Positions 1-64,000 of a stretch of 64,000 nucleotides of DNA are shown here, piece by piece. How positions within the stretch are numbered: position 1 is the first letter of the stretch; the number at the start of each line of letters is the position of its first letter. Where the stretch lies: contig JAMPFQ010000001.1 of the NCBI GenBank assembly GCA_023664345.1, positions 114,482-178,481 on the forward strand. Reading direction: 5' to 3'. A program made the translations under genes and the position numbers. This DNA comes from Lachnospiraceae bacterium (lineage in GTDB: Bacteria > Bacillota > Clostridia > Lachnospirales > Lachnospiraceae). The notes below the pieces were generated by a model. The model did not search any database, was not told where the DNA came from, and was given only the letters and a program-made list of their open reading frames with translations.

Positions 1-987
1 TAGCAATTTCATTCATTAAATCCCTGTTCAGGTTCACTTTGTCCCTCTTACTATATGCCTCAATCAATAATAACGGATTAACACCATATTTAATGGAACA
101 TTTTTGTATTTCTTTTAAATAACTTGTATGGAAACCTGAAACACCACATATCGTATCAATGGGGTTGATTCCTGATTTTTTAATAAAAGGGTAAATATGC
201 TTTTTGCTGTCAAGCAACAGCGAAATAATATCTAATGGCACATCGTATCCCAGGCGACTCAAACAAATAAGAAAATGTTCCAAGCATGCATTACCTGAAC
301 TACGCCCCATTCCCTGAAGGGAACAATCTATAAAATTAATTCCCAGTTCCGCTGCAAATAGACTGTTCGACAAAGCAAGACCTATGTTGTCATGTCCATG
401 AAACCCTACTTCAAGTTTATCGCTACAACTTCGAATTGCTTCATAATATCTTGCAATGTCATCAGGAACCATATTACCTGCCGAATCCACTATATATATC
501 AAGTCTGCTCCCCATGCTTCAGAACGCTTCACCGCTTCAGAAAATTCTTCAGGTGTCGCGGCATAAGATTTCATATAATTAGCCATTACATGCATATGAT
601 ATTTTTTAGCATGTTTAATATACTCTTCAGACTGATTTATGCTTTCTACGTTTGTTCCAATTCGTATAAAAGAACATCCATATTCAGCCATCATCTCAAC
701 ATCATCAAGCGAAGCTATCCCTGGAATACAAAACATTCCATATTTTGCAACACTCAAATTATCTTGCGCACATCTCAAATATTCTTTATCCGTATGCAAT
801 GCAAGACCGTTTTTTAAATTACTTGCGCCCACACCCATCCCATGTCCAATTTCAATATATCGAATTCCCTGCTTTTCCAAGCTTGCGCAAATATTTTTCT
901 CATCGTTTGTAGAAAACTGAAAATTAATTGCATAGCTTCCATCTCTCAATGTTACATCCATAATCTCAAAATTTTTGTTTTTCATAA
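1..987 (-). CDS. DmpG-like 4-hydroxy-2-oxovalerate aldolase / HMGL-like DRE-TIM metallolyase, C-terminally truncated by the window edge
   Basis: Reverse-complement translation from 987 gives MKNKNFEIMDVTLRDGSYAINFQFS..., which matches the DVTLRDG(S/M)HA N-terminal signature of DmpG/HMG-CoA-lyase-like aldolases. An RBS-like GGAGTA lies upstream. The plus-strand ORFs at 392-1048 are low-complexity antisense artefacts. Confidence 0.5.
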
Positions 988-993
988 TTACTC

Positions 994-1764
994 CTATTCA
1001 ACCATCGTCAAAATTCGTGGATATTCCTTTAACAGTTCACTGATATAGTCCACATATTCTTTCGTGGAAAATGTCAAAATATTTCCTTTTCCCAGATATG
1101 CGCTTTTTACTATTCCTTGTTCTTTGCACAACGCATCTATTCTACTTGGATTATAAGAATCTTCCGGCTTGTCATAATCATAAACAAAGTGTACTGCGTA
1201 ATCATGGATCTGTTTTCCATCTATAATCTTAATGCCATTAAATGCTTTGTTATAACGATATGTAACATGATTTATCTTTTCTACATAGTGTATTAACGTG
1301 GAACCCGCGTCAAAATTAACACACAAAACTTTCCCATCCTTTTTTACAAAGCGTTCCCAAAAAGAATCCTTTCCAAATGCTTCATGTACATTACAATCTC
1401 TATAATAAGGCATTTCTTGACCCACACCACAAATAGAAAAATTAGGGTCAAGACTTCTATTATAAGCATAATTATGAATCATATATTCCGAAAGCATGCC
1501 ACATGTCGATCCTGTTTCTACTGGATCATATATTTCCCCGTGACAAAAAGAATAAGAAAAAGTGGGCGTTACTATGGTCCCGTCATCACCAATTACCGTT
1601 TTAACTGCACCAATAAACTCTTCACACAATTGTTCCTTCGTTTTACAATTCTGCAGTATCCCCAAAAATCCTAGATTACTATGAATGAAAACGCTATCTC
1701 CTTGTTTAATACCTACTTTTTGTAATGCTTCAATAATATTTTCACGCGTATAGTGAGCTATCAT
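994..1764 (-). CDS. AAC(3)-family (aminoglycoside 3-N-acetyltransferase-like, PF02522-type) acyltransferase
   Basis: The motifs GDSVFIHSNLGFLG ... GDDGTIVTPTFSYS match the AAC(3) consensus (GD.l.vHSSL..lG ... GTLvMPT.S). The gene overlaps the upstream ACP gene by 4 nt. Confidence 0.6.
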   Translation of the reverse strand: MIAHYTRENIIEALQKVGIKQGDSVFIHSNLGFLGILQNCKTKEQLCEEFIGAVKTVIGDDGTIVTPTFSYSFCHGEIYDPVETGSTCGMLSEYMIHNYAYNRSLDPNFSICGVGQEMPYYRDCNVHEAFGKDSFWERFVKKDGKVLCVNFDAGSTLIHYVEKINHVTYRYNKAFNGIKIIDGKQIHDYAVHFVYDYDKPEDSYNPSRIDALCKEQGIVKSAYLGKGNILTFSTKEYVDYISELLKEYPRILTMVE

Positions 1765-2009
1765 ATTTTTCTCCCTTTTTCAATGCATTCTGCTAATCCA
1801 TCAATCGTCGAGAAAGCCCTGTCCTCAAACTGCTCGTTATCAAAGGTCATATCAAAAGTTTCTTCTATTTCACTAATAAACATAATAAACGCAAATGAAT
1901 CTATATACTCCTTGTCAAAATAATTTGCTGCGCTATTCTTACTTATTTCCTCTTCGCTTACCCCACTATTACTTGCCATCCAATCAATAATCCATTTCCT
2001 TGCTTCCAT
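1761..2009 (-). CDS. acyl carrier protein-like (82 aa)
   Basis: It is small and acidic, with a DSF(A) phosphopantetheine-site-like motif in a helical context (DKEYIDSFAFIMFISEIEETF). It is translationally coupled to its neighbours. Confidence 0.5.
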   Translation of the reverse strand: MEARKWIIDWMASNSGVSEEEISKNSAANYFDKEYIDSFAFIMFISEIEETFDMTFDNEQFEDRAFSTIDGLAECIEKGRKI

Positions 2010-2668
2010 CAGTATTCCTCCATTTCTACTGCAATCACTCTTGATGGTGCTCCATCACAGTTTTTAATTTTCAAAGGTAAAGCAAAAAGACAATATTTTT
2101 TCCCTTCTACCAAACAATCTGTATTAGACAAGTACTCTATAATTGTTACCTGATTCTCCAATAGTTTCTTATGAACTGGCGAATCTTCTTTTTGTGTAAT
2201 GGCACCACCGCCATCCGGAGATGGCGTATCCAACGCTATAACCCCCATTCCTTTTTCTATTAAATATGATACCGCATCTTCTGAAAAGAAAGGAAAACCT
2301 TTATAATAATTGGGCGTCTTCCAATTTTTCCACCAGTCAAAACGAAAAAGCATTCTTTCCGATATCACAAGATCCCTTACATCCTTATACTCAACAATAC
2401 TTCCCTCTCCCATATATGAAAAATTGACAATGGATATGTTTCCACATATCTTTTGCAAATCCGCCTCGTCTATTCCTTGTGCACCATTAAAAAAATGCAA
2501 TGGTGCATCCATATGGGTTCCCGAATGACTTCCCACCAATATACTATGTGTATTCCTGCCTACTTCATCAAGTTTTCCCATTTGTGTTATCCGCACTTTT
2601 TGATGCCATGGCGTACCACATGTCATGCATTCATTATCCAATGTTAAAGACAAATCAATAATTTTCAA
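2009..2668 (-). CDS. cyclase-family protein (kynurenine formamidase/arylformamidase-like hydrolase)
   Basis: The SHSGTHMDAPLHF motif is the HxGTHxDxPxH signature of the putative cyclase (PF04199) family. Confidence 0.6.
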   Translation of the reverse strand: MKIIDLSLTLDNECMTCGTPWHQKVRITQMGKLDEVGRNTHSILVGSHSGTHMDAPLHFFNGAQGIDEADLQKICGNISIVNFSYMGEGSIVEYKDVRDLVISERMLFRFDWWKNWKTPNYYKGFPFFSEDAVSYLIEKGMGVIALDTPSPDGGGAITQKEDSPVHKKLLENQVTIIEYLSNTDCLVEGKKYCLFALPLKIKNCDGAPSRVIAVEMEEY

Positions 2669-2672
2669 TGTT

Positions 2673-3287
2673 TTACCCCCTTTTTATACTGATTATCTCA
2701 ACTATTTCACCAAATGGTCCTGTACAAAAACCAATATCCATTCTCTTTTGATTTACTGTCAGTTCTTCAACACTCGTAACATTATACCCTGCCGCTTGAA
2801 TCCTTTGCAATTCTTTTTTCGTATCACTGGACAAAAAACAGATAGAAGACCACCCTGTTTTATCCAACTTCCACTCTACAGCATTAACCTTTCTAATTGC
2901 ACAAGACACCCGCCCCAGTGCAAATTTACCCTCAAGAAATAACTCATCCCCACATGATTCCATTTTTTTTAAGCCTAAGGAAGCCAAAAATTCTGAAGTC
3001 TTTCCTGGATCTGGAGAATACATGATAACAGTGCTATTTTCTACATCCATGCTGTCTTCTCCTTGGAAACATGTATCATACGCCGTAATTTCGACCGGAA
3101 CATCCTGCACTTTTTCATACAGATAAATATCATGTCCCTGTTGTGGTTCTCTAAAAAATATTTTTTTGCAATCTATGTTCCTCAAATTAAAATTCTGAAA
3201 TTGCAATTCATATCCAGAAATACTGGAAACTGATCGCACTGATTTTCTCTCGCAGGAAAAAGAGATATGGTCAAATTTCATAATCAT
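2673..3287 (-). CDS. hypothetical protein (204 aa)
   Basis: The ORF is packed between the ligase and the cyclase with a 17-nt overlap. I see no recognisable motif. Confidence 0.3.
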   Translation of the reverse strand: MIMKFDHISFSCERKSVRSVSSISGYELQFQNFNLRNIDCKKIFFREPQQGHDIYLYEKVQDVPVEITAYDTCFQGEDSMDVENSTVIMYSPDPGKTSEFLASLGLKKMESCGDELFLEGKFALGRVSCAIRKVNAVEWKLDKTGWSSICFLSSDTKKELQRIQAAGYNVTSVEELTVNQKRMDIGFCTGPFGEIVEIISIKRG

Positions 3288-4677
3288 GCTCTATCATCTC
3301 CCGTATTTTTTGCTTATCCAATTTTCCGTTTAAATTTTTGGGCAATTCATCAAACTCTATTAAATAGTCCAGCTTATAGTGTTTGCCCAATTCTTTTTCT
3401 AATAATTCATTCAGTAAATGTATATCCTGCTTCTTACTGCCCGCATAACAACAGATAATCTGCTCCTCACCATTCAACACACAAGAAAGAACTACATTTT
3501 CATTAATACCATTAATTTTTTGCAAACATTCCATTATATCAGATGGATTAATATTAAAACCGCCACGAATGATCAAATCCTTTTTCCGTCCATTTATAAA
3601 CAAACAATCATCCTGTATATAACCCAAATCGCCCGTTCTATAATAATCTCCTAAGAATTCCTCATATGCATCATTATTTACATATCCCCTAAACATCCAT
3701 GGTACAGCCACTTGTATTTCATTGTCATCATCCAATTTCAATTTAACTCCTGGCAACAATTGCCCTACCGAATCACTGCGGGTATCTTCTCCCAGTTTTT
3801 CAGATGTCAAAAATAAGGTTTCTGATAATCCATAACTTTGATAAACACGAATATTATATTTGTTTTCTATTTTGTCACGCAAATCTTTATATAATGGAGC
3901 TGTTCCCACACTGACTGTCGCATTTATATTTTGAAGATAATCTTTATAGACTCCTTTTGCATCTATGATGTCTATAATTTTTAACATAGTCGGCGACAGC
4001 CAAAATGTATTAACTTTATGCCTTGTTACAGTCTTCCAAAACGTAAATGCTGATTTCATATTAAATCTGGGAAAGACAACCACTTTCCCCCCCATAACAA
4101 ACGGAAGGAAAATACTGTTCAAAATACCCGCCATATATGTCATTGGCATCACATGTGCCAAAATAGTATGTGCTCCATATCCCATATGCTCACCAAAAGA
4201 TACAGCGGAAAGGAAAAGATTTCCTGCGGAATGTCTTACTCCTTTAGGTTTCCCAGTGCTTCCCGAAGTGTAAGTTATAAGAAAAAGGCTATCATAATCC
4301 ACATCTTCAAAACTCTTTTTCATCTCCAATCCATTCCAAATTGATACTTGTTCAAAATAGTCTCTTTCCATATACATCGCACAAGAGTGAATATCTCTTA
4401 TGATCTTAATTTCTTCTTTACTCTTTTCAGGATCTACAGGAATAATTACTATTTGATATAATAAAGCAGCAAAATACATCATTAATAGTTCCACACTATT
4501 CTCCATGCATACAATCAGTTCCAAAATACCTCTATCACGCAAATTTTTGCCAATGTAATTAGCCTTTTGATAAATATCCGCATAAGAATATTCTGTTCCT
4601 GTTATTGCATCTATCACAAAAAGTTGATCTTCCTCAAAATTCTCTATTTTTTTTAAAATATCTTGTATTTCTTTCAT
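3271..4677 (-). CDS. AMP-dependent synthetase/ligase (acyl-AMP/acyl-ACP ligase-like adenylating enzyme)
   Basis: It has the AMP-binding P-loop YTSGSTGKPKGV and the GYGxTE-like SYGLSET motif. Its length (468 aa) fits the family. Confidence 0.7.
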   Translation of the reverse strand: MKEIQDILKKIENFEEDQLFVIDAITGTEYSYADIYQKANYIGKNLRDRGILELIVCMENSVELLMMYFAALLYQIVIIPVDPEKSKEEIKIIRDIHSCAMYMERDYFEQVSIWNGLEMKKSFEDVDYDSLFLITYTSGSTGKPKGVRHSAGNLFLSAVSFGEHMGYGAHTILAHVMPMTYMAGILNSIFLPFVMGGKVVVFPRFNMKSAFTFWKTVTRHKVNTFWLSPTMLKIIDIIDAKGVYKDYLQNINATVSVGTAPLYKDLRDKIENKYNIRVYQSYGLSETLFLTSEKLGEDTRSDSVGQLLPGVKLKLDDDNEIQVAVPWMFRGYVNNDAYEEFLGDYYRTGDLGYIQDDCLFINGRKKDLIIRGGFNINPSDIMECLQKINGINENVVLSCVLNGEEQIICCYAGSKKQDIHLLNELLEKELGKHYKLDYLIEFDELPKNLNGKLDKQKIREMIEHDYEI

Positions 4678-5946
4678 CTATATAACCTCTATCAAATCAT
4701 TATTCATTAGCTTTTCTACTATAGGTATCAGTTTCTGTATTGGCACTCCAATAATATTACTAATATCGATCAAATCATTTTTACCATCTGCATAAGCTAT
4801 AAAGTCTGTTATGTCTTTTACTGACATAGCCGACATTTTTGAACTGATTGTGGGAAACAATCCTCTTTTCCCAAGCTGAGGTTCACAGAGACAAATTATT
4901 CTGTATCTTTCATTTTTTTCTAATGCATCTATACATTGACGATATACTTCAAAAGAACCTTCAAGCCCTTCTTCGGAAATTATTGTCAGATCATCTTTTG
5001 ATGTATGATATTCGGGGTATTCATGATACTTTGTTCTGCATATGGAGCAAACTGGCAGATCAATGCCTGGTGCGCAGTATTGTCTTTCATCGCTGCCCCT
5101 GCACAAATACGTATAACTTTTATAATCGGGATAATGATATTTTAAAATATTTTGAGCAACTTTGTCAGCCAGCGTGTTTCCATATCTTGATGCAACATAA
5201 GAATACGTTCTGTCATCACCAACGCATGTTACATTGAACCCGGCAATTACTTTCTCTTGCATTTCCTCATAGTTTTTGCTTAAATAAGTAATCGAACCTA
5301 TTGTTTCTGGAATAAACACTATCCTATAGCTGTATTTTCGATGTTCTAAAGAGCAAATATATTGATACAGTTTTGTCACTACACACGGTCCAGAAAGTTC
5401 ATTATTTGCCATGGAGGGATGGCAAATATATGTTGACAAAAAAATCTCTTCTTGACACTCACCTGGAATTAGTATCTCTCCATAAGTTAGGCTTCCATCT
5501 ATTAGCTGACTGTCAATAACTATATGATAAGTACCTTCCTTTAAAGAATCCCTCTGCTTTTTCGACATACAAAATCCAAACCGTTCTTTATAGTAGGAAG
5601 TTACATACGGAACCGCCGTCTCATCATTTTCATCCACATAAATATACTGTTTCAATTCTTCTAAATTTACATAAGCATCTACGGGTGTTGAATACCCCAT
5701 AATATGTAAATTTAACCAATTAAAATCAAGGATTACCCCCTCTCCACAATATTCTATATAACCGCCCTTAATTACCCATTCTTTCGGAACGGTCCAATCA
5801 AAAACTTTTGTACCTGTAGGCACCTCATGCACTTTCAGATCCGGAATATATTCTTTTAATATACCTAAGGTTTCTCTCACACCTGCTCCAGTGATACTTC
5901 TACAGATAGGAAATAATCGTTTTGCTAATTCATACATATCTACCAT
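4678..5946 (-). CDS. DUF4910/aminopeptidase-like domain protein (tentative)
   Basis: The N-terminal LAKRLFPICRSITGAGVRETL is reminiscent of DUF4910/M28-like proteins seen in glycan loci. The assignment is tentative. Confidence 0.3.
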   Translation of the reverse strand: MVDMYELAKRLFPICRSITGAGVRETLGILKEYIPDLKVHEVPTGTKVFDWTVPKEWVIKGGYIEYCGEGVILDFNWLNLHIMGYSTPVDAYVNLEELKQYIYVDENDETAVPYVTSYYKERFGFCMSKKQRDSLKEGTYHIVIDSQLIDGSLTYGEILIPGECQEEIFLSTYICHPSMANNELSGPCVVTKLYQYICSLEHRKYSYRIVFIPETIGSITYLSKNYEEMQEKVIAGFNVTCVGDDRTYSYVASRYGNTLADKVAQNILKYHYPDYKSYTYLCRGSDERQYCAPGIDLPVCSICRTKYHEYPEYHTSKDDLTIISEEGLEGSFEVYRQCIDALEKNERYRIICLCEPQLGKRGLFPTISSKMSAMSVKDITDFIAYADGKNDLIDISNIIGVPIQKLIPIVEKLMNNDLIEVI

Positions 5947-6186
5947 TTTTTTCTCCTCGCGTTATATAGTAGTAATGTTTATAGACCCTCTCCAAAGTCT
6001 TAATACTATATCTTCATAACCATTCTTTGCCGTGTTCTCCACATAATATCTTCTTCACCTCCAGGCACTGAACTAATACTTCTTTTGCTGTCAGGCTTTT
6101 TATTATCCTCGCAATCCCCTTCATACCAATCCGTACAGAAATAGCTTAAGCCCTGGACGGATGAAAACAAATAACTCAATACTTTA

Positions 6187-7095
6187 TTATTCATTCCCCA
6201 ATCGGTCTCCAACACGAATAATGCCTTCATAAATATATTCTATGACTTCAATAACAGTATCCTTTGTCTTCACATAAAATCCGTCTTTTGTCTTTCCCAA
6301 TATCTGTCCTGGGGTATTGATATATCTATGTGCTCCTTTTACTTCCCTCACTTTATTTATTTTTATCATTTTACCATTAAGCATCGATGTTGCCATGGGT
6401 CCAGGTTTACATATTGCCCGAACAAAATTAAACAGTTCTCTACTTGTAGAATTCCAATTGATTATTTCGTCCCCGGACTTTCGCATGCCACAATATATAC
6501 CAACAGGATCGATCGTTTCCTGCTTGATCGCATTAGCTTTACCAATTTGGATCAACTTTACTGCTTCATACAGCACATCTGCACAACCAATATACGCGCG
6601 TTTTAATAAAGTGCCATAATCGTCATCATCCGTAATCGAATAGTTCCTTTGCAGAATGATATCACCAGTATCTATTCCTTCATCTACATAATGTACTGTA
6701 ATCCCAAAATCTTTTTCATCATTGATCAATACCCAATTCAGTATATTTCTTCCGCGGTAAAATGGTAATTTCCCTGCATGACAATTAATAGTTTTCCATT
6801 TCGGAAGATTAATGATTTCTGCCTTAAAAATTTGATTAAAAGACATAGATACAAATAAATCAACATTATATCTTTTGAGCACATTAATAAAATCAGGTGC
6901 ATTAACATTAGGGCTAAACAATACATCTATATTATACTTTCTGCCAAATTCTTGCAGAACTGAGTCTTTCTTATCATACCTAACACATATAAATGCAATG
7001 TGGATAGTCTCATCCTGTATCATCTTTTCGAAAGCATAATGGGACCATGGGCCATCTGCAAAATATCCTATTGTAATTGTACTTAACCTATGCAC
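6187..7095 (-). CDS. formyltransferase-family protein (Fmt/ArnA-N-like; sugar N-formyl/acyl transferase candidate)
   Basis: NCHAGKLPFYRGRNILNWVLINDEKDFGITVHYVDEGIDTGDII matches the formyl_trans_N catalytic region (HxSLLPxxRG ... D.G.DTG). Confidence 0.7.
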   Translation of the reverse strand: MHRLSTITIGYFADGPWSHYAFEKMIQDETIHIAFICVRYDKKDSVLQEFGRKYNIDVLFSPNVNAPDFINVLKRYNVDLFVSMSFNQIFKAEIINLPKWKTINCHAGKLPFYRGRNILNWVLINDEKDFGITVHYVDEGIDTGDIILQRNYSITDDDDYGTLLKRAYIGCADVLYEAVKLIQIGKANAIKQETIDPVGIYCGMRKSGDEIINWNSTSRELFNFVRAICKPGPMATSMLNGKMIKINKVREVKGAHRYINTPGQILGKTKDGFYVKTKDTVIEVIEYIYEGIIRVGDRLGNE

Positions 7096-7136
7096 AGAAG
7101 AGCACCTCCCTCCTGATACATTCTATGAGGTATAGT

Positions 7137-7790
7137 TTATACCCCCCCCCCAATAGTTTCTTTCATTTCGTTTTCTTCCTTTCTATTTGTTGTGCTTGAC
7201 CGAAGTACCATACCCGCCGGAATCACATGGTAATCCGGAATTGTCATTTCCTGAATGACAGTGGCATTGGCACCCACCAGACATTCCTTTCCAACATTTA
7301 CTCCGCCACAGATACAAGCCGACACAGCTATATGTGTAAAATCACCAATATTGCAGTCATGCTCAATAAGACTACATGAATTTATAATACAATGCTTTCC
7401 TATATGAGCATCTGCATTCACAACAGCATTTTTCCCTATAAATGTTCCCTCACCGATTACTGCTGATTTTGCCATTGTAACGGTTGGATCTATAATCGTT
7501 GGAAACAGAAAGCCCACTTTCTGCAACTTTTCTACCAATCGTTTGCGCACATCATCTGTTCCCAGGAATCCAACCCCCAGAATCGCATAGTGAATTCCCT
7601 GGTCAAATAATTTTTGTATGTCATCATCTGTTCCTATCGCCCTAATCTTTTCATATGAAAAACTCGAATTTTCCATGCGATCCACAAAACCTGCAACCTC
7701 ATATTCTTCCGGAAGCGCCAAAAGTGTATCACATACAGATTTTGCGTGACCGCCACACCCCAGTATGATAATCCTATTTATATTTTTCAT
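7137..7790 (-). CDS. NeuD/PglD-family sugar N/O-acyltransferase (LegH/PseH-like)
   Basis: The N-terminal IIILGCGGHAKSV Rossmann-like segment is followed by left-handed beta-helix hexapeptide repeats. The gene overlaps the cytidylyltransferase gene by 4 nt. Confidence 0.7.
   Translation of the reverse strand: MKNINRIIILGCGGHAKSVCDTLLALPEEYEVAGFVDRMENSSFSYEKIRAIGTDDDIQKLFDQGIHYAILGVGFLGTDDVRKRLVEKLQKVGFLFPTIIDPTVTMAKSAVIGEGTFIGKNAVVNADAHIGKHCIINSCSLIEHDCNIGDFTHIAVSACICGGVNVGKECLVGANATVIQEMTIPDYHVIPAGMVLRSSTTNRKEENEMKETIGGGV
7142..7151. repeat. C10/G10 homopolymeric tract at the 3' end of the acyltransferase gene
   Basis: Ten consecutive C on the plus strand, which is G10 on the coding strand and encodes the GGG near the C-terminus (ETIGGGV*). 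Confidence 0.9.
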
Positions 7791-8491
7791 TTGATTCCCT
7801 CATTTCCCATCAGCTGCATCAAATACTGCGCAAAATCAAAATCCAATAATGTATCTATGTCAACTGAGTCCTGCGCTGACATAATATAGGCTACGGTATC
7901 ATTAGAATAATATGTTCTTTTTTCTTTCAGTAATTTATAATCCAAAATATATATAGCGCCATTGGGCACATAAAAAACGGTATTTGTCTGGCGATTATGT
8001 ATCGCATCACCCTCACCAAATCCTGCATTTTGTACACGACCATTATCAAGTTTCTTATGATACCATGTAACAGGCGTTTCCGCTTCTTTCATTGAAATAA
8101 GTGTCTCCGCGCCGGATCTCTCAAACAATTCCATTGCTTCATTAATATGGATTTCTGTCCTTAGGGGCGCTGTCGGCAGCAAAACCATAAACTTATCTAT
8201 TCTTTTATCGCTTTCCTGCATCAAATAATCTACGGCATGTAAATATACATCCACCGCTTGAGAAGTATCTGTCGCAAGTTCATCCGGCCTCAAAAAGGGA
8301 ACTTCTGCGCCATATTCTTTTGCCACTTCCGCAATCTTATGATCATCTGTGCTCACAATGATTTTTTCTACCTGTCGCGCCTTTTGGGCTGCCTCGATCG
8401 TATATGCGATCAACGGTTTCCCATTCAACTCTCTTATATTTTTCCCGGGCAAACCTTTTGATCCGCCTCTGGCCGGAATGATTGCTATCAT
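7787..8491 (-). CDS. CMP-nonulosonic acid synthetase (acylneuraminate cytidylyltransferase family; LegF/PseF/NeuA-like)
   Basis: MIAIIPARGGSKGLPGKNI is the classic CMP-NeuAc synthetase N-terminus. Confidence 0.75.
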   Translation of the reverse strand: MIAIIPARGGSKGLPGKNIRELNGKPLIAYTIEAAQKARQVEKIIVSTDDHKIAEVAKEYGAEVPFLRPDELATDTSQAVDVYLHAVDYLMQESDKRIDKFMVLLPTAPLRTEIHINEAMELFERSGAETLISMKEAETPVTWYHKKLDNGRVQNAGFGEGDAIHNRQTNTVFYVPNGAIYILDYKLLKEKRTYYSNDTVAYIMSAQDSVDIDTLLDFDFAQYLMQLMGNEGIK

Positions 8492-8505
8492 GTTATCTCT
8501 CCTCT

Positions 8506-9549
8506 TTAAAAATCCTCGTACCGAATCAATTCGTCATAACAGATATCCCGCTTAGCTTCTTTTCCAATCAAAAAACTGTAATATTTAGGCGGAATCCCGG
8601 TTCCTGGGCGCTTGTAATCCAAATCTTCTTCCTGGATAATCTGCCCTTTAGATATTGGTTTAGCCGCCACAATACTTCTTTGAAATGCCTCTCGCCTTTC
8701 TTGACTTTCACTGACCACTTTAGAATAAGACCCCAGCATTTTATACCCACATTCCGCAGCCTGACAAATCACACGCAGTTCTTCCGGATTAGCTGAAATC
8801 TTATGATCCCAGCCAACCATATTCTTATCCAGCGTGAAATGTTTTTCAATAATGCAGACTCCTTTCGCCATGGACATTATTGGAGCGATCGTACCCAATG
8901 TATGATCCGAGTATCCAACAGGGCAGTTGAAATTATTTCTGAGCATATCAATATGGTTTAAATTTGTTTCCTCATCCTTTGGAGGATATATGGATACACA
9001 ATGTAACAAGATAATATCCTGGCATCCGTTTTCTTTGACACATTTAACCGCATCACTGACATCCGCCAAATCGCAAAGCCCCGTACTGATTACCATTGGC
9101 TTTTTCTTGCCAGCAAGATATTTCAAAAACGGAATATTATTCAAATCCATGGACGCAACCTTGATAAACGGAACATCCAACTCATCTACTAATAAATCCG
9201 CTTCTCTTTTAGAAAATGGTGTGGAATTAAAATCAATACCAACTGTATCGCAATACTCTTTCAGTAATCTATGTTCTTTTGCTCCAATATGATATTCGTC
9301 TACAATTTCCTCTAAAGTGTAATCTGTTCTGTGACGATAATCATCAGTCAAAAAATAATTGTCTTCGTATACTTTTCTTGAAAAGATAGTATCCTTAGAC
9401 CAAGACTGAAATTTCACACAATCAGCCCCACACTCTTTTGCCTTATCAATCATTTTCTTTGCCAAATCCATATTGCCATTATGGTTTGAACCAATCTCCG
9501 CAATAACATATGGTTTACAAAAGTCTCTCATTTTCTCATAATCAAACAT
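8506..9549 (-). CDS. nonulosonic acid synthase (NeuB/LegI/PseI family)
   Basis: VIAEIGSNHNGNMDLAKKMIDKAKECGADCVKFQ is the NeuB signature. Its length (347 aa) is typical. Confidence 0.8.
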   Translation of the reverse strand: MFDYEKMRDFCKPYVIAEIGSNHNGNMDLAKKMIDKAKECGADCVKFQSWSKDTIFSRKVYEDNYFLTDDYRHRTDYTLEEIVDEYHIGAKEHRLLKEYCDTVGIDFNSTPFSKREADLLVDELDVPFIKVASMDLNNIPFLKYLAGKKKPMVISTGLCDLADVSDAVKCVKENGCQDIILLHCVSIYPPKDEETNLNHIDMLRNNFNCPVGYSDHTLGTIAPIMSMAKGVCIIEKHFTLDKNMVGWDHKISANPEELRVICQAAECGYKMLGSYSKVVSESQERREAFQRSIVAAKPISKGQIIQEEDLDYKRPGTGIPPKYYSFLIGKEAKRDICYDELIRYEDF

Positions 9550-9552
9550 AAT

Positions 9553-10383
9553 TTATTTTCTCCTTTCAGTCAATCCCCACCAAAAAAATTTTTGTGGGCA
9601 TTTTTCACTTATTCTTTTTTCTATATTACCCGCAGAATAATCTGCTAACAATCCTTCAATGTATTGGGAATAATTCTTTAACAGCCTATAATGCTCTAGT
9701 TTAATTCTTATTTCTTTATTTATTGCGTCTTCTGTATTCTGCATAATACCAGCCAAGTTCATTTCATGTATTCTGTAATAACTTTTACCGTGGCAAAGAT
9801 ACATTCCGCCCCCACCTGCTAATACAATTCTGGAAAACAAATACCAATCAAATATACTTGTGTTTCCCTCCTGCAGACTATTTAAGAAGTCTATACTTAG
9901 CTTATCTAAATTAATAGCAGTATTTGACAGCCCTAAATAATTGTATTCCGCAATATTGTATATACTCTTTGTTTCTTTCGGCAGAATCGGCATAACAGGT
10001 TTATATGCAAAATCTAAAATTTCATTATAGAAAAACCACATCTCCGGTTTATACTCCGACACTACCGAGGTAACCCGATCTCTTGAAAAAAAGTCATCAC
10101 AGTCACCTAAAATCAATATTGTTCCTTCTCTCCTTTTTGCCTCTTTCAACAGCAAAATCCTCAATAAATAATATGCTTGTCCTGCATCTGCTTTCAAAAC
10201 AATGGTTTTCTCTGAAAGATTCTTATATTTCTGGATATACGCATTGAGCGTTTCCTTCTCTATGCCGTCATTTACCAACAATAACTCAAACTGCTGATCA
10301 GTCTGTTCATTTAGCGATTTCAAAAAATCATCCAAATATTTTAGCGCTGTCGGATACACTACGCTACCAAAAATTACTTTCAT
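9553..10383 (-). CDS. hypothetical protein with a GT-A-like N-terminus (possible glycosyltransferase or nucleotide-sugar hydrolase)
   Basis: VIFGSVVYPTALKYLDDFLKSLNEQT...ELLLVNDG resembles the start of a GT2 fold. The rest is unassigned. Confidence 0.3.
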   Translation of the reverse strand: MKVIFGSVVYPTALKYLDDFLKSLNEQTDQQFELLLVNDGIEKETLNAYIQKYKNLSEKTIVLKADAGQAYYLLRILLLKEAKRREGTILILGDCDDFFSRDRVTSVVSEYKPEMWFFYNEILDFAYKPVMPILPKETKSIYNIAEYNYLGLSNTAINLDKLSIDFLNSLQEGNTSIFDWYLFSRIVLAGGGGMYLCHGKSYYRIHEMNLAGIMQNTEDAINKEIRIKLEHYRLLKNYSQYIEGLLADYSAGNIEKRISEKCPQKFFWWGLTERRK

Positions 10384-10399
10384 CTGGATTCCCCCTTCA

Positions 10400-11458
10400 T
10401 CAGAGTTTTCTCTCTATCGCCAGCTTTTTCTTCATCCTGTCTAATTCTTCCAACTGCCCCATATCCAGCCATGCATCTTCATTTACCGTATATACTCCCA
10501 CTCTTTCTCCTTCATCGATACACTTTTGTATCACATCTGTAATATGAATAAATGTATCACCTGGGATTTTTTCAAGGAACTCCGGTTCCAGTATATATAG
10601 TCCGGTATTTGTCAGGAAACTAAACTGAGGCTTTTCACTTAACGCCACTGCCCTCCCTTCTTGATCAACTTCCACTGTTCCATAAGGTATTTCAACCTTT
10701 TTCTCCGCGCAAACCATTGTTGCTATATTATGCTGCTCTTTGTGGTACTCCATCATCAATCTATAATCTTCTTCCACAAGTATATCACAATTAGTCATAA
10801 AAAAGGAGTCATTTATTTTACCCAACAGCAGTCTTAGTCCACCGCCTGTTCCCCAAAAAGTATCTTCATCTATAAAGCAAATATCTTTCTTTTCTTCCGT
10901 TTCCTGAAAAAAAGTCCGAATCAAATTCTTTTTATAATTGATGATCATATAAAACCGTTCACAGCCTACCTGCTCAAAACGCTCCATGATGTGCTCAGTA
11001 ATCGTCTTTTCGCCAATTGGAATCAGGGGTTTCGGCAAAATATTTGTATACGGATATAGACGGCTTCCTTTCCCCCCAGCCATAATCGCTACAGGAATCG
11101 ATTTATCCAAAACATTAAATACCCTGAACCCATTATCAAAATCTATTCGAACAATCCTGCCTTTCCTGTCTATAACAGGAACCGATGTTATTTGCTTCTC
11201 TCGCATAAATTTCAAACTATCTATATGCGCATCCATTGCGATCGTATAGGGATGATGATTTGCAATCTTATCTATCGTACAGCCCATATCTCCATGACGT
11301 AATATATACCTTCTCACATCACCATCACTGACCACACCCTTGAGCTGCTCATTCTCACACAGAAATATAATGCCATGTCCGTTTTGATCCAATTGCTGCA
11401 CAGCTTCTAAAATCGTTGCATTTCCTTTCACTAAAAATTGTGAAATACTCATTTTCAT
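10400..11458 (-). CDS. CBS-domain nucleotidyltransferase (PtmE-like GlcN/GlcNAc-1-P guanylyl/nucleotidyltransferase)
   Basis: The N-terminal CBS pair (VVSDGDVRRYI...) is followed by an NTP-transferase G-x-G-x-R loop (AGGKGSRL). The architecture matches the C. jejuni PtmE type used in legionaminic-acid synthesis. Confidence 0.6.
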   Translation of the reverse strand: MKMSISQFLVKGNATILEAVQQLDQNGHGIIFLCENEQLKGVVSDGDVRRYILRHGDMGCTIDKIANHHPYTIAMDAHIDSLKFMREKQITSVPVIDRKGRIVRIDFDNGFRVFNVLDKSIPVAIMAGGKGSRLYPYTNILPKPLIPIGEKTITEHIMERFEQVGCERFYMIINYKKNLIRTFFQETEEKKDICFIDEDTFWGTGGGLRLLLGKINDSFFMTNCDILVEEDYRLMMEYHKEQHNIATMVCAEKKVEIPYGTVEVDQEGRAVALSEKPQFSFLTNTGLYILEPEFLEKIPGDTFIHITDVIQKCIDEGERVGVYTVNEDAWLDMGQLEELDRMKKKLAIERKL

Positions 11459-11477
11459 CCCTCAATTATCTCTACAT

Positions 11478-12614
11478 TTATTTGGCAAATTGTCTTATCT
11501 TATCAACCACAAAATCTACATCTTCTGGCTGCAAATTGCTACTGCAAGGCAAATTAACAATACGCTCATAATAATATAACGCTTTTTCAATTTTATAAGC
11601 CTGATTTTCTTTATACATATCTGCTGTATGTATCAATTTCCAGACCGGTCTGCTTTGAATTTCGTGCTGTTTCAAATATTGTATCAACTCATCCCGCTTA
11701 GTGGTCATATATGAATAAAACCAATAATTAGAACGAATGTTATCAGAAAACGGCAATAATTCAATTCCATCCGTAATATATCTCCTATAGTTCTCCTTCT
11801 TCACCTCTATAAAATGCTCCAGCTGTTCCATCTGTGCCAATCCCAATGCCGCCTGTAAATTGGTCATTCGATAATTATATCCAACCTCTGAATGTTCAAA
11901 GTATAATTCATCTCTCTTGGCTTGTGTTGAAAGACTCCTGCATCTTTGCAGGTATTCCGGGACGTTTGCTACGATCATTCCCCCTCCGCCAGTCGTGATC
12001 ACCTTGTTCCCATTAAATGAATATACACCTACAGTACCAATTGTGCCAGCATATTTTCCAGCATATGATCCCGACAAGTAATAACTTCCCAACGCCTCTG
12101 TCGCATCTTCTACAACAGGAATCCTATATTGCTGAGAGAGCTCCATGATTTTTTCCATATTGGCCAGATTACCAAATACATGAACCACAACGATAGCCTT
12201 TATCTGTCGGTTTGTTTTTTTATTAACTACCTTTCCTTTGTTCGTGTCACATTCTTTTAGCAGGAAATCCTCCAGCTTATCAACATCCATCGTCAGACTG
12301 TCATCACAGTCCATAAAAACCGGTTCAGCACCCAGATATCTCACCGGATTGACCGCTGCAATAAAAGTCAAAGTAGGAACAAGCACTTCATCATTCCTGC
12401 CAACACCACATACCTGTAACGCTAAATGTAAGCCTGCTGTACCACTCTGACAAGCTACCGCGTTATCTACTCTCAAATAATTGCTGATCGCTTTCTCAAA
12501 ATCTGTTATATATGCACCTGCAGTGGAAACCCATTCTTCTGTAATTGCCTTTGTCACATATTTTAATTCATTCCCCTTCAAATTAGGAACAGATAATGGT
12601 ATCAATTTACTCAT
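11478..12614 (-). CDS. DegT/DnrJ/EryC1/StrS-family PLP aminotransferase (LegC/PseC-like)
   Basis: It shows the characteristic family pattern (LSVPNLKGNELKYV ... FSFNGNK ... GYNYRM). Confidence 0.8.
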   Translation of the reverse strand: MSKLIPLSVPNLKGNELKYVTKAITEEWVSTAGAYITDFEKAISNYLRVDNAVACQSGTAGLHLALQVCGVGRNDEVLVPTLTFIAAVNPVRYLGAEPVFMDCDDSLTMDVDKLEDFLLKECDTNKGKVVNKKTNRQIKAIVVVHVFGNLANMEKIMELSQQYRIPVVEDATEALGSYYLSGSYAGKYAGTIGTVGVYSFNGNKVITTGGGGMIVANVPEYLQRCRSLSTQAKRDELYFEHSEVGYNYRMTNLQAALGLAQMEQLEHFIEVKKENYRRYITDGIELLPFSDNIRSNYWFYSYMTTKRDELIQYLKQHEIQSRPVWKLIHTADMYKENQAYKIEKALYYYERIVNLPCSSNLQPEDVDFVVDKIRQFAK

Positions 12615-12651
12615 TTACTCCTCTTTCTCCTTGCCAGCAATCTGCTTATTA

Positions 12652-13632
12652 CTAAATATTGTACATATCTGTTTTATAAAATTCCATATTTTTCTTCAGC
12701 CATTCGATCGTTTCCGCAATGCCTTCAGCAAATGTATATTGCGGCGTCCAGTTTGTCAAATCTTTGATCTTTTTATTAGACCCCAGCAATCTATTTACTT
12801 CACTATTTACAGGACGCAGCCTTTGTTCTTCACAGACTATTTTGGCTTTTGGATTAATCTGCCGGATAATTTCATTTGCTAATTCTCCGATTGCGATTTC
12901 ATGCTGGGTAGCTATATTGATTTCTTCTCCAATCGTCTTTTCTGATCTTGAAATTTCAATAAACCCATTTGCTGTATCCTTTACAAAATTAAAGTCTCTG
13001 GTAGGCGTTAGTGAACCCAGCTTAATTTCCTCATTTCCGGACAGCAACTGCGTAATGATCGTCGGAATGACTGCTCTGGCGGATTGTCTGGGACCATACG
13101 TATTAAATGGCCGCACAATACTTATTGGCATACTGAAGCTTCTATAGAAACTCTCTGCCAGTCTGTCTGCGCCGATCTTGGTCGCGGAGTAGGGAGACTG
13201 CCCCTGATAAGGATGTGCTTCATCAATCGGCACATATTTTGCCGTCCCATAAACCTCTGAGGTAGAGGTGATCATGATCCGACTTGTTTCTAATTTTCTT
13301 GCAGCCTGCAGAACATTCAATGTCCCTTTAATATTAGTATCGACATAAGAATCCGGAGAATGATAACTAAACGGAATAGCAATCAATGCCGCCAAATGAA
13401 ATACCTGCTCCACTCCTCTCATAGCCTCATAGACTCCATTGGGATCCCTTATATCTCCGGTAAAAATTTCTATCTGGCTCAACTTATCCTTAGAAAAGGT
13501 ATCCAGCCAGCCCCAACGGTTAAAAGAATTATAATAAACAAAAGCTTTAACCTCATATCCCTGTTCAACCAGCATTTCCGTTAAATGACTTCCTATAAAG
13601 CCATCCGCACCTGTTACCAACACTTTTTTCAT
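12652..13632 (-). CDS. NAD-dependent nucleotide-sugar 4,6-dehydratase/epimerase (LegB/PseB-like SDR)
   Basis: VLVTGADGFIGSHL Rossmann motif, YxxxK in SPYSATKIGAD, 326 aa. Confidence 0.75.
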   Translation of the reverse strand: MKKVLVTGADGFIGSHLTEMLVEQGYEVKAFVYYNSFNRWGWLDTFSKDKLSQIEIFTGDIRDPNGVYEAMRGVEQVFHLAALIAIPFSYHSPDSYVDTNIKGTLNVLQAARKLETSRIMITSTSEVYGTAKYVPIDEAHPYQGQSPYSATKIGADRLAESFYRSFSMPISIVRPFNTYGPRQSARAVIPTIITQLLSGNEEIKLGSLTPTRDFNFVKDTANGFIEISRSEKTIGEEINIATQHEIAIGELANEIIRQINPKAKIVCEEQRLRPVNSEVNRLLGSNKKIKDLTNWTPQYTFAEGIAETIEWLKKNMEFYKTDMYNI

Positions 13633-13636
13633 TTTG

Positions 13637-15181
13637 TTATCTACCTCCTCGGTTTACAAGTTGCTTCAAATACTTCATGCTCTCAATCAAACTGCTGCTT
13701 TTCAATACCCACAGCAAAATACAATAGCTGAATACCCCCATTATCGTACAAACAGCCACTCTTACTAAAACTACATTCTGCATTATCTGAAGTTTCATCA
13801 ATACCACATTGATCATATAAACAAAAATGCTCATAATGATCGTCGCTATTATGATCTTGATCAGTTCACCCTTTACAGGTTTAAGCGATACAAAGTCTAC
13901 TTTCCTTTTCAATCTTATATAATATAGCAAAACGCAAAGCCATGCTGCAATACTTGTCGCCAATGCCAGACCGATATGCGCAAAATATCTGATCAGAATA
14001 AAATTCAAAACTATATTACAGATAATTCCCATCGCCGAATTTATCATAGGTGTATGAGAATCGCTTAATGCAAAATATATTTTCTCCAATATAATGCGAA
14101 ATCCTATGGGAATCACTCCCAGCAAATAAGCCTGCAATGCCACTGCTGTCAAATTAACAGCTTCTGTATCAAACGCACCTCTATTAAACAACACTTCTAT
14201 AACAGGCCTTGCCATAACAAAAGCTAATGCGGTAATCGGAATTACCACCAATGCAACTATTTTGAAAATCTGTATTAACTTGTCTTTAATTAGCGTTTCC
14301 TTCTTTTTTGCCAGGCTTTCTGTTAACATAGGGAAAAAGGCTCCCGCAGTAGGATTTACTATCACGGCATATATCATACTGCTGACTTTAGATCCATAAT
14401 CCAATGCCGTAATACTTCCCGGTGCCAACCCAGATGCCAGCCTCTTATCAATCAGTATATTCACATCTGTCAACAATTGACTGAACAAAATAGGGAAAAC
14501 CAATCTTCCAAATTCTGACAAATATGATTTCTTTGCCTTAGAATGTCCACAATATCGAAGCCCATATTTTCGGGAACCGCCCCATAATAATGCAAAATAG
14601 AGCACATTTCCCAATAATACTCCCATGCTTAACGGAAATAAGTAATCCTCCGTACTGATCAACACGGAAATTATCATGACTATATAAGTAACCGCAGGGC
14701 AAATACCTATGATCAAGAAGCTTTGGTGTGCCTGCAAATATCCTTGGAACACTCCACTTATGCCCATAAACAGAATGCTTGCTCCCATAATCTTCGTCCA
14801 TCCAACTGCCATTGGCAAAAACGCAGCATTCATTCCGCCTAAAAAAACATAGATGAATTCTTCTGTAAAAAACATAAGCAAAGCATATATCACTACAGAA
14901 AAAGCCAAAACAACATTAAGACAATTACTGGTAAATACATTCACCTCTCCATTGTTTTGTATATGGATCTTATTGTATATGGGAACATATGCTATAGCTA
15001 TCGCTGCCATGATTCCCGCAATAATATTTGTTGGAAGGGCAGATGTCGCAATATAAATATCACTGATGCTGCTCGCTCCATATTTATAACTTAATACAAT
15101 ATCACGTGCAAAACTAAGGATTTTCGTAAGCAGCATCCCCGCAATCAATAAAAATGAAGACTTTAACAGTCTATTCATCAT
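13637..15181 (-). CDS. MurJ/MviN-like MOP-superfamily flippase
   Basis: 14-TM-type hydrophobic profile. The N-terminal signature LTKILSFARDIVLSYKYGAS..SDIY matches MurJ. Confidence 0.65.
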   Translation of the reverse strand: MMNRLLKSSFLLIAGMLLTKILSFARDIVLSYKYGASSISDIYIATSALPTNIIAGIMAAIAIAYVPIYNKIHIQNNGEVNVFTSNCLNVVLAFSVVIYALLMFFTEEFIYVFLGGMNAAFLPMAVGWTKIMGASILFMGISGVFQGYLQAHQSFLIIGICPAVTYIVMIISVLISTEDYLFPLSMGVLLGNVLYFALLWGGSRKYGLRYCGHSKAKKSYLSEFGRLVFPILFSQLLTDVNILIDKRLASGLAPGSITALDYGSKVSSMIYAVIVNPTAGAFFPMLTESLAKKKETLIKDKLIQIFKIVALVVIPITALAFVMARPVIEVLFNRGAFDTEAVNLTAVALQAYLLGVIPIGFRIILEKIYFALSDSHTPMINSAMGIICNIVLNFILIRYFAHIGLALATSIAAWLCVLLYYIRLKRKVDFVSLKPVKGELIKIIIATIIMSIFVYMINVVLMKLQIMQNVVLVRVAVCTIMGVFSYCILLWVLKSSSLIESMKYLKQLVNRGGR

Positions 15182-16454
15182 TCTCCTGCCTTTCTGCTCT
15201 CAATCCAAACTTTCTACTCAAAAAATAAACAGCCGGAAAAAACAACAATACATACTCCCAACCCATATGCCAAAAATAGTAGATAGGAGATACCATACAC
15301 ATAAATATGATCACAGGCATTAAATAATAGCCCGCTTTCTTCTTATACGCACTTTTAGCTATACGACCAAAAAGTAATCCTGTTATAACAACCATAAATA
15401 ATGTTCCCACAATCCCCCAATCCATTATATAACCCGAGATAAAGGTAGAATATCTTTCCGCTGCTGGATTTAATGCAGTAATTTTAAGATACTCAGGAAA
15501 CGGAATCCCTATAGCACGTAAAATATAACCTTCCAAAAAAAAGAGCAGCGCTCCATAATATTTTGGCGTACTCCAAAATTCAGAGTATGTTTTTGTAAAT
15601 ACAGGAATACTATGCGTAAAATATAGGCTTGCCTTATATAAAGGGTTGACCATGCCATGTGTGGCAGAGTATATTTTTCCATACACCGGCCGAAGTGTTA
15701 CATCTCCCGGATAAAATAAATACTGTTCTGGCGCGGTATGCTCACCTCTGGTAGAGAACAGCGAAAGGGTAAAATATCCCAGGATACCTATAATAACAAT
15801 GCATATCAAAATCCTGCCCCACTGTTTCCTTTTCATTTTTATCTTTTCTTGTACGCTCTGGTAATGATTTAAAACAACTATTATCATGAACAGTCCCACA
15901 GAAGTGACCACTCTGCTTCGCCCTCCTACTCCCAAAATAGCTATTGCAGGCAAAAAAAGAGCTCCCACTGAAACCACTCTGGTAATTCGGTAATTCAGTC
16001 TTGGTACCCGGCTTAATATAAGATACGCCACTGTGCCTAAATACATAGCAACCTCCGCAATCTTATTTATAATAGAGCGATTTGCGCTCAATATATTCCG
16101 ATAATCAGCAACGGCAAACTGATATCCACCAGGCACAGGTAAATGTATGACCTCCCACATGTATATCACGAACGCAAACACGCTTACCGCCTCTACAAGC
16201 AATAACATTATTTCCGCGCTTTTCGAAATAGTTACTATATATCTTTCTTTTTTTTTCATTTTTCCTGTTCGCTCACCTATATAACAACTCATTATAAAAA
16301 AAACAAACACCACCAGCACATAAATCAACCCTTCGTAATCATATACTGTGTGCTTGTACGGACCCATGAAAAAAAGAAACCAATAAGCTATTTGTGCAAC
16401 TATCAGACACTTATAAGGACTGATTTTTTCCATTTTTACTTGCCAGCCTTTCAC
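15171..16454 (-). CDS. polytopic membrane protein, possible Wzy-type polymerase
   Basis: It has more than 10 predicted TM segments and sits in a glycan locus. There is no sharp motif. An A9 run at 16243-16252 lies near its 5' end. Confidence 0.3.
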   Translation of the reverse strand: MKGWQVKMEKISPYKCLIVAQIAYWFLFFMGPYKHTVYDYEGLIYVLVVFVFFIMSCYIGERTGKMKKKERYIVTISKSAEIMLLLVEAVSVFAFVIYMWEVIHLPVPGGYQFAVADYRNILSANRSIINKIAEVAMYLGTVAYLILSRVPRLNYRITRVVSVGALFLPAIAILGVGGRSRVVTSVGLFMIIVVLNHYQSVQEKIKMKRKQWGRILICIVIIGILGYFTLSLFSTRGEHTAPEQYLFYPGDVTLRPVYGKIYSATHGMVNPLYKASLYFTHSIPVFTKTYSEFWSTPKYYGALLFFLEGYILRAIGIPFPEYLKITALNPAAERYSTFISGYIMDWGIVGTLFMVVITGLLFGRIAKSAYKKKAGYYLMPVIIFMCMVSPIYYFWHMGWEYVLLFFPAVYFLSRKFGLRAERQENDE

Positions 16455-17751
16455 TCACATATACTCTCAAAGCATCAGACATTTTATCCATCTCACTATT
16501 GAACATATTATTATTATTATAAAATTTAGCCTGAAACATTCCCTGCAACAAATCGGACATAAATTTTTCATTCGAATAATCTACTACAGGATAATCAAAT
16601 ATAGATCTGTCAATTTTATCTATTTTATATATGTTCGGATGAAGATCGGAATAATAATTATCCGTAAAAGTGAACACCCTTTTCCCTCTGAATAATGCTT
16701 CCACTCCTACTGACCCTGTATATACCGCAACATTATCAATCCACTCTAACAATTCATTACTGTTGTCATATGGGTGAATCAAATGAACATTTTCATATTT
16801 CTTCAGCTCCCTGTAAAATTCCAGATCACGCCGCAAGAACATGGCCGGATGTTCTTTGATAACCAAAACGACCTCTTTGGAAGCCTCGCTGACAATCTTT
16901 AAAATGGATTCCTCATATAATGCGAATTCAACCCTATCACACCAATACTCTACTGTTGCCTCAGGGGCAAGGTGCAACGGCAGAAGAACAGTCTTACTAT
17001 TTTTTTCTATTTTATCCCTAACATCCTCCATATGTTCAAAGTAATGTTCTATATTTTTATCCATCACTTTTTTAAAATGCCAATTCTTTTCCAGCACTGT
17101 ACCATAATGATAGTTATCAGGATCTCTTGACACCACTTTCTTAATGTTAAAATAGTTCCTCTTGATTATTTCTCTGATATATATCTTAATCACATCATAA
17201 TATTTCTTCTGTTGATTTGCTTCAAATTTTGGCTTATATTCTATCCTCAATACCTCCTGCAATGTTGACTGTATTTCCTGTTGCGACACTACACGAGGAA
17301 ACTTATTCAGTTCGCCACGCACAGATATTCTTGTATATCCATTAAAAAAATGACCCACAAATGATACATATAGTATTTCATGCTGCTTAGCCACACGTTC
17401 CATCACATCCTGAACATAGCAGTCAATCAAGTTCCCCATGATAAAGTCAATGTGCTGTCCCCCAAAAAAAGTGTCCAACCCGTTTGCCAAACGATCAATC
17501 AGTCTATATGCCCTTTCTGTTTCCAGTTTTCTAAGGAACCGACACCTTATCCGTATACTTTCTCTTGTATTTCCATCAAAAAAGTGCTCACTTTTATCAT
17601 ACTTTGCAGAATACAGGAAATCTCCTGTCCACAGCATGTCTTTCCTGCGTTCGTCTGATAACCCGATTATTTCAGCTGTCGGAAATGCACCCTGTGCCAG
17701 TTCCAAACTGAAACCTTTATCGCATCTTCGTCTATGAACAAATATCCGCAT
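16411..17751 (-). CDS. capsule-polysaccharide-biosynthesis family protein (KpsC/KpsS-like, PF05159-type; candidate nonulosonic-acid/Kdo-type transferase)
   Basis: The VLVIKEHP...YTGSVGVEALFRGKRVFTF pattern fits the HP motif and C-terminal part of the Capsule_synth family. It has a GAGGG RBS and an ATG at 17751. Confidence 0.4.
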   Translation of the reverse strand: MRIFVHRRRCDKGFSLELAQGAFPTAEIIGLSDERRKDMLWTGDFLYSAKYDKSEHFFDGNTRESIRIRCRFLRKLETERAYRLIDRLANGLDTFFGGQHIDFIMGNLIDCYVQDVMERVAKQHEILYVSFVGHFFNGYTRISVRGELNKFPRVVSQQEIQSTLQEVLRIEYKPKFEANQQKKYYDVIKIYIREIIKRNYFNIKKVVSRDPDNYHYGTVLEKNWHFKKVMDKNIEHYFEHMEDVRDKIEKNSKTVLLPLHLAPEATVEYWCDRVEFALYEESILKIVSEASKEVVLVIKEHPAMFLRRDLEFYRELKKYENVHLIHPYDNSNELLEWIDNVAVYTGSVGVEALFRGKRVFTFTDNYYSDLHPNIYKIDKIDRSIFDYPVVDYSNEKFMSDLLQGMFQAKFYNNNNMFNSEMDKMSDALRVYVSERLASKNGKNQSL

Positions 17752-17917
17752 AACAAAGCCCTCTTCTTTATACAGTCTTCCCTCTAAGATACGGCATCAC
17801 CCAAAATACCAGCATGATGATAAACATCACTCCACCAACACAACAAGAAGCTTCGGCCCATCTAAGCATCTTCTTTACCTCGTCAGGTTTTTTCTCGGAT
17901 TCCGACATGATAAACAG

Positions 17918-19130
17918 TCATTCACGCTCTTCCATCTCCTCCTTGCTCACTCGTGTCACCGCCGATACTAGTATCATCGCAATAACATTGCAAAAAACCC
18001 CCACAACACTGGGATCCAAATAACATGGTAAAGTTGTATTTGTTAAAGTAGAATACATCTTTACCACAAAACAACCCAAAAAGCCAAACAACATCCCGCA
18101 AAATGCTCCTGCCTTTGTCAATCTTTTGCCGAAAATTGACGCGAAAGCTACAGGCATCCATGAGCAAGCCGCCATAGCGCCGCCCAAAAACATGCTCCAG
18201 AATATTGAAAGCGGGTTCAGCAGCGCAACCGCTAACACCAGTGCGCTGACCAAAACCATCGCTGCCACAAGTCCTGCAACAAATGCTAATATAAAAATTC
18301 CTATTGAAGCAAGAGGCGCTGCTCTCACCACCGTATGTTCATCATGAGCCATAAGATATCTGCTGGATTGCCACGGGCCAATAGCGCATACGGGCATCCA
18401 TACAATACCGTAATTTATTCCCCACACTACATCTTCAATACCAGAATCATACAATACGCCTGTGTGGCCGCCTCATGAAAGAAAATCGCTTGTTAATTCA
18501 TTGCTGGCCACACTCGTTATAATAGGAAACCATCCTCCGAGTTTACTTGATATAACAATACCTGATATGGCCAAGGCAATCGTAAACAACGCCGCCATAA
18601 GCGTATCCGTAATCAGCACACCTGTAGAACCTGATATGACAGTAATAATATTAAATACCACTAAGGCAATCACAATGCATATCTTATAATCCACACCCGT
18701 AACAACATTCATCAATGTTCCAATTCCCTGCATGACAGAGAGCAAATATACCGCCATCATTATTATAGCAGCTAATTTCCTGATTTTTTCAGAGTGAAAT
18801 CTCTGTCCAAAGAGTTCAGGAATAGTCATTACACCGCTTCTTCTCAAATAACGTCCAAAAAACACACCACCAATAATGTATCCCGCTGTCTATATCGTGG
18901 GAAAAAGGATAACTGTAACGAACACGCCATCATAAACATTGTGCCGCATCTCCCATAAACATACCCGTGCCCGTGTATGACGCTATCAGAGTACCGGCAA
19001 TCAATATAATCGGCGCTCTCCTGCCAGCAACATAATAATCGTTAGCATTCTTAATCTTTCGGCTAACAAGAAAACTAATCAATACACATACTGCCAAGGA
19101 GATGCCCATTCCATATAAATAAATATTCAT
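17918..19130 (-). pseudogene. sodium:solute symporter (SSS family) pseudogene
   Basis: It is split into three ORFs (18930-19130, 18473-18865, 17918-18454). All three carry SSS-like TM sequence, for example YYVAGRRAPI and GGVFFGRYLRRSGVMTIPELFGQRF. I traced one frameshift plus an in-frame TAG near 18870-18930 and an in-frame TGA at about 18470. Confidence 0.6.
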
Positions 19131-19270
19131 TTCTGGCCTCCGTTCTGATAATCATGTTTCAATGCAAAATACGCACCTATTCCTGCTATCGTTGGCCATA
19201 GTCCCAACAAAACGCTATCACCACTTCTGTCATTTCACACCTCACAATTTTAACATTTTTTCCTTACAGC

Positions 19271-20822
19271 CCTCTTCAGTTTATCTCAAATCTTCATGCA
19301 TCCTATTTCTGAGTCGCTGTCTATCTATTTTTCCATTCAGATTTAACGGCAGGACTCCTAACCTAATATACCGTTCTGGATGCATATGTTCAAGAAGGAT
19401 TTTTCTTCTTTTTCAGTTAAACACTCTGTTTCAGCATCGCCAAAAAATAGCACAATCTTTTTCTCTGCGTCATACAAACAACAGCATTCGTTAATTGTCT
19501 CCACCTTTTTTGCTGCTTGCTCTATTTCTCCAAGTTCTATTCGATATCCCATATGCTTTATCTAAGAATCCTTTCTGGAAACAAAAACCAATTCTCCATT
19601 TTCATTATACTTACCATAATCACCTGTATGATAAATAATCTCGTGCTTTTCTAAATTCAGCGGATTAGATATAAATACTCATACTGTAATATCTTCATCA
19701 CAAATATAACCCTGCGAAAGGCCGCAGCCACGCACACAAATTTCTCCCTGTTCACTATCTTTAACAATATGATTATCTTTGTCAAGTAGTATGATTTCTT
19801 TATTTCTACATGGTTTTCCGATAGGTATCGGTTTTGTAGGATCAAGCATACCAGGTACTTTATAAAAAGTACATGTATCCGTTACCTCCGTAGATCCATA
19901 TAAATTCACAAAATTCACCTTATCATAAACCTCAATCCATTGATTAAGATCCGCTGCCGACATTGCCTCTCCGCCAAACCACACTTCTCGCAGTTCAGGC
20001 AAATAAGGCGACTGCAATGCGTGAAATCTGGATACTAGCTTTAATGCAGACGGAACCCACACTAAAGTACTGATCTTGTTAACAAACAAATACTGCATAA
20101 GACTCTTAGGCTTCAAAAACAAATCCTGAGGCACTATATATGTAGTTGCACCACTTTTTATATTCAGATATATGTCATATACAGAAAAGCTGAAATATAA
20201 TAGTGTCTGATTTCCGAAAACAGAAGTACTGTCAACATTTAAATAATCTGCAACCCATTCGATCAAATCAATGATTCCGCCATGCGTGATCATCACTCCT
20301 TTCGGCACGCCGGTAGATCCTGATGTGAACAGTACATAAAGGAGATCCGTAGTTAACACGCTGTCAGTCACTTCACTAACACAAATATGTGGGATTGCAT
20401 TCAAAATGCTCGCTTCATATATCAAAATTTTTTGCTTGAGAAAATATTTCTTCTGCTTCTTCTTTATGTCCAAAATCAGTAATTACTACTTGAGGACGCA
20501 GCTTCTCAATAATTTTATTGATTCTCTCTGCAGGCAGACTCACATCTATCGGAGAATAAAAATTACCACCTTTCGCTACAGCCATGAATGAAACTATACA
20601 TCGTACTCCCTTGGGCAGAAAAACAGCTACTGCATCCTTTACACAACCTGTATTGATGATATGAGAAGCAAGTATATTGACTATTTCATTCATATCAATA
20701 TAAGAAATTTCTTCATTGGTATCTACAAACGCAGTTTTCATCGGATATAATTTTGCGCTTTGTTCTAAATGATCTGTCACATTACAAATCATTTGCTCTT
20801 GCCTCCATAGTCTTCTTTTCAA
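19271..20822 (-). pseudogene. DltA-like adenylation enzyme (amino-acid--carrier-protein ligase) pseudogene
   Basis: The N-terminal fragment is at 20415-20822. The core fragment at 19679-20473 carries FTSGSTGVPKGV. The C-terminal fragments at 19358-19552 carry GYRIELGEIE, and a further shifted piece ends ...LPLNLNGKIDRQRL* at 19271. Multiple frameshifts are needed to join them. Confidence 0.6.
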
Positions 20823-20847
20823 ATCACCATTGTTTTAATCTACTTAT

Positions 20848-21185
20848 GTTTCTCCACAAGTTTTTCCATGGCAGATAACGACTCAAAATTCTCTGGAACT
20901 ATTTCCTCCGCTTCTAATACAATCTGAAATCCATCTTCTATGGCAGCAACTCTAATTCCATAAGGACAAAGCTGTCTATCATTCCATCCTTTCCAATCAA
21001 TCCTTCTTCAAATATCTCTTGGGCACCTTATATATAGTTCGTCCGCAACGTGCCTCTTTGCACAAATACTCCATCAAATCTGAACTGTCTCCAACAAGTT
21101 CCATTGTTATCTTATCTGTACTCAAATCCTGAATATAGCCTTTTCCTTTTAAGATACGATCAGCTTTATAGCATATTTTATCCAA
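20848..21185 (-). pseudogene. carrier protein (DltC/PCP-like) interrupted by a stop
   Basis: 20997-21185 encodes ...ELVGDSSDLMEYL (a GxDS phosphopantetheine-site-like motif) and then a stop. The downstream frame continues as ...VAAIEDGFQIVLEAEEIVPENFESLSAMEKLVEKH*. Confidence 0.4.
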
Positions 21186-21892
21186 CAGCCTTTTTGAGTT
21201 CTTATCTCCTTCGCTTCTTCATCATTTACTGTCAGTCTGTATTTGTAATGATTATACCAATCCCTGATAGGCCATTTATCTCCCATAATGTCTAGCGGCA
21301 TATGGTCCAAGTATTGTATGGCATCTATGAAACAAATACCCATAAATAATATCTTTGCATGATGTGAAACACAGAAATCCCATCCTGTCCTTTTTCCATG
21401 CGGGGTGTCAGATGTCATTTCGTGGCTGAACATCTCTTAAGCATATGGTCCCTGAGCCGCCAGTGTATTATAGGGAAATCGGGATTTGACCACAGCTTCT
21501 CGATGTAAAAACACACTGGGCAGTATATCCGTCCAGCACACATTGCTCTTAGACACTGTTCTAACACTTCTGTCTGGTAGTTCCTGTAGATTTTCCGGCG
21601 AAAATGTTGGAAATACAAGCGTCATCCCTCCGCCAAATGTATTTCGCAAAACTGCAAGCACTTCATCCGCTCTCATCGACAGGCGCTTAAGACCAACCAT
21701 AGAAGAATGGATAATCACAATATCTTCTGCACCAATACCAGTTTTCAAGTTGTTCCAGAAAACTCTCCCTGTTTTTTCAGCACATGAATCTGAATGTTCT
21801 ATTTCATTACGTGCCAAGCTTTTAGAATACTTTTTCAAAAAGTCCTTAAACTTCCTTGAATGTACCGCCATTCTTCTTAGAGTGATTTCCAC
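21149..21892 (-). pseudogene. second AAC(3)-family acyltransferase, frameshifted
   Basis: 21437-21892 carries EDIVIIHSSMVGL...GGGMTLVFPTFSPE, the AAC(3) core. The C-terminal part continues in another frame at 21149-21433. Confidence 0.55.
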
Positions 21893-22340
21893 CCCCCAAA
21901 TGAGTCAATACCCAACTTTCCGCTTTATACAACGTCTGAAAACTCCAATCTGGTATATTTATGTCCCATGCCACTTATATCATTATACTTCAGGAAAGGT
22001 CGTATAATCTATATGTCCAGCCATCCGATTTCTTAGCAGAGATAAAGTACACTAAAAGTTCATCATCCCCTAAATTTTCCGGGAAGTATACGTTTCCAAA
22101 CTGAAATAGCGCCATCGGCCAAAAATCCTTATTCAACAGGTTCAACATCAGTAGCAAAACAATGATTTCCTTTATGCATTCCTGCATATATGCATGGGCC
22201 CGGCATATCGTATAGTTTTAAAATCGTGCTATCACCGCATAACCGGATCAAATAGTTCTACATAGATGCTGCATCCGTCGCATAAAGCCCCCTATCTGTA
22301 CATGAAACTGCGCAGGTTCTATAATAGAGTGATTTACTGG

Positions 22341-22906
22341 CTATTGGGAAAACTTCTTTAAAGTCCGTGTCTGCACTCCAAATTCCACATCGCCTGTCGC
22401 TATGATATATCTGCCATTATAATCATCATATTTTATTCCACGAATATACCTAATCGTATTTTTCGGAAATTCATATACTTTCTTCCACACCCCCCGTTTC
22501 CCTTTCGTAAATTGCCACAGCTTCTCGATCAGGGTTGCCAAAGTACTCTCCATATAACACCTTTTCTATATGACCATTTTTATCCCGCCTTGCGCAAAAA
22601 CTCAAATGAGTTTTCGTTCCTTTCCTAAAACGGTGTTCTATCTTAAAGCTTTTCTCCAACACATTCAACAAATAGACATGTCCAACTCTCGCGATTAAAA
22701 AATGTTCATCGTCAATCACAGTAGCCCCTCTTGATTTCAAGCGCAACAACCGCTCTAAAAATCTTACAGATGGCAATCTCTCACCAAATCGATTAAAAAA
22801 ACCTTTCTCCAGATACATTCTCTCTGACCATCAAGATACCTTTATGATAAGAAAATATATAACGTCTGCTTTTACAAAGCACTTTTTCTTTAAGGTAAAC
22901 TTCCAT
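22341..22906 (-). pseudogene. hypothetical gene remnant in at least three frame-shifted pieces
   Basis: MKMEVYLKEK... (from about 22906), 22471-22818 and 22341-22553 overlap in different frames with continuous sense. No family could be assigned. Confidence 0.25.
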
Positions 22907-23039
22907 CTTCATATCCCGATATACCCTATCCTCAAATTTATCTTCTTCAACATACAGATTTATGAGCAATTACTTTTTGCATTATAGCACAGACTGAAAC
23001 ATTTGTATACTGCTGCATTATTTTTTCTTACAAAACCAT

Positions 23040-24695
23040 TCAGCGATTATTTCCGCTAACCTCCGCCATCTTCCCCCCTGTCATACAAAAGATAATCCCT
23101 GTCAACACTACCGTAATCTGTCCCGGTACGACAACCATCTCAAAAAAACCAAATCCTAAGATTGCTAACAAGAATGCAACACAAATCATTGCCTCCAACA
23201 TATTATCTTTCCCTGCTCGTAGCGTCTGAAAAAGCTTACCAAAGTATACCCCTATAAAAAGCAGGCCTACTAAAATGCCATAGTCATAAGCGATCTGAAG
23301 AAACATATTATGTGCATGTACCATATAACTTTCTTCTGTCAAAAAAAATCCCTGTTCTGCTCCGCTATGTCCTCTCCAATTTAAATGATTCCAATAATAG
23401 ACATAAATCACTTTCCTTGCTCCCATGGCGCTATGCAAATCAACCCCAGGTAAAGTAAATGGATTTTCTGGTGTATCTCCCGGTTCCCCTATCTCTTTTG
23501 CGTATGTCCTGATCCCCAATATACCGCTTACACTTTTTTTCCTCCATTCTTTCAGATCAATACCAATTGCAGATAATATACGCCCCAGAGATTCATCAAC
23601 TGCTTTTTCAAATGTAATATAACGCTTGCTGTCCCAAGGATCAAAAGATCTCACACTGCCATTTTCATAATATTCACCTTCAAACCAGATTGGATGGTGC
23701 AAAATTGTAGGCAGATATCGAATGCACCCATATACCACAGGAAATGTAATCACAACGCAAAGCAAAAACGACATACAATGCACTATTAATCGGTAGAAAC
23801 TTCTTCGATACACAATATCATACCAGACATAAATCACTATCGATGCAATCCCTGCTCCCATAATGGGCGCTCTACTCCCTGTATACACAGCAAAACTAAT
23901 ACATCCTGCCGACAGCAGAAAACAAGAATAAGATAAGGCTTTACTTTTTTTCCTCTCCCACAAAGATATCACTTTTAACATAAACGCACAATACACTATC
24001 ATATAAAACAAACCATTTTGCATTTCGCCGGAGTACAGCCCTCTATATCGGATTCGATCATATGGGCGAAACCCAAAAGCGATGATTTGTTGTACAAAAA
24101 ACCATAGGATTATCCCATTAAGCATTCCCTGAAAAAAGGCATCTCTATAACGATTCTGAACTCCAACTAAATAGAAAACTCCAAACACCACAATCAACCA
24201 TAATGAAACATTTCTTTCATGTGCCGAAAAAAGCATAAGCAGAAACATCACCACTGTCATAACAAAAAAAGGCTGTTTGATTTTCTCTTGAAGTTGCAAT
24301 CTCTTCCATTCCCGCACAATATAAATTGTCAGATACCCCCATATCACAACATTTAATACTCCGGTAATCCATTGTCCTTTATAGTTCCAATTCTGTAATC
24401 CCCAGATTCCCACAACAATGCCAATCAGCCCAAGCACAATTGCCCCGTACAGATATATCTTGTCTTTAAACTTCTCTTTGTCCAATGACGGGACAATCAT
24501 TCCAGCCATGACTACGCCTGTCAGATTCGCCGCCGCCATCTGTACTTCTCCAGAGGCGCTCCCTCGCCGTTGGTCGATGATACCAAGCGCCAAAAAACAC
24601 ATAGCATACCATGTTTTAATCCAATTGACCTTCTTGAGCATTTTGCTTATCATACACTTCCCTCGCTGACACAATATTTCCCTATCAAATATCAA
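23040..24695 (-). CDS. O-antigen ligase/polymerase-family membrane protein (Wzy_C-like)
   Basis: It is a polytopic membrane protein. The YTGSRAPIMGAGIASIVIY segment resembles the Wzy_C/O-antigen ligase loop region. The real start is probably an internal Met near 24650. Confidence 0.5.
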   Translation of the reverse strand: MIFDREILCQRGKCMISKMLKKVNWIKTWYAMCFLALGIIDQRRGSASGEVQMAAANLTGVVMAGMIVPSLDKEKFKDKIYLYGAIVLGLIGIVVGIWGLQNWNYKGQWITGVLNVVIWGYLTIYIVREWKRLQLQEKIKQPFFVMTVVMFLLMLFSAHERNVSLWLIVVFGVFYLVGVQNRYRDAFFQGMLNGIILWFFVQQIIAFGFRPYDRIRYRGLYSGEMQNGLFYMIVYCAFMLKVISLWERKKSKALSYSCFLLSAGCISFAVYTGSRAPIMGAGIASIVIYVWYDIVYRRSFYRLIVHCMSFLLCVVITFPVVYGCIRYLPTILHHPIWFEGEYYENGSVRSFDPWDSKRYITFEKAVDESLGRILSAIGIDLKEWRKKSVSGILGIRTYAKEIGEPGDTPENPFTLPGVDLHSAMGARKVIYVYYWNHLNWRGHSGAEQGFFLTEESYMVHAHNMFLQIAYDYGILVGLLFIGVYFGKLFQTLRAGKDNMLEAMICVAFLLAILGFGFFEMVVVPGQITVVLTGIIFCMTGGKMAEVSGNNR

Positions 24696-24707
24696 TAGGC
24701 AAAACCT

Positions 24708-25925
24708 CTATCTTTTCATATGGCGCATTATGACATCATAACATATCTGGACTGTACAATGTTCCTCTAAATATTTCCGCCCATTTTCCCCCATTGTTTT
24801 TCTTGTTTTCTGGTCCTTTAACATTTCCATATGTTTAAAAAACGCTTTCGCATTACCATTGCGACACCACATACCCATATGGTTTTCCTCAAAAATCCTC
24901 TTTATATCAGTACTCTCATCCGTTGCTGCAAGCATTGGCACTGACGCCTGCATATACGATAGCATCCGCGAGGGTATATTGGGAACCGTAAAACGGCCAT
25001 CCAAAAAAACCAATCCTACATCACTGATATTGACAATTTCCTCATATTCTTCTTTCGGTAAATAGTTCATCAGTTTTACTTTTCCCGTATCCATACGATC
25101 GATACACGTTTTCATCCGCTGATATTCAGTTCCATTTCCCACAATCAAAAAAAAGCAATCTGATTCTTCGCATTCATCTATCACCTGTAGCAAAAAATCC
25201 ACTCCCTGCGGACGTCCTAAATTCCCTCCATACAAAAAAATCAATTTGCCTGTTGGAATATCATATCTTTTTTTAATTACTTCTTTTTTTGCATCAGATA
25301 TTCGAACATTTGGCATCGGTTCAATCGCATTAGGGCATATCTCCACCTTATCACTTTTTAATCCAGGATTGTGTTTTAACAAAAATTTTACATTATTTTC
25401 CGACATGCAGCCAATATAATCCGAATCCCTATATAGTTTCTCTTCCTTGTTTCGAAAATATCTGTACAGTATTCCTCTGATTCCATTTTTGTGAAGCATA
25501 CACATGTCTACCGCATTTTGAGGGAAAATATCCTTTAGCATCAAATATGTAACCGCATTATCTTTTCTTTTTACATATTCCACAGCTTTTTGTAAAGTAA
25601 TTGGCGGTGTAGAATACAACACAAGGTCAAACCTAACTTCCGTAAAAAACTTTTTTATACCAGAAATAAACCTATGTTCTAAGGTAATCGTAGATATCCC
25701 TTTTTCAATAATGTTAATTTTTTGTGTATTTCCTATTTTTAATTTTAAAATGCTCAGCCTATCATTAACCTTAAGACAGTATGTGTCAATATTTCTTCTT
25801 CTTTCCACGGGAGAAATCACATAAACCCCATGGCCCTCATTATAAAACTTTCTCAATAGATCTGTATATATATTATGTTCATCTATATTGTCAAAATCAA
25901 GCAATGTCATAAACAAAATATTCAT
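24708..25925 (-). CDS. GT4-family (GT-B fold) glycosyltransferase
   Basis: Its length (405 aa) fits. The C-terminal E-x7-E-like region (...FLYGGNLGRPQGVDFLL...GNG...) is typical of group-1 glycosyltransferases. Confidence 0.65.
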   Translation of the reverse strand: MNILFMTLLDFDNIDEHNIYTDLLRKFYNEGHGVYVISPVERRRNIDTYCLKVNDRLSILKLKIGNTQKINIIEKGISTITLEHRFISGIKKFFTEVRFDLVLYSTPPITLQKAVEYVKRKDNAVTYLMLKDIFPQNAVDMCMLHKNGIRGILYRYFRNKEEKLYRDSDYIGCMSENNVKFLLKHNPGLKSDKVEICPNAIEPMPNVRISDAKKEVIKKRYDIPTGKLIFLYGGNLGRPQGVDFLLQVIDECEESDCFFLIVGNGTEYQRMKTCIDRMDTGKVKLMNYLPKEEYEEIVNISDVGLVFLDGRFTVPNIPSRMLSYMQASVPMLAATDESTDIKRIFEENHMGMWCRNGNAKAFFKHMEMLKDQKTRKTMGENGRKYLEEHCTVQICYDVIMRHMKR

Positions 25926-25942
25926 TTTTATGCTCCATTCTC

Positions 25943-26611
25943 TTATCGCTCTATTCTTCTTAATAAGCAGAACGCTTCTGCCGCACAGACTCCCACGGTA
26001 GACCCTCTCAGTTTTGCCAACGCATCCAATGCCTCAATAGACCTTGGATGTGGAAACATCTTAACCTGCGAGCGATAGCAAGACATTGCTTCCCGTTTCT
26101 GCCCTACCTGCTTTGAGATATCAATATACGTATTTGGTATGAACGCATTTGCCGCGTGAGGCACATTCCACTCCGATTCTGACAGGGTTTCATAAGCATA
26201 TACTTCTTTAACGGTGCATTCATTTATTGGTCTTACAGCCACCATCGCGGCTTGAGCAACCAACATATGATCATAATGCATATCTCCAAAATGGGGGATA
26301 AATACAATGTCTGGCCGCACTTTTGTAATCACCTCGCATAATTTCCCGTTTATCTCATATCGCGGGACTTGGCTTAACAACACCGCCGGGAATTCAAGAA
26401 ATATGCTCTCATGAACACCTAACAATTTGTGTGCTTCCAATGCTTCATGCCTAACTGCAGCAATCGCATCCGAGGAAAACATAGGAGTTTGCCCCACTGT
26501 AACTATACAAACATCTACCTGATTTCCTTCTTCCACATATTTTGCAATGGTACCGCCAACCCCCAAGATCTCATCATCAGCATGTGGTGCAATAACTAAC
26601 ACTCTCATCAA
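25943..26611 (-). CDS. PIG-L/LmbE-family N-acetyl-sugar deacetylase
   Basis: VLVIAPHADDEILGVGGT and a downstream HxxH (HYDH) match the LmbE-like zinc deacetylase signature. Confidence 0.7.
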   Translation of the reverse strand: MMRVLVIAPHADDEILGVGGTIAKYVEEGNQVDVCIVTVGQTPMFSSDAIAAVRHEALEAHKLLGVHESIFLEFPAVLLSQVPRYEINGKLCEVITKVRPDIVFIPHFGDMHYDHMLVAQAAMVAVRPINECTVKEVYAYETLSESEWNVPHAANAFIPNTYIDISKQVGQKREAMSCYRSQVKMFPHPRSIEALDALAKLRGSTVGVCAAEAFCLLRRIER

Positions 26612-26619
26612 TCTTTCCT

Positions 26620-27519
26620 CTACAAAAATTTGTGACCAATAATCAATCTCTTTCCATCATATTCATAATCGCTGATTACCAAAATACCTTCAGCAGTAAT
26701 CACACCAATCTCATTATTTTCATTGATCCATGCAATCTGTCCTGGCAAACCAATATACTGCTTGTTCTCCATAGGATACGCACGCCAAATAATAAATTTT
26801 ATCTCATTATAGCTTGTAAACGCTCCCGGATATGGGTGACTCGCTGCTCTCACTAATTTCGCAATATCATACGCGGATCTCATCCAATCAATTTTGCCAT
26901 CCTCAGGTCGCCTAATCAACAAATATGTTGCCTGCTCCTCATTTTGCGGGATAAAGTTGACCGAATCATTGTATATATCTGGCAGGCACTGAATCAATCC
27001 CAAATGAATTGCCTGACACACTTTATCATATACATCTGTCACATAATCGACATCTTCAATCATATATGGATATTGACAAATAATATCTCCTGAATCCATT
27101 CCCTCATCCAGCTTAAAAAACGAAACCTTAAGTTCTTTTTCCCCAAGCAAAATCATCCACGGAAGCGCTGCCCTTCCTCGATATTTAGGCAATGGCGTCG
27201 GATGAAAACCAATAACATATTCTTTCGCCAAATTCAAGATTTCGGAAGAAAGGATTTGCGAAAGTCCAATCACAAAAATAAAATCAGGATCAACTTTCCG
27301 CATACGGTCTACAACTTCATCTGCATTTATCTTTTTAAATTTGAGATATGGCAACCGATTCTTCTCTGCAATTAGATGAAGCGGAAAATAATCTGACACA
27401 TTAGCCGAAGCTTCCTCGTCTAACGAACACACCAAGTCAATCTTTATTCCCTGATCAATCATTGTTTCCAAAGCTATCTTACTCGAAATAACAGAACCTA
27501 TAAAAATAGTATTTTTCAT
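26620..27519 (-). CDS. formyltransferase-family protein (second paralog)
   Basis: GFHPTPLPKYRGRAALPWMILLGEKELKVSFFKLDEGMDSGDII matches the formyl_trans_N catalytic core. Confidence 0.7.
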   Translation of the reverse strand: MKNTIFIGSVISSKIALETMIDQGIKIDLVCSLDEEASANVSDYFPLHLIAEKNRLPYLKFKKINADEVVDRMRKVDPDFIFVIGLSQILSSEILNLAKEYVIGFHPTPLPKYRGRAALPWMILLGEKELKVSFFKLDEGMDSGDIICQYPYMIEDVDYVTDVYDKVCQAIHLGLIQCLPDIYNDSVNFIPQNEEQATYLLIRRPEDGKIDWMRSAYDIAKLVRAASHPYPGAFTSYNEIKFIIWRAYPMENKQYIGLPGQIAWINENNEIGVITAEGILVISDYEYDGKRLIIGHKFL

Positions 27520-28133
27520 TTTTCAACTCCTGCCTTATTGACAAATTTATCTTCTCCAAACATTACTATTGCCACAGTTTTGAATATAATCCTTATATCA
27601 AGCCACAAACTGACCCTCTCTACATACTCAACGTCATATCGACTTTTCTCTGTTCTTTCCAGGTATATGTTCCCATTTACCTGCGCAAGTCCTGTTAATC
27701 CTGGCTTAAGCTCGAATCGCTTTTTTTCCCATTCTTCATATTGATCAAGATATTCCGGCAAAGTAGGCCTGGGACCCACAATAGACATATCACCTTTTAA
27801 TATGTTAAGTAATTGCGCCAATTCATCAATCTTAAATCTTCGTAAGGATTTTCCTAATGGAGTAATTCTGGCATCATCTTTCATTACCTCAACACCAACT
27901 TTTTGAAAACGGTCTGCACCAGTTTTCATTGTCCTAAACTTGTACACTTTAAATATTTTTTGGTTCTTTCCAGGCCTTTCCTGCGTATAAAAAATCTTTC
28001 CTGAAGAATCCAACTTTATAAGCAACGCAACTATGACCAAAAATGGGAACAGCAATATAATCGCAAACAACGACAGAATAAAGTCCAATATTCTTTTTAT
28101 ATATCGTCTATAAATCTTTTGAGATTCTTTCAA
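27516..28133 (-). CDS. monotopic initiating phosphoglycosyltransferase (PglC/WecA-independent 'bacterial sugar transferase' family)
   Basis: It has a single N-terminal re-entrant helix, then KFRTM, IVGPRP and PGLTG motifs. At 205 aa it is PglC-sized. Confidence 0.8.
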   Translation of the reverse strand: MKESQKIYRRYIKRILDFILSLFAIILLFPFLVIVALLIKLDSSGKIFYTQERPGKNQKIFKVYKFRTMKTGADRFQKVGVEVMKDDARITPLGKSLRRFKIDELAQLLNILKGDMSIVGPRPTLPEYLDQYEEWEKKRFELKPGLTGLAQVNGNIYLERTEKSRYDVEYVERVSLWLDIRIIFKTVAIVMFGEDKFVNKAGVEK

Positions 28134-28163
28134 TATAGTTCCCTCACTATCATTATTCTGGAT

Positions 28164-28814
28164 CTACATTTGTCTATATTTTACAGGTTTCGCAGGCATC
28201 CCAACCGCAGTGCATCCACTTGGCAGGTCTTTGGTTACCACCGCACCCGCTCCAACAACTGTCCCGCATCCGATCTTTCTTCCCTGAATGATCTGCGTCC
28301 CTGTGCCCAACTCCACACACTCTTCCACAGTAACACAACCTGACACATTGACACTGGGATAAATTGTCACAAAGTCTCCAATCATTGCATCATGCCCCAC
28401 CGTACAATCCAAATTAATAATCACATGGCATCCTATGGAAATATCCACCGTTAATATCGTCCCTGCGCAAATAATGCTTCCCTCTCCAATCCTGATTGCA
28501 GAAGATAACGTAACGCTGGGATCAATCAGTGTTGCAAATTTAACATTCCTGTATCCTTCAATTTTACGTATAACCTTTTTTCTGACTTCCGCTGCACCTA
28601 TGGCACATACCACCCATACTTCCTCTTCACATCGTGCCAAAAGACTACAGTCCCCGATCACCGGATACTTAGTTTCCTGCTTGCTCTGTTTTTCTTCGTC
28701 GTCATCTATAAATCCTGCCAACTCCCATACAGGAATCACACTATTGATCCGTTCTATCAGCCAGGCTACTTCTTTCCCAAAGCCGCCCGCACCTACAATA
28801 TATATTTTCCTCAT
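28164..28814 (-). CDS. PglD/NeuD-family amino-sugar N-acetyltransferase
   Basis: IYIVGAGGFGKEV is followed by hexapeptide repeats. At 216 aa it is PglD-like. Confidence 0.7.
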   Translation of the reverse strand: MRKIYIVGAGGFGKEVAWLIERINSVIPVWELAGFIDDDEEKQSKQETKYPVIGDCSLLARCEEEVWVVCAIGAAEVRKKVIRKIEGYRNVKFATLIDPSVTLSSAIRIGEGSIICAGTILTVDISIGCHVIINLDCTVGHDAMIGDFVTIYPSVNVSGCVTVEECVELGTGTQIIQGRKIGCGTVVGAGAVVTKDLPSGCTAVGMPAKPVKYRQM

Positions 28815-28823
28815 AACTTCCTC

Positions 28824-30521
28824 CTATGCCGCATATCCTGTAAGAAGTTCTAAGGAAATTTTTTTTATCCCATTGGATTCAAAGGGAGTTGTTACCCCCC
28901 CCCCAAGCGCATACAATCCTTCTGGATTTTGAAACCAAATCGTGCCCATCCCTAATGCTTCTGGCGCCGTAAAATCCTTTGCAGCATTATCCCCCACATA
29001 CACCATTTCCGAGTATGCGCACTGCATCCTCCCTCGCATTATCTCAAACGCAATCGGACAGGGTTTCCTAAAATCAGTCGGATCTGTGTTCCCTGCCAAC
29101 TCATCTGTAATAATTATTTCAAAATCATAAGCATCCAATCCCAACTGCTGAATTTTAGCCCTCTGCCCTTCTGGTCTTCCGTCTGTTATAATCCCCAATT
29201 TCACTCTTTTCTCACTCAATATATCCAACAGCTTTTCTGCTTCATCATATAAAACAATCTGTGGAGTATGCACCCTATATATTCTCAAGCACTCGCTCCT
29301 TTTTTCTTCTGTATAAATACCTGCATTATGCAATACTTCATCAATCGCATTTTTACCAGCTTCAAAGGCCGCCCACAACTGCCTTTCTGCATCCGGTATC
29401 TCAGGAAGCTGGTCAGCCACCGCCTTATAACCACTTTTAACATATTGTTTCTCAGAATATAGCGTGTCATCCAGATCAAATATGACCGCCTTGTATCGCA
29501 TGCATATATCCAGAGCCTGTGGAAGACTATTGATCACTGTTCTATTTTTTATCTTTTTAGGAAAAACGCATATACTCTGATCAAATCGACTATATATTGT
29601 TCCTTCTTCTGCTGCGTCCTCCCGATACTGACATTCAGCACCCATGCATAATTGTATCAATGCTTCTGCGGAATCCGCACCAGCTTTCATTGATAAAGGA
29701 GCTCCGCCACCAAATCGCGGATTGATCTCAATATAATAATTTTCATTAGTCTCACTATGTTTGATAAGCTGAACGGTAATAGGTCCACACGGCTTAAATT
29801 TATCTATTATGCTAAGACTTTCTTCTACTATTCTTTCGTCCTTTATTATGCAGGTTTTTAAAACCTCGCCACTTCTCACCGCCATGCGCTCTCTTGGGGT
29901 AACATAGATTGGCCTCCCCTGAAAATCGCAGAAAATATCTACTGTATACTCCCTCCCATTGATAAAAGGTTGAATAATGTAATCCTTGATCTGCTTTGCA
30001 TAAGCTGTCAGTTCTTCCAAATCATTAACGCGATATGCGTTAATACTGGAACTTCCATCTTTTGGTTTTATAAAACAAGGGTATTCCCCCTGATAGTTTT
30101 CAATATCATCTACGGGATAAGGTGTCCTTAAACCACACTCCCTAAAAAAGTCTGCCGTATATCTTTTGTCTCGGCACAAAGCAATCTTATCTTCGTCACT
30201 TATCAGCACTCTAGTCCCTATTGATTGAAATTGTTCTCTGTTTTCAGACAAAATCAGCAAATCCGTATCAATAGTTGGTATTAACAGGTCAATCCCTTCC
30301 TGTTCACATATTGTCAGCAGCATTGGGATATAATTTGTATCCGATATTGCGCACACCTTAACAGCCTTATCACAAAAAAACAAGGCTGGTGCAGTTTCCG
30401 TTATGTCTACCCCCACGATTACTGCTCTCTTTCCTAGCTTTTCCGCTGCGTTTCTAAAACATTGTATCAGTTCTACGCGCCTTCCAACGCTTGTAAATAG
30501 TATTTTAACTGTATCGTTCAT
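28824..30521 (-). CDS. ATP-grasp ligase fused to a C-terminal HAD-family hydrolase
   Basis: The N-terminal roughly 330 aa has ATP-grasp hallmarks (YPCFIKPKDGSSS ... EINPRFGGG). The C-terminus has HAD motifs I and IV (VIFDLDDTLY ... YVGDNAAKD). Confidence 0.65.
   Translation of the reverse strand: MNDTVKILFTSVGRRVELIQCFRNAAEKLGKRAVIVGVDITETAPALFFCDKAVKVCAISDTNYIPMLLTICEQEGIDLLIPTIDTDLLILSENREQFQSIGTRVLISDEDKIALCRDKRYTADFFRECGLRTPYPVDDIENYQGEYPCFIKPKDGSSSINAYRVNDLEELTAYAKQIKDYIIQPFINGREYTVDIFCDFQGRPIYVTPRERMAVRSGEVLKTCIIKDERIVEESLSIIDKFKPCGPITVQLIKHSETNENYYIEINPRFGGGAPLSMKAGADSAEALIQLCMGAECQYREDAAEEGTIYSRFDQSICVFPKKIKNRTVINSLPQALDICMRYKAVIFDLDDTLYSEKQYVKSGYKAVADQLPEIPDAERQLWAAFEAGKNAIDEVLHNAGIYTEEKRSECLRIYRVHTPQIVLYDEAEKLLDILSEKRVKLGIITDGRPEGQRAKIQQLGLDAYDFEIIITDELAGNTDPTDFRKPCPIAFEIMRGRMQCAYSEMVYVGDNAAKDFTAPEALGMGTIWFQNPEGLYALGGGVTTPFESNGIKKISLELLTGYAA
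28895..28904. repeat. second C10/G10 homopolymeric tract, inside the 3' end of the ATP-grasp-HAD gene
   Basis: Ten consecutive C on the plus strand, which encode GGGV in ...YALGGGVTTPFESNG... about 25 codons before the stop. Confidence 0.9.
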
Positions 30522-30606
30522 ACTTTCACTACTTTCGTTTTACTTTTTGTCCAAATCACCCGATCTGCCATAACTAAATGCTCTCTTTTTACTTGCATAA
30601 ACACTT

Positions 30607-31842
30607 TTAGCCAAAACATCTTCTCACAATCTTAATCACTACATCCTGCTGTTCTACGGTCATTTTATTATCACTGGGCAGACACAATCCTCTTTGAAAA
30701 ATATCCGCCCCCACATCAGCACATTCACTTTCTATATATGCGTTCGTTCTGGCCCTTCCATCCCCTGAGCGCGTTACAAATCCGTTCATCCTGTATATAG
30801 GCTGTAAATGCATGGGTTTCCAGATTGGCCGTCCCTCCGCATTATACCTGGCTAAAGCTTCCAGGATTTCTGTGGGACAGCTTTTGCCCTGCTCCGTAAT
30901 ATACAGGGCTTCTCGTTCTCCCCGCACCTGTTTGCACATAGCATCTTCATCTATCAAGATGCAGCTCAGCCAATAATTAGGCTCTGATTTCTCCTTATCA
31001 TATGGATTCATAGTCACGGGCAAATCTTGAAAGGCATTTTGATATCTTTCATAAATTGCCTTTTTCTGCGCAATATGTTCCTCCAGGAAAGGGAATTGTC
31101 CTCTGACAACACCGGCTATCACATTGCTCATTCGATAATTATATCCCAATTCCTCATGCTGATACCATGGAGCTGCTTCTCTGGCCTGAGTAGACCACTT
31201 TCTTACCTTGTCCGCCGCCGCTTTATCATCCGTCAACAGCATTCCGCCGGAAGAACCAGTAATAATTTTATTCCCATTGAAAGAGATTGCATTATATTTT
31301 CCAAATGTCCCTGTCTGTGTCCCTTTATAGACCGCCCCCAAAGATTCTGCGGCATCTTCGATAATAATCGCACCATGGTGGTCGCAAATATCCCTAATCT
31401 CCTCCACCTTACCAGGCGTCCCGTACAAATGCGCCACCACTACAGCCTTTACTCCGGAATAAAGCTTGAAAGCCTCTTCCAGCGCTACAGGATCCATATT
31501 CCAGGTATCGTATTCTGTATCAATAAAAATCGGTTCACCGCCCTCATACTTCACAGGGTTGACCGAAGCGTCAAATGTCATATCAGAGCAAAACACCTTA
31601 TCCCCTTGTTTGATTCCAGCCAGCTTTACCGCCATATGCAGTGCAGCCGTTCCTGTTGAAAGAGCCACTGCGTATTTGCTCCCCGTCTTATCACAGGCCA
31701 GCCGCTCAACTTCATTTATATTTTCACCCACAGTGGACATCCAGTTGTCATTATACGCTTTTGTCACAAATTCCAGTTCCGGTCCATGCATAGTTGGAGA
31801 ACTTAACCAAAGCTTGTCCTTAAATGGCTGTATCTGTTGCAT
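30607..31842 (-). CDS. DegT-family aminotransferase (PglE-like UDP-4-keto-sugar aminotransferase)
   Basis: FNGNKIITGSSGGML ... LGYNYRMSNV. The ORF extends to 31938, but the likely start is an internal Met near 31842 or 31866. Its GC is clearly higher than the genes to its left. Confidence 0.7.
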   Translation of the reverse strand: MQQIQPFKDKLWLSSPTMHGPELEFVTKAYNDNWMSTVGENINEVERLACDKTGSKYAVALSTGTAALHMAVKLAGIKQGDKVFCSDMTFDASVNPVKYEGGEPIFIDTEYDTWNMDPVALEEAFKLYSGVKAVVVAHLYGTPGKVEEIRDICDHHGAIIIEDAAESLGAVYKGTQTGTFGKYNAISFNGNKIITGSSGGMLLTDDKAAADKVRKWSTQAREAAPWYQHEELGYNYRMSNVIAGVVRGQFPFLEEHIAQKKAIYERYQNAFQDLPVTMNPYDKEKSEPNYWLSCILIDEDAMCKQVRGEREALYITEQGKSCPTEILEALARYNAEGRPIWKPMHLQPIYRMNGFVTRSGDGRARTNAYIESECADVGADIFQRGLCLPSDNKMTVEQQDVVIKIVRRCFG

Positions 31843-32452
31843 AGAATTTCTATCATGAATCATTTCCATCACTCCGTTTGTAAAGTTATAGCCAAAGCAT
31901 CCCACACGGCATAACATAAATCTAATGTATCTTATCACACTTTTTATGAAAAAGCAAATAAATGGAAATCTGAATTTTCTGCAAAGGAATTAACCTTATA
32001 CGGTTAACTCTAAAAATACACTCGATTGGAACGCGATATGGACAACAGCTACAGGAATTTCTTACTAAGACTAAAGGAGAAGCACATCCGATGACGTTTC
32101 ACCCAGCAGCAGCTGTGCCCCTGTATACAAATACCGCAAAGTTCTTTCAGCAGAACGGAAACAGAATATATATGCTTTACATATCCTAAACTCAAATATC
32201 TTTTACAGTCTGCGAAAGCAACATGGACATATCTGGACAGGTTATGCTGCAAATCCTGAAGAGGGATATGATCTTGTATGGACGCAAAATGGTCAAAAAA
32301 CAAATCGGCAGAAAAATGCAGGAATCAACCTTGCACGGTTCATTCCTGCAATATTAAGAGTCTCGGACGGAAAAAACTGCATGCTGTCTTTCAGGATTAT
32401 AAAATCAGTATATCAGAAGCATCCTCACAACGCCTTTCAGAAAACATGCAAC

Positions 32453-33377
32453 CTACTCGGTGCCGTATGATACGCCATCCTTTTCTGACAAGAGTTTTTT
32501 AAGTCGAGCAATTTCCGCATCTTTTACAGCAAGTTCCGCATCTTTATCGGCAAGAGCAGCCTCTTTCCTGGCAAACTCTTCCTCCACATAATTCTGCCGG
32601 CGGTAATAATCTTCGCGGGCTTCACACTGCAGGCGTATTTTTTCTTCCTGCGTCAGCTGGTAGATGGTGTTGGATGCATCGTTGATAAAATCATCTTTTT
32701 GTGCGAGCATTTTGATTTCCTCCCATGTGGTGGACTTGAAAAGGGAAGCCCAGTAGTCGATGTGATATGACCTGTCTTCTTCTGTTGCCAGATTGATACA
32801 AGTTAAGTTTAACACAGAGAAGCGTAGTTTGTCACTATATAACATATGATTTTTTACGTTCAGGAATTGATAAGTCGCATAAAACTCCGGACTTTCCGGA
32901 AACAGGGTAAAATTTAACAGACCAATCTGTATGGTCGGCTTCGCATAGCGGTAGTCCTGGTTATGCTCCAAATGGTCGAACGAGCGGCAGAGATAACTCA
33001 GGGAACGGTCTGTCCAGTTGTGCTCATTGATGACCTGCATCTCCAGATTGATATCGGTCTGGTCATTCATTAGTACTTTGACATCAAGGAAAAAGTCTCT
33101 GCTGTCAATGGTATCACCCAGTTCGATGGGATTCCTGATAGACACTGTGCGGACCTGTTCGCTGCTCAGATGCAGCAGGGAGCAGATCAGACCTTTCAGG
33201 ACGCGGTTGTTCCGCTGCAGCAGGGCACGGAACAGATAGTCATTGTACATAGGGATGGCGACAGGACCGGTAGCGGAATCGAGTCCTGTACCCGAGGCGG
33301 TTTCAGGAGCAGTGTCACGTTCCATGGTGACAGAAATGGAATTGTCAGGTACGTTGTTTGTGATCCTATTGTTCATA
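32453..33377 (-). mobile_element. Rpn-family recombination-promoting nuclease / PD-(D/E)XK putative transposase
   Basis: MYNDYLFRALLQRNNRVLKGLICSLL (the D..FK.LF-like N-terminus), a PD-(D/E)XK-like core and a C-terminal coiled coil (EEEFARKEAALADKDAELAVKDAEIARLKK). An AAGGAG RBS sits 5 nt before the ATG at 33377, so the ORF-track start at 33460 is probably too long. Confidence 0.6.
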
Positions 33378-33700
33378 CATTCTCCTTTGTGAGTGTGGCA
33401 TGGCGTTTTGATCAGGACGGTATTACGCACATTCAAAGTGCGGCACACTAAACAGCTCAAAACCTGAATGAAAGATCAAAATGCAGTCTGTAGTTTATGA
33501 TACAGGGTATAAACGGCGAACCGCCGCAGGATATCAAGTCGTTAAAAGCGTGTAATATAAAGGATACGGCTTAATCTAATAAAACAATAACATTATTTCA
33601 GAATAATGTCAACAGCAAATTGTATGTGCTGGAAATTTTGTCAGCATTTTGTCTTTTATATATGGTACGATCTGATGGGATGTGATACTATACAAATTAT

Positions 33701-33730
33701 ACAAAAAATAACCCGGCAGCACCGGGTTAT
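33701..33730 (-). terminator. Rho-independent terminator downstream of the three-gene island operon
   Basis: On the minus strand a perfect 7-bp stem (AACCCGG/CCGGGTT) with a 5-nt loop is followed by a TTATTTTTTG run, about 190 nt after the stop at 33923. Confidence 0.5.
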
Positions 33731-33922
33731 AAAGAGGCGGCTCAGATCATTACGGCATATACAAACGCTTTTATTCCCTTGCCGCAAACTGACCTGTGAT
33801 ACCTGAAATGTGATTGCACATAGACCGTATGACAATCATCAATTTGAAATCTGTTAAGCGGTAATTCCTTTCCTGTAAAATATCATGTCAAAATGTACTC
33901 CGGCAATTGCTTCTGCCATTTG

Positions 33923-35029
33923 CTATGCAGAGGCCATCTCCCATGTATTCCAACACTCTTTTTGAACCATTATATCGTATATTTTGTTTCTTATATCCGC
34001 ATTTTTTAAATATCCCAAGATTAACCTGGCATCAGCCCTAAATGACTCTTTAGACCCAAATGTCGCCCGATATAATCCTCTGATCTGATCCGCTGTTTTT
34101 TTTCTACAATTGAACTCTGCCAGCATCCCAAGCAGTTCATCCACTTCTCCCTGAGAAAATATCTGATAATACTGCTGGCATTTAGTCACATATGTTTTCA
34201 GGATAACGACCGCATCATAAAACCTGTTTTTGGTATCTGCGGACAACGGTTGTCCACAGGTAAACAGAAAATCTTCCAGGCTCTGGCCGCTTCCTATACT
34301 GCCTTTCTTTAATCTTGCATTGATATCCTCTCTGATCAGGTTTCTCCACTCCAAATATTTATTTTCACTTTCCATACCTATATACAAAGCGCACAGGTAA
34401 TGCTCTGCCTGTTCAGATATCGAACTCCGCTGTAAATAAACAGTGTTCAGATTCTTAAGGAATGCTGTTATCCAGGACAGTTCTTCCACCGATTTTTTCT
34501 GTTTGGTCATTTTTTGTCCTTCTATATCATCCACGGCATCCTGGACAAATCTATAAACCATCTTCTCAAATCGCCTCGTCAAAACTTCCGCGTCAAACGC
34601 ACAGATCATATCCGCCAGACATATGTTTCTACCCTGGAGCAACAGTTTCATTGTCATTAACAAAATAAACAGAAACAACAGGTTCACCTGATCATTCTCA
34701 TTTAATCCAGTCAGTTTCTTCCAGTAACATTTCACCTCTGCCTCATCTAAACGCATAACCACATCTGTATGCTCCGCACACTTGATGCTCTGACAGATTC
34801 CTCCCTCGATCTGACAAAGTATGCATTTCAAAGAATCCCCCTCTGAACGTGCCTCTCGCATCTCCGCACACGACAATCCAATGTCTTTTCTGTTTAAATT
34901 ATACAAATAGCACATCTGTATAATAGAGTCGCGATCAGGGCACAAGCATAATCCACTGTTTATGTGATCATTCTCGCATTCGATATTTACCGTCATATTA
35001 TATAAGCCTTTGCACACGTCTAACATCAT
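33923..35029 (-). CDS. hypothetical Cys-rich protein (368 aa), third gene of the island operon
   Basis: The N-terminal 85 aa contain 10 Cys (CxC, CxxC-like CILCQIEGGICQSIKC), and the rest looks helical. An AAAGG RBS precedes ATGATG at 35029. It lies 21 nt after the upstream gene. Confidence 0.4.
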   Translation of the reverse strand: MMLDVCKGLYNMTVNIECENDHINSGLCLCPDRDSIIQMCYLYNLNRKDIGLSCAEMREARSEGDSLKCILCQIEGGICQSIKCAEHTDVVMRLDEAEVKCYWKKLTGLNENDQVNLLFLFILLMTMKLLLQGRNICLADMICAFDAEVLTRRFEKMVYRFVQDAVDDIEGQKMTKQKKSVEELSWITAFLKNLNTVYLQRSSISEQAEHYLCALYIGMESENKYLEWRNLIREDINARLKKGSIGSGQSLEDFLFTCGQPLSADTKNRFYDAVVILKTYVTKCQQYYQIFSQGEVDELLGMLAEFNCRKKTADQIRGLYRATFGSKESFRADARLILGYLKNADIRNKIYDIMVQKECWNTWEMASA

Positions 35030-35050
35030 TAGTACCTTTCTATCAACTGA

Positions 35051-36781
35051 TCATACGCTTTTTTCATATTGTACTTCTATGTTTAAAGCTTTTTTTAGGA
35101 TACTGTTGTTCGCATATATGGGCAGCCGATCAATATAATAATCCCTGTAGTTTAATACCTCGTTATTAACAACTTCCTCATATTCATCCGGCAATAGGTT
35201 ATTCTTTATCTCCGGACAACGTGAGCACAATTGTTCGATCAATCCATCCTTTAATGTTGCAAAATCATAGCCGTTTATTGTACAAAACCCTTTAAATTCT
35301 ATCAGTGGCAATACCAGTGCCGCTCTGTTTTCTTCATTACAGGTAGGATTTTGTTCCCCTGCTGCGAGCAGGTTGCCCACACACTCCTGTCGATCTATCA
35401 CATCCGGCGATACGATGATCGTCACTTTACCGGCATCAGCCAGACTGATAGCCTTACACCAGATAGTCTTCATGGCATCGATCTTAAACATATCGCACAG
35501 TGTTCCTATGGAAATGCCTTTCATGCGCGGCTCATTTTTATCTGCCCGCTGTTCGTCCTGTTTTCCACATTCACGTATGAACTGACTCACACTGTCCTGT
35601 GCAGATCTGACCTTATCATAGATATCCTTTGATACTTTTGTAAAAGGATCTTTCTTATCTTCCATGATAAAACCGGACTCAAACTCTTTCAGGCAGGAGG
35701 TCAGTTCTTTTTCACGTCCCCGCAGGCACTCTGCGCTTTTAAAGCCCAGAGACGGTATCTCTTCTTTCCATTTGGCATGTTTTATCCCAATGTTTTTTAA
35801 AAATACATTTCCTAACGCCATACTTATCAAGTATGTTATGGTGCTGTACATAAAACGGTTGTGTGCATATACATCCTCTTGTTGCCAACAATCTTCGATT
35901 TCTTCTCTGCCGCCTTCAAGATCAATATAATGTTGGCTTTTGATTTTCTGAAAAGCGCCGCGAAGAGATCCTTTTTTGACAGGCTTCAGATAACAGTACG
36001 GTACTACGATCACTTTTCCCAGTCTCTTCAATGTATACACCCTGATCAGATCGGCCTGCGTAATCTTCAGAGTCCCCTCAAGCGCTTTATGGTCAGTACA
36101 ATAAAGAAATGCCCCGACACCGTAATGCTCCTGTACCGTTGTAGTAATGTCCTCCACCTGTTCTTTATCCTGTACAAACTTCTTTAGACACTCTCCTTCG
36201 GGGGTATCAAGATCGTATTCCGCATATGGGAGATAGGAAATATAAGGTTGGCCCGCCGTAAAAAAGGCATTAACAATCTTACCAGAAAATGTGCGCCATA
36301 TTTCGTCATCGACCTTCTCACTTGCGTCCAGTCGATCCAATAATCCACTTTTTATCAGCTTCTTGTCAATATTTTGCAAGAGCACTTTTGCACGTATCCT
36401 ATCCGGGCTGCACCCACAATGCTCCACCAGATATTTATATTCCTCATCGAGGGCGCGACCGTGCAAGACAATATCGTCCACCAACAAAATATCAGCGTTA
36501 TTTAGCATACTCTCCCACAACACAACGGATATATTGGTGACTATGCGTCCCTGCGGCTTTATATCGCCTTCATACAAGAAGTCAATAATCTCTTTAAACA
36601 CACTGTATAAGGCAGATAAACGCCTTGTCATCAAGATCTTTATCTGCTCGCTGCTCTGCATGATATCAACAAAAAAGTCCAGGATCCTATAGAAAAAGGA
36701 TTCTCCCAGGATAGATACCAAAATCTGGATCTTAACTGTGACTTTGTCAGATGTAGATGTCATAATCCTTATTCTCCCCAT
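35051..36781 (-). CDS. hypothetical 576-aa protein with an N-terminal type-I phosphoribosyltransferase-like PRPP-loop motif
   Basis: Residues about 95-110 read NADILLVDDIVLHGRAL. This is hydrophobic x4-DD-hydrophobic x3-(T/H)G-x-(T/A), like PyrR VILVDDVLYTGRTV. The remaining roughly 400 aa are unassigned. The start overlaps the upstream gene's stop, which indicates translational coupling. Confidence 0.45.
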   Translation of the reverse strand: MGRIRIMTSTSDKVTVKIQILVSILGESFFYRILDFFVDIMQSSEQIKILMTRRLSALYSVFKEIIDFLYEGDIKPQGRIVTNISVVLWESMLNNADILLVDDIVLHGRALDEEYKYLVEHCGCSPDRIRAKVLLQNIDKKLIKSGLLDRLDASEKVDDEIWRTFSGKIVNAFFTAGQPYISYLPYAEYDLDTPEGECLKKFVQDKEQVEDITTTVQEHYGVGAFLYCTDHKALEGTLKITQADLIRVYTLKRLGKVIVVPYCYLKPVKKGSLRGAFQKIKSQHYIDLEGGREEIEDCWQQEDVYAHNRFMYSTITYLISMALGNVFLKNIGIKHAKWKEEIPSLGFKSAECLRGREKELTSCLKEFESGFIMEDKKDPFTKVSKDIYDKVRSAQDSVSQFIRECGKQDEQRADKNEPRMKGISIGTLCDMFKIDAMKTIWCKAISLADAGKVTIIVSPDVIDRQECVGNLLAAGEQNPTCNEENRAALVLPLIEFKGFCTINGYDFATLKDGLIEQLCSRCPEIKNNLLPDEYEEVVNNEVLNYRDYYIDRLPIYANNSILKKALNIEVQYEKSV

Positions 36782-37728
36782 TCAATGTATGGAACTGCCT
36801 TTACCTTATTAGAACCCCGATCCATCCTGGCGCTGTTTATCATACATCTGACTTTACAGCAGCTGTACCCGACCCCGTCCGAATCACGTCCATCAATACT
36901 ATTATAAAATCGGACTCCCAGCGTCAAAATACTCTTATCAAAGTTTATCCTCTTATAGTTATTATACTTTACATGCATTGTGGCCATATCGAACAGATCT
37001 TCTATGCTATCTGAACAATCGGTATGTTCATCAATGATAATCACCATCTTGTCGGTGATCGATATGTCGCGGTAATCTTTCAGAAAGATATCAAATTTTT
37101 TATCAGCAATCTCCCATTCGATCCGATCAACATCATATTTTGTGACCGGGACCATGCCCTCATTGATAATGTCACAGGTCAGTACAATGTATCTTTTTCC
37201 TTCCATGGTTTTTTTATGACCAAAATAGGTAAAATATAACTCTTCGATATACCAGTTTACCTGATATTCCTTAAGAGGCTTGCTGAACACCTCTATACTG
37301 ACTGACCGTATAGCAATCCTGGGCTTCAACTGATATCTGTTCACGATCTCCGTTAGCCGGGCTATCTGTTCCTGCTGCATTTGTGCCTGCTGATCCTGTT
37401 TATTACTCAACTCCGCTTGCCGATAAGTAACCCACCCAAGCAAAATGGCAACCATACTGCCTATATAGCTGCCCCAGAAGCCAAACCATTCTTTGGCGGT
37501 CATATCCGACTGGATCGGTATTTTATAGTACCATTTATAGGTGATTGCGGCATTGAGCAATATAGGGAACGCCAAAAAAGCAATGATGCCCAAAAAGATA
37601 TATAGAAACGCTCTTCGTTTATCCCTGGAGCGTCTTTTTTTCACGCTTCTGATTGCCATTCCCAAACCCAATAAGACAACAATAGTTATGATAACAATTG
37701 CTATCTTCGTCCAGAATCTCATGGGCAT
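36769..37728 (-). CDS. membrane protein (three N-terminal TM helices plus a roughly 200-aa soluble C-terminal domain), first gene of the island operon
   Basis: Hydrophobic segments IAIVIITIVVLLGLGMAI, AFLYIFLGIIAFLAFPILL and GSYIGSMVAILLGWV. A GAGGG RBS precedes the ATG at 37728. The ORF-track TTG at 37785 is less likely. Confidence 0.45.
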   Translation of the reverse strand: MPMRFWTKIAIVIITIVVLLGLGMAIRSVKKRRSRDKRRAFLYIFLGIIAFLAFPILLNAAITYKWYYKIPIQSDMTAKEWFGFWGSYIGSMVAILLGWVTYRQAELSNKQDQQAQMQQEQIARLTEIVNRYQLKPRIAIRSVSIEVFSKPLKEYQVNWYIEELYFTYFGHKKTMEGKRYIVLTCDIINEGMVPVTKYDVDRIEWEIADKKFDIFLKDYRDISITDKMVIIIDEHTDCSDSIEDLFDMATMHVKYNNYKRINFDKSILTLGVRFYNSIDGRDSDGVGYSCCKVRCMINSARMDRGSNKVKAVPYIEWGE

Positions 37729-37857
37729 GTCCCTCTTTTGTACTATAACACATGCAGCATTCGTTTTCGCCATCAATAATGGCAATTTATTGTTACTAGC
37801 TTATCATATCCTTACAATAAAATCAATTATCAATTTGCTGACAGCCCTATATAGCAG

Positions 37858-39738
37858 CTATATTCCACCACCCTGCTCCTCGTAATGATACGTAGGCACG
37901 ATCTCCCGTACATTTTCCCTGATATCCGCCGACTCGTTCCCGGCATCCTCCCCCAGCTTCTTAAGCTGTTCCTCAAACAGTTCCGCGTCAAACTCAATGG
38001 GCCTGCCAATGAATATCATCTTATTGGCGGTCTTTTTCAGCCCCTCCTCATTCATCAGCAGTTCTTCATACATCTTCTCGCCGGGGCGCAGTCCGGTAAA
38101 CTTGATCTCTATATCTTCCCCGACCTTATAGCCGGAAAGCTTGATCAGGTTGGTGGCCAGATCCAGGATCTTTACCGGCTCTCCCATATCCAGCACGAAG
38201 ATTTCTCCGCCTTTCGCGTAGGCTCCCGCCTGCAGCACCAGAGAAACAGCTTCCGAGATCGTCATAAAATAACGTATGATATCAGGGTGGGTGACTGTTA
38301 CCGGACCGCCCTCCGCGATCTGCTTTTTGAACAGGGGGATCACGCTGCCGTTGCTCCCCAGTACATTCCCAAACCTTACCGCCACAAAGTTAGTTTTGGA
38401 TTTCTGGTTCATCAGCTGAATCACCATCTCGCAGATCCGCTTTGAAGCTCCCATGATATTGGTAGGATTGACCGCTTTGTCCGTGGATATGAGCACGAAT
38501 TTCTCCGCGCCATACCTGTCCGCAGCCTGGGCAGTCTTATATGTCCCCATGACATTGTTTTTGATCGCCTCGTTAGGGCTTGTCTCCATCAAAGGCACAT
38601 GCTTATGCGCGGCGGCATGATATACGATGTCAGGCCGATATGCCTCAAAGATATGGTTCATACGGTTCGTATTCCTGACGGACGCGATCAGGACCTGCAG
38701 ATCCAGTTCAGGATATTTCCAGAGCAGTTCCTGTTGAATATCATAAGCATTATTTTCATAAATATCCACAATGATCAGCTGTTTGGGCCGATGAGCAGCA
38801 ATCTGCCTGCACAGTTCGCTGCCGATGGAACCGCCTCCGCCCGTGACCATGACCACCTTGCCGCTGACATAACCGAGCACCTCCTCCGTATTGATGCGGA
38901 TCGGCTCCCTGCCCAGCAGGTCCTCGATATCAACTTCCTTTAATGTGGCAACGGATACATCTCCGTTGATCAGCTGATACATACCGGGAAGCGCACGCAT
39001 CTTACAGCCGGTCTCCTTACAGATATCCAGAAACTCCCGCCTGGTCCTGGCATCCGCCGAGGGGATCGCGTATATGATCTCATCTATCCCATACTCTGAT
39101 ACCGCCTCCATGATCTTATCCCTGCCGCCCACAATGGGCACACCGCGGAGCAGTTTTCCATGGCAGCCCTCCTGGTCATCCACAATACATTTTGCCCGCA
39201 GATTCAGGTAGGCGCTGCTTTCAATCTCTTTCAGGATCATATTTGCCGCGGCGCCTGCGCCGATCAGCATGACATTGACCCCTTTCTTCCTGCCCAACAG
39301 GTCATTACGCTTGTTATTAAATATCCGCAGGATACGGTATCCAAACCGGATACAGGTGATAAGCACCGTCAGCAGAAACCAGTAAAGCACATAATAACTT
39401 CTGGGCATCCTCTGATCCAGCACATAACACAGTACTGTCTGAGCAACAGACGTGCAGGTGGTGGCAAATATCACATTGATCAGCTCATTGGCGCTGGCAT
39501 ATCTCCACACGCTCTTATACAGCTTCCACACTGCAAAGAGTGCCAGTGCCACGCCGATATCAATCAGGATGATATGTTCGAATTTGAGAATATATTCTTC
39601 TGGAATATTAGAAAAGCTGAACTCGAATCGGATATATAACGCCCCGAACGATGCCACGATGACCGCCATGATATCCATCAGGGCCAATGCGATGATCCGA
39701 TTTGTGGGTATATCTATAAATCTTCCTTCTTTTCTCAT
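37858..39738 (-). CDS. membrane-anchored UDP-GlcNAc 4,6-dehydratase (PglF/CapD/WbpM family)
   Basis: Four N-terminal TM helices are followed by two Rossmann regions (GAGAAANMI ... VTGGGGSIGSEL) and YxxxK. At 626 aa it is typical of polysacc_synt_2 proteins. Confidence 0.8.
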   Translation of the reverse strand: MRKEGRFIDIPTNRIIALALMDIMAVIVASFGALYIRFEFSFSNIPEEYILKFEHIILIDIGVALALFAVWKLYKSVWRYASANELINVIFATTCTSVAQTVLCYVLDQRMPRSYYVLYWFLLTVLITCIRFGYRILRIFNNKRNDLLGRKKGVNVMLIGAGAAANMILKEIESSAYLNLRAKCIVDDQEGCHGKLLRGVPIVGGRDKIMEAVSEYGIDEIIYAIPSADARTRREFLDICKETGCKMRALPGMYQLINGDVSVATLKEVDIEDLLGREPIRINTEEVLGYVSGKVVMVTGGGGSIGSELCRQIAAHRPKQLIIVDIYENNAYDIQQELLWKYPELDLQVLIASVRNTNRMNHIFEAYRPDIVYHAAAHKHVPLMETSPNEAIKNNVMGTYKTAQAADRYGAEKFVLISTDKAVNPTNIMGASKRICEMVIQLMNQKSKTNFVAVRFGNVLGSNGSVIPLFKKQIAEGGPVTVTHPDIIRYFMTISEAVSLVLQAGAYAKGGEIFVLDMGEPVKILDLATNLIKLSGYKVGEDIEIKFTGLRPGEKMYEELLMNEEGLKKTANKMIFIGRPIEFDAELFEEQLKKLGEDAGNESADIRENVREIVPTYHYEEQGGGI

Positions 39739-39822
39739 GTCAGATTCCTTCTCTTCCTGTCATTTATCTGGGGTGGCTGTTTATCTGCTTTTGCCAAAGC
39801 ATATCATACCACATCCGCACTT

Positions 39823-40812
39823 TTATAACAATAGCTTCCTGTGCAGCCTCCTGATCCCCCTTGGCGCGATCGCGAACAGCGTGTGGTACACCTTGTCCTT
39901 TCCTGACAGGATCGGATTCCTCATGGATCGCCACCAGTTTTTCCTCAGATACCGCACCACATTTAAATATCTATCGTTATCTTTTCTCATCTGAGAAATA
40001 GGTATATGCAGCATATAGTCGATTCGCTGAAAGATGCCGAAGCGGAACGCGATATCCTGCAGTTGCGGATACTTGTCCCGCACGATCATGCAGACCATAT
40101 CCGCATTGTCGATATTATCGGCATATACCCGGGAAAAAGTCTCCCTATCCGCTTTTCTGGAATTGCTGCCCACACGGTAAAATACATGATAGCCTCTGTC
40201 CGGCAGTGACGCGATCCTGGGGATTCTCTCCCCCAGAAGCTGCACCAGCAGATGAAAATCTTCGTTCAACATACCTGCGGGAAATTCCCGATCCTCCAGC
40301 ACGTCCCTTCGGATCAGCTTGGTGCAGAAAGAGCAGTCTCCCCGGTGCATCAGCAGTTCTTTCAGGAAATCTTCCGCTTCAATACAGACCGGCTCCCCGG
40401 GCGGAACGCAGATATCAGGCAGTCTGTTCCCATCGGGATCGATTTCATCCCTGCCCGTCTGGGCCACAGGCGCACCGTACTGTGTTATGGCCGCATAAAG
40501 CTTTTCATACATATCAGGCTCCACGTGATCGTCACTGTCCACAAAACCCAGATATTCGCCTTTTGCTTCCGCGATCCCCAGATTCCTGGCGGAGGAAGAT
40601 CCTCCATTTTGCTTATGGAACACGCGGACGCGCCGATCCTCTTCCCCCAGTCGGTCGCAGAGCGCACCGCTTTTGTCCGTAGAGCCGTCATCCACCAACA
40701 GGATCTCCAGCTGCGGATAAGTCTGATCCTGCAGCGACTTCACGCATCTGGGCAGATATTCTTCTGTGTTATATACCGGAACAATAATACTGATCAACGG
40801 ACGTTCCATCAC
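39823..40812 (-). CDS. GT2-family glycosyltransferase
   Basis: ISIIVPVYNTEEYLPRCVKSL...LLVDDGSTD...DSDD. Confidence 0.75.
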   Translation of the reverse strand: MMERPLISIIVPVYNTEEYLPRCVKSLQDQTYPQLEILLVDDGSTDKSGALCDRLGEEDRRVRVFHKQNGGSSSARNLGIAEAKGEYLGFVDSDDHVEPDMYEKLYAAITQYGAPVAQTGRDEIDPDGNRLPDICVPPGEPVCIEAEDFLKELLMHRGDCSFCTKLIRRDVLEDREFPAGMLNEDFHLLVQLLGERIPRIASLPDRGYHVFYRVGSNSRKADRETFSRVYADNIDNADMVCMIVRDKYPQLQDIAFRFGIFQRIDYMLHIPISQMRKDNDRYLNVVRYLRKNWWRSMRNPILSGKDKVYHTLFAIAPRGIRRLHRKLLL

Positions 40813-40883
40813 GACAACCTCTTTTTTATTACGTATGTTATTTCATCGTTCATTATATTATAAGCGCAAGTGGGTTTTCATGT

Positions 40884-42089
40884 TCATAAAACACCTTTCA
40901 TAACCGCGGAATACATCTTCCTTTCCGGAATAACGGGTGCTCTCGAAACAGGCCCCGACTCCGGCTGCGTCTTCCAGTCCATTGTCTCCGGAACGTCTCC
41001 CTCTTCCAGGAAATCCTGCCGGACGCAGAATCCCAGCAGCCGCTCCGCTGCGGTTTCCGCATTCCACTCCCGGACGATCGTCCGGACGGCGCTCCTGCCC
41101 AGCCGCTGACAGAGTTCCCTGTCCTGCAGCAACCGCTCTGTCAGCCGGAGCAGGGAATCCTCCGAACCGTCGCGGTATATCATGCCATTCTCCCCATGCC
41201 GTATCAGATAGGGAACCGCTCCCATCATGCTGCTTCCCACTACGGCACAGCCGCTGTTCATGGCTTCATTGACCACCGCTCCCCAGCCCTCCTGACGGTC
41301 GCTGGTGGTCAGATAAATATCAGCCCGTTCCATCATACCGCGTACCTGCTCCGGCGGGCAATAGCCATGGAGCGTCACGACCTCCTGCAGCTTCAGGCTT
41401 TCCACCAGAGCAGACACCTGTTTTTCCATTTCGCCGCCGCCCACCACATCCAGGTGAAAAGAATATCCTTTCTCTTTCAGATACGCGGCCGTCCTTATGG
41501 GCAGTTCAGGGTGCTTCCAGTCCAGGAACCTGGCCGCCCAGAGTATCCTGCCGGGCTGTTTTTTCTCCATCAGCCAGTTTATATCATACTCTCTCTTTTC
41601 CGGAAAATATCCCCATTTCAGCATTTTCCCCGGATAGGCGCCCACCAGATGAAAGTCGCTGGGCACATATGCCCCGGCACAGCACAGATAAACGGGCCGA
41701 TTCCGATAACAGGTGTGATCGTGATACTTCTTTTTCAGCCCTCTGGGGGAGACCGCTTTCCACTGTCCCGTCTTGTACAGGCGCTCACTGTAACGGATCA
41801 CCGGCCTGCCCGCCCGCAGCCTGTCTTCGATATAGCTCTCCTCATCACTGCCTCCGAAAAATACCACCTTGGCATGATCGATCAGCTCCCGGCAGCTTTC
41901 CGGCTCCTCATAATATTTCCTCAGATATGGCACATCCGTCTGCTCCTGCCAGCCCATCCTGACGCGCTCCTGCTCCATGGGCTCCGTCTGGATGAAAACA
42001 AAGCTTCCCGACAGCAGTCCGTACATCGCACCGCAGAATGGAATCTGATGATGATTTAAGTAATTAGAAACAAATACAAACTTGCTCAT
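40884..42089 (-). CDS. GT4-family glycosyltransferase
   Basis: The C-terminal group-1 GT pattern (...TSDRQEGWGAVVNEAMNSGCAVVGS...). Confidence 0.6.
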   Translation of the reverse strand: MSKFVFVSNYLNHHQIPFCGAMYGLLSGSFVFIQTEPMEQERVRMGWQEQTDVPYLRKYYEEPESCRELIDHAKVVFFGGSDEESYIEDRLRAGRPVIRYSERLYKTGQWKAVSPRGLKKKYHDHTCYRNRPVYLCCAGAYVPSDFHLVGAYPGKMLKWGYFPEKREYDINWLMEKKQPGRILWAARFLDWKHPELPIRTAAYLKEKGYSFHLDVVGGGEMEKQVSALVESLKLQEVVTLHGYCPPEQVRGMMERADIYLTTSDRQEGWGAVVNEAMNSGCAVVGSSMMGAVPYLIRHGENGMIYRDGSEDSLLRLTERLLQDRELCQRLGRSAVRTIVREWNAETAAERLLGFCVRQDFLEEGDVPETMDWKTQPESGPVSRAPVIPERKMYSAVMKGVL

Positions 42090-42105
42090 GTTCCCGCCTT
42101 CAAGA

Positions 42106-43479
42106 TTATTTTCTGGCCATCATTTCTGAATATATTTCCATCATTTTTAAATAATTCTGTTGGCGGTCATGTGTTTTTTCTGCATGTTTTCTTGCATTTT
42201 GACAATATCCGCTCATTTTTTCCCTATCGGACCATATCTCGATAACCGCGTCAGCAAGCCGCTCCGAAATCAATTCCAGCTGTCTGCCCCGATCGTACTT
42301 TAGATCATCTATGTTATCAAACTTATTTTCGACACTTCTGAACCCTTCATACAGGATACCGTCCTGCCCCGCAGTGAATATGCTGGGGATCCCACCCACA
42401 TCCGCACTGACACAGGGCATGCCCAGCAGCATTGCCTCCCCCAGGGAATTGGGAGAATTCTCAATGGACGAGGGGCATACGAAAAGGCCGCATCTCAGAT
42501 ATCGATCCCGCATCTGTCGGGCATCCAGCCTCCCTGTAAATATCACTTGTTGTTCTATCTTCTTCTCTTTGATCAGGCTCCGGAGATATCCCCCATAACC
42601 GGATATCTTCAGCCGCTGCTTCCACGTATCGTATCGGGTCAGATCCTGTCCTGCCACATACACTTTCACATCCGGATATCTTTCCCGTATCATGGGCAGG
42701 GCAGTCAGCATATAGTGCAGGCCTTTTACCGGATAATCTCCCTGGCTCAGAAAGATGGCGTGTTCCTCACAGTTTTCCCGGTTCCATTTCTGCCCGTAAA
42801 ATTCCGAGCGCAATGTTTCATTCATTTTATAATATCTGGCGTTATTGTTCCATTCACCCGTATAGAACCGATCCCATTCCGTGCGTCCCGTCACATTTCC
42901 CGCAAGCCCGACAGCTTCCATCTCCATGGCTCCACGGCGGGCAAATTTCTTCTGCTGTTCCCGCAGGCCATCTTTCTTCAGCAGATCCCGCAGTGTCGTC
43001 TTATGGATCGCATCCTCCGGCATATCGGCAAAATAGGCATTGGCATAGACGGCGCACAATCCCTGGATTCCCAGCAGAATCCTGTCCCTGTGGGGAAATA
43101 TCCTGCAAAGGGCAAGGGTATGGGGATATTCCGTGCCGAAGCAATGTACGATATCGGGCCGAAAGTCGCTTATGATCTTTCTCAGGCGTTCCTCCAAGCC
43201 CTCATCATAGAGATCTGGCCGCGCAGTGTCCTCATAGAACCCATAGCAGGTCAGTACGCCCTGTTCTGCGGATATCTTCTCCCTGCGGATCTCGCGTTCT
43301 CCGGCAAACATCGACCTGGGACCGGGAAAAGCGACAGCCAGTTCTATGTCGTTTTCCATACGTTTCTCCAACACCACACTGACCAGGCCGCTGATCCAGC
43401 CCTCCTTGTTCGTCGCTTCCATATGCAGTTGTTCCGCGATCATGGGAATCATGATATTGCAGAGCCATAAGATCCTCAT
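42106..43479 (-). CDS. GT4-family glycosyltransferase
   Basis: MRILWLCNIM... N-terminus; C-terminal ENSPNSLGEAMLLGMPCVSADVGG (EX7E-like). The ORF-track start at 43587 adds an Arg-rich extension and is probably upstream of the true start. Confidence 0.6.
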   Translation of the reverse strand: MRILWLCNIMIPMIAEQLHMEATNKEGWISGLVSVVLEKRMENDIELAVAFPGPRSMFAGEREIRREKISAEQGVLTCYGFYEDTARPDLYDEGLEERLRKIISDFRPDIVHCFGTEYPHTLALCRIFPHRDRILLGIQGLCAVYANAYFADMPEDAIHKTTLRDLLKKDGLREQQKKFARRGAMEMEAVGLAGNVTGRTEWDRFYTGEWNNNARYYKMNETLRSEFYGQKWNRENCEEHAIFLSQGDYPVKGLHYMLTALPMIRERYPDVKVYVAGQDLTRYDTWKQRLKISGYGGYLRSLIKEKKIEQQVIFTGRLDARQMRDRYLRCGLFVCPSSIENSPNSLGEAMLLGMPCVSADVGGIPSIFTAGQDGILYEGFRSVENKFDNIDDLKYDRGRQLELISERLADAVIEIWSDREKMSGYCQNARKHAEKTHDRQQNYLKMMEIYSEMMARK

Positions 43480-43579
43480 GTAAACTTCCTTTCTGTCAGC
43501 CACAGATAAAGCCGCAAACCCCTCCCGCCCATTGGCATTTCCCGGAATCCCGCGCCTTCTGCCCTTTTGCCTGCGAAGA

Positions 43580-44701
43580 TCAGTCAAAGATCCAGTTCAA
43601 GTAAGGAAGCAGGCGCACATCCACAGCATACATCCCTCTCAGCAAAAGCAGAAAATACAGCGCAAACCCTACGATCACGCCCATACAACACAGCTTCTTC
43701 AGCACGCCCTCTCGCATATCCTCCAAAAGCCTGGGGAGCAGGAATACCTGGGATATGATCATGTAATATCCCACCCTGGAAACCTCCGGGATGAACGAAC
43801 CACAGCAATATACCACCAGCCCCGCTATATTGAGGAAGAAATAAAATCGGTTGTTCAGGTCTGACGTCAGGCTCTTTTTATAACAGATCCCGCATAAGAT
43901 CAGCACACAGACACATTTTACAATGTTCACATAGGAAAGCTGTCCCGCGTCAAACATGGAATCCCTGTAATAGGGATAAAAGTAGAAAATGATCTCCTGA
44001 TAAAAACTCTGGCAGAAGATCAGGCTGGCAACAAAAATCCCGCCTGTTATATAATGCCATTTCTTCAGCTTTGCCGCCGCCAGAAACCTTGCCAGCAGAT
44101 ATACCGGTATCACCAGCAGAATGGATTTATGAAACATCGCTCCCGCTAGGATCCACAAGATGAATTTACCGTATTCCCCCCGCAGGACGTATTTCATAGC
44201 GTAGAGCGCTATGGCGAGAGCCAGATAATAACGCACGGTATTTAAACTGTTGAAATAATATCCTCCTGTCAACAGCAGGAAAAGCGAGACGGCGAAATCA
44301 CTTCCCTGATCTTCCAGCGCTCTCACAAAAAAGAAAACCGTCACGATGGAAAAGAATCCGAATACGGGAAGATAATGATCGTAGCCAAAGATCTGCTGTA
44401 TCCATTTTACGATCAGATTGAAGCCCGGCTCATAAGATACATATCTCCCCTGAGCGATCAGCTTGAAATTATCCCTGTAGACCCAGTAATCATTTCCCAC
44501 CGCGATGCGGCACGCGGACACTCCCGCCATCAGGCAGAACACCGCAAACACGGCGATATGGTTCCTCGCCTGTCTGCGATCCGTCCCGGCATTACGCCGA
44601 CCGCTGATATAGCCGGGCACATATCGCCGATTATCCACACAAAGCCCCAGCAGGACCGTCACCGCAGTCAGCAGGACATAGACAAGTGCGCTAGGTTCCA
44701 T
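43580..44701 (-). CDS. EpsG-family polysaccharide polymerase (Wzy-type membrane protein)
   Basis: 373 aa with about 10 TM segments, and a composition and length typical of EpsG. Confidence 0.5.
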   Translation of the reverse strand: MEPSALVYVLLTAVTVLLGLCVDNRRYVPGYISGRRNAGTDRRQARNHIAVFAVFCLMAGVSACRIAVGNDYWVYRDNFKLIAQGRYVSYEPGFNLIVKWIQQIFGYDHYLPVFGFFSIVTVFFFVRALEDQGSDFAVSLFLLLTGGYYFNSLNTVRYYLALAIALYAMKYVLRGEYGKFILWILAGAMFHKSILLVIPVYLLARFLAAAKLKKWHYITGGIFVASLIFCQSFYQEIIFYFYPYYRDSMFDAGQLSYVNIVKCVCVLILCGICYKKSLTSDLNNRFYFFLNIAGLVVYCCGSFIPEVSRVGYYMIISQVFLLPRLLEDMREGVLKKLCCMGVIVGFALYFLLLLRGMYAVDVRLLPYLNWIFD

Positions 44702-45476
44702 TTCTGCCCTCCCGTACTCCCTGTTTCATCCATGCATATGCCTGTTTCAGGCTGATTTCCTTACAGAAGATCCCCTTATGCGCCAGAAGGAACCGCAGGC
44801 TCATGGCTCCTGCCAGCTTTCCATATAAGAAGTGGTACAATACTCCCCTGTCCGTGAAAAACTTCTCATTGTATCCCGCAAACCAGGTGGATTCCCCGGC
44901 CTCTTCCCTGCCTATGGTAACGGGCGCTGTATAGACCCGGTATCCCTTATCCATAAATTCTTTCAGGAACAGACTGTCTTCCCCATTGCTGTACTTTGCG
45001 CCGCCGCCAAAAAGGAGCGAAAAAGTAACACGCGATCTCAAAAGGCTCTCCCGCCGCACCGCGAAGCTGACCGCGCCGTACCTCCCACAGTTATACCAAT
45101 GTACCCTCTTGCGGTCCCGGATATGGTAGGTTCTCCTGGATTCTTCCACATCGATATTGAACAGGATCATATCCGCTTTGGGATTTCGCTCAAACTCGGC
45201 GGCAATGGCTTCCGCGTAACCCGATCCATACACGATATCACCGTCCGCAAACAGGCAGATATCCTGATCCGCTCTCAGGATCGCCTCATTGCGGCTCCGG
45301 CCTACTCCTCGGTCTGGAAAAGAGTAAAAGGATATGGTATGTCCCCTGTGTTCCATCCTCTGCACTCCAAAGCGTTCACACTGGTTGATAATCACGGCAT
45401 CGGACTCCAGCCCCATATGTTCCACCACATTTTCCATGGTTTCATTCATAACAGACGCCAATACCTGAACTTTCAT
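44691..45476 (-). CDS. glycosyltransferase (GT-A-like, DxD-containing)
   Basis: ICLFADGDIVYG (DxD). The likely start is MKVQVL at 45476. Confidence 0.45.
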   Translation of the reverse strand: MKVQVLASVMNETMENVVEHMGLESDAVIINQCERFGVQRMEHRGHTISFYSFPDRGVGRSRNEAILRADQDICLFADGDIVYGSGYAEAIAAEFERNPKADMILFNIDVEESRRTYHIRDRKRVHWYNCGRYGAVSFAVRRESLLRSRVTFSLLFGGGAKYSNGEDSLFLKEFMDKGYRVYTAPVTIGREEAGESTWFAGYNEKFFTDRGVLYHFLYGKLAGAMSLRFLLAHKGIFCKEISLKQAYAWMKQGVREGRNGT

Positions 45477-45478
45477 AT

Positions 45479-46606
45479 TCACACCCCATGCCCGCTTCCG
45501 ACGGGCACAGGCACTTCCCCGCATTCCGCCGCGCGTCTGCCAAAATAATATGCTCTGATCAGCTTCTCATCCGCGTTCCATAAAATAACAGATGCCACTT
45601 TACAATCCTGCTGCCGCAGATATTCCAGACAATATTCCAGCTGTTTTCCGGCGTGCGCTCCCGCCTGTACCGCCAGCAGGATACCGTCCGCCTCCCGCAG
45701 CGCCCTACAGCTTTCCGGACAGAGCAGCGGGGACGGTGCCGCAAACCATTCCTCTGTCTGGAGCGGCTCTCCGCACTTTCCGCGGACGGCAGCAAGTATC
45801 TCCGCCGGATCCGTCTCCGCCTGTACTCCACAGACCGCCACCTTTTTCTTTCCTTTATATAAATAATGAAGATTCTCTGACAATCCGGGACTTTCCAAGG
45901 TACCTGCCACTTTCACGCCATAACGCTTTCTGATGGTAGCGGGAAGCCAGATATTATCGTCTCCCGTTTCTTTCAAAAGCAGGATCACTATGGTAAAGAA
46001 ACAGCTGAGTACCGCACTGAGCGCAAATGCCCGGCCGGGCCGCACGTCCGGCACCACCTCTTCTGCGGTCTCCGGCGCATCTATGACACGAATGTCAGTT
46101 ATCTCTCTGACCGCTCCCGGAAAGTCCTCCGTCATAGCCTGTTCCACCGCTCGGGCAATCAATCGGCTCACCACCCCGCTGCCAGTGATAACGGTGGTCG
46201 AGGGGACGCGCAGATCCGACGCCAGATATGCCGTCAACGATCCCGACACCTGCTCCGCACTGATCTGATCGGGCCAGTCGCTGTCATAAAAACGCGCCTC
46301 TTCTTCTAGATGTGCCATCACCATGTCCAAAAACTCCTGGGAATGAAGGTATGTGTTCCAACTCATCTCATTGATGTAGACGATCCCGATATCCTTTTCT
46401 TCCTCCACCGCATATTCCACGCGATAGGTGGAGGTAATGCCATATTGTTTTTCAGAGCGCATCAGGACATTTTTCACATAATATCCCCCGCCAAACAACA
46501 AAGTCCCCGCCAGTGTGAACACCAGCACTTTATCAAGACTGGCGATCAGGCGGAGTACTGTCAGCCTTAAGTCAAACGGTTCTTTTCCATACTTTCCTTC
46601 CCACAT
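45479..46606 (-). CDS. Wzz/CpsC-like polysaccharide co-polymerase (chain-length determinant), possibly with a degenerate kinase-like C-terminus
   Basis: Two TM helices (LVFTLAGTLLFGGGYYV; LSAVLSCFFTIVILLL) flank a periplasmic-type domain. A GGAGAG RBS precedes the ATG at 46606. Confidence 0.45.
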   Translation of the reverse strand: MWEGKYGKEPFDLRLTVLRLIASLDKVLVFTLAGTLLFGGGYYVKNVLMRSEKQYGITSTYRVEYAVEEEKDIGIVYINEMSWNTYLHSQEFLDMVMAHLEEEARFYDSDWPDQISAEQVSGSLTAYLASDLRVPSTTVITGSGVVSRLIARAVEQAMTEDFPGAVREITDIRVIDAPETAEEVVPDVRPGRAFALSAVLSCFFTIVILLLKETGDDNIWLPATIRKRYGVKVAGTLESPGLSENLHYLYKGKKKVAVCGVQAETDPAEILAAVRGKCGEPLQTEEWFAAPSPLLCPESCRALREADGILLAVQAGAHAGKQLEYCLEYLRQQDCKVASVILWNADEKLIRAYYFGRRAAECGEVPVPVGSGHGV

Positions 46607-48039
46607 TCGCTCTCTCTCCATTCTTTCTCTTCCCGAAGGGCGGTGATCTGCTCGTTCTCCACTCCCTCCGTGCTGTCCGGCCAGAAAAGAACTTTCAGCG
46701 TCAGCAGCATCAGCTTGATATCCATCCACAGGGAATAATTTTCAATATAAGTCAGATCCAGTTTCAGTTTGTCATAAGGAGAAGTATTGTATTTTCCGTA
46801 AACCTGCGCAAAACCGGCAAGTCCCGCCTTGACTTTCATGCGATAGACAAATTCCGGCATCACTTCCAGATACTGTTCTATGATCTCCGGCCGCTCCGGT
46901 CTGGGGCCAATGAAAGACATATCTCCTTTCAGGATGTTGAAAAGCTGAGGAAGCTCGTCTAGCCTGCATTTGCGGATAAATTTCCCGATAGGCGTGATAC
47001 GGTCGTCATTCTTCTGCGCCAGCCTTGCCACGCCGTCCTTTTCCGCGTCTGTCCGCATGCTCCGGAATTTCATGATCTGGAACTGCCTGCGGTTTATGGT
47101 ACAGCGCACCTGCTTGTACAGCACGGGGCCGCCGTCATACAGCTTGATGGCAGCCGCCGTCAGGATCATAAAAGGGGAGGCGATGGTCAGAAGAATCAAA
47201 GCGCACACAATATCGAGCATGCGCTTTATGAACCGCTGTTCCATGGACAGGCTGTATTCCCTTGTCAGCATGATCGGGGTATCAAAGATATGAAGTTCCT
47301 CTGCCCCCATTAAAATAACGTCAGTAATCTTTGGCAGCAGATAGACACGGATTCCTTTGCCATAACAGTATTTCAGCAAAAGATTCCTTTCCTCCACAGA
47401 CATATCGCCTACCACTACCGCATTACACTCTTCATTTTCATAGGCGTCTTCTATCATTTTACAGATCTTCTTATAGCCTTCCCTGATGTGCGCGGTCCTG
47501 GTGATCACGTATTTGTCTTTCCGGCTTTCAAACTTGCTGCAGATGCTTTCCACCGGCCTGTATCCATGAATCAGGAACAGCTTTCTGGGCGGAAAAACAG
47601 ATTTATAGATGCGATTTGCCACGTTGATGTAAATGACCACGATCAGGGTCTGCTCCGTCATCATCATCAAAAATACCTTTGGCACAAACGCCTGGTGCGC
47701 CATGATGGAAAGTTCGAAATAGATGATGATATTGGCGAGTATGGTGGAAAAGACCTGTGAGAAGATCAGTTCCATATTCTTCAGGTATCCGAGGCGCATT
47801 CCTCCGTACATATTGGAGAGGAACAGAAGCACGATGGCATAAAACCCTATTTCCGCAAGATGTCCCATTCTCCAGAAATCCCGCAGCTGTTCTACCACGC
47901 TGTACTGAAAATGGACCAGCCAGTGGTAGGCAAAATCTCCCACCTCCAGAGCCAGGCATATCATTACCAGTACAAGATTGATCAGGCGTTTATATGTTTC
48001 CAGTTTTTTTAACTTTTCTTCGTTGGTAACTGCGCTCAA
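46567..48039 (-). CDS. WbaP/EpsL-type polytopic initiating phosphoglycosyltransferase
   Basis: An N-terminal TM bundle is followed by the C-terminal sugar-transferase domain (KFRSMRTDAE ... FIGPRPERPE ... AGLAGFAQV). It has a GGAGG RBS and a TTG start at 48039. Confidence 0.8.
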   Translation of the reverse strand: MSAVTNEEKLKKLETYKRLINLVLVMICLALEVGDFAYHWLVHFQYSVVEQLRDFWRMGHLAEIGFYAIVLLFLSNMYGGMRLGYLKNMELIFSQVFSTILANIIIYFELSIMAHQAFVPKVFLMMMTEQTLIVVIYINVANRIYKSVFPPRKLFLIHGYRPVESICSKFESRKDKYVITRTAHIREGYKKICKMIEDAYENEECNAVVVGDMSVEERNLLLKYCYGKGIRVYLLPKITDVILMGAEELHIFDTPIMLTREYSLSMEQRFIKRMLDIVCALILLTIASPFMILTAAAIKLYDGGPVLYKQVRCTINRRQFQIMKFRSMRTDAEKDGVARLAQKNDDRITPIGKFIRKCRLDELPQLFNILKGDMSFIGPRPERPEIIEQYLEVMPEFVYRMKVKAGLAGFAQVYGKYNTSPYDKLKLDLTYIENYSLWMDIKLMLLTLKVLFWPDSTEGVENEQITALREEKEWRESECGKESMEKNRLT

Positions 48040-48164
48040 GATCTGTTTCCTCCGATCAGGAACCGTTAAAAGTTATTTTTAACAGTTCCTCATTTCCGGT
48101 GTAGATATACATTTAGTTAGTATACCACATTTTCCCACATTCGTACAGAAAACCTGAAAATTCT

Positions 48165-48360
48165 TTCACAGCTTAAGTAACAGTTCAGCCCTCACATTCA
48201 TAAAAGCGTCTGCTTCGCATCCGTCGCCGCTTTGCGGCTCATCTTTTATTTCATTGTGAGGGCGCTCCGCTCATGGAAAGATTCGCAATCAGTGCTTAGT
48301 GTGCAAGCACCCACGCACAGCTTGTGAATCTTTCCATGGCTGAACTGTTACCAGCTTAAA
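48165..48360. repeat. nested inverted-repeat element / structured leader between the GT-C gene and wbaP
   Basis: IR pairs: 48170-48191 with 48339-48358 (14/14), 48269-48288 with 48322-48339 (16/18), 48193-48208 with 48243-48260, and central palindromes GCCGCTTTGCGGC and GTGCAAGCAC. Confidence 0.5.
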
Positions 48361-50005
48361 AGTTCACGATGATATACTCCTCATATTCCCGAATATATCC
48401 TGTCTCCGGAAATCCAGGCATCTCCTCCGCAAGCTTCTGGGCCTCCTCTATCTTCAACAGATCTGTCTCGATCTCAAAATCGTGACCCAGCATCTCCATG
48501 AAATTCCCCAGCTGTGCGCCCGTGCCGTCAAAGGCGGTAACGCCCCATCTCAGGGCAGAGTTGATGGGTGTCTCGGCAAAACCGTAGCCATACCCGTTTT
48601 CCCCGTTATACTTTTCCACCAGGTGAGGATCCACCATATCGCCGAGCCTGCGGATCCATCCATAATTCACAGATCCATATTCCAGATACGCGTCTTTCAC
48701 GATCCCGTAGGGAACATAATAGGCTCCCCGGAATATGACAGGTTTTTCCGCATCATGATCCCTTTCCAGATCATATGCGATCTGTTCCATCACACTTTTG
48801 GCATCCTGATATTTCATGTGATCCACGTAAAACCACTTGTTCATCTCCGCGCACTGATCCCATAAAAGGATAAAAGCAAACGCCATCCCCACTGCCATGC
48901 AGGCTCCGGGGAGATGCTCCTTCACCAGCCTGAGCAGAAGGAATACCGCAAAGGCTCCGATCAGGGGCACATACTGGGCCGCCCGGTAGTAGGTATCCTT
49001 TCCCTCGATGATCACCATGCATATCGGCAGGACGGGCACTGCCAGAGCCGCCAGCGGCAGGAAAATGTCCTTTTTCCGAATGCCGATGGCCACGCAGACC
49101 GTCAGCAGAATCAGGATTCCCAGCACCAATATGGTAATGGGGCGGTAAGCAAACGCGTTCAGATAATATTTGAGCCATTGCCGCTTGAAAACCATAAGAA
49201 CATCTGTTATGTTCATATCCACAAAGGAAAACACACCTCGATATTCCACCCGGAAATCCTCCGGGATCTCAATATGATAGATTCCCAGGATCAGCTTCAA
49301 TATCAGCCACCGAAACAGTATGGCAGATATCACCGTTGCGGCCAGCAGTCCCACCCATGCCCAGGGGGAGGCACAGTATCTCTGCTCCCTGTTTCCGAAT
49401 CCCCTGATCAGGATGAACAGCAACAGCATCCCCACCGCGAACACGATCATAAAAGATTCATAACAGCCCAGAGCCGCTGTGAGCACAGCGGCTGCGGCCA
49501 CAGTGCCGAGCAGCCTTTTCTTCTTTCCCGCGCCCCGCTCCATGACTTTCAGCAGCAGAAGCAGCGCTATGGCAGTCAGCCCATAGGCCAGGCTGACGCC
49601 GTTATGCAGATAATATACATAGATCTCGCTGATCAGCGGACAGGAGAGAAAAAGAGCCGCAAAGAACGTATAGCACACGATCATATGCTTTTCCCTGGCC
49701 AGGATCCGGGAAAACACCACACACCAGGCCGTCGCCGCAAAGAGCAACAGCAGCACGCCTGCCAGTTCCGTCATCCACGGAGAGAAATCCGAGATATGGA
49801 AAAATTTATTGATCAGATACAATGTCCAGCGTCCTACCGCAGGAGCAAGCCCTTCCTCAAAATAAAGAGGGATGCATGTATCGTCAATGCCTATCGTCTC
49901 ATGGGAAATCTTGAAGCCGTAACTGCATACTGCCGCCAGGGACACCACCACGGCATAAAATCTGTCTGACCAGAAATACCTGATCTCCTCCCAAAATGAT
50001 CTCAT
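48356..50005 (-). CDS. large polytopic membrane protein, GT-C-fold glycosyltransferase-like (GtrC/ArnT/YfhO-type candidate)
   Basis: 549 aa with at least 11 TM segments and a soluble C-terminal domain of about 150 aa. It sits next to a GtrB-like enzyme further on. Confidence 0.4.
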   Translation of the reverse strand: MRSFWEEIRYFWSDRFYAVVVSLAAVCSYGFKISHETIGIDDTCIPLYFEEGLAPAVGRWTLYLINKFFHISDFSPWMTELAGVLLLLFAATAWCVVFSRILAREKHMIVCYTFFAALFLSCPLISEIYVYYLHNGVSLAYGLTAIALLLLLKVMERGAGKKKRLLGTVAAAAVLTAALGCYESFMIVFAVGMLLLFILIRGFGNREQRYCASPWAWVGLLAATVISAILFRWLILKLILGIYHIEIPEDFRVEYRGVFSFVDMNITDVLMVFKRQWLKYYLNAFAYRPITILVLGILILLTVCVAIGIRKKDIFLPLAALAVPVLPICMVIIEGKDTYYRAAQYVPLIGAFAVFLLLRLVKEHLPGACMAVGMAFAFILLWDQCAEMNKWFYVDHMKYQDAKSVMEQIAYDLERDHDAEKPVIFRGAYYVPYGIVKDAYLEYGSVNYGWIRRLGDMVDPHLVEKYNGENGYGYGFAETPINSALRWGVTAFDGTGAQLGNFMEMLGHDFEIETDLLKIEEAQKLAEEMPGFPETGYIREYEEYIIVNF

Positions 50006-50018
50006 TCTTCCGTTTCTC

Positions 50019-50786
50019 CTAAATCCGTCTCTTCACAGCCCTTAACGCCCAAAAACAAAAATGCCATGCGCTGCTTATGACATTCATTCCCTCTGCCTTA
50101 CGGTACAGATTCCAGATCCTGCGTATCGCTTCCAGCTTATTGGAGGACAGGGATCTCCCCGGCCTGCGGTACTTTACCAGATTCTCATCCAGCCCATAGG
50201 CTGTCACTCCGCTGCGGAGCACCCTGAACCACAAGGCTGTATCCTCACTTTTCATGACCGGCATCTCCAGCTGATCTTTCGACAGCCTCTCCAAGTCAAA
50301 CATAACAGTCGTTGTGAAAATAGTGGTATTGCTCAGCGCCTGCCTGTATGTCAGCATCTCCGGCACATGCACCACTTTACCCATGCCCTTCCCGGTCTCG
50401 TCCGCAAACTCATATCCGGTAAATGCAAAAGCCGCGTCCCTTTCCCGCATGAACGCGATCTCTTTCTCCAGCTTTTCCGGCACCCAGAGATCGTCCGCGT
50501 CCAGATAGGCGATGTAACGCCCCCGGGCTTCCGCAAGCCCCCTGTTCCTGGCGTTTGCCGCTCCCATATTGGAGGGCTGCCTGATCAGCCGGATCCGAGA
50601 ATCTCCTGTCCTTTCCATGCATTGATGTATCAGTGCAGCCGTACTGTCCTCACTGCAGTCGTCCACCAGCAGAAGTTCCCAGTCGGGATATGTCTGCGCC
50701 AGCACGCATTCCATTGTCTCCACTATGAACCTCTCCACATTATATACCGGCACGATGATGCTGACCAGACCGTCCATACTACCCAT
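50019..50786 (-). CDS. GT2-family glycosyltransferase
   Basis: VSIIVPVYNVERFIVETMECV...LLLVDDCSEDST...DADD. Confidence 0.7.
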   Translation of the reverse strand: MGSMDGLVSIIVPVYNVERFIVETMECVLAQTYPDWELLLVDDCSEDSTAALIHQCMERTGDSRIRLIRQPSNMGAANARNRGLAEARGRYIAYLDADDLWVPEKLEKEIAFMRERDAAFAFTGYEFADETGKGMGKVVHVPEMLTYRQALSNTTIFTTTVMFDLERLSKDQLEMPVMKSEDTALWFRVLRSGVTAYGLDENLVKYRRPGRSLSSNKLEAIRRIWNLYRKAEGMNVISSAWHFCFWALRAVKRRI

Positions 50787-50796
50787 AGCCCTTTCT

Positions 50797-51663
50797 CTAT
50801 AGTTGAAAGAAATAATATCCCAGACTCTGTTCCGGCCGATCGCCGGTAAAAGTGACCACTTCATTAAATAACATGCGATTCATATCCTCAGGCAGGACCA
50901 GCACGCTTACGCCTGCCCGTCTGGCCGCATCCAGGCACTCTCCGGTGGAAAGATCCTGTTCTTCCATCTTCTCCAGTACCATATCCGTTATGTCGGCATC
51001 GCTTTCCGTGCAGGTCTCCTCCACAAGGCTCATCCATAAATACATCTTTTCGATCTCTTTCAGATAAGTATCATAGGAATATGCTCCCAGCGCTTCCTCC
51101 CACATATTTCTCCCATAGGGCAATAAGATACTGCTGTCCACACGGCGGGCATACTCCATCACTTTTCGGGGCGCCCACATACAGAGATCCCCCTCCGATG
51201 CCCTTATCCTGGCAGCTTCCACGATATTTTCCGTCCGTTCCCGCCACACCCGCTCGCTTTCCCTGTCCACGCCGGCGCCATCCGGCCCCACGCACAGGAA
51301 CACCACTGCCAGGAGCCCTGCCGTCACAGGCAGTCCTTTCCGCCAGGCTTCCCTGCGAAAGCCCTGCCAATGCTCCGCCAGTGCTTTAGTCCCCGCATAA
51401 GCTGTGACGATCGTCACCGGCACGATGCTCCAGATCCACTCATAGTCATAAAATCTGGTCTGATATAACATCAGCGCCGAAGCCGTCACCGGCACGATAC
51501 AGCACAGCGCCGAAGCCGTACCGTATCGCAGGAGCGTCACCTGTTTCTCCTGTCTGTGGCCGATCCAGAGGAACAACAGCGATATCAGGAAAAGAGCCAT
51601 GATCTTTCCGTCACTCGTGATCCTGAACCAGCCCGTCCACGCGTTCCTAATAAACTCTGCCAT
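50797..51663 (-). CDS. hypothetical membrane protein
   Basis: 4-5 TM segments plus a soluble acidic tail. It overlaps the next gene by 17 nt. Confidence 0.35.
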   Translation of the reverse strand: MAEFIRNAWTGWFRITSDGKIMALFLISLLFLWIGHRQEKQVTLLRYGTASALCCIVPVTASALMLYQTRFYDYEWIWSIVPVTIVTAYAGTKALAEHWQGFRREAWRKGLPVTAGLLAVVFLCVGPDGAGVDRESERVWRERTENIVEAARIRASEGDLCMWAPRKVMEYARRVDSSILLPYGRNMWEEALGAYSYDTYLKEIEKMYLWMSLVEETCTESDADITDMVLEKMEEQDLSTGECLDAARRAGVSVLVLPEDMNRMLFNEVVTFTGDRPEQSLGYYFFQL

Positions 51664-52645
51664 CGCGCCTCCTCCTTTCCGCCAGGAAAAGGCCTGCCGC
51701 CGTCAGCAGACACGCTCCCATACCATAGAAAGTCCACACTATACAGGCTTCCGCCAAAATACACAGAATGACCATTCTCCACCTTTTTCTGAGACAGAGT
51801 GAGATCAGGTAGGGCAGGATCACCAGATTCCGGATCGTCACGCCGCGATAACCGCAATAAAGCAGGCCAAATCCGTCCAGACTATGAAAACCACAGCCTG
51901 CCCATATTATCATAACTATTGTTATCAAAAAGCAAATCCTTTTTTTCCTGCTCTCCGGGAACAGGCTCTTCCCAACACAGGCAAAACTCGCGTAACTGCT
52001 GATAAAGACCCACACCGGCACCGCCAGCGTCACTACAGTCTCCGGCGCCAGCCCTGACAGCCTGCACAGAGATCCGTACAGCGCGGGCAGGCACAAGATC
52101 TTTAATCTTGTAGGAATCCCTTCCGCATAAGCCTGTCCCGTCATGGGATCGACCCGGTAAATGCTGTCTGTCTGCAGAAAACTCCCCACCGTCTCCACCG
52201 TCATATCGCCTCTTACATACACCCCTGCATTCCACAGGAGGCAGAGCAGCTGTGCCACCACGAGAACCCCAAATACAGCCATCAGGAGTTTTTCCGCCCC
52301 GTCCGGCTTCACGGCCTTATGCACTGCAGCCGCTTTCTCAGTGTGCTTCTTCTTTTTGCGGAACAATCCATAAAAAAGGAACAGAACTGCTGCAAACAGC
52401 AGTGCCGTCCCCAGGATACAGACAAAGATCACGGTACAACGGGAAAAAGACTGTCCGGTAAATACAGCTGCTGCATGAGCCGTTACCGCCAGTCCTGTCA
52501 GAATCAGCCCGCCTGCTGGCAGCGCATCCGCCCCCTCAGGCCGCTGTGTTTTATAAAAAAGAATCCATGCGCCGCTTCCCAAAAAGCCGCACAGGCACAC
52601 AAGGATCAATGCCAATAACAATGCCTGAACTAAATCCATAATCAC
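51647..52645 (-). CDS. hypothetical polytopic membrane protein
   Basis: About 9 TM segments and no recognisable motif. Confidence 0.35.
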   Translation of the reverse strand: MIMDLVQALLLALILVCLCGFLGSGAWILFYKTQRPEGADALPAGGLILTGLAVTAHAAAVFTGQSFSRCTVIFVCILGTALLFAAVLFLFYGLFRKKKKHTEKAAAVHKAVKPDGAEKLLMAVFGVLVVAQLLCLLWNAGVYVRGDMTVETVGSFLQTDSIYRVDPMTGQAYAEGIPTRLKILCLPALYGSLCRLSGLAPETVVTLAVPVWVFISSYASFACVGKSLFPESRKKRICFLITIVMIIWAGCGFHSLDGFGLLYCGYRGVTIRNLVILPYLISLCLRKRWRMVILCILAEACIVWTFYGMGACLLTAAGLFLAERRRRDGRVY

Positions 52646-52694
52646 TCCAATCGCAGTAATAGAGCAAGACTGACACCTTTTATATTCGGTTTCC

Positions 52695-53072
52695 TTACAT
52701 TGCTTTAATATCCAGGCGGACTTTGTCAGCGATACGAGCTATGTATTCACTGTTAGTAGGTCTTGTCCTGCCTGAGCAAACAGAATAACCAAACATTTTT
52801 TCAAAAGTATCAGTATTGCCTCTTGTCCATGATACTTCGATAGCATTTCGTATCGCGCGTTCCACCTTCTGATCCGTGGTTCGGAAGTGTCTGGCTACGG
52901 TAGGATACAGCAGCTTTGTAACTCTGCTCACTACTTCCATATCCCTGCCCGACAGCATGATCGCATCCCTGAGGTATTGATATCCCTTTAAATGCGCAGG
53001 CACCCCTATGTCCAACATGATATCGGTAATGTATCTCTCTAAATCACAATCTTTAACGGCATTCATCTCCAT
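52695..53072 (-). CDS. stand-alone Spo0A C-terminal (Spo0A_C) DNA-binding-domain protein
   Basis: IGVPAHLKGYQYLRDAI ... ERAIRNAIEVSWTRGN ... FGYSV...RPTNSEYIARIADKVRLD closely follows the Spo0A effector-domain consensus. There is no receiver domain. Confidence 0.6.
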   Translation of the reverse strand: MEMNAVKDCDLERYITDIMLDIGVPAHLKGYQYLRDAIMLSGRDMEVVSRVTKLLYPTVARHFRTTDQKVERAIRNAIEVSWTRGNTDTFEKMFGYSVCSGRTRPTNSEYIARIADKVRLDIKAM

Positions 53073-53197
53073 ATGACTTCCCCTTTCCATGCCGATCATT
53101 GCCCCTTACTGCGATTGTAAGATAATTTTACCATATCAGCCGGGATCTGAATAGTTTTCAGCCCGTTAAGATTCCGTTAAGATACGATATGTTGTGG

Positions 53198-54127
53198 TCA
53201 AATTTTTTCCTTTACTAGATATATGGGTCTCTTTTTCACTTCCATATATGTTTTGGCAAGGTACTGTCCCAAGATGCCGGTACAGAAAAACTGCACTCCG
53301 CCGATCAGCAGCATGATGCACACCTGGGATGCCCAGCCGGATACAGGATCGCCGAAGATCAGCTTCCGGACGATCACAAAGATGATCATGAAAAACGCCA
53401 GGAAACAGAACAGCACTCCCATGACAGACGCAAAAAGCAGCGGCACTGTGGAAAACGCCGTGATACCGTCAATAGAATAGACCAGCAATTTCCAGAAATT
53501 CCACTTTGTCTCTCCCTTTGCCCTCTCTATATTTTCATATTCCAGCCATTTTGTGCGAAAACCCACCCAGCCGAATATCCCCTTGGTAAATCGGTTATAT
53601 TCCTGCATCGCCAGGATTGCATCCACCATCTGCCTGGTCATCAGACGGTAATCCCTGGCGCCGTCCACGATCTCGGTCTTTGAGATCTTTTTCATCAGGC
53701 GGTAGAACATCCTGGCAAAGAAACTCCTCACCGGCGGCTCGCCTTTCCGGTTGACCCGTCTTGTGGCTACGGAATCATAGCCCTGCTTTATATGGGAAAG
53801 CATTTCCGGCAGAAGGGAAGGCGGATCCTGCAGATCTACATCCATCAATACCACATAATCGCCCGACGCGTTCTCAAGCCCTGCGTACATGGCGGCTTCT
53901 TTCCCGAAGTTTCTGGAAAAGGAGACCAAATGCACTCTCTTATCCCGTTCGATCAGTTTCTTGACTTCTTTCACCGTATCGTCCCCGGAACCGTCGTCCA
54001 CATACAACAATTCCAGTTCTATGCCCTCTTTTTCAAAAAAAGGATCGTTCTTGATCAGTTCCGTGTAAAAGAGATCCACATTTTCCTCTTCGTTATAGCA
54101 GGGAACGATTACGCTCAGCAAACTCAT
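53198..54127 (-). CDS. polyprenyl-phosphate glycosyltransferase (GtrB/ArnC/DPM1-like GT2 with C-terminal TM helices)
   Basis: LSVIVPCYNEEENV ... YVDDGSGDDT ... DVDLQDPP, with two C-terminal TM helices. Confidence 0.75.
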   Translation of the reverse strand: MSLLSVIVPCYNEEENVDLFYTELIKNDPFFEKEGIELELLYVDDGSGDDTVKEVKKLIERDKRVHLVSFSRNFGKEAAMYAGLENASGDYVVLMDVDLQDPPSLLPEMLSHIKQGYDSVATRRVNRKGEPPVRSFFARMFYRLMKKISKTEIVDGARDYRLMTRQMVDAILAMQEYNRFTKGIFGWVGFRTKWLEYENIERAKGETKWNFWKLLVYSIDGITAFSTVPLLFASVMGVLFCFLAFFMIIFVIVRKLIFGDPVSGWASQVCIMLLIGGVQFFCTGILGQYLAKTYMEVKKRPIYLVKEKI

Positions 54128-54301
54128 ATCTTACCCATCGCTTTCCTTCAGTCTATTAACAGTATACTATTCTCCCCTGTAATTCGCAAGCGAAAACCTA
54201 TTTCTTAATTTTCCTGTCATTTAATGACGTTTTTCTCTTTATGTGGTATACTATTCGAAAAGGGCAGCATTGGCTCTGCCCGATAACATAGGAGAATCAC
54301 C

Positions 54302-55456
54302 ATGAAAAAAACAAGAATCTGGCTGGCGGCCGCAGCGGCTGTTCTGATGCTGTGTGCCTGCGGCGAGGATCTGGGCAGCCCCGTTATCGCTGAAGATGAC
54401 CCGACTCCTGCCCCGACCCAGCAGATCAACCAGCCTGTAAACACAGCACCTGAAAGCATTCCTCCCAGTATCATAACGGAGGATGATTCCCAGCCGCCCC
54501 ACTCGGGCATGGTACGCAGCCGCCTTACCAATGAATGGGTCGATGCAAACGTGGCGGATACACGTCCCATCGCGGTCATGATCCCTAACGAGAGCGCAGC
54601 CATCCCTCATTACAGTCTTTCCGAAGCATCTGTTATCTATGAGGCTAACGTGGAAGGCCGTATGTCGAGGATGATGGCCATTTATGAGGGCTGGCAAAAC
54701 CTGAGCAAGATCGGCAATATCCGCAGCCTCCGTACTTATTATGCCTACTGGGCCTTTGAGTGGGACGCGTTCATCGTCCACTACGGCGGACCTTATTTTA
54801 TCAACGACCTGATGGCGGAATCCACCACACAGCACATCGACGGCAATCTTGGCAGTGACAGTATCGCATTTTACCGGGATTCCAGCCGGGCTGTGCCTCA
54901 TAACGGTTACACCACCGGCGCCGGACTGGCAAAGGTGATCCAGCAGAAAGGGTATCCCCTCTCTTACAGAGGCCTGACCGACAGCTATCATTACAACTTT
55001 ACCACCAAGTCCAGCCCCAACGCTTTGACGCAGTACGGCAGCGATGCCCAGAATGCTACATATATCGATATGTCAGGCTGCTATCCTCTGACCCGCTGTT
55101 ATTTTGAATACAACGAGAACGATGGCCTGTACTACCGTTCCCAGCACCTTTCCGGCGGCACGGACGGGCCTCATCTCGACGGCTCCAACAATGAACAGCT
55201 TTCTTTTAAAAATATCATCGTGCAGTATGTCAAATACGAGGATCTGGGCGACGGATACCTGGTCTTCCAGTGTCATGACACTACCCGGGACGGCTGGTAT
55301 TTCACCAACGGAAAGGGGATCCATATCAACTGGGAGAAGACATCCGATTACGGCGCTACCAGATATTATGATGATTACGGAAACGAGATCCTGATGAACA
55401 CAGGCAAGACCATGATCTGTGTCGTGGAAGAAGGAGATTCTTTTACTTACCGTTAA
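54302..55456 (+). CDS. DUF3048-family lipoprotein (YerB-like)
   Basis: A signal peptide with a Cys-containing lipobox-like LMLCAC is followed by TRPIAVMIPNESAAIPHYSLSEASVIYEANVEGRMSRMMAIY, typical of the DUF3048 N-domain. Confidence 0.55.
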   Translation: MKKTRIWLAAAAAVLMLCACGEDLGSPVIAEDDPTPAPTQQINQPVNTAPESIPPSIITEDDSQPPHSGMVRSRLTNEWVDANVADTRPIAVMIPNESAAIPHYSLSEASVIYEANVEGRMSRMMAIYEGWQNLSKIGNIRSLRTYYAYWAFEWDAFIVHYGGPYFINDLMAESTTQHIDGNLGSDSIAFYRDSSRAVPHNGYTTGAGLAKVIQQKGYPLSYRGLTDSYHYNFTTKSSPNALTQYGSDAQNATYIDMSGCYPLTRCYFEYNENDGLYYRSQHLSGGTDGPHLDGSNNEQLSFKNIIVQYVKYEDLGDGYLVFQCHDTTRDGWYFTNGKGIHINWEKTSDYGATRYYDDYGNEILMNTGKTMICVVEEGDSFTYR

Positions 55457-55460
55457 GACG

Positions 55461-55496
55461 AAAAGAGTGTTCTGTTGTATCAGAACACTCTTTTTA
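55461..55496. terminator. bidirectional Rho-independent terminator
   Basis: A perfect 13-bp stem (AAAGAGTGTTCTG/CAGAACACTCTTT) with loop TTGTAT is flanked by T-runs on both strands. It lies between the converging DUF3048 and leuA genes. Confidence 0.6.
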
Positions 55497-55501
55497 ACTG
55501 C

Positions 55502-57181
55502 TCACGCTTTTACCAGTTCCAGCCGGTTTACCGCGGAAAAGATCGCTCTCACGGATGCCCTGGTGATATTGGAACTGACGCCCACGCCATAAGTAACCCT
55601 GCCCGTTTCCCCGTCCAGCAGATGGATATAGGCAGCCGCCTGAGAGTTCGCGCCGCTCTGCAGGGCATGTTCCTCATAGTCCAGAACCTTGATCGTCAAT
55701 CCCAGTTCATTGTTCAGTCCCCGCTGTACCGCGTCAATGGGACCGTTCCCAACAGCCTCAAAGCTTTTCGGCACGCCGTGATCTGTATATTCCACCTCTA
55801 CCTTGGTGTCAAATTCCGTCCTGACCGCTCCGCTGATGTCATGCACATGCAGCCTGCGGAAATGGACAGGTTCCTTTTTATTGAGATAAGTCTCTCTGAA
55901 TGCGTCCATGATCTGTTCAGGAGACACTTCACCCTGCTTTTCAGAGATATCCTGGATCACATTGGCAAATTCCTTATGCATCGCCTTGGGCAGCTTAAAT
56001 CCAAAATAAGTATCCATGATAAAAGCAACCCCGCCCTTGCCAGACTGTGAGTTGATGCGCACGATGGGCTCGTACTCACGGCCGATATCCGCCGGATCGA
56101 TGGGCAGATAGGGAACCTGCCAGATCTCACTGCCACGCTCTTTCATGGCCTGCACACCCTTATTGATGGCATCCTGATGGGAACCGGAGAAAGCGGTGAA
56201 CACCAGCTTTCCGGCATAGGGATGTCTGGGATGGATGGGCAGCTTACAGCAGCGCTCATAGATCTCTATGATGTCATTGACATGTTCCAGGTTCAGCTTC
56301 GGATCGATGCCCTGGGAAAACATATTATATGCAATATTGACGATATCCACATTGCCGGTGCGCTCCCCATTGCCGAACAGAGTCCCCTCTACCCGATCCG
56401 CCCCTGCCAACAGGGCCAGTTCCGCGCTGGCCACGCCGGTCCCACGGTCATTGTGCGGATGGACGCTGACAACGATACTGTCACGGCGGTCCAGATGCCT
56501 GATCATCCACTCGATCTGATCCGCATATACGTTAGGCGTGTTCATCTCCACCGTAGAAGGCAGATTGATGATCATGGGATCCTCCGGAGTGGGCTGCCAT
56601 GTTTCAGAAACCGCGTTGCAGATCTCCAGCGCGTAGTCCAGTTCCGTTCCGGTAAAACTTTCGGGGGAATATTCCAGGATGATCTTGCCGGGAAATTTAG
56701 CCGCTCTCTCTTTCACCATACGCGTTGCCTTGACCGCGATCTCTGTGATATGTTCCCTGTCCATATGGAACACTACATCACGCTGCAGGGTGGAAGTAGA
56801 ATTATAGATATGGACGATGGCCTGCTTGCAGCCCTGGATCGACTCAAAGGTCCTGTCGATCTGCTCCTCACGGCACTGTGTCAGTACCTGTACCACCACG
56901 TCGTCGGGGATCAGCTTTCTCTCCACCAGCTGGCGCAGAAAATCATATTCAATCTGACTTGCCGCCGGGAACCCGATCTCGATCTCCTTGAAGCCCAGGT
57001 CGATCAGGAACTGGAACATCTCGATCTTCTCATTCACCAGCATAGGATCGATCAGGGCCTGATTCCCATCGCGCAGATCCACGCTGCACCACACGGGAGC
57101 CTTAAGGATCTCCTTATTCGGCCATTCCCGCTCCGGATGATCCACCACGGGATTCTTTTGATACTTCTTGTAATTTAACAT
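55502..57181 (-). CDS. leuA: 2-isopropylmalate synthase (long, roughly 560-aa form)
   Basis: SVDLRDGNQAL, HPHNDRGTGVA and a C-terminal LeuA dimerisation/regulatory domain. Confidence 0.85.
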   Translation of the reverse strand: MLNYKKYQKNPVVDHPEREWPNKEILKAPVWCSVDLRDGNQALIDPMLVNEKIEMFQFLIDLGFKEIEIGFPAASQIEYDFLRQLVERKLIPDDVVVQVLTQCREEQIDRTFESIQGCKQAIVHIYNSTSTLQRDVVFHMDREHITEIAVKATRMVKERAAKFPGKIILEYSPESFTGTELDYALEICNAVSETWQPTPEDPMIINLPSTVEMNTPNVYADQIEWMIRHLDRRDSIVVSVHPHNDRGTGVASAELALLAGADRVEGTLFGNGERTGNVDIVNIAYNMFSQGIDPKLNLEHVNDIIEIYERCCKLPIHPRHPYAGKLVFTAFSGSHQDAINKGVQAMKERGSEIWQVPYLPIDPADIGREYEPIVRINSQSGKGGVAFIMDTYFGFKLPKAMHKEFANVIQDISEKQGEVSPEQIMDAFRETYLNKKEPVHFRRLHVHDISGAVRTEFDTKVEVEYTDHGVPKSFEAVGNGPIDAVQRGLNNELGLTIKVLDYEEHALQSGANSQAAAYIHLLDGETGRVTYGVGVSSNITRASVRAIFSAVNRLELVKA

Positions 57182-57186
57182 GTTGT

Positions 57187-57450
57187 CTACTCTCCTAATC
57201 CACTTTCTACCGCCTGAACAAGTGTCTTAAGAGCCTCTTCTTCGTCCTCCCCCTCACAGACGAATTCGATCTCATCCCCACACTTGACACATGCTCCCAA
57301 CACGCTCAATACACTCTTTGCGTTTGCCGTACTATCCCTGAAAGAAAAAGTGATCAACGACTTGAACTGCATCGCTTCTTTACAAAGGATACCCGCTGGT
57401 CTCAGATGCAAGCCTGTAGGATTCTTGATCACTACTTTTTGACTTACCAT
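57187..57450 (-). CDS. HPr-family phosphocarrier protein
   Basis: NPTGLHLRPAG (the GLHARPA active-site region). It is 88 aa counted from the internal Met. Confidence 0.65.
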   Translation of the reverse strand: MVSQKVVIKNPTGLHLRPAGILCKEAMQFKSLITFSFRDSTANAKSVLSVLGACVKCGDEIEFVCEGEDEEEALKTLVQAVESGLGE

Positions 57451-57538
57451 AACCTTCCCTCCAATTCGATTACTGCTTTGTTTAACTATAGCATGATTGC
57501 CTGTCAATCTCAAGAGATTTTTAGATACTATGCTGTGA

Positions 57539-58888
57539 TCAGAACATGGTCTCCTGGATCAGGTCGGCAAGCTTCTGCGCATCCGCCTGAATGGCCTGCT
57601 GATCCTTGCCCTCGATCATAACCCGTACCAGCGGCTCCGTGCCGGAGGGACGGATCAGCACTCTGCCCTCTCCCGCGAATTTTGTTTCCAGCGTTTTGAT
57701 GGCATCCGCGATCTCAGGATATTCCATATACTTATCCTTCTTGTGGTTCGCCACCTTGGCATTCACCAGCGCCTGAGGCAATACCTCCATGATCTGCGCC
57801 AGTTCCGACAGATCCTTTCCCGTGTCCACCATGACCTGCAGCAGATGCAGCGCACTGAGCAGACCATCCCCCGTAGTGTTCTCATCCAAAAAGATAATAT
57901 GCCCCGACTGCTCGCCGCCCAGGCTGGCTCCGATCTCTTTCATGCGCTCCAGCACGTAACGGTCACCCACCTTGGTCTGTTCCATGATGATCCCGTTTTC
58001 CCTGCACATAAGCTGGAATCCGAGATTACTCATAATAGTGGTCACGATGGTATTTCCGTGCAGCTTTCCCTGGGACTTCATATGGTTCCCCACAATGGCC
58101 ATGATCTGATCCCCGTCCACGATGTTACCGTTTTCGTCCACCGCCAGCATCCTGTCCGCGTCACCGTCAAAAGCGAGCCCCACTCTCGCTTTCTCATATA
58201 CCACCCTGGCCTGCAGTTCTTCCATATGGGTGGAACCGCAGTTGGCGTTGATGTTCGTGCCGTCCGGGTTGTTATGTATGGCAACTACATTTGCACCCAG
58301 TTCTTTCAGCGTCTCCACAGACGTATAATAGGAAGCCCCTTCGGCGCAGTCCACCACGATCTTCATTCCGTCCAGATTGACCGGAACGGCGCGGAGGGCA
58401 TTGTTGATATATTCCTCCCTGGCATCGGTGCGGTATTTTATCTTGCCCACGCCCGGACCGATGGGGAATTTGATGCCCGTCATGTTTTCCCGGATCAATG
58501 CGTCGATCTCGTCCTCCAGTTCATCCGGCAGCTTATAACCGTTCTCGTCAAAGAATTTGATCCCATTGAACTCCACAGGATTATGGGACGCGGAAATAAC
58601 AACCCCCGCATCCACTCTGTACTTCTGCGTCAGATACGCCACCGCCGGCGTGGGGATCACTCCCACATAAATACAGTTCGCTCCCACCGAGCAGGCGCCG
58701 GCCATCAGTGCGTTGGCAAGCATATCCCCGGAAATGCGGGTATCGCATCCCACCATGATCGTTGGCTTATGCTCTTTCTCTTTCGTCAGCACATAAGCGC
58801 CTGCCTGCCCCAGCTGCATCGCCAGCGTGGGAGTCAGTTCCTCGTTAGCCACCCCTCTCACGCCATCTGTTCCAAATAATCTACCCAT
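57539..58888 (-). CDS. glmM: phosphoglucosamine mutase
   Basis: MGRLFGTDGVRGVAN ... SASHNP ... GDGDADR. Confidence 0.85.
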   Translation of the reverse strand: MGRLFGTDGVRGVANEELTPTLAMQLGQAGAYVLTKEKEHKPTIMVGCDTRISGDMLANALMAGACSVGANCIYVGVIPTPAVAYLTQKYRVDAGVVISASHNPVEFNGIKFFDENGYKLPDELEDEIDALIRENMTGIKFPIGPGVGKIKYRTDAREEYINNALRAVPVNLDGMKIVVDCAEGASYYTSVETLKELGANVVAIHNNPDGTNINANCGSTHMEELQARVVYEKARVGLAFDGDADRMLAVDENGNIVDGDQIMAIVGNHMKSQGKLHGNTIVTTIMSNLGFQLMCRENGIIMEQTKVGDRYVLERMKEIGASLGGEQSGHIIFLDENTTGDGLLSALHLLQVMVDTGKDLSELAQIMEVLPQALVNAKVANHKKDKYMEYPEIADAIKTLETKFAGEGRVLIRPSGTEPLVRVMIEGKDQQAIQADAQKLADLIQETMF

Positions 58889-58892
58889 ATTC

Positions 58893-60170
58893 CTATTCCT
58901 CCACTCTGGCAAAAGTAACTCTTGCGGTTACTTCACCGTCTATTTTGACCTCATTTGCTATCCCGAAACTGATGGGAATCTCATGGATCCCAGGAGCCAG
59001 CTGATCGATATCCTCCTCGTCCATCCACGCCTGCACATCCACCGTTCCCGCTATCGCGCTCTGATCCGTGGCAGATACCACTGCCTCAAGCCCTGAGATT
59101 TTCACCTCATAATATTCCTCCGACTCGGACAGTTCCGCCGTCAATGCCTCCGGTACATTGGTGACAGTTATATGCTCCGCAGGAATCTGCAGAGTGCGCT
59201 CCGACTCAGGCTCCACAAACGCGGTGATGGTCACGCGCCCGTTGAAGTTACTGTCAGCAAGCCTGATATTGTCAGGCAGCAGTTCCCGAATGTTGATCAC
59301 ATTGATCACATTGCCCTCTGCCCCATCCAGGTTCATCTGTTCCTCAGGAATCACGATCCTGCTGAAATTGTTCAGGGCATATGTGGTTCCCGCCACTCTC
59401 ACCATAGCAGGCTCACACTGTATTTCCCCCGTAGCCAGAAATCCCGCCGCCGGCGTACCGGAAACAGCGACCTCAACAGGCACGGGTTTCGCAGCCAACA
59501 CCTCTACCGACATGTGGACATAGTTCACATCCATGACCAGGTTGGAAGATTCCAGGGATACATCCTCGCTGTCATAGAAAAGCACTTCCACATTGGCAGA
59601 CAGGCTGCTGGTAGCTCCCGACACATCGATCTCCACACCCGCGTGATCGATCCTGTCCACGACAGACTTGGGACCGCTCACCCTGATCATGGTCTGATCC
59701 GCGGAGGCATTGGCAACGATATACCCCTCCGCCACTTCACCTGCGGTAGTATACTGTACCTTTACCCAGCGGGTGGCGTTCTGCTCGATGTTCAGGCGCA
59801 CCGTATCATGGTCGCCCTTGACGGAGCCGGAATCGATTCCCACATTCAAGATAGAATATGTGATCGGGATCGTATTGATGTCTGTCAGGCGGCTCACATT
59901 GGCTTCCGCCACGATATCCGTAGCGCGCAGCTGCCCGATGATGCTGGTGGGCGCCGTCACCGTTACCCGTACCGAATCCGTATTATCCAGAACCTCATAA
60001 AACTTATCCTCCTGTTCCAGAAGCTCCGTATTGACCAGCGTTACCGGGATATTATAAAAAGTCTGGGATTTCTTCGGATCGTCCAGCTGCACCACCAGGA
60101 ACCACAAAATCGCGGCCAGCAGCAGGGAAGCAAGCTTCAGGCCCCAGTTATGAAATACTTTTTTTCTCAT
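58893..60170 (-). CDS. cdaR: YbbR-domain protein (CdaR, regulator of the c-di-AMP cyclase)
   Basis: An N-terminal TM helix is followed by repeated YbbR-like beta-rich segments. It sits between cdaA and glmM. Confidence 0.65.
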   Translation of the reverse strand: MRKKVFHNWGLKLASLLLAAILWFLVVQLDDPKKSQTFYNIPVTLVNTELLEQEDKFYEVLDNTDSVRVTVTAPTSIIGQLRATDIVAEANVSRLTDINTIPITYSILNVGIDSGSVKGDHDTVRLNIEQNATRWVKVQYTTAGEVAEGYIVANASADQTMIRVSGPKSVVDRIDHAGVEIDVSGATSSLSANVEVLFYDSEDVSLESSNLVMDVNYVHMSVEVLAAKPVPVEVAVSGTPAAGFLATGEIQCEPAMVRVAGTTYALNNFSRIVIPEEQMNLDGAEGNVINVINIRELLPDNIRLADSNFNGRVTITAFVEPESERTLQIPAEHITVTNVPEALTAELSESEEYYEVKISGLEAVVSATDQSAIAGTVDVQAWMDEEDIDQLAPGIHEIPISFGIANEVKIDGEVTARVTFARVEE

Positions 60171-61026
60171 CTTTGTGCCTGCTCCTTCCCTTCCATTTCC
60201 GCCTGCTCTTATTTTCTCCGTCAGTATTGTTCAGAAGCTTTTCCAACCGGTTCTTCAGGGCCGACCCGTCCAGTCCGCGCTCCAGCTTTCCCTCGCAGGC
60301 CACGCTGATCTTGCCGGTCTCCTCCGAAACGATGATGGTCAGGGAATCCGTCACTTCGGAAATGCCCACGCCTGCCCGATGCCGGGTCCCCAGTTCCTTG
60401 CTCAGGCTCAGATCATCGGACAATGGCAGATAACAGGTGGCGGAGGTCACGCGGTTTCCCCTTATGATGGCCGCACCGTCATGAAGCGGCGTATTATGCT
60501 CAAAGATATTGATCAGAAGCTGGCTGGTGACCAGACCGTCAACCTCGATCCCCGTGCGTTCATAATCTTTCAGCGTTTCTTTCTGTTCGATCACGATCAG
60601 GGCTCCGGTCTTTACCTTTCCCATTTCCACACATGCCTTGGTGATCTCGTTGATGGTCTTTTCGGAAAAATTGCCCTGATCCCTGGAACCGCCGGTGGGC
60701 AGGAACGCTTTCTTGCCCAATTCCTCCAGCGCGTGGCGCAGTTCCGGCTGCATGACCACGATGATCGCCGTCACCGCGAACCCAAGGATATTGCGAGCCA
60801 TCCACATAATGGTGCTCATATCCAGCAGATATGCCACCACCAGAAAAACGCAGATCATGATAAGGCCTCTCATCAGCAGCCAGGCCCTGGTGTTTTTCAT
60901 CCACACTAAGACATAGTACAACAAGAACGCGACGATCAATATCTCAAGGATATCGCCCAGGCTCATTGTTGTACCATATATCCCAACGCCCTTAAAATAG
61001 TCAATAACTCTTTCTACCCACTCCAT
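60148..61026 (-). CDS. cdaA: diadenylate cyclase CdaA
   Basis: Three N-terminal TM helices, then a DAC domain with PLHDGAAII and GTRHRAGVG. Confidence 0.85.
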   Translation of the reverse strand: MEWVERVIDYFKGVGIYGTTMSLGDILEILIVAFLLYYVLVWMKNTRAWLLMRGLIMICVFLVVAYLLDMSTIMWMARNILGFAVTAIIVVMQPELRHALEELGKKAFLPTGGSRDQGNFSEKTINEITKACVEMGKVKTGALIVIEQKETLKDYERTGIEVDGLVTSQLLINIFEHNTPLHDGAAIIRGNRVTSATCYLPLSDDLSLSKELGTRHRAGVGISEVTDSLTIIVSEETGKISVACEGKLERGLDGSALKNRLEKLLNNTDGENKSRRKWKGRSRHKDEKKSIS

Positions 61027-61059
61027 GCTGTCCTAATGAGTCCCTTCACTTTTCGTCCT

Positions 61060-62211
61060 TTAAAATAATTCTTCCAGATCATCCTCATCGATGTCCTGGC
61101 TGATTCCCTCGCCGCGTCCGTTGATGGTGACGCTCCTGCCCCTGCCGCCGCGGTGACCACCGCGGTTCCCCGATGTTCTGGAAGAACCGGAATACCTCGT
61201 GCCCGTGCGTTCCGTGACTACGCTCCTGCCGGATCCATTCCGTGCCGGCTGGGACATCCTGGTCTGGGAATTGATCTTTTTCACTGTCTTTGTGGACATG
61301 GATACCGTCATTTTAGGAACGGCTTTCACATAATAATAATACTCGTCGTCCTCAAACTGTACTTTCTCCGTGCGGCTGTAGTCCACGCAGAACCGGAAGA
61401 ACTCTATCAGCTTTCCCGCTGCCAGCGCCAACAGGGAACCCAGCAGCACGCTGACAACGGAAAGATTGGTATCATACAGCAGATCGCCGATCAGCAGGAT
61501 CACGATATCCGTTATCACGCCCGCCACCATGGCGATCGTCCATGAATGATCCACGGACATCCTGCGGATCAGATATACCACCATTATGGTAATGGCAAAA
61601 GCCGCTATCATCACGATCATAGCCTTATTGCCCAGAATGGCATCGATCACCAGCCGCAGCTTTGCCGTTGTCTCTTCCTCTCCCATGGCATTGATGGTAG
61701 GAGCGCTGCCGACCACCGTATCCAGCAGATAATAAACACAGATGCCGCACCCCACGGATATGATGGAGATTGGCCCGCAGACCAGCCCCACCGCCAGCGG
61801 GACCACCAAGGGTACTTTCATCACACAGAGCAGCGGCGTCAGGACCACCACCACCGAATCCTTCGGTGTGAAACGGAAGAAGAGCAGGAACATCACAAGA
61901 TACACGCACAGCCCAACCAGCGCCGCCTCCATGGATAAAGCATAGATATGCAGCAGGCTGAACAATGCGGCAAACAAAACAATACAGCCATTAGGCAGGA
62001 AAGAGCACATCAACGACACGATCAGCACGATGGCCATATTGTCAAGCCTGGTCATGTATCCCAGTTTCCCGTTTAAAGTCAGCAGCACGACAAATGTCAG
62101 CAGAAACTTCATAAACGGTATGAGGATAAACTCCGTCTTAATGTAGATCCGCTTTATTTTTTCTCTGAATTCAAGTAAACCAGTCATTCTGTCCTCCAGC
62201 TGAACTCCCAA
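61060..62211 (-). CDS. hypothetical polytopic membrane protein with an Arg/Gly-rich disordered C-terminal tail
   Basis: About 8 TM segments. The tail reads ...SGNRGGHRGGRGRSVTINGRGEG... and ends acidic. Confidence 0.35.
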   Translation of the reverse strand: MGVQLEDRMTGLLEFREKIKRIYIKTEFILIPFMKFLLTFVVLLTLNGKLGYMTRLDNMAIVLIVSLMCSFLPNGCIVLFAALFSLLHIYALSMEAALVGLCVYLVMFLLFFRFTPKDSVVVVLTPLLCVMKVPLVVPLAVGLVCGPISIISVGCGICVYYLLDTVVGSAPTINAMGEEETTAKLRLVIDAILGNKAMIVMIAAFAITIMVVYLIRRMSVDHSWTIAMVAGVITDIVILLIGDLLYDTNLSVVSVLLGSLLALAAGKLIEFFRFCVDYSRTEKVQFEDDEYYYYVKAVPKMTVSMSTKTVKKINSQTRMSQPARNGSGRSVVTERTGTRYSGSSRTSGNRGGHRGGRGRSVTINGRGEGISQDIDEDDLEELF

Positions 62212-62227
62212 AGTTCTTTTCCCACTG

Positions 62228-62614
62228 TCACTCGCGGTACATGGAATTCAGCTTCTTTAAATTATGATAGTAGCGCTTCAGGCTCCTCTTGACCCTGGCG
62301 TACCGATAGGTGCAGGCAACATAAGTGATCACGCCGTAAGCCACTACTGTCACGCCGTACCGGATCAGCACATCCCGGGCAAAAGCTATCAGATCCATTT
62401 TATACAGATCCTGCATGAAATTTTCAAAATCATAAAAGATATACACAGCAAACACCAGCGCAAAAGCAATGGTCGAACTGACAATGGATTTCAAGACCTG
62501 GACAGCGATATAATCGCTGCGGAAAAAATGGTCGATCTTGATATTCTTTTTGCCTTCCCTTTCCTCATACGCTGCCAGCTGCGTCATCAAAATGATACGT
62601 TCTTCATTCAACAT
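62228..62614 (-). CDS. small hypothetical membrane protein (128 aa)
   Basis: Two TM helices. It lies 16 nt upstream of the larger membrane-protein gene. Confidence 0.3.
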   Translation of the reverse strand: MLNEERIILMTQLAAYEEREGKKNIKIDHFFRSDYIAVQVLKSIVSSTIAFALVFAVYIFYDFENFMQDLYKMDLIAFARDVLIRYGVTVVAYGVITYVACTYRYARVKRSLKRYYHNLKKLNSMYRE

Positions 62615-62635
62615 GAAAAGCCTCCATGACGACTC

Positions 62636-63043
62636 TTATAAGAATCTCATCTTGGGATTATCCTTATCCGGCTTCTTCTTCAGTTCAGGCTGCTTGGGCG
62701 CATTGGCGTCAAGCAGGCTCTGGAAGCCCTGAGTCATGCTGTTGGTGCACTTGTCGCAGAACCGACCGCTCCTGATGAAAGCGCCGCAGTTCTCGCAGGT
62801 CAGCTGGATAGGGGAATCCTCTGTCACTTCCAGACGTTCCTCCCGCAGCCACTGATGGATCTGGCCAACTTCCACATCGCACTCCTCCGCGACCTCGTTG
62901 ATCCCGGCGCCCTTATGGTTCCGTATGTATTCCTTCACTTCCTGGAACTTTTCTTCCTGCTTCTCACGACAGCTGGGGCAGATATGGGGTCCCGCAATAT
63001 AGTTGAAGATACGCCCACAATTCCTACAATTCCTTACGTTCAT
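62636..63043 (-). CDS. zinc-ribbon protein of the YvyF/TIGR03826 family
   Basis: MNVRNCRNCGRIFNYIAGPHICPSCREKQEEKFQEVKEYIRNHKGAGINEVAEE resembles YvyF. It sits directly downstream of comFC, as yvyF does in Bacillus. Confidence 0.45.
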   Translation of the reverse strand: MNVRNCRNCGRIFNYIAGPHICPSCREKQEEKFQEVKEYIRNHKGAGINEVAEECDVEVGQIHQWLREERLEVTEDSPIQLTCENCGAFIRSGRFCDKCTNSMTQGFQSLLDANAPKQPELKKKPDKDNPKMRFL

Positions 63044-63060
63044 AGCATCCTTCCTTTCCA

Positions 63061-63771
63061 CTACAGGCCCGCTCCGCAGGCCAGCGTGATAAAATAGATC
63101 TTCTGCACGCCGACGGCTTTCAAGACTCTTGCAGCCTCATCAATGGTGCTGCCGGTAGTATAGATATCATCAATAATTACAGTTGTATTTAATTTTACAT
63201 CATTTTCACCTATATTAAAAGCCTTTTTCAAATTATTTTGCCGTTCGGATGGATTTTGCAGTTTCAACGGGGCAGTATTCTTCACCCTGACCAGCAATCT
63301 CTCGTTGACTGGCACCCCGGAATAGCGCCCCACAGCCCGCGCCAGCAGCGCAGCCTGGTTATAGCCTCTTTTTGCCAGGCGCTTTTTGTGCAGAGGTATA
63401 GGGATCAGCGCGTCCGGCTTGACTTCCCGGATAAAGTCCCCCAGATACCTGACGATCTCCTCGCCGAAAAAGTCCGCGTATTCCTGCCGCCTCCCATATT
63501 TAAAACGGTAAATGGAAGCAGCGGCGCTCCTGTACTCATAGAGTGCCCTTCCCCGCGTGAATTCATGCTTTTTATTTCTGCAATCCATGCAGAATTCCCC
63601 GTCCTCCGTCAGTTTCTTTCCGCAGCGCATGCACCATGGCGGCGTCAGAAGCTTTAATCTTCCCATGCACTCCGTACAGATCTTCTCCCCACCGGGCCGG
63701 ACGATCTTGTCACAGACCGGGCATCTCAACGGGAAAAGCAGCTGGAGGATATATTTTATCGGTCTCATCAT
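63061..63771 (-). CDS. comFC: ComF-family protein (ComFC-like PRTase-domain competence protein)
   Basis: The N-terminal double zinc-ribbon (CPVC...CTEC...CMRCG...CMDC) and C-terminal PRTase motif VIIDDIYTTGST. Confidence 0.75.
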   Translation of the reverse strand: MMRPIKYILQLLFPLRCPVCDKIVRPGGEKICTECMGRLKLLTPPWCMRCGKKLTEDGEFCMDCRNKKHEFTRGRALYEYRSAAASIYRFKYGRRQEYADFFGEEIVRYLGDFIREVKPDALIPIPLHKKRLAKRGYNQAALLARAVGRYSGVPVNERLLVRVKNTAPLKLQNPSERQNNLKKAFNIGENDVKLNTTVIIDDIYTTGSTIDEAARVLKAVGVQKIYFITLACGAGL

Positions 63772-64000
63772 TCCTGCATTCCCCCCGGGCACATTTCCAG
63801 GATCCTGTCCCGCAGCGCCGTATAACGCCTGTTATCACTGACATTGTCCACCATCCCCCGCACCGTGCTGCTGCTTCCCAGTATCGTGACGCAGTTCCTC
63901 GCCCTGGTGATCCCCGTATAGAGCAGGTTCCTGTTGAACAGCATCCTGGGGCCGGACAGCAGCGGCAGGATCACCGCAGGATATTCACTGCCTTGAGATT
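63768..64000 (-). CDS. C-terminal end of an SF1 (RecD/ComFA-context) helicase, 5' part outside the window
   Basis: ...LLYTGITRARNCVTILGS... is a helicase motif VI-like (YTAxTRAK) segment. The frame stays open to the window edge. Confidence 0.35.
   Translation of the reverse strand, partial: SQGSEYPAVILPLLSGPRMLFNRNLLYTGITRARNCVTILGSSSTVRGMVDNVSDNRRYTALRDRILEMCPGGMQE

Follow-up and report, generated by a model that had tools for sequence, protein, structure and literature searches.

Positions 1-5946 of the 64,000-nucleotide stretch of Lachnospiraceae DNA analysed here (the window) probably hold a self-contained seven-gene N-acyl exchange cassette which, judging from its domains and motifs, would retailor the legionaminic-acid-type sugar of the genes upstream; most likely, it swaps one acetyl group of legionaminic acid for an unusual acyl group of its own making. 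This keeps the core of an earlier note, which had read the region as a module for acyl tailoring of the nonulosonic acid (NulO) encoded next to it: synteny, gene fusions, the precedent of Cj1295 and two comparisons that the note had itself named as able to overturn it all spoke for this reading, whereas the formyltransferase that it counted in falls outside and a VOC-fold gene had escaped it.

Seven genes form the conserved unit

Eight genes, all real, intact and on the minus strand, occupy positions 1-7095 (Table 1), the aldolase being truncated by the window start (328 of ~352 aa present). The earlier note had spoken of six genes, while listing seven; the count is eight because the VOC/glyoxalase-fold gene had been overlooked. 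Its domain calls were all correct in Pfam and NCBIfam profile searches, and the module does lie directly downstream of the NulO genes in the same orientation, behind those for NeuB, the CMP-NulO synthetase and the NeuD/PglD-type acetyltransferase. From NeuD, the formyltransferase gene follows after 41 nt and DUF4910 after a further 240 nt; DUF4910 abuts the ligase gene (0 nt), ligase and VOC overlap by 17 nt, VOC and cyclase are 4 nt apart, cyclase and ACP overlap by 1 nt, ACP and AAC3 by 4 nt, and a gap of 8 nt precedes the aldolase, which is the final cassette gene in Firmicute relatives. Overlaps of 4 and 17 nt thus exist as described, but the tight packing claimed for the whole module does not extend to the formyltransferase, set apart by its 240-nt spacer. 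No homologue of this protein passed the filters of a tblastn screen of 37 related loci, and one locus (L035) carries a shorter, 252-aa Formyl_trans_N protein (BLASTP, Pfam). The formyltransferase, previously taken for a module member, adjoins the conserved cassette and lies outside it; the unit consists of the genes for DUF4910, AMP-ligase, VOC protein, cyclase-family hydrolase, ACP, AAC(3)-like protein and DmpG-like aldolase.

Table 1 Genes of the cassette and its flank, in window coordinates
Feature	Position	Strand	Profile evidence
DmpG-like (HMGL-family) class II pyruvate aldolase	1-985	-	Pfam HMGL-like 1e-38; NCBIfam PRK08195 268 bits (cut-off 229)
AAC(3)-fold (Antibiotic_NAT) N-acyltransferase	994-1764	-	Pfam 3e-26
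Stand-alone acyl carrier protein (ACP), 82 aa	1761-2009	-	PP-binding 3e-5
Cyclase-family (kynurenine-formamidase-like) metal-dependent amidohydrolase	2009-2668	-	Pfam Cyclase 7e-22
VOC/glyoxalase-fold protein, 204 aa	2673-3287	-	Weak Pfam Glyoxalase match, E 0.008
Adenylate-forming ligase (ANL superfamily)	3271-4677	-	AMP-binding 6e-48
DUF4910/DUF2172/HTH_47 protein (CA_C2195/Cj1295 family)	4678-5946	-	Pfam 3e-107, 357 bits
ArnA/Fmt-like sugar N-formyltransferase	6187-7095	-	Formyl_trans_N + Formyl_trans_C
Legionaminic-acid-type genes, NeuD/PglD through LegB	7137-13632	-	NCBIfam, Pfam
NeuD/PglD-type acetyltransferase	7137-7790	-	
CMP-NulO synthetase	7787-8491	-	
NeuB-type synthase	8506-9549	-	

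The gene set recurs across phyla, often beside NulO genes

The 37 loci of the filtered tblastn screen are independent and come from many phyla. HMGL, ligase, cyclase, ACP, AAC3 and DUF4910 were found all together in 28 of them, in bacteria (Lachnospiraceae, Oscillospiraceae, Anaerosporobacter mobilis, Saprospiraceae, Planctomycetales, Bacteroidales, SAR86, Oceanospirillum, Roseobacter) and in archaea (Methanobacterium ferruginis, Micrarchaeota); since it was found again in so many independent loci, the gene set is more than chance. The VOC gene is kept in cassettes of Firmicutes, Proteobacteria and Archaea. Minimal DUF4910-ligase-ACP-AAC3 versions sit inside NulO clusters at L017 and L019, and the cassette can therefore be divided into a core exchange unit and an optional acid-supply unit. 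Among the best 150 subfamily representatives, AAC3-DUF4910 fusions accounted for 37 and ACP-AAC3 fusions for two, while one protein joined AAC3, DUF4910, HTH and phosphopantetheinyl transferase; fusions were found also in the assembled genomes L031 and L021.

The earlier note had staked its reading on linkage to NulO genes in related genomes, and NeuB and/or a CMP-synthetase was encoded ≤10 kb away in 22 of the 37 loci. Roseobacter and related Proteobacteria have the cassette interleaved with dehydratase, aminotransferase, CMP-synthetase and NeuB genes, and in the closest relative (L004) a GT52/polysialyltransferase-like gene adjoins DUF4910. The other 15 loci have neither NeuB nor CMP-synthetase inside 10 kb, which counts against the exchange reading, and at L024 the cassette stands alone, next to arginine-biosynthesis genes. 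Such loci would suit a cassette that tailors another amino sugar of the polysaccharide (bacillosamine or QuiN4N-type) and not a nonulosonic acid, as would the PglF-like dehydratase, second DegT aminotransferase, PglD-like and PglC-like proteins, PIG-L deacetylase and second formyltransferase that the window also encodes. We nevertheless regard this as quite unlikely, given that the neighbours recurring across phyla are NeuB and CMP-synthetase (22/37), not bacillosamine genes, that Proteobacteria embed the cassette between NulO genes, that the L004 gene adjoining DUF4910 is sialyltransferase-like, and that Cj1295 acts on pseudaminic acid (Pse) (PMC3068675).

The second outcome that the note had set against itself, a ligase/ACP pair belonging to a lipid A or lipoteichoic-acid pathway, did not emerge: the ACP scored below the NCBIfam cut-offs of DltC (27 bits against 68) and AcpP, and the ligase reached no Dlt, lipid A or other curated NCBIfam cut-off. 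A Dlt-like or other non-NulO system, in which ligase and ACP serve to esterify some polymer or to produce a free small metabolite and antibiotics are the target of the AAC(3)-like protein, would fit with DltC being, at those 27 bits, the best NCBIfam model for the ACP, with the L004 cassette being followed, after 400 nt, by an MBOAT gene and with the stand-alone cassette of L024. It is very improbable in view of ACP and ligase scores far under the Dlt cut-offs, of DltB and DltD not being conserved with the cassette in the 37-locus screen, and of the strong NeuB linkage. Moreover, the AAC(3)-like protein, scoring 65 bits where the cut-off is 270, is far from the true resistance AAC(3)s, and its gene is translationally coupled to that of the ACP and, in other genomes, fused to that of an ACP or of DUF4910.

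Predicted acid supply, loading and transfer

We infer a five-step scheme from these genes, including every chemical step, the step order, the position acylated and the nature of the acyl group. The acid probably derives from a pyruvate-aldehyde aldol product: in a first step, the DmpG-like aldolase would convert pyruvate and a small aldehyde into a 4-hydroxy-2-oxo acid. It matched DmpG (PDB 1nvm) with an E of 7e-50, ~50% of DmpG being matched over the full length, and kept the metal ligands Asp and HxH (DmpG Asp18, His200 and His202) as well as Arg17. The catalytic His21 of DmpG is replaced by Tyr ('RDGSY') in all motif-matched cassette orthologues (24 of 32 sequences), so the cassette reaction may differ from that of DmpG. 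The motif 'GFH(T/S)SY', whose His we take to occupy the position of DmpG Tyr291, was present in 14 of the 32 sequences, exclusively from Firmicute-type loci. Unlike the DmpG/BphI 4-hydroxy-2-oxovalerate aldolases of aromatic catabolism, the window enzyme has no DmpF partner and stands in a biosynthetic context. A reductase or decarboxylase leading from a 4-hydroxy-2-oxo acid to a known NulO substituent (e.g. 3-hydroxybutyryl) is absent, which counts against the exchange reading.

The VOC-fold enzyme, the cyclase-family hydrolase or both may then trim or isomerise the acid or its thioester. The AF2 model of the VOC protein had a mean pLDDT of 60.7, with a confident C-terminal half, and nearly all of the top 50 PDB matches listed by Foldseek were glyoxalase I, bleomycin/mitomycin-resistance, FosX or other VOC-fold proteins (E from 5e-7); residues H7, E66, D142 and E197 are invariant across phyla. 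The cyclase-family protein matched a PDB kynurenine formamidase at 3e-16 and scored 82 bits, under the cut-off, against arylformamidase TIGR03035. Its motif HSGTHMDAPLH spans residues 48-58, and H48, D54, H58, H166 and E178 are ≥95% conserved among orthologues, whereas H52, present in the window protein, falls below 95%.

The third step, suggested by motifs, gene order and fusions, would have the ANL ligase adenylate an acid other than an alpha-amino acid and load it onto the dedicated ACP. The nearest matches of the ligase were FACL, malonyl-CoA synthetase and MenE, and its core motifs (TSGSTGKPKG, YGLSE, GDLG) and A10 Lys452 are conserved. A conserved Asp is absent from the region 'PMTYMAG', which we take to be the A4 motif; an Asp in this motif marks alpha-amino-acid activation. 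The Asp37-Ser38 attachment motif of the ACP is conserved (38 orthologues). The AAC(3)-fold protein, whose HxxE motif (H159, E162) is conserved and aligned with the YokD and AAC(3) structures, is the proposed acyl-ACP-dependent transferase.

DUF4910 and the proposed acyl exchange

DUF4910 is the best-documented member of the cassette and no bystander. A full-length match (E 1e-106) links it to CA_C2195 of Clostridium acetobutylicum (PDB 3k9t), whose three-domain architecture it shares; its H176 and H314 correspond to His189 and His324 of that protein, and its S178 and P213 to Ser191 and Pro225, which there stand in place of catalytic residues. In contrast, at the position of the CA_C2195 zinc ligand Asp195 the window protein has Asn182 followed by Glu183, an Asn-Glu replacement that sets its subclade apart, recurs in most cassette DUF4910 orthologues and counts against the exchange reading. 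We propose a mono-zinc M28-like enzyme acting as N-deacetylase or transamidase, which in a fourth step would strip the nonulosonate of its resident N-acetyl, with N5 as the most probable site if Cj1295 is a guide; in the fifth, the AAC(3)-fold enzyme would place the new acyl group from acyl-ACP on the freed amine. The predicted product, CMP-Leg with a non-acetyl N-acyl group, would next be incorporated into the Wzx/Wzy polysaccharide. M28 peptidases have a catalytic Asp and Glu that are missing from CA_C2195-family proteins, which makes hydrolytic deacetylation by DUF4910 uncertain.

A 2014 analysis of CA_C2195 proposed amino-sugar transacylation or deacylation and noted gene fusions (Das et al., PMC4000134). 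Around CA_C2195 lie genes for NeuB (spsE) and spsF, for a glyoxalase, an ACP and an aminosugar N-acetyltransferase, and for Maf, a NAT-HAD protein and an ATP-grasp enzyme (PMC4000134). The earlier note, to which the present combination was unfamiliar, had overstated its novelty, as the neighbourhood of DUF4910, N-acetyltransferase, ACP, glyoxalase and NeuB was published in 2014. An aldolase goes unmentioned in the text of that paper, and its Table 2 is without an adenylate-forming ligase or a cyclase-family hydrolase (PMC4000134).

Cj1295, to which the window protein is linked via Pfam, PIRSF family and 3k9t, is genetically required for Pse5(2,3-di-O-methylglyceroyl)7Ac in C. jejuni, an N5 acyl variant whose CMP-linked form was identified; the role proposed for Cj1295 was removal of the Pse N5 acetyl (PMC3068675). 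The adjacent Cj1296/7 carries the annotation aminoglycoside N3'-acetyltransferase (PMC3025981). Strain NCTC 11168 made di-O-methylglyceroyl Pse with Cj1296/7 out of frame (PMC3068675, Table 1), so the AAC(3)-like partner is unproven as necessary in C. jejuni, and the transacylase could be DUF4910. As in the window, a DUF4910-family gene there adjoins an AAC(3)-like gene within a nonulosonic-acid locus, but the target is flagellin-linked Pse, whereas the pathway of the window is Leg-type and stands within a locus for a Wzx/Wzy polysaccharide. The C. jejuni locus presumably also contains ACP genes and an adenylating enzyme. Because its acid-supply genes differ from the DmpG-like aldolase, VOC protein and cyclase-family hydrolase of the window, an acyl group other than that of C. 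jejuni is expected.

The rfbK-O genes of Vibrio cholerae O1, which make N-tetronyl (2,4-dihydroxybutyryl) perosamine, likewise provide a dedicated ACP and AMP-forming ligase in a polysaccharide locus, which supply an unusual hydroxy-acyl group, eventually amide-linked to an amino sugar; the acceptor is perosamine instead of a nonulosonate, and the system is not known to have DUF4910, AAC(3)-fold, DmpG-like, VOC or cyclase components. The heparan-sulfate NDST (N-deacetylase/N-sulfotransferase) is an analogue in logic, its fused deacetylating and re-derivatising domains acting on a sugar N-acetyl; it shares no homology with the cassette and differs in chemistry and acceptor.

The upstream pathway and the acceptor

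Judging from profile scores, the upstream pathway is of the legionaminic-acid type: LegB (TIGR04180, 518.8 against a cut-off of 475) and LegC (TIGR04181, 477 against 420) passed in NCBIfam, while NeuB and PseF models scored under their cut-offs. A GT2-like gene and a CBS+nucleotidyltransferase (PtmE-like) gene complete the stretch 7137-13632. A Pfam scan of part of the window ORFs turned up no LegG/NeuC-type hydrolysing epimerase; within that scan, the Leg pathway appears incomplete or non-canonical, which counts against the exchange reading.

GDP-GlcN, an intermediate of the C. jejuni Leg route, carries a free amine, and the PtmE-like protein would suit a scheme in which the same machinery serves another acceptor, the AAC(3)-like enzyme acylating the free amine of a nucleotide-hexose intermediate (GDP-4-amino-4,6-dideoxy-GlcNAc for N7, or GDP-GlcN before N-acetylation for N5). 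The finished nonulosonate would need no de-N-acetylation, and DUF4910 would serve another purpose, for example proofreading, transamidation or scaffolding, in line with the lack of canonical peptidase catalytic residues in CA_C2195-type proteins and with the dispensability of Cj1296/7 for the C. jejuni N5 variant. We consider this scheme unlikely: the frequent AAC3-DUF4910 fusions argue for both activities in succession on one substrate, and the C. jejuni variant, at N5, has an identified CMP-linked form (PMC3068675). An ordinary acetyltransferase (NeuD, hexapeptide or GNAT type) is, moreover, kept beside the NulO genes in cassette-bearing loci, the window included; should it be the customary N7 (LegH/PseH-type) enzyme, it agrees with the exchange that we favour, at the other nitrogen.

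The remainder of the low-GC locus encodes a Wzx/Wzy polysaccharide.

Gene organization of the locus

Every gene in the first 16 kb of the window lies on the minus strand, and transcription runs from a LegB-type dehydratase and a LegC-type aminotransferase through PtmE-like, GT2-like, NeuB, CMP-nonulosonic acid (NulO) synthetase and NeuD/PglD-type genes, and then from a formyltransferase through to a DmpG-like aldolase. The two legionaminic acid (Leg) pathway markers, LegB and LegC, both exceed their NCBIfam cut-offs. The NulO type of the synthase and of the cytidylyltransferase could not be assigned from the available models, since the scores fell under the cut-offs (NeuB_NnaB 345.7 vs 399.65 and PseI 299.7 vs 340.25 for the former, PseF 171.6 vs 205.7 for the latter). 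Of the ORFs in the window that were run against Pfam, none matched Epimerase_2, the family of hydrolysing 2-epimerases of the LegG/NeuC type, and the LegG gene may lie beyond the window; the 276-aa GT2-like protein occupies the spot where a LegG-type step would be expected.

Features of the locus, with positions in the window
Feature	Position	Strand	Remarks
LegB-type NAD-dependent 4,6-dehydratase	12652-13632	-	TIGR04180 518.8 bits, cut-off 475
LegC-type aminotransferase	11478-12614	-	TIGR04181 477.4 bits, cut-off 420
CBS-nucleotidyltransferase, PtmE-like	10400-11458	-	
GT2-like protein, 276 aa	9553-10383	-	weak GT2 match; between PtmE-like gene and NeuB
NeuB-family synthase	8506-9549	-	Pfam 2e-81
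CMP-NulO synthetase	7787-8491	-	
NeuD/PglD-type acetyltransferase	7137-7790	-	
Formyltransferase	6187-7095	-	
DUF4910/DUF2172/HTH_47 protein	4678-5946	-	
AMP-forming ligase	3271-4677	-	
Putative VOC-fold protein, 204 aa	2673-3287	-	
Cyclase-family hydrolase	2009-2668	-	
ACP	1761-2009	-	
AAC(3)-fold acyltransferase	994-1764	-	
DmpG-like aldolase	from 985 past window start	-	incomplete at window edge
Capsule_synth-family protein, 446 aa	16411-17751		weak BFO_1060 family match
Gene debris	17918-22969	-	
Debris: sodium:solute-symporter-like membrane protein fragments	17918-19130	-	
Debris: frameshifted adenylation enzyme	20415-20822, 19679-20473, 19358-19552	-	in pieces
Debris: second, divergent AAC(3)-like fragment	21437-21892	-	'HSS...PTFS' motif; 33% identity/55 aa to cassette enzyme
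Second N-acyl-swap region	25943-31938		
PIG-L de-N-acetylase	25943-26611		
Second ArnA-like formyltransferase	26620-27519		27% identical to first
ATP-grasp-HAD fusion	28824-30521		
PD-(D/E)XK transposase gene	32453-33460		
Three consecutive ORFs (368, 576, 338 aa)	33923-37785	-	no Pfam match; between transposase and PglF-like dehydratase
glmM, ybbR-domain protein, leuA	55-62 kb		housekeeping genes

The earlier note had described a tightly packed run of six genes downstream of the NulO genes. The run is real and comprises eight genes, among them the VOC-fold gene, which had been overlooked. From NeuD to the aldolase the junctions measure, in order, 41 nt, 240 nt, 0, -17, +4, -1, -4 and +8 nt; the last six of these (0 to +8/-17 nt) imply translational coupling of all seven genes between DUF4910 and the aldolase, both included. 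By contrast with its listing in that note as packed with the others, the formyltransferase is set off from DUF4910 by the 240-nt spacer, which holds no obvious terminator.

Conservation of the cassette and its linkage to nonulosonic acid genes

A database entry (P0001) from a Lachnospiraceae MAG is 100% identical to the AAC(3)-like protein, and the genes past the window start are known only from relatives. At the locus of a homologue with 53% identity the order is the same (DUF4910, ligase, a 206-aa protein, cyclase, ACP, AAC3 and aldolase, HMGL); there the cassette stands directly behind genes for a CMP-synthetase, NeuB, an acetyltransferase of the hexapeptide type and a polysialyltransferase-like protein, its final gene encodes a 352-aa aldolase, and the locus lacks a formyltransferase.

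A scan covering one genome per species gave 36 further loci (n = 37), and these were then screened by tblastn, with the window proteins as queries. HMGL, ligase, cyclase, ACP, AAC3 and DUF4910 occur together in 28/37, most of the others being truncated by contig ends, and the VOC-like gene was also found from Firmicutes to Proteobacteria and Archaea. Hosts include Lachnospiraceae, Oscillospiraceae, the isolate Anaerosporobacter mobilis, Saprospiraceae, Planctomycetales, Bacteroidales, SAR86, Oceanospirillum, Roseobacter, Methanobacterium ferruginis and Micrarchaeota. In none of the 37 loci did a homologue of the formyltransferase pass the tblastn filters; BLASTP and Pfam revealed a shorter Formyl_trans_N protein, of 252 aa, in a single distant locus, L035. 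Given this and the 240-nt spacer, we reject the formyltransferase as a cassette member and conclude that it is a local neighbour.

Two loci within NulO clusters (L017, L019) carry just DUF4910, ligase, ACP and AAC3. We conclude that the cassette consists of a four-gene exchange core (these four) and a usual three-gene acid-supply set (aldolase, VOC, cyclase). A SAM methyltransferase gene is inserted between VOC and cyclase in Methanobacterium (L027:7190-9049), Planctomycetales (L023:8009-8716) and Saprospiraceae (L021:7368-8057), and the Methanobacterium cassette additionally has a class I/II aminotransferase; these additions hint that the acyl group may come in methylated or aminated forms. 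In Anaerosporobacter mobilis a radical-SAM/SPASM protein is encoded immediately upstream of the cassette ligase (L016:5876-6907).

The module is linked to NulO genes in relatives: a NeuB and/or CMP-synthetase homologue lies within 10 kb of the cassette in 22/37 loci. The two gene sets are interleaved in four proteobacterial genomes, Roseobacter sp. SK209-2-6 and three other MAGs, where the order runs HMGL, ligase, VOC, cyclase, ACP, AAC3, dehydratase, aminotransferase, CMP-synthetase, further genes, NeuB and DUF4910. The linkage is strong yet not obligatory, since NeuB was not found within 10 kb in the closest relatives (L004-L006, 71-75% identity; in L004 a GT52/polysialyltransferase-like gene abuts DUF4910) and since in the oscillospiraceal L024 the cassette stands alone, adjoining arginine-biosynthesis genes. 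A minor rival to a NulO target, which we prefer, is another amino sugar of the repeat unit. The cassette-bearing loci also keep a gene for an ordinary acetyltransferase (NeuD, hexapeptide or GNAT type); if these are the usual N7 enzymes, their retention fits an exchange at the other nitrogen.

Fusion proteins

An exhaustive HMMER search with a profile of the AAC(3)-like subfamily retrieved 696 cluster representatives at E <= 1e-30, of which the best 150 were examined. AAC3-DUF4910 fusions made up 37 of these 150 (within database proteins P0132-P0279), 12 more were long proteins with divergent C-termini (one with a DUF2172 match), two were ACP-AAC3 fusions, and one (P0252) joined AAC3, DUF4910, wHTH and a phosphopantetheinyl transferase. 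Two fusions were visible in assembled genomes (L031:9983-12067 and L021:9728-10753). That the acyltransferase draws its acyl group from the ACP and shares a substrate with DUF4910 is supported most strongly by these fusions. Together with the NulO linkage, they lend partial support to the earlier interpretation of the run as acyl-tailoring of the neighbouring NulO, from which the formyltransferase has to be removed.

Properties of the individual proteins

Within its fold family (Pfam Antibiotic_NAT 92.7 bits) the AAC(3)-like protein is a distant member. It scores 65.1 bits on NCBIfam AAC_3 against a cut-off of 270, with every subfamily model far under its cut-off, and on this and its context we reject a role in aminoglycoside resistance. 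With the resistance enzymes it shares only the fold family and a conserved HxxE motif (H159, E162), which lines up with the YokD and AAC(3) structures and which we take, by reference to AAC(3)-VIa, to be the catalytic dyad.

The ACP keeps the Asp-Ser attachment motif and falls short of the Dlt and AcpP cut-offs (27.3 bits on the DltC model vs 68). A ligase/ACP pair could in principle serve a Dlt-like or a non-glycan role, a minor rival to NulO tailoring; the screen of 37 loci found no DltB or DltD conserved with the cassette, and the best models of the ligase were FACL, malonyl-CoA synthetase and MenE. On the curated cut-offs and the context we reject Dlt/lipid A membership, which the earlier note had named as a finding that would refute its reading. 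The ligase has all ANL core motifs and the A10 lysine, and the structures closest to it are those of malonyl-CoA synthetase, luciferase and MenE. In amino-acid-activating enzymes the A4 Asp binds the alpha-amino group; the orthologue alignment has no conserved Asp within what we presume to be the A4 motif region. The substrate is therefore probably a non-amino carboxylic acid.

The aldolase exceeds the cut-off of the PRK08195 subfamily (268 bits vs 229) and stays under that of the equivalog TIGR03217 (243.5 vs 286). Its match to DmpG is full-length (E 7e-50), with Arg17, Asp18, His200 and His202 retained; the catalytic His21 of DmpG is replaced by Tyr ('RDGSY', at the aldolase N-terminus, window ~930-985) in every orthologue matched in the motif scan (24/32). 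A 'GFH(T/S)SY' motif, whose His presumably occupies the position of DmpG Tyr291, is present in 14/32 orthologues, all from Firmicute-type loci. The pattern looks like a His/Tyr pair with its members swapped, the mark of a distinct DmpG subfamily. The cassette aldolase has no DmpF partner.

The cyclase-family protein of the window carries the kynurenine-formamidase metal motif HSGTHMDAPLH; among orthologues H48, D54, H58, H166 and E178 are at least 95% conserved, with H52 under that threshold. The 204-aa protein gave a VOC match under the Pfam cut-off (E 0.008), weak PDB profile matches to GlxI and MCE (E ~0.15) and nothing in a plain sequence search against the PDB. Its AF2 model, built on a shallow 11-sequence alignment, is confident for residues 80-204 only and poor for 1-76; for residues 80-204 of this mediocre model, almost all Foldseek matches were glyoxalase or other VOC-fold structures (from E 5e-7, target TM 0.6-0.7). 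The protein is accordingly a probable member of the VOC superfamily, in which paired beta-alpha-beta-beta-beta modules carry His/Glu metal ligands; its H7, E66 and E197 are invariant.

The DUF4910 protein (Pfam DUF4910 357 bits, DUF2172 94 bits, HTH_47 81 bits) has the three-domain architecture of an M28-like domain with inserted DUF2172 and a C-terminal wHTH. It aligns over its full length with CA_C2195 of C. acetobutylicum (PDB 3k9t, E 1e-106), H176, S178, P213 and H314 corresponding to His189, Ser191, Pro225 and His324. In CA_C2195 the M28 catalytic Asp and Glu are replaced by Ser191 and Pro225, the residues also found in the window protein. The mono-zinc site of CA_C2195 is His189/Asp195/His324. 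At the position of its third ligand, Asp195, the window protein has Asn182, followed by Glu183, and Asn-Glu is found in most cassette orthologues; of 34 sequences (the window protein and 33 orthologues from cassettes), 23 contain CHPSMANNE with L, C or V as the next residue. Glu183 may act as a zinc ligand. A di-zinc M28 site, considered from the conserved His/Asp/Glu, was dropped on the published structure (PMC4000134) and the 3k9t alignment.

Precedents and proposed pathway

Das et al. (2014), who solved the CA_C2195 structure, described a conserved neighbourhood of NeuB (spsE), spsF, a glyoxalase, an aminosugar N-acetyltransferase and an ACP, noted occasional fusions and proposed amino-sugar transacylation or deacylation (PMC4000134). 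Genetic evidence for a role in exchanging a NulO N-acyl group comes from C. jejuni, in which Cj1295, of the 'polysaccharide biosynthesis protein with aminopeptidase-like domain' family, is required for pseudaminic acid (Pse) in the form Pse5(2,3-di-O-methylglyceroyl)7Ac on flagellin, and Hitchen et al. (2010) proposed that Cj1295 takes off the N5 acetyl (PMC3068675). The adjoining Cj1296/7, annotated as an aminoglycoside N3'-acetyltransferase, is phase-variable, a pseudogene in NCTC 11168 and intact in strain 12567 (PMC3025981 for the annotation); its partner role is unproven, because the variant sugar was seen with Cj1296/7 out of frame (PMC3068675, Table 1). A 2026 paper still treats Cj1295 as just a putative transferase.

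The cassette belongs with the known DUF4910-centred nonulosonate tailoring, of which it is a widespread and well-delimited form. In the literature on Pse/Leg with aldolase, ACP or AAC(3) we found no description of the seven-gene set of aldolase, ligase, VOC, cyclase, ACP, AAC3 and DUF4910, and the SugarBase preprint and a 2026 Clostridium flagellin paper do not mention it.

Its general function is probably ACP-dependent N-acyl exchange on a NulO. The aldolase would join pyruvate and a small aldehyde into a 4-hydroxy-2-oxo acid, which the VOC and/or cyclase-family enzyme would modify and the ligase load onto the ACP; DUF4910 would strip the resident acetyl, most likely at N5, and the AAC(3)-fold enzyme would pass the new acyl group on. 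The main rival keeps the same machinery and places the acylation on a nucleotide-hexosamine intermediate; in the C. jejuni case, a CMP-linked form of the variant Pse had earlier been identified, according to Hitchen et al. (PMC3068675). For exchange on the finished NulO, the reading that we favour, we would name any particular acyl group with very little confidence. A 3-hydroxybutyryl or 3,4-dihydroxybutyryl group would require a decarboxylation step, and the gene set shows no obvious enzyme for it; in strict anaerobes, a VOC reaction that depends on O2 is implausible. Taken jointly, and offered as a possible but rather doubtful whole, these points would make the cassette a general NulO machine of two enzymes that 'deacetylate then re-acylate', often as one fused polypeptide. 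Its AAC(3)-fold acyltransferase would be the first that depends on an ACP, and the mono-zinc DUF4910 family would gain its first assigned activity. Fed by a DmpG-like aldolase with altered catalytic residues, the machine would put an undescribed C5-type N-acyl group (4-hydroxy-2-oxo- or 2,4-dihydroxy-pentanoyl-like) onto Leg in Lachnospiraceae of the gut, while Planctomycetes, Saprospiraceae and methanogens would have methylated or aminated forms.

The N-acyl groups of Pse and Leg, which include formyl, acetimidoyl, hydroxybutyryl, glyceroyl and aminoacyl, influence antigenicity, phage and antibody recognition, and immune signalling. The enzymes installing them are largely unknown except for acetimidoyl, 'a major challenge' (PMC5378307). 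The cassette offers a compact, defined and widely distributed candidate installer with a cultured carrier, Anaerosporobacter mobilis DSM 15930, and testable roles for two orphan families, DUF4910 and the non-resistance AAC(3) branch, both very common in gut-microbiome genomes. The label 'AAC(3) family N-acetyltransferase' in gut MAGs need not mean aminoglycoside resistance.

Locus context and neighbouring genes

The window holds a stack of surface-polysaccharide genes below housekeeping genes. GC content is 35-42% over 1-38 kb, the part with the Leg genes and the cassette, vs ~50% over 38-64 kb, with a step at ~38000; this low GC, the transposase and the gene debris suggest a horizontally acquired, recombining, serotype-type locus. 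The debris looks like a decayed second acyl-transfer module, or like MAG assembly errors. The three ORFs between the transposase and the PglF-like dehydratase are consecutive and had no Pfam match. The region of the PIG-L de-N-acetylase carries a second N-acyl-swap logic, for a different amino sugar, and also encodes a PglC-like phosphoglycosyltransferase, a PglD-like acetyltransferase and a DegT aminotransferase. The BFO_1060 family comprises candidate transferases for Leg/Pse derivatives of Tannerella forsythia, and on its weak match to this family the Capsule_synth-family protein could be a transferase for the modified Leg.

Follow-up and report, generated by a model that had tools for sequence, protein, structure and literature searches.

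A capsule-type locus of a gut Lachnospiraceae bacterium carries a gene for a two-domain protein, in which an ATP-grasp ligase is fused to a HAD phosphatase (GraspHAD). Because this gene occupies the acetyltransferase slot of a bacillosamine pathway, the protein probably adds an unusual acyl group, perhaps glyceroyl, to a surface amino sugar. The enzyme is widespread, yet uncharacterised: relatives are encoded in at least 594 species genomes, and no description of such a fusion was found in the literature searched, consistent with its being unfamiliar to the sequence-only reading that drew attention to it.

Pathway genes in the window

The window, meaning the whole stretch of 64,000 nucleotides analysed, contains all of the pathway ORFs as earlier described, on the minus strand throughout (Table 1). 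The PglC-like, PglD-like, ATP-grasp-HAD, PIG-L and formyltransferase genes claimed from the letters alone were borne out by Pfam and TIGRFAM matches, and the Pfam scores of these five core ORFs lie far above the gathering cut-offs. Four of the genes fall inside the span first assigned to the group, and the PIG-L gene lies just beyond its start at 26620. The ATP-grasp had been placed after PglC and PglD, which is incorrect in transcription order, as the ATP-grasp-HAD gene comes ahead of both. The observation itself is confirmed, and its overall interpretation is partly supported.

Table 1. Predicted features of the locus, in transcription order
Feature	Position	Strand	Family match
PglF/CapD-like membrane-anchored UDP-GlcNAc 4,6-dehydratase, 626 aa	37858-39738	-	Polysacc_synt_2 415.5 bits; CoA_binding_3
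Three ORFs without family match	33923-35029, 35051-36781, 36769-37785	-	
PDDEXK_2 (Rpn-like) ORF	32453-33460	-	PDDEXK_2 100.3 bits
PglE-like DegT-family UDP-4-keto-6-deoxy-GlcNAc C4 aminotransferase	30607-31938	-	DegT_DnrJ_EryC1 266.5 bits
ATP-grasp-HAD fusion protein, 565 aa	28824-30521	-	Pfam
ATP-grasp ligase domain, fusion residues 1-316	29574-30521	-	PylC-like_N 93.7 bits; ATP-grasp_3 59.8 bits
HAD-IA phosphatase domain, fusion residues 343-532	28926-29495	-	HAD_2 63.2 bits; Hydrolase 68.1 bits
PglD/VioB-like NDP-4-amino-sugar N-acetyltransferase, 216 aa	28164-28814	-	PglD_N; hexapeptide repeats
PglC-like small monotopic phosphoglycosyl transferase (PGT), 205 aa	27516-28133	-	Bac_transf 216.6 bits
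ArnA-N/Fmt-like formyltransferase-family protein (FMT), 299 aa	26620-27519	-	Formyl_trans_N; Formyl_trans_C
PIG-L/LmbE-family de-N-acetylase, 222 aa	25943-26611	-	PIG-L 91 bits
GT4 glycosyltransferase, 405 aa	24708-25925	-	Glycos_transf_1 55.6 bits
Wzy/O-antigen-ligase-like polymerase, 551 aa	23040-24695	-	Wzy_C 30.8 bits, slightly below cut-off 31.7

The window also holds PglE-like and PglF-like genes, which the sequence-only reading did not mention. The closest solved relative of the PglE-like protein is C. jejuni PglE (1o61, E 4e-74). In most related loci the aminotransferase gene adjoins the dehydratase gene directly, unlike in the window, where positions 32453-37785 of the minus strand form an apparent insertion between the two, including three ORFs for which Pfam and PADLOC searches returned zero matches. 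About 15 related loci have a Wzy-like homolog upstream of PglF.

The PglD-like protein exceeds the cut-off of TIGR03570 (NeuD/PglB/VioB; 206.9 against 160.8 bits). Its relatives in the PDB include VioB (7txp, E 3e-40), WeeI (4m9c) and the acetyltransferase domain of N. gonorrhoeae PglB (4m98, E 4.5e-27), and the nearest of them all act on a C4 amine.

The PGT, FMT and PIG-L genes form a conserved cassette found both with and without the ATP-grasp, the HAD being absent as well from cassettes of the latter kind; it is therefore a further module in its own right, separable from the ATP-grasp, and not a rival account of it. The end of the PGT gene runs 4 bases into the FMT gene, and in four related cassettes (L081, L082, L087, L089) the PGT is 67-78% and the PIG-L 58-76% identical to that of the window. 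The PGT matches PglC (8e37) at E 1e-48, and the PIG-L protein scores 97 bits with the BshB1 model, below its cut-off of 182.5. The FMT-like protein is nearest to ArnA-N (E 1.8e-34) and retains H104 and D140, with a Gly aligned to ArnA N102: in its motif GFHPTPLP this Gly replaces the catalytic Asn, and GxH is present in 118 of 120 homologs. As to the suggestion that deacetylase and formyltransferase exchange N-acetyl for N-formyl, the two genes do occur together in this conserved cassette, and the FMT lacks the catalytic Asn.

The fusion family and its genomic neighborhoods

Pfam matches to PylC-like_N and ATP-grasp_3/ATPgrasp_Ter span residues 7-319 of the fusion. The ATP-grasp catalytic residues K152, E265, N267 and R269 are invariant, and so, across 23 homologs, are the HAD motifs D349-x-D351, T446, K486 and D511/D516, which makes ligation of a phospho-acid followed by dephosphorylation plausible. 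The HAD domain has a four-helix C1 cap (residues 357-417 in an AF2 model, pLDDT 85), and its best family matches are generic (82 bits for CTE7, where the cut-off is 170). The ATP-grasp domain reaches 297 bits with NF009405 (cut-off 390), and the fusion protein scores below the cut-off of every PRK12767 equivalog model. Among solved structures the closest is 2pn1 (TM 0.89, rmsd 1.9 Å), whose family is also the closest in sequence (E 8e-35). Four acidic residues conserved in the unfused 2pn1-type proteins (positions 185, 221, 249 and 251) are lost from the fused family, which has gained an invariant Arg117; these changes would fit an anionic co-substrate.

We kept 80 GraspHAD loci for neighborhood counts and scored partner genes within 6 kb. 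The two domains are fused in 73 loci, from many phyla, and in the other 7 they are separate genes divided by a clean in-frame stop and a start codon; the HAD follows the ATP-grasp in every case. The commonest gene order is dehydratase-aminotransferase-PGT-GraspHAD, with a PGT in 68 of the 80 loci (directly adjacent in 50), an aminotransferase in 60 and a dehydratase, upstream of the aminotransferase, in 39, and LicD is the most frequent downstream neighbor. The fusion is conserved and, as proposed, tied to a 4-amino-sugar pathway. PglD-like genes accompany only 7 loci. PIG-L genes accompany only 3, so that, given the frequency of the aminotransferase, N-4 would be the only free amine in most loci.

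Elsewhere the HAD is fused to the next gene, either PIG-L (L002) or LicD (L085). GraspHAD-PglD triple fusions exist (P0061, P0091), and the catalytic motifs are degenerate in the sole PGT-ATP-grasp-HAD fusion detected (P0376). Unfused ATP-grasp relatives adjoin an Orn/Arg decarboxylase gene in one locus (L084), and 2pn1-type relatives are also located in polysaccharide loci.

One locus, L089, is syntenic with the window (identities: aminotransferase 60%, PglDb 72%, PGT 78%, FMT 74%, PIG-L 76%, GT4 73%) and has a second PglD-like acetyltransferase gene at exactly the position of GraspHAD. Together with the 73 loci devoid of a PglD-like gene, this agrees with the replacement of acetyltransferase by ATP-grasp that had been invoked from Neisseria. 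Another locus (L087) has the order aminotransferase-PGT-FMT-PIG-L-Grasp-HAD, and PglD is absent.

Proposed pathway and alternative readings

In the scheme that we tentatively prefer, and to which as a whole we give somewhat less than an even chance, the locus would produce a lipid-linked 2,4-diamino-2,4,6-trideoxyhexose of the bacillosamine type, initiating a Wzy-dependent surface polysaccharide. Homology shows the PglF-like and PglE-like enzymes as the predicted route from UDP-GlcNAc to UDP-2-acetamido-4-amino-2,4,6-trideoxyhexose. Judging from context, the ATP-grasp domain would activate a carboxylic acid by converting it into its acyl phosphate and join it to the C4 amine, taking the job of PglD, which classically acts with acetyl-CoA. 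With less certainty, the acid may bear a phosphate ester, most likely as 3-phosphoglycerate (the acyl phosphate being 1,3-bisphosphoglycerate), and the fused HAD may strip this phosphate, which would render the step irreversible and leave a 4-glyceramido (GATDH-like) sugar as the product. The PglC-like PGT would transfer this sugar to undecaprenyl phosphate, and the mobile PGT-FMT-PIG-L cassette would probably remodel the acetamido group at N-2, first deacetylating it and then re-acylating or formylating the amine. Ligation and subsequent dephosphorylation of a phospho-hydroxy-acid, with 3-phosphoglycerate the lead candidate for a glyceramido group, is plausible from the sequences; the evidence is equally compatible with glycerate and other acids as the ATP-grasp substrate.

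With three acyl-transferring enzymes (GraspHAD, VioB-like and FMT-like) for two obvious amines, the bookkeeping of this scheme does not close, and L089 has the same excess. The VioB-like enzyme may either serve a parallel di-N-acetyl branch or acetylate another position. The GraspHAD-PglD triple fusions would be odd if both enzymes compete for one amine, and they count against the scheme, as do the generic family matches of the HAD domain and the degenerate motifs of P0376.

This excess and the triple fusions would be accounted for if the HAD acted before ligation, freeing an ordinary amino or hydroxy acid from a phosphorylated precursor (phosphoserine to serine, or 3-phosphoglycerate to glycerate) that the ATP-grasp then ligates to the 4-amine; an amine-bearing acyl group would be capped by the PglD-like or FMT-like enzyme, as in the deacetylase-ligase-acetyltransferase logic of mycothiol. 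The decarboxylase in L084 points to substrates of amino-acid type for the wider family, and the closest solved enzyme of known function by sequence, though a weak match, is the L-amino-acid ligase 3vot. We nevertheless regard this order of events as unlikely, if a serious possibility: most loci have no PglD-like partner, the window PglD is of another subtype than that of the triple fusions (about 30% identity), free serine and similar acids can be obtained without a dedicated phosphatase, and the acidic pocket residues of the unfused family are lost.

The HAD might instead be a pyrimidine 5'-nucleotidase that clears UMP and CMP released by the neighboring PGT and LicD phosphotransferases, thereby driving these reversible reactions forward, and that is tied to the ATP-grasp chemistry only by position. 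Adjacency to PGT and LicD genes is in keeping with this, as are fusions of the HAD subfamily to LicD and, among more distant cases, to cytidylate kinase, and weak matches to models of YjjG (56 bits) and pyrimidine 5'-nucleotidase (40 bits). Every nucleotidase score is far below its cut-off, however, and the HAD tracks the ATP-grasp rather than the PGT, being missing from ATP-grasp-free cassettes and, where fused to LicD, having a same-family ATP-grasp directly upstream; the proposal is therefore improbable.

Just as doubtful, or slightly more so, is the idea that GraspHAD acylates the N-2 amine released by PIG-L while the VioB-like enzyme acetylates N-4. PIG-L adjoins GraspHAD in two loci (L004, L030) and forms a fusion with the HAD in L002, and the C4 specificity of the PglD relatives would suit this division of labor, but PIG-L is far rarer around GraspHAD than the C4 aminotransferase, and L087 combines Grasp, HAD, PIG-L and FMT with no PglD.

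An assembly or frameshift artefact, or an enzyme of carbamoyl-phosphate synthase or D-Ala-D-Ala ligase type unrelated to sugars, is already refuted, in spite of the name 'carbamoyl phosphate synthase-like protein' that NCBIfam gives to the closest models and of biotin carboxylase and CPS folds coming after 2pn1 in Foldseek: the ORF is continuous, its architecture recurs across phyla, it sits among sugar-pathway genes, D-Ala-D-Ala ligase and CPSase Pfam matches are under their cut-offs (20.4 against 24; 19.4 against 19.8), and the structural matches to biotin carboxylase and CPS extend no further than the fold (15-19% identity, TM about 0.55).

Comparison with known systems

The 2pn1 protein, an Exiguobacterium 'carbamoylphosphate synthase large subunit' deposited by structural genomics with unknown function, and the 'CPSase-like' PRK12767 models have catalytic residues in common with the window ATP-grasp. 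Proteins of the 2pn1 type are unfused, only about 28-35% identical to the window protein, and keep the acidic pocket residues.

In the Ara4N pathway the ArnA N-terminal domain and ArnD bring about transient N-formylation. As there, a hydrolase and a lipid-phosphate sugar transferase accompany the FMT-like protein of the window; unlike there, Gly stands for the catalytic Asn throughout the FMT subfamily, the hydrolase is of PIG-L type and the transferase is a PglC-type PGT.

In C. jejuni HS:2, the substrate of the amidoligase Cj1438C is phosphorylated, and the phosphate is afterwards taken off by the HAD phosphatase Cj1435 (PMC11800397). This two-step logic, in which an ATP-driven amide bond to a phosphorylated partner precedes the HAD action, resembles our proposal, although the polarity is opposite (sugar carboxylate and phospho-amine) and two separate proteins are involved. 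Since BLAST detected no similarity between Cj1435 and the window HAD domain (E 1.5), the systems are analogous, not homologous.

Bacillus cereus Pyl, as summarized in PMC11626204 (citing Hwang et al. 2014), is an ATP-grasp enzyme that forms UDP-Yelosamine from 2-oxoglutarate and UDP-4-amino-FucNAc. The chemistry, ATP-dependent N-acylation of a UDP-4-amino sugar, is the one proposed for the window, and here too a free-standing ATP-grasp adjoins a small PGT, a 4,6-dehydratase and an aminotransferase. Unlike the window fusion, Pyl is not known to have a HAD domain, and its acid is non-phosphorylated, unlike the one proposed here.

A close parallel in logic is Neisseria PglB2, a PGT fused to an ATP-grasp, which leads to glyceramido-acetamido-trideoxyhexose (GATDH) built on the same sugar (PMC11130364, PMC6959607). 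The literature searched yielded no description of the glycerate source for GATDH or of any phosphatase step; according to a figure legend (PMC6959607, S2 Fig), the pgl locus of N. oralis, a GATDH producer, has genes annotated as HAD hydrolase and formyl transferase, and both kinds are also encoded in the window. The window domains are likened to PglB2 and the Neisseria HAD by description, not by sequence, and the ATP-grasp partner differs, being a HAD phosphatase in the window. In both systems an ATP-grasp would replace an acetyltransferase acting on UDP-2-acetamido-4-amino-2,4,6-trideoxyhexose, and the allele-like exchange between the window and L089 is a natural swap that mirrors pglB versus pglB2.

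Gene order and members of the locus

Domain searches recovered every gene named in the sequence-only reading (PglC-like, PglD-like, ATP-grasp-HAD, PIG-L and formyltransferase), but the PIG-L gene lies just outside the interval 26620-30521 that had been assigned to the set, and the ATP-grasp-HAD gene, which had been placed after the PglC- and PglD-like genes, precedes both in transcription order. Since the intergenic gaps from the aminotransferase through the Wzy-like gene measure -4 to 85 bases, these genes form one operon-like block.

Features of the locus, fusions of the same HAD subfamily in other genomes (L, related loci; P, homologous proteins), and other regions of the window
Feature	Position	Strand	Remark
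PglF/CapD-like 4,6-dehydratase, 626 aa	37858-39738	-	first in transcription order
Apparent insertion, ~5.3 kb: one PDDEXK_2 ORF and three ORFs without family match	32453-37785	-	
DegT aminotransferase, 443 aa as called	30607-31938	-	nearest C. jejuni PglE, E 4e-74
ATP-grasp + HAD protein, 565 aa	28824-30521	-	
PglD/VioB-like acetyltransferase, 216 aa	28164-28814	-	
PglC-like small PGT, 205 aa	27516-28133	-	
Formyltransferase-family protein, 299 aa	26620-27519	-	
PIG-L deacetylase, 222 aa	25943-26611	-	
GT4 glycosyltransferase, 405 aa	24708-25925	-	
Wzy-like protein, 551 aa	23040-24695	-	last in transcription order
Other fusions of this HAD subfamily: HAD-PIG-L, HAD-LicD, GraspHAD-PglD, PGT-ATP-grasp-HAD	L002 10964-12280; L085 460-1824; P0385; P0061/P0091; P0376		
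Second sugar pathway, legionaminic-acid-like	6187-13632	-	
Legionaminic-like genes: GDP-Man-dehydratase-like SDR, DegT aminotransferase, CBS+nucleotidyltransferase, NeuB+SAF, CMP-sugar synthetase	within 6187-13632	-	
Second PglD-like acetyltransferase	7137-7790	-	
Second formyltransferase	6187-7095	-	
MurJ-like flippase, Wzy-like gene, Capsule_synth gene	13637-17751		

The 205-aa protein is predicted to be a PglC-type small monotopic phosphoglycosyl transferase (PGT), as it consists of a lone Bac_transf catalytic domain (216.6 bits) and has PglC as its closest relative (8e37, E 1.2e-48 over residues 6-191). The 216-aa protein combines a PglD_N domain with a left-handed beta-helix, and its matches place it among the NeuD/PglB/VioB sugar N-acetyltransferases: TIGR03570 scores 206.9 bits versus a cut-off of 160.8, and VioB (7txp) is found with E 3.3e-40, C. 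jejuni PglD with merely 7e-10. The solved structures nearest to it all acetylate C4 amines. The 222-aa protein, with a PIG-L domain (91 bits) and the metal and catalytic motifs APHADDE (AHPDDE type) and HYDH (HxxH), is a putative PIG-L/LmbE metal-dependent de-N-acetylase; its identity as BshB was rejected, as it scores 97 bits where 182.5 are required.

Dehydratase and aminotransferase genes are contiguous in most related loci. In the window they are separated by a PDDEXK_2 (Rpn-like) ORF and by ORFs of 338, 576 and 368 aa, and these last three have no Pfam or PADLOC match. In the analogous locus L002, an AAA_15/AbiEii-like ATPase is inserted between the aminotransferase and the PglD-like gene. 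The segment in the window may represent inserted cargo or defence genes within a capsule locus. G+C content is ~0.40 up to 38 kb and ~0.50 beyond it, and this rise at ~38000, within or beside the dehydratase gene, suggests horizontal acquisition of the serotype-specific portion of the locus that lies downstream. Elsewhere, the stretch at 18-22.8 kb contains short ORFs only, and a 264-aa ORF at 19679-20473 matches just the C-terminal part of the AMP-binding model PF00501 (profile positions 158-383 of 384), which suggests a truncated gene or a pseudogene.

The ATP-grasp-HAD fusion and its two domains

A protein search with the 565-aa fusion protein (GraspHAD) gave 5969 matches. The best 120 of these are all 527-766 aa long with both domains in each; their sources are Lachnospiraceae, Ruminococcus, Fibrobacter and Muribaculaceae, and their annotation goes no further than 'HAD-IA family hydrolase' or 'ATP-grasp domain-containing protein'. 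We counted the spread of the architecture by scanning one genome per species, and found relatives encoded in at least 594 species genomes, mostly from gut and rumen Firmicutes, the taxa also including Saccharibacteria, Synergistaceae, Selenomonas, Planctomycetales and Bacteroides MAGs. The gene is fused in 73 of the 80 loci kept and split in the other 7, where an in-frame stop at the linker is followed at once by ATG or GTG. The concern that the fusion might be a frameshift artefact of two separate genes is ruled out by the continuous ORF, by the number of fused loci and by the clean stop and start in the split ones; the fusion is genuine. The AlphaFold model has a pLDDT of 85.4 and a disordered linker at residues 317-324.

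Literature searches on ATP-grasp-HAD fusions returned no description, and GraspHAD is apparently uncharacterised as an enzyme. Its exact product was absent among the matches listed in a large protein collection (best match 72% identity), in a search that scored just the 8000 candidates with most words in common. The neighboring formyltransferase-like product is present in the same collection at 100% identity, annotated as hypothetical and assigned to a Lachnospiraceae bacterium, and the absence may be a search-index effect.

The Pfam models ATP-grasp_3, ATP-grasp_4 and ATPgrasp_Ter all score above their cut-offs in GraspHAD, and the catalytic set K152, E265, N267, R269 and GGG271-273 is invariant among homologs. 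The ATP-binding Lys and the Mg-binding Glu/Asn and Arg of the E-x-N-x-R motif, together with the structural model, point to membership of the N-terminal half in the ATP-grasp carboxylate-amine ligases. The closest solved structure is that of an Exiguobacterium protein, 2pn1 (E 8e-35; TM 0.89 on superposition of the AF2 model), a structural-genomics protein of unknown function; beyond it, Foldseek against the PDB gave fold-level matches only (biotin carboxylase, CPS). Of the PRK12767 'carbamoyl phosphate synthase-like' equivalogs (NF009402-NF009406), the best, NF009405, reached 297.3 bits against a cut-off of 390 and the rest were also below theirs, and by these profile scores GraspHAD is a related but distinct subfamily. 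Identity as a D-Ala-D-Ala ligase or CPSase was rejected, with the Pfam models Dala_Dala_lig_C (20.4 vs 24) and CPSase_L_D2 (19.4 vs 19.8) below gathering and Ddl NCBIfam models at 24-27 bits against cut-offs >240. As all of these scores lie below their cut-offs, the reservation in the sequence-only reading that the domain might belong with such unrelated ligases falls away.

Searching with 2pn1 as the query brought up a large unfused family, and no entry from B. cereus, the source of the ATP-grasp Pyl, was among the matches listed. Compared with this unfused 2pn1-type family, four conserved acidic residues (185, 221, 249, 251) are neutral in the fused family, in which Arg117 is invariant; these features would fit an anionic substrate.

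In the HAD half, the motifs FDLDDTLY (D349, D351), ITDG (T446), FRKP (K486) and GDNxxKD (D511, D516) are invariant in 23 homologs, and the AF2 model has a four-helix C1 cap insert at residues 357-417. With this motif set, including the Asp+2, the domain is predicted to be a subfamily IA phosphatase with a C1 cap. It always follows the ATP-grasp, and if unfused is encoded by a separate gene right behind it. In L002 it is joined to the next gene as HAD-PIG-L, and in the related locus L085 a truncated ORF upstream of the HAD-LicD fusion is an ATP-grasp of the same family. Neither the K/E/N/R residues of the ATP-grasp nor the Thr of HAD motif II is retained in the one PGT-ATP-grasp-HAD protein found, P0376, which is probably inactive; because its catalytic motifs are degenerate, we give it little weight as support.

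Conserved neighborhoods and the exchange of acyl-transfer genes

ORFs were called in the 80 loci, many of them on truncated contigs, and scored against the window proteins. The commonest order is [Wzy-like]-dehydratase-aminotransferase-PGT-GraspHAD. Co-occurrence with Pgl-type genes, put forward as a check in the initial reading, was found to differ between them: within 6 kb of GraspHAD there is a PGT in 68/80 loci (adjoining in 50), an aminotransferase in 60/80 and a dehydratase in 39/80, while a PglD-like gene occurs in only 7/80, a formyltransferase-like gene in 8 and PIG-L in 3. The last three being rare, GraspHAD is the sole candidate N-acylating enzyme beside the C4-amine enzymes in about nine tenths of the loci.

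The related locus L089 is syntenic with the window (aminotransferase 60% identity; PglDb, the counterpart of the window PglD-like acetyltransferase, 72%; PGT 78%; formyltransferase-like 74%; PIG-L 76%; GT4 73%), and at exactly the position of GraspHAD there is a further PglD-like gene, not orthologous to the first. In L087 the order is aminotransferase-PGT-formyltransferase-PIG-L-ATP-grasp-HAD, and PglD is wholly absent. It is well supported that the ATP-grasp takes the place of the acetyltransferase. The tally of acyl-transfer candidates does not add up, as there are three in the window (GraspHAD, PglD-like and formyltransferase-like) and three in L089 (two PglD-like and one formyltransferase-like) against two evident amines in each. 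GraspHAD-PglD triple fusions (P0061/P0091) exist, their PglD subtype differing from that of the window. Possible explanations of the surplus are a branch to two sugars, a capped amine-bearing acyl group, or O-acetylation.

The PGT, formyltransferase-like and PIG-L genes are a conserved cassette, occurring with or without ATP-grasp. The module is also present in L087, L088 and L089, and the window proteins share 73%, 59% and 62% identity, respectively, with a Sporosarcina set and 67%, 61% and 60% with a Jeotgalibacillus set, in like gene order. Identity between Lachnospiraceae and Bacillales cassettes is 60-78%, and the cassette is probably mobile. The HAD domain is absent from those cassettes that lack ATP-grasp. 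The sequence-only reading had also considered that the deacetylase and formyltransferase swap N-acetyl for N-formyl. This is a reasonable reading of the cassette, presumably at N-2, but the formyltransferase-like protein is without the catalytic Asn: its family fold and domains are present and His and Asp are kept, while Gly occupies the ArnA N102 site and TPLP replaces the canonical SLLP, as in 118/120 homologs. It thus departs from the Asn-His-Asp triad and the HxSLLPxxRG motif of N10-formyl-THF-dependent formyltransferases, and given both replacements its chemistry should not be assumed. This ArnA-N/Fmt-like subfamily (26620-27519, P0121-P0240) has GFHPTPLP in place of N-x-H-x-SLLP; its genes nearly always adjoin a small PGT and a PIG-L deacetylase, and one 515-aa member (P0236) is fused to a PGT. 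The Asn-to-Gly cassette is a second uncharacterised module besides GraspHAD.

A further block recurs 5-8 kb downstream of GraspHAD in L005, L013, L021, L025, L027 and others, with a UDP-sugar dehydrogenase, an SDR, DUF2334 (polysaccharide-deacetylase-like), a distant formyltransferase-like gene (also GxH) and GT4 genes; its composition is reminiscent of Arn (Ara4N) pathway logic.

Proposed chemistry and known systems

The locus is a variant of a known pathway type, genuine and widespread. Ligation of a phospho-acid followed by dephosphorylation is plausible. In the scheme we propose, the ATP-grasp domain would convert 3-phosphoglycerate to the acyl phosphate (1,3-bisphosphoglycerate), the C4 amine of the UDP-bacillosamine precursor would capture it, and the fused HAD domain would then strip the 3-phosphate. 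Because the minimal four-gene module has no conserved gene for acid biosynthesis, a common metabolite is the expected co-substrate. We regard 3-phosphoglycerate as the most attractive candidate because its acyl phosphate occurs in normal metabolism and because glyceramido groups occur on the same sugar scaffold in Neisseria; glycerate specifically is a guess that could easily be wrong. It is only tentatively, then, that we propose GraspHAD as the missing enzymology of N-glyceroyl (glyceramido) amino sugars via 3-phosphoglycerate.

Were this the case, sugars like glyceramido-acetamido-trideoxyhexose (GATDH), known from Neisseria pilin, would be common on the surfaces of hundreds of species of gut and rumen anaerobes, and the HAD gene of Neisseria pgl loci would play the same part. 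The conserved ligase-phosphatase fusion points to a general two-step route by which hydroxy-acyl groups are derived from phosphorylated central metabolites, and would sharpen predictions of the substrates used by the neighboring small PGTs and of the diversity of commensal surface glycans.

The B. cereus ATP-grasp Pyl is reportedly encoded with a UDP-GlcNAc 4,6-dehydratase, a C4 aminotransferase and a small PGT; compared by gene content alone, the window and 60-68 of the 80 related loci have the same set. To our knowledge, Pyl and Neisseria PglB2 are the only two studied cases of N-acylation of UDP-4-amino sugars by an ATP-grasp enzyme.

The logic of ligation followed by dephosphorylation is established in C. 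jejuni HS:2, where the amidoligase Cj1438C ligates a phosphorylated partner and the phosphate is then removed by Cj1435 (PMC11800397). The resemblance to the window domains is mechanistic only, as the pair is not homologous to them; homology of the window HAD domain to Cj1435 was rejected (BLASTP E = 1.5). For Neisseria, the literature consulted gave no description of the glyceroyl source in GATDH, and no Neisseria protein was among the matches listed, including the best 120 to the window formyltransferase-like protein. Annotation of the pgl genes in N. oralis, a GATDH producer, includes a HAD hydrolase and a formyl transferase (PMC6959607). The difference between L089 and the window is of the same kind as that between Neisseria pglB and pglB2, in which an acetyltransferase is replaced by an ATP-grasp (PMC11130364, PMC6959607). 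The architectures differ: Neisseria PglB2, which yields GATDH, joins a PGT to the ATP-grasp, whereas the window encodes its PGT on its own and has the HAD domain as the fusion partner of the ATP-grasp.

Follow-up and report, generated by a model that had tools for sequence, protein, structure and literature searches.

A horizontally exchanged three-gene cassette around a phosphoribosyltransferase-fold protein, possibly an anti-phage conflict system

Phosphoribosyltransferases (PRTases) are known to act as defence effectors in ShosTA, where ShosT needs the DD motif of its PRTase for toxicity (PMC11961720). The PRTase domain is present also in effectors of the type III retrons, PsyrTA and Ophion (bioRxiv 10.1101/2025.09.30.679545). 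As to RADAR, its RdrD component has been described as a membrane protein that putatively forms pores (PMC11482910), and the literature searched here includes no paper linking RdrB with a phosphoribosyltransferase.

Here, we analysed a trio of genes, A, B and C, in a window of 64,000 nucleotides, the whole stretch of Lachnospiraceae DNA under analysis. The initial annotation could assign the trio to no described system, and this is borne out: A, B and C have no counterpart in PADLOC 2.0 (2023), Pfam, NCBIfam, PHROGs and PDB sequences beyond a sub-threshold PRTase match of B. Our best explanation, held with middling confidence, is that the locus is a self-contained, horizontally exchanged cassette of an undescribed family and most likely a conflict system of the anti-phage, abortive-infection type. 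The three co-oriented ORFs are present as annotated, and the features of the locus are as follows.

36769..37728, minus strand: gene A, a 319-aa ORF for a membrane protein
35051..36781, minus strand: gene B, a 576-aa longest ORF for a PRTase-fold protein
36227..36649, minus strand: PRTase-fold core of B, about residues 45-185, with the PRPP-loop motif and, following strand 1, R53/R54
35336..35509, minus strand: winged-helix-like unit at about residues 425-482 of B, carrying two motifs found throughout the family, D449-x-G451 and G475-E476-Q477 (GEQNxTCNEEN)
33923..35029, minus strand: gene C, 368 aa, with a Cys-rich N-terminus and an all-helical C-terminal part
33911..33922: end of the blastn homology with GCA_023663325.1, a recombination junction 12 nt past the C stop
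33698..33730, minus strand: intrinsic terminator ending the operon, with a 10-bp stem (5 GC pairs) at 33730-33708 and then a T-run
32453-33460: Rpn/PDDEXK_2 gene (putative transposase) with PF12784 and TIGR01784 matches, outside the trio

In a near-identical strain, the public annotation has A begin at 37722 (317 aa). For B, the ATG at 36763 (570 aa), located 5 nt past the A stop, is favoured by both the homologue alignment and the public annotation. The stop-start overlap first described for A and B therefore holds with the longest-ORF start at 36781 but not with the favoured ATG, and even with the latter the two genes are tightly coupled. The B-to-C spacing is 21 nt and includes GAAAGG, in line with the ribosome-binding site noted there. 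A terminator scan found the proposed intrinsic terminator, with the letters ATAACCCGGTGCTGCCGGGTTAT and then TTTTTGTATA. A promoter scan found no consensus sigma-70 promoter upstream of A; an extended -10-like element, TGTTATAGT at 37750-37742, was spotted by eye only.

The trio is co-inherited as a unit over very divergent lineages, many of them gut Clostridia. It recurs at more than 20 independent loci with the B identity down to about 18%, and this conserved co-occurrence agrees with the first reading of the three genes as one system. The sizes recur too, about 270-340 aa for A, 550-640 aa for B and 210-360 aa for C (size-conserved at L001-6, L008-10, L012, L014, L016, L020-28, L043 and L045), and the homology of A and C was checked as well. 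Close homologues number 9 among 5.8 billion proteins, with one locus in 185,579 species genomes, and a search with an 80-sequence profile returned those 9 proteins again and no others. Relatives of the trio were absent from the viral, phage and plasmid collections searched. The culturable Eubacterium plexicaudatum ASF492 carries the trio (L009).

In the window, the trio and the Rpn gene are flanked by a PglF-like dehydratase gene (37858-39738) on one side and DegT, PglD-like and PglC-like genes on the other, in agreement with the split glycan pathway described at first. The adjacent gene is of the Rpn family as proposed, with PF12784 at E 1.8e-28 (100.3 bits) and TIGR01784 at 54.5 bits over a cut-off of 52.1. 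The initial annotation erred on the boundaries, however. The non-coding stretches of about 0.5 kb (31939-32452 and 33461-33922) border the Rpn gene rather than the trio, and only about 130 nt are non-coding upstream of A. Its low-GC island has to be redrawn: GC is 41.2% in the trio, 41.3% at 26.5-33.9 kb, 37.5% at 1-26.5 kb and 50.8% at 37.9-48 kb, so low GC spans 1-38 kb of the window and only the flank upstream of the trio is richer.

A sister strain (GCA_023663325.1, locus L007) carries the trio without the Rpn gene. By blastn, its positions 1-12853 correspond to window positions 46763-33911 at 99.44% identity, and the downstream genes differ. Hence the view of the trio as an Rpn-bounded, low-GC island is not supported, and the Rpn gene is rejected as its mobiliser. 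Against this strain, 33911-37800 differs by only 1 SNP and the neighbouring 8.9 kb by 71. What moves together with the trio is the block upstream of it, not the Rpn gene; the near-zero SNPs and the strain-specific junction at the 3′ end of the trio point to a recent exchange of the cassette. Around the trio and the Rpn gene, the only repeats are short and at chance level, among them an 18-nt imperfect inverted repeat at 31975-31992 and 33862-33879.

The B family comprises about 400 clusters of proteins of about 600 aa, currently unannotated, and its confidently modelled fold is unrepresented in the PDB. From the N-terminus to the C-terminus, B consists of a type I PRTase fold, an alpha/beta domain, a winged-helix-like unit and a helical domain. 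Its core has the five-stranded alpha/beta fold of the type I phosphoribosyltransferase superfamily, and the PRPP-loop motif ILLVDDIVLHGRAL is located at 36490-36449 (residues 98-111). Among 80-149 relatives, this loop shows no variation at D102, D103 and G108 and a conservation of at least 90% at H107, with an HGR turn where TGxT is usual. The PPi-loop arginines and the DD...HGR PRPP-loop are conserved throughout the family. B as modelled carries a genuine type I PRTase fold, together with a winged-helix-like unit that is conserved too.

At the sequence level, B of the window scores 15.8 bits against Pfam PF00156, below the gathering cut-off of 26.3. A PRTase Pfam match at E<=1e-3 was obtained with 26 of 80 B relatives (best 4.2e-8), and PDB sequence searches with B returned PRPP-loop matches to PyrR, PurF and HPRT only. 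Among the relatives, the PADLOC matches to ShosT and retron-III PRTases are weak and do not surpass those to the generic Pfam PRTase, so they do not place B in a defence PRTase clade.

Protein A has 2-3 predicted hydrophobic TM helices at the N-terminus, in keeping with its annotation as a membrane protein, followed by a coiled-coil segment rich in Gln and then by about 190 aa of C-terminal domain. Alignment places its homologues upstream of B at other loci, and the close and distant A proteins are joined by a profile-profile probability of 97.6% (E 3e-12). A has no Pfam, PADLOC, NCBIfam or PDB match; the family scans gave only composition-type TM matches for it. The Cys-rich N-terminus described for C was confirmed, with 11 Cys within residues 1-101 (34727-35029), and recurs among the C homologues, but the invariance among the diverged ones is limited to C30 and C79. 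Neither A nor C had matches in PDB profile searches, and no fold match backs the roles proposed for them below.

The B family is modular, as it occurs mostly with A and C, at one locus with C and a KAP NTPase, and at three loci with the RADAR genes rdrA-rdrB. At the KAP locus (L034), B and a C-like protein are followed by the NTPase instead of the membrane protein. In three unrelated metagenome loci (L030, L031 and L036), a full-length B relative is directly upstream of rdrA-rdrB on the same strand, with B-RdrA gaps of 68, 129 and 0 nt, respectively. RdrA and RdrB were identified there by PADLOC (with E as low as 4e-14 and 2e-35), Pfam A_deaminase and PDB 8hr7/8fnt. These B relatives retain all the hallmark residues over the full length at a mutual identity of 24-31%, in source genomes of 28-55% GC. 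They are distant from B of the window, and A and C are missing there.

About 13 of the 15 trio loci with readable flanks are cell-surface loci. Besides the window, they include flagellin (L001-4), glycan (L005, L006, L012, L014, L016 and L027), giant or choline-binding surface proteins (L010, L021 and L022), CAP/SpaA (L043) and acyltransferase/CotH (L045). Other neighbours are an integrase and a ResIII/Mrr protein at one locus, an integrase, an ISL3 fragment and DO-GTPase2-GrpE-Hsp70 at another, RelB, and integrase, at further loci, and Rpn in the window. Defence-type neighbours occur only in some loci of this small sample, most neighbours being surface genes, and 10 unknown neighbour proteins gave essentially no PADLOC matches.

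A defence role is plausible because relatives of B directly precede the RADAR genes, and the modularity of the B family favours a role in conflict or defence. Accordingly, the trio being a new phage-defence module, as suggested at first, is plausible by association with RADAR, KAP, integrase, Mrr-like and DO-GTPase2/Hsp70 neighbours, while A, B and C of the window match nothing in PADLOC. In such a module, B would be the catalytic hub that binds PRPP or a nucleotide and, when activated, may perturb nucleotide pools like the ShosT PRTase or release a phosphoribosylated product. A would serve as a membrane-anchored partner or effector, with its C-terminal domain probably towards the cytoplasm by the positive-inside rule on the KKRRSRDKRR loop. 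C could be a sensor or regulator of B through its Cys-rich, probably metal-binding N-terminus. The location in EPS, flagellin and surface-protein loci might reflect phage-resistance determinants co-located in recombination hot spots.

A bolder scheme, quite unlikely as a joint proposal, makes B a new exchangeable PRPP-using immunity hub with swappable outputs. B would turn PRPP into a phosphoribosylated small-molecule signal or toxin, with A as a small membrane effector, KAP NTPases and RADAR's deaminase complex as alternative outputs, and the Cys-rich C would sense infection. The flagellin, EPS or pilin position could then let receptor variation and intracellular immunity be inherited as one surface-locus resistance island in gut Clostridia.

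Because the trio loci are almost always embedded in cell-surface loci, a serious rival is a surface-structure-linked signalling or regulatory module that tunes the adjacent EPS, flagellin or pilin genes; we rate it as rather unlikely. A would be a membrane sensor and C a metal-binding partner. B would be a regulator like PurR/PyrR, sensing PRPP, (p)ppGpp or a nucleotide through its PRTase-like domain and binding DNA or RNA through its winged helix. The winged-helix-like unit agrees with this, but its conserved residues are acidic or Gly (D449, G451, G475 and E476) with no basic recognition helix, and the catalytic-type PRTase residues of B are strictly conserved. The relatives linked to RADAR and KAP would regulate those operons from upstream, with BrxR/CapW-type regulators as an analogy, and B does precede rdrA in all three RADAR loci. 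Yet the surface neighbours are heterogeneous (EPS, flagellin, pilin and glycosidase) and missing from some loci (L009), and the cassette is swapped between contexts as a unit, nearly SNP-free relative to its flank, which is atypical for a dedicated local regulator.

The trio could also be a selfish, toxin-antitoxin-like addiction cassette that persists in recombination-prone variable loci without host benefit, B being a nucleotide-pool toxin and C and/or A its neutralisers. Mobility and patchy distribution, the signs of recent transfer, the RelB, integrase and IS neighbours and the toxin nature of the ShosT PRTase (PMC11961720) fit this improbable reading, whereas the absence from the plasmids and phages searched and the unusual architecture of three genes with a membrane protein do not. 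It is also hard to tell from defence, as many toxin-antitoxin modules are defence systems. The surface-glycan accessory function once offered as the alternative may also apply; most trio loci are cell-surface loci. A more specific reading, that B transfers ribofuranose-5-phosphate from PRPP onto a surface polymer or flagellin with A and C as membrane and accessory factors, is very improbable. The glycan or flagellin context, the existence of PRTase-fold glycan ribofuranosyltransferases (gPRT-PRP, Bcs3 CriT; PMC10299916, PMC11127046) and an ATP-grasp-HAD protein 3.4 kb downstream in the window speak for it. However, the other loci have no HAD phosphoribose phosphatase, either as a fusion with the trio or as a conserved neighbour, B is structurally nearer to nucleotide PRTases and keeps the vicinal DD that CriT lacks (PMC10299916), and its relatives occur with RADAR, with a KAP NTPase and at one locus without glycan genes.

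If the defence reading is true, it would bring to light a system from gut Clostridia, whose immunity is little explored, and would add a so far undescribed component to the accessory set of RADAR. If the surface role is true instead, a new PRPP- or nucleotide-sensing control module would be common to EPS, flagellin and pilin loci.

Compared with the known systems, B shares with gPRT-PRP and Bcs3 CriT a PRTase-like core between helical bundles and the surface-glycan loci (PMC10299916, PMC11127046), but the HAD domain of gPRT-PRP is missing from A, B and C. PyrR and PurR are 180-290 aa long versus 570 aa of B, are not mobile and lack partners of the membrane or Cys-rich kind, and the domain order of PurR is opposite.

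The trio is not ShosTA, a type III retron or RADAR, as their defining partners are absent. At three diverse RADAR loci, the B relatives immediately precede rdrA-rdrB, in the position of an accessory gene, but rdrA and rdrB are absent around the trio in the window, and no PADLOC model, RADAR components included, matched the B-like proteins compared. B is not RdrD either, given the description of the latter as a membrane pore protein.

Like ShosTA, the trio is a small stand-alone cassette whose PRTase-fold protein has its DD motif intact, and the PADLOC ShosT model weakly matches 24 of 80 B relatives, although B of the window has no PADLOC match and no ShosT entry among its PDB sequence matches. 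The domain order is reversed: ShosT (424 aa) has an N-terminal PPase/hydrolase and a C-terminal PRTase, whereas B has an N-terminal PRTase and about 400 aa of other domains. The DprA-like ShosA has no equivalent beside B, whose neighbours are A and C.

With the type III retrons, PsyrTA and Ophion OpnC, the trio shares an effector with a PRTase domain (bioRxiv 10.1101/2025.09.30.679545), and a few B relatives weakly match the PRTase_III-A models. It differs in its partners, none of which is a reverse transcriptase, an ncRNA or a RecQ-like, radical-SAM or PHP component. The window shows no RT ORF at 30-42 kb, and over its whole length every Rfam family stays below its gathering score. B is much longer than those PRTase effectors and has its own conserved C-terminal domains. 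Were its defence role true, the trio would be a new architecture among the few PRTase-based systems.

The trio fills window positions 33923-37728 with three co-oriented minus-strand genes and is closed by an intrinsic terminator, both as the initial annotation had described.

Features of the trio in the window
36769-37728, minus strand: gene A (membrane protein), 319-aa ORF; a near-identical strain is publicly annotated with the start at 37722
35051-36781, minus strand: gene B (phosphoribosyltransferase (PRTase)-fold protein), longest ORF, 576 aa
33923-35029, minus strand: gene C (Cys-rich protein), 368-aa ORF
33730-33708, minus strand: terminator hairpin, 10-bp GC-rich stem and T-run

C is preceded by a 21-nt spacer with GAAAGG. 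The A/B overlap once proposed is there only with the longest-ORF start of B; homologue alignment and the public annotation favour a B start at ATG 36763 (570 aa), 5 nt past the A stop. In the ~130 nt before A a simple scan turned up no consensus promoter, so the trio is possibly transcribed by read-through from the upstream glycan genes. The 368-aa ORF of C is intact, and full-length homologues back it. Public records (P0010, P0011) carry C as 277 aa or 212 aa, and its Cys-rich N-terminus is thus missing from the database entries.

That the three genes belong together is borne out by their neighbourhoods. Close B homologues are rare (9 in 5.8 billion proteins; a single locus among 185,579 species genomes, L009 of Eubacterium plexicaudatum ASF492, with the trio at 4976-8768), and every such locus with readable flanks keeps the same gene order and similar sizes. 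The proteins flanking the close B homologues have 19-27% identity to A and C.

Sizes of A, B and C at loci with a close B homologue
L001-4: 341, 588 and 353 aa
L005: 317, 591 and 332 aa
L006: 323, 580 and 333 aa
L008: 320, 576 and 362 aa
L009: 324, 603 and 348 aa

The pattern is kept also with far more distant B relatives, at L010, L012, L014, L016, L043, L045 and the metagenome loci L020-L028. Profile-profile comparison shows homology between the close and the distant group of A proteins (probability 97.6%, E 3e-12), most of which have 2-3 TM helices. The same comparison gives no statistical support for homology between the two C groups, as C diverges too fast; its structure model is poor, and neither C nor A has a fold assignment. 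Even so, at 6 of the 10 metagenome loci examined the first 100 residues of the protein downstream of B include 6-12 Cys. No B relatives occur in the viral contigs, phage genomes or plasmids searched.

B itself is modelled confidently (AlphaFold with nine homologues; pLDDT 84.8, pTM 0.86). No solved structure spans the whole of it, and its middle alpha/beta and C-terminal helical domains give no informative match. Its sequence alignment to known PRTases is confined to the PRPP loop (VDDVLYTGRT in PyrR, VDDIVLHGRA in B). The window B stays below the threshold of Pfam PF00156, which 26 of 80 relatives match. An exhaustive HMM search returns 396 cluster representatives at E<=1e-3, 247 of them at E<=1e-10, and the lengths are mostly 550-650 aa among the 150 matches listed.

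The PRTase-like motif noticed in B at the outset is a mark of this whole family. Invariant or nearly so are R53 (with R54), D102, D103, H107, G108, W162, S166, Y180, R247, Y249, P261, D409/E410, R419, G422, D449, G451, G475 and E476. The conservation of the PPi-loop arginines and of the DD motif speaks for a functional PRPP or nucleotide site. In the winged-helix unit the conserved residues are acidic or Gly, which speaks against a classical helix for DNA recognition; the unit may lack one.

The B family is modular. At L030, L031 and L036, the genes of RADAR, the anti-phage system of the RdrA ATPase and the RdrB adenosine deaminase, come directly after a full-length B relative on the same strand, with gaps of 68, 129 and 0 nt, respectively.

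Loci with a B-like gene and RADAR genes
L030: 7965-15204
L031: 7929-15925
L036: 750-6466

RdrA is identified at all three (PADLOC E 1e-9 to 4e-14; PDB RADAR RdrA entries 8hr7/8fnt, E 7e-11), and RdrB at L030 and L031 (PADLOC about 6e-33 and 2e-35; also Pfam adenosine deaminase), while the gene after RdrA at L036 matches the L031 RdrB (phmmer, E 1.5e-43). These B relatives retain nearly all the hallmark residues, R53 to Q477, with a mutual identity of only 24-31% and on contigs of 28-55% GC. The B-like proteins match no PADLOC model, RADAR accessory models included; among the accessory proteins, RdrD is described as a putative pore-forming protein (PMC11482910). In the literature searched we found no description of a B-like accessory gene upstream of RADAR operons or of a link between RdrB and a phosphoribosyltransferase. 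Another variant (L034, 1357-6226) has in order B, a C-like Cys-rich protein of 385 aa and a KAP-family P-loop NTPase of 565 aa, the last replacing the A-like membrane protein, which is absent.

The trio loci are overwhelmingly inside cell-surface loci, except L009, among sugar-catabolism genes.

Surface contexts of the trio
Window, L005, L006, L012, L014, L016, L027: in EPS/glycan genes
L001-4: between flagellin genes
L010, L021, L022, L043: beside giant, choline-binding, CAP or SpaA surface proteins
L045: beside acyltransferase, CotH and sulfatase genes

In the gut-metagenome loci L001-L004, 3-4 flagellin paralogues are interleaved with csrA/fliW copies, and each of the variants examined has the trio placed between a pair of flagellin genes; L001 also has Uma2-family genes. 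Mobile and conflict markers recur at the trio and B-family loci.

Mobile and conflict markers
Window: Rpn
L012: integrase and ResIII/Mrr protein
L025, L042: integrase
L043: RelB, twice
L045: ISL3 fragment, integrase, DO-GTPase2-GrpE-Hsp70

At L045 (GCA_037193245.1, 12799-17842), 2 kb downstream of the trio, the integrase is followed by the DO-GTPase2, GrpE-like and Hsp70 genes, a predicted NTP-dependent conflict system.

In the window, the trio lies in a large polysaccharide-biosynthesis region, with genes for a PglF-like dehydratase, GT2/GT1 transferases, EpsG and Bac_transf upstream and for DegT, an ATP-grasp-HAD protein, a PglD-like protein, Bac_transf, formyltransferase, PIG-L, GT1 and Wzy downstream. 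The low GC ascribed to a trio island does not end with the trio (41.2%): it is 41.3% at 26.5-33.9 kb and 37.5% at 1-26.5 kb, and GC is higher solely on the upstream side (37.9-48 kb, 50.8%). By composition the window has two parts, 1-37800 (~37-41% GC) and 37800-64000 (~51% GC). The entire downstream block of glycan genes, a bacillosamine-like set (DegT, PglD-like, PglC-like, formyltransferase and PIG-L genes), is low in GC and is lacking in the sister strain; it is probably a half of the locus that is specific to the serotype and was gained horizontally.

This sister is a public MAG (GCA_023663325.1, "Eubacterium sp.") that aligns to window 46763-33911 with 99.44% identity; the homology ends 12 nt beyond the C stop, and the unrelated genes from there are ALGX, MBOAT, HTH and NusG, with no Rpn. 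The Rpn/PDDEXK_2 gene reported beside the trio is real (32453-33460), but the sister has the trio and the upstream block without it; hence, the trio travels with the upstream block and Rpn is ruled out as its vehicle. No meaningful flanking repeats were found around the trio. The Rpn gene is enclosed, together with the non-coding stretch on either side, by an 18-nt imperfect inverted repeat (31975-31992 / 33862-33879, 83% complementary), which is at chance level by length and identity.

The 12.85-kb alignment has 72 differences, 1 of them inside 33911-37800 where we estimate ~15 at the background rate, and this scarcity suggests recent exchange of the cassette. Clusters at 39.5-40.0 kb (20 SNPs) and 45.0-45.5 kb (18 SNPs) suggest mosaic recombination in the EPS locus. 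Farther off, broken-up ORFs have a decayed-gene appearance.

Fragmented patch, window 17900-22850
20415-20822 and 19679-20473: split AMP-binding enzyme
17918-18865: membrane-transporter-like pieces
21149-21892, 22341-22818: other split ORFs

The best-supported reading, which we hold at about even chances, is that the trio is a conflict or defence cassette not described before, with defence catalogues up to PADLOC 2.0 covered, as initially suspected; the trio is conserved as a unit and falls outside the known PRTase systems, and the defence role is by association with RADAR, KAP and mobile or conflict neighbours in a sample of loci that is small and non-random. The hub would be B, as an enzyme or a nucleotide-binding protein; C would be its Cys-rich partner, as sensor or regulator, and A a membrane-anchored partner or effector. 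The striking surface context and the place of B upstream of the RADAR genes fit also a surface-linked regulatory module on a PurR/PyrR-like sensor, the main rival, which we consider unlikely. A purely selfish addiction module, inseparable from defence on present data, is less likely again. Least probable is a glycan phosphoribosyltransferase: a HAD phosphatase is not a conserved companion of the trio, B relatives are found also with RADAR and KAP genes, and B keeps the DD motif and is closer to nucleotide PRTases than to CriT.

The defence cassette reading has precedents in PRTase effectors. In ShosTA the PRTase domain is the toxic effector and its DD motif is essential (PMC11961720), and PRTase domains are implicated in type III retrons, PsyrTA and Ophion (bioRxiv 10.1101/2025.09.30.679545). 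The ShosT matches among B relatives are weak and no more specific than generic Pfam PRTase matches. From all four systems the trio differs in domain order, partners and HMMs, which rules it out as a member of any of them.
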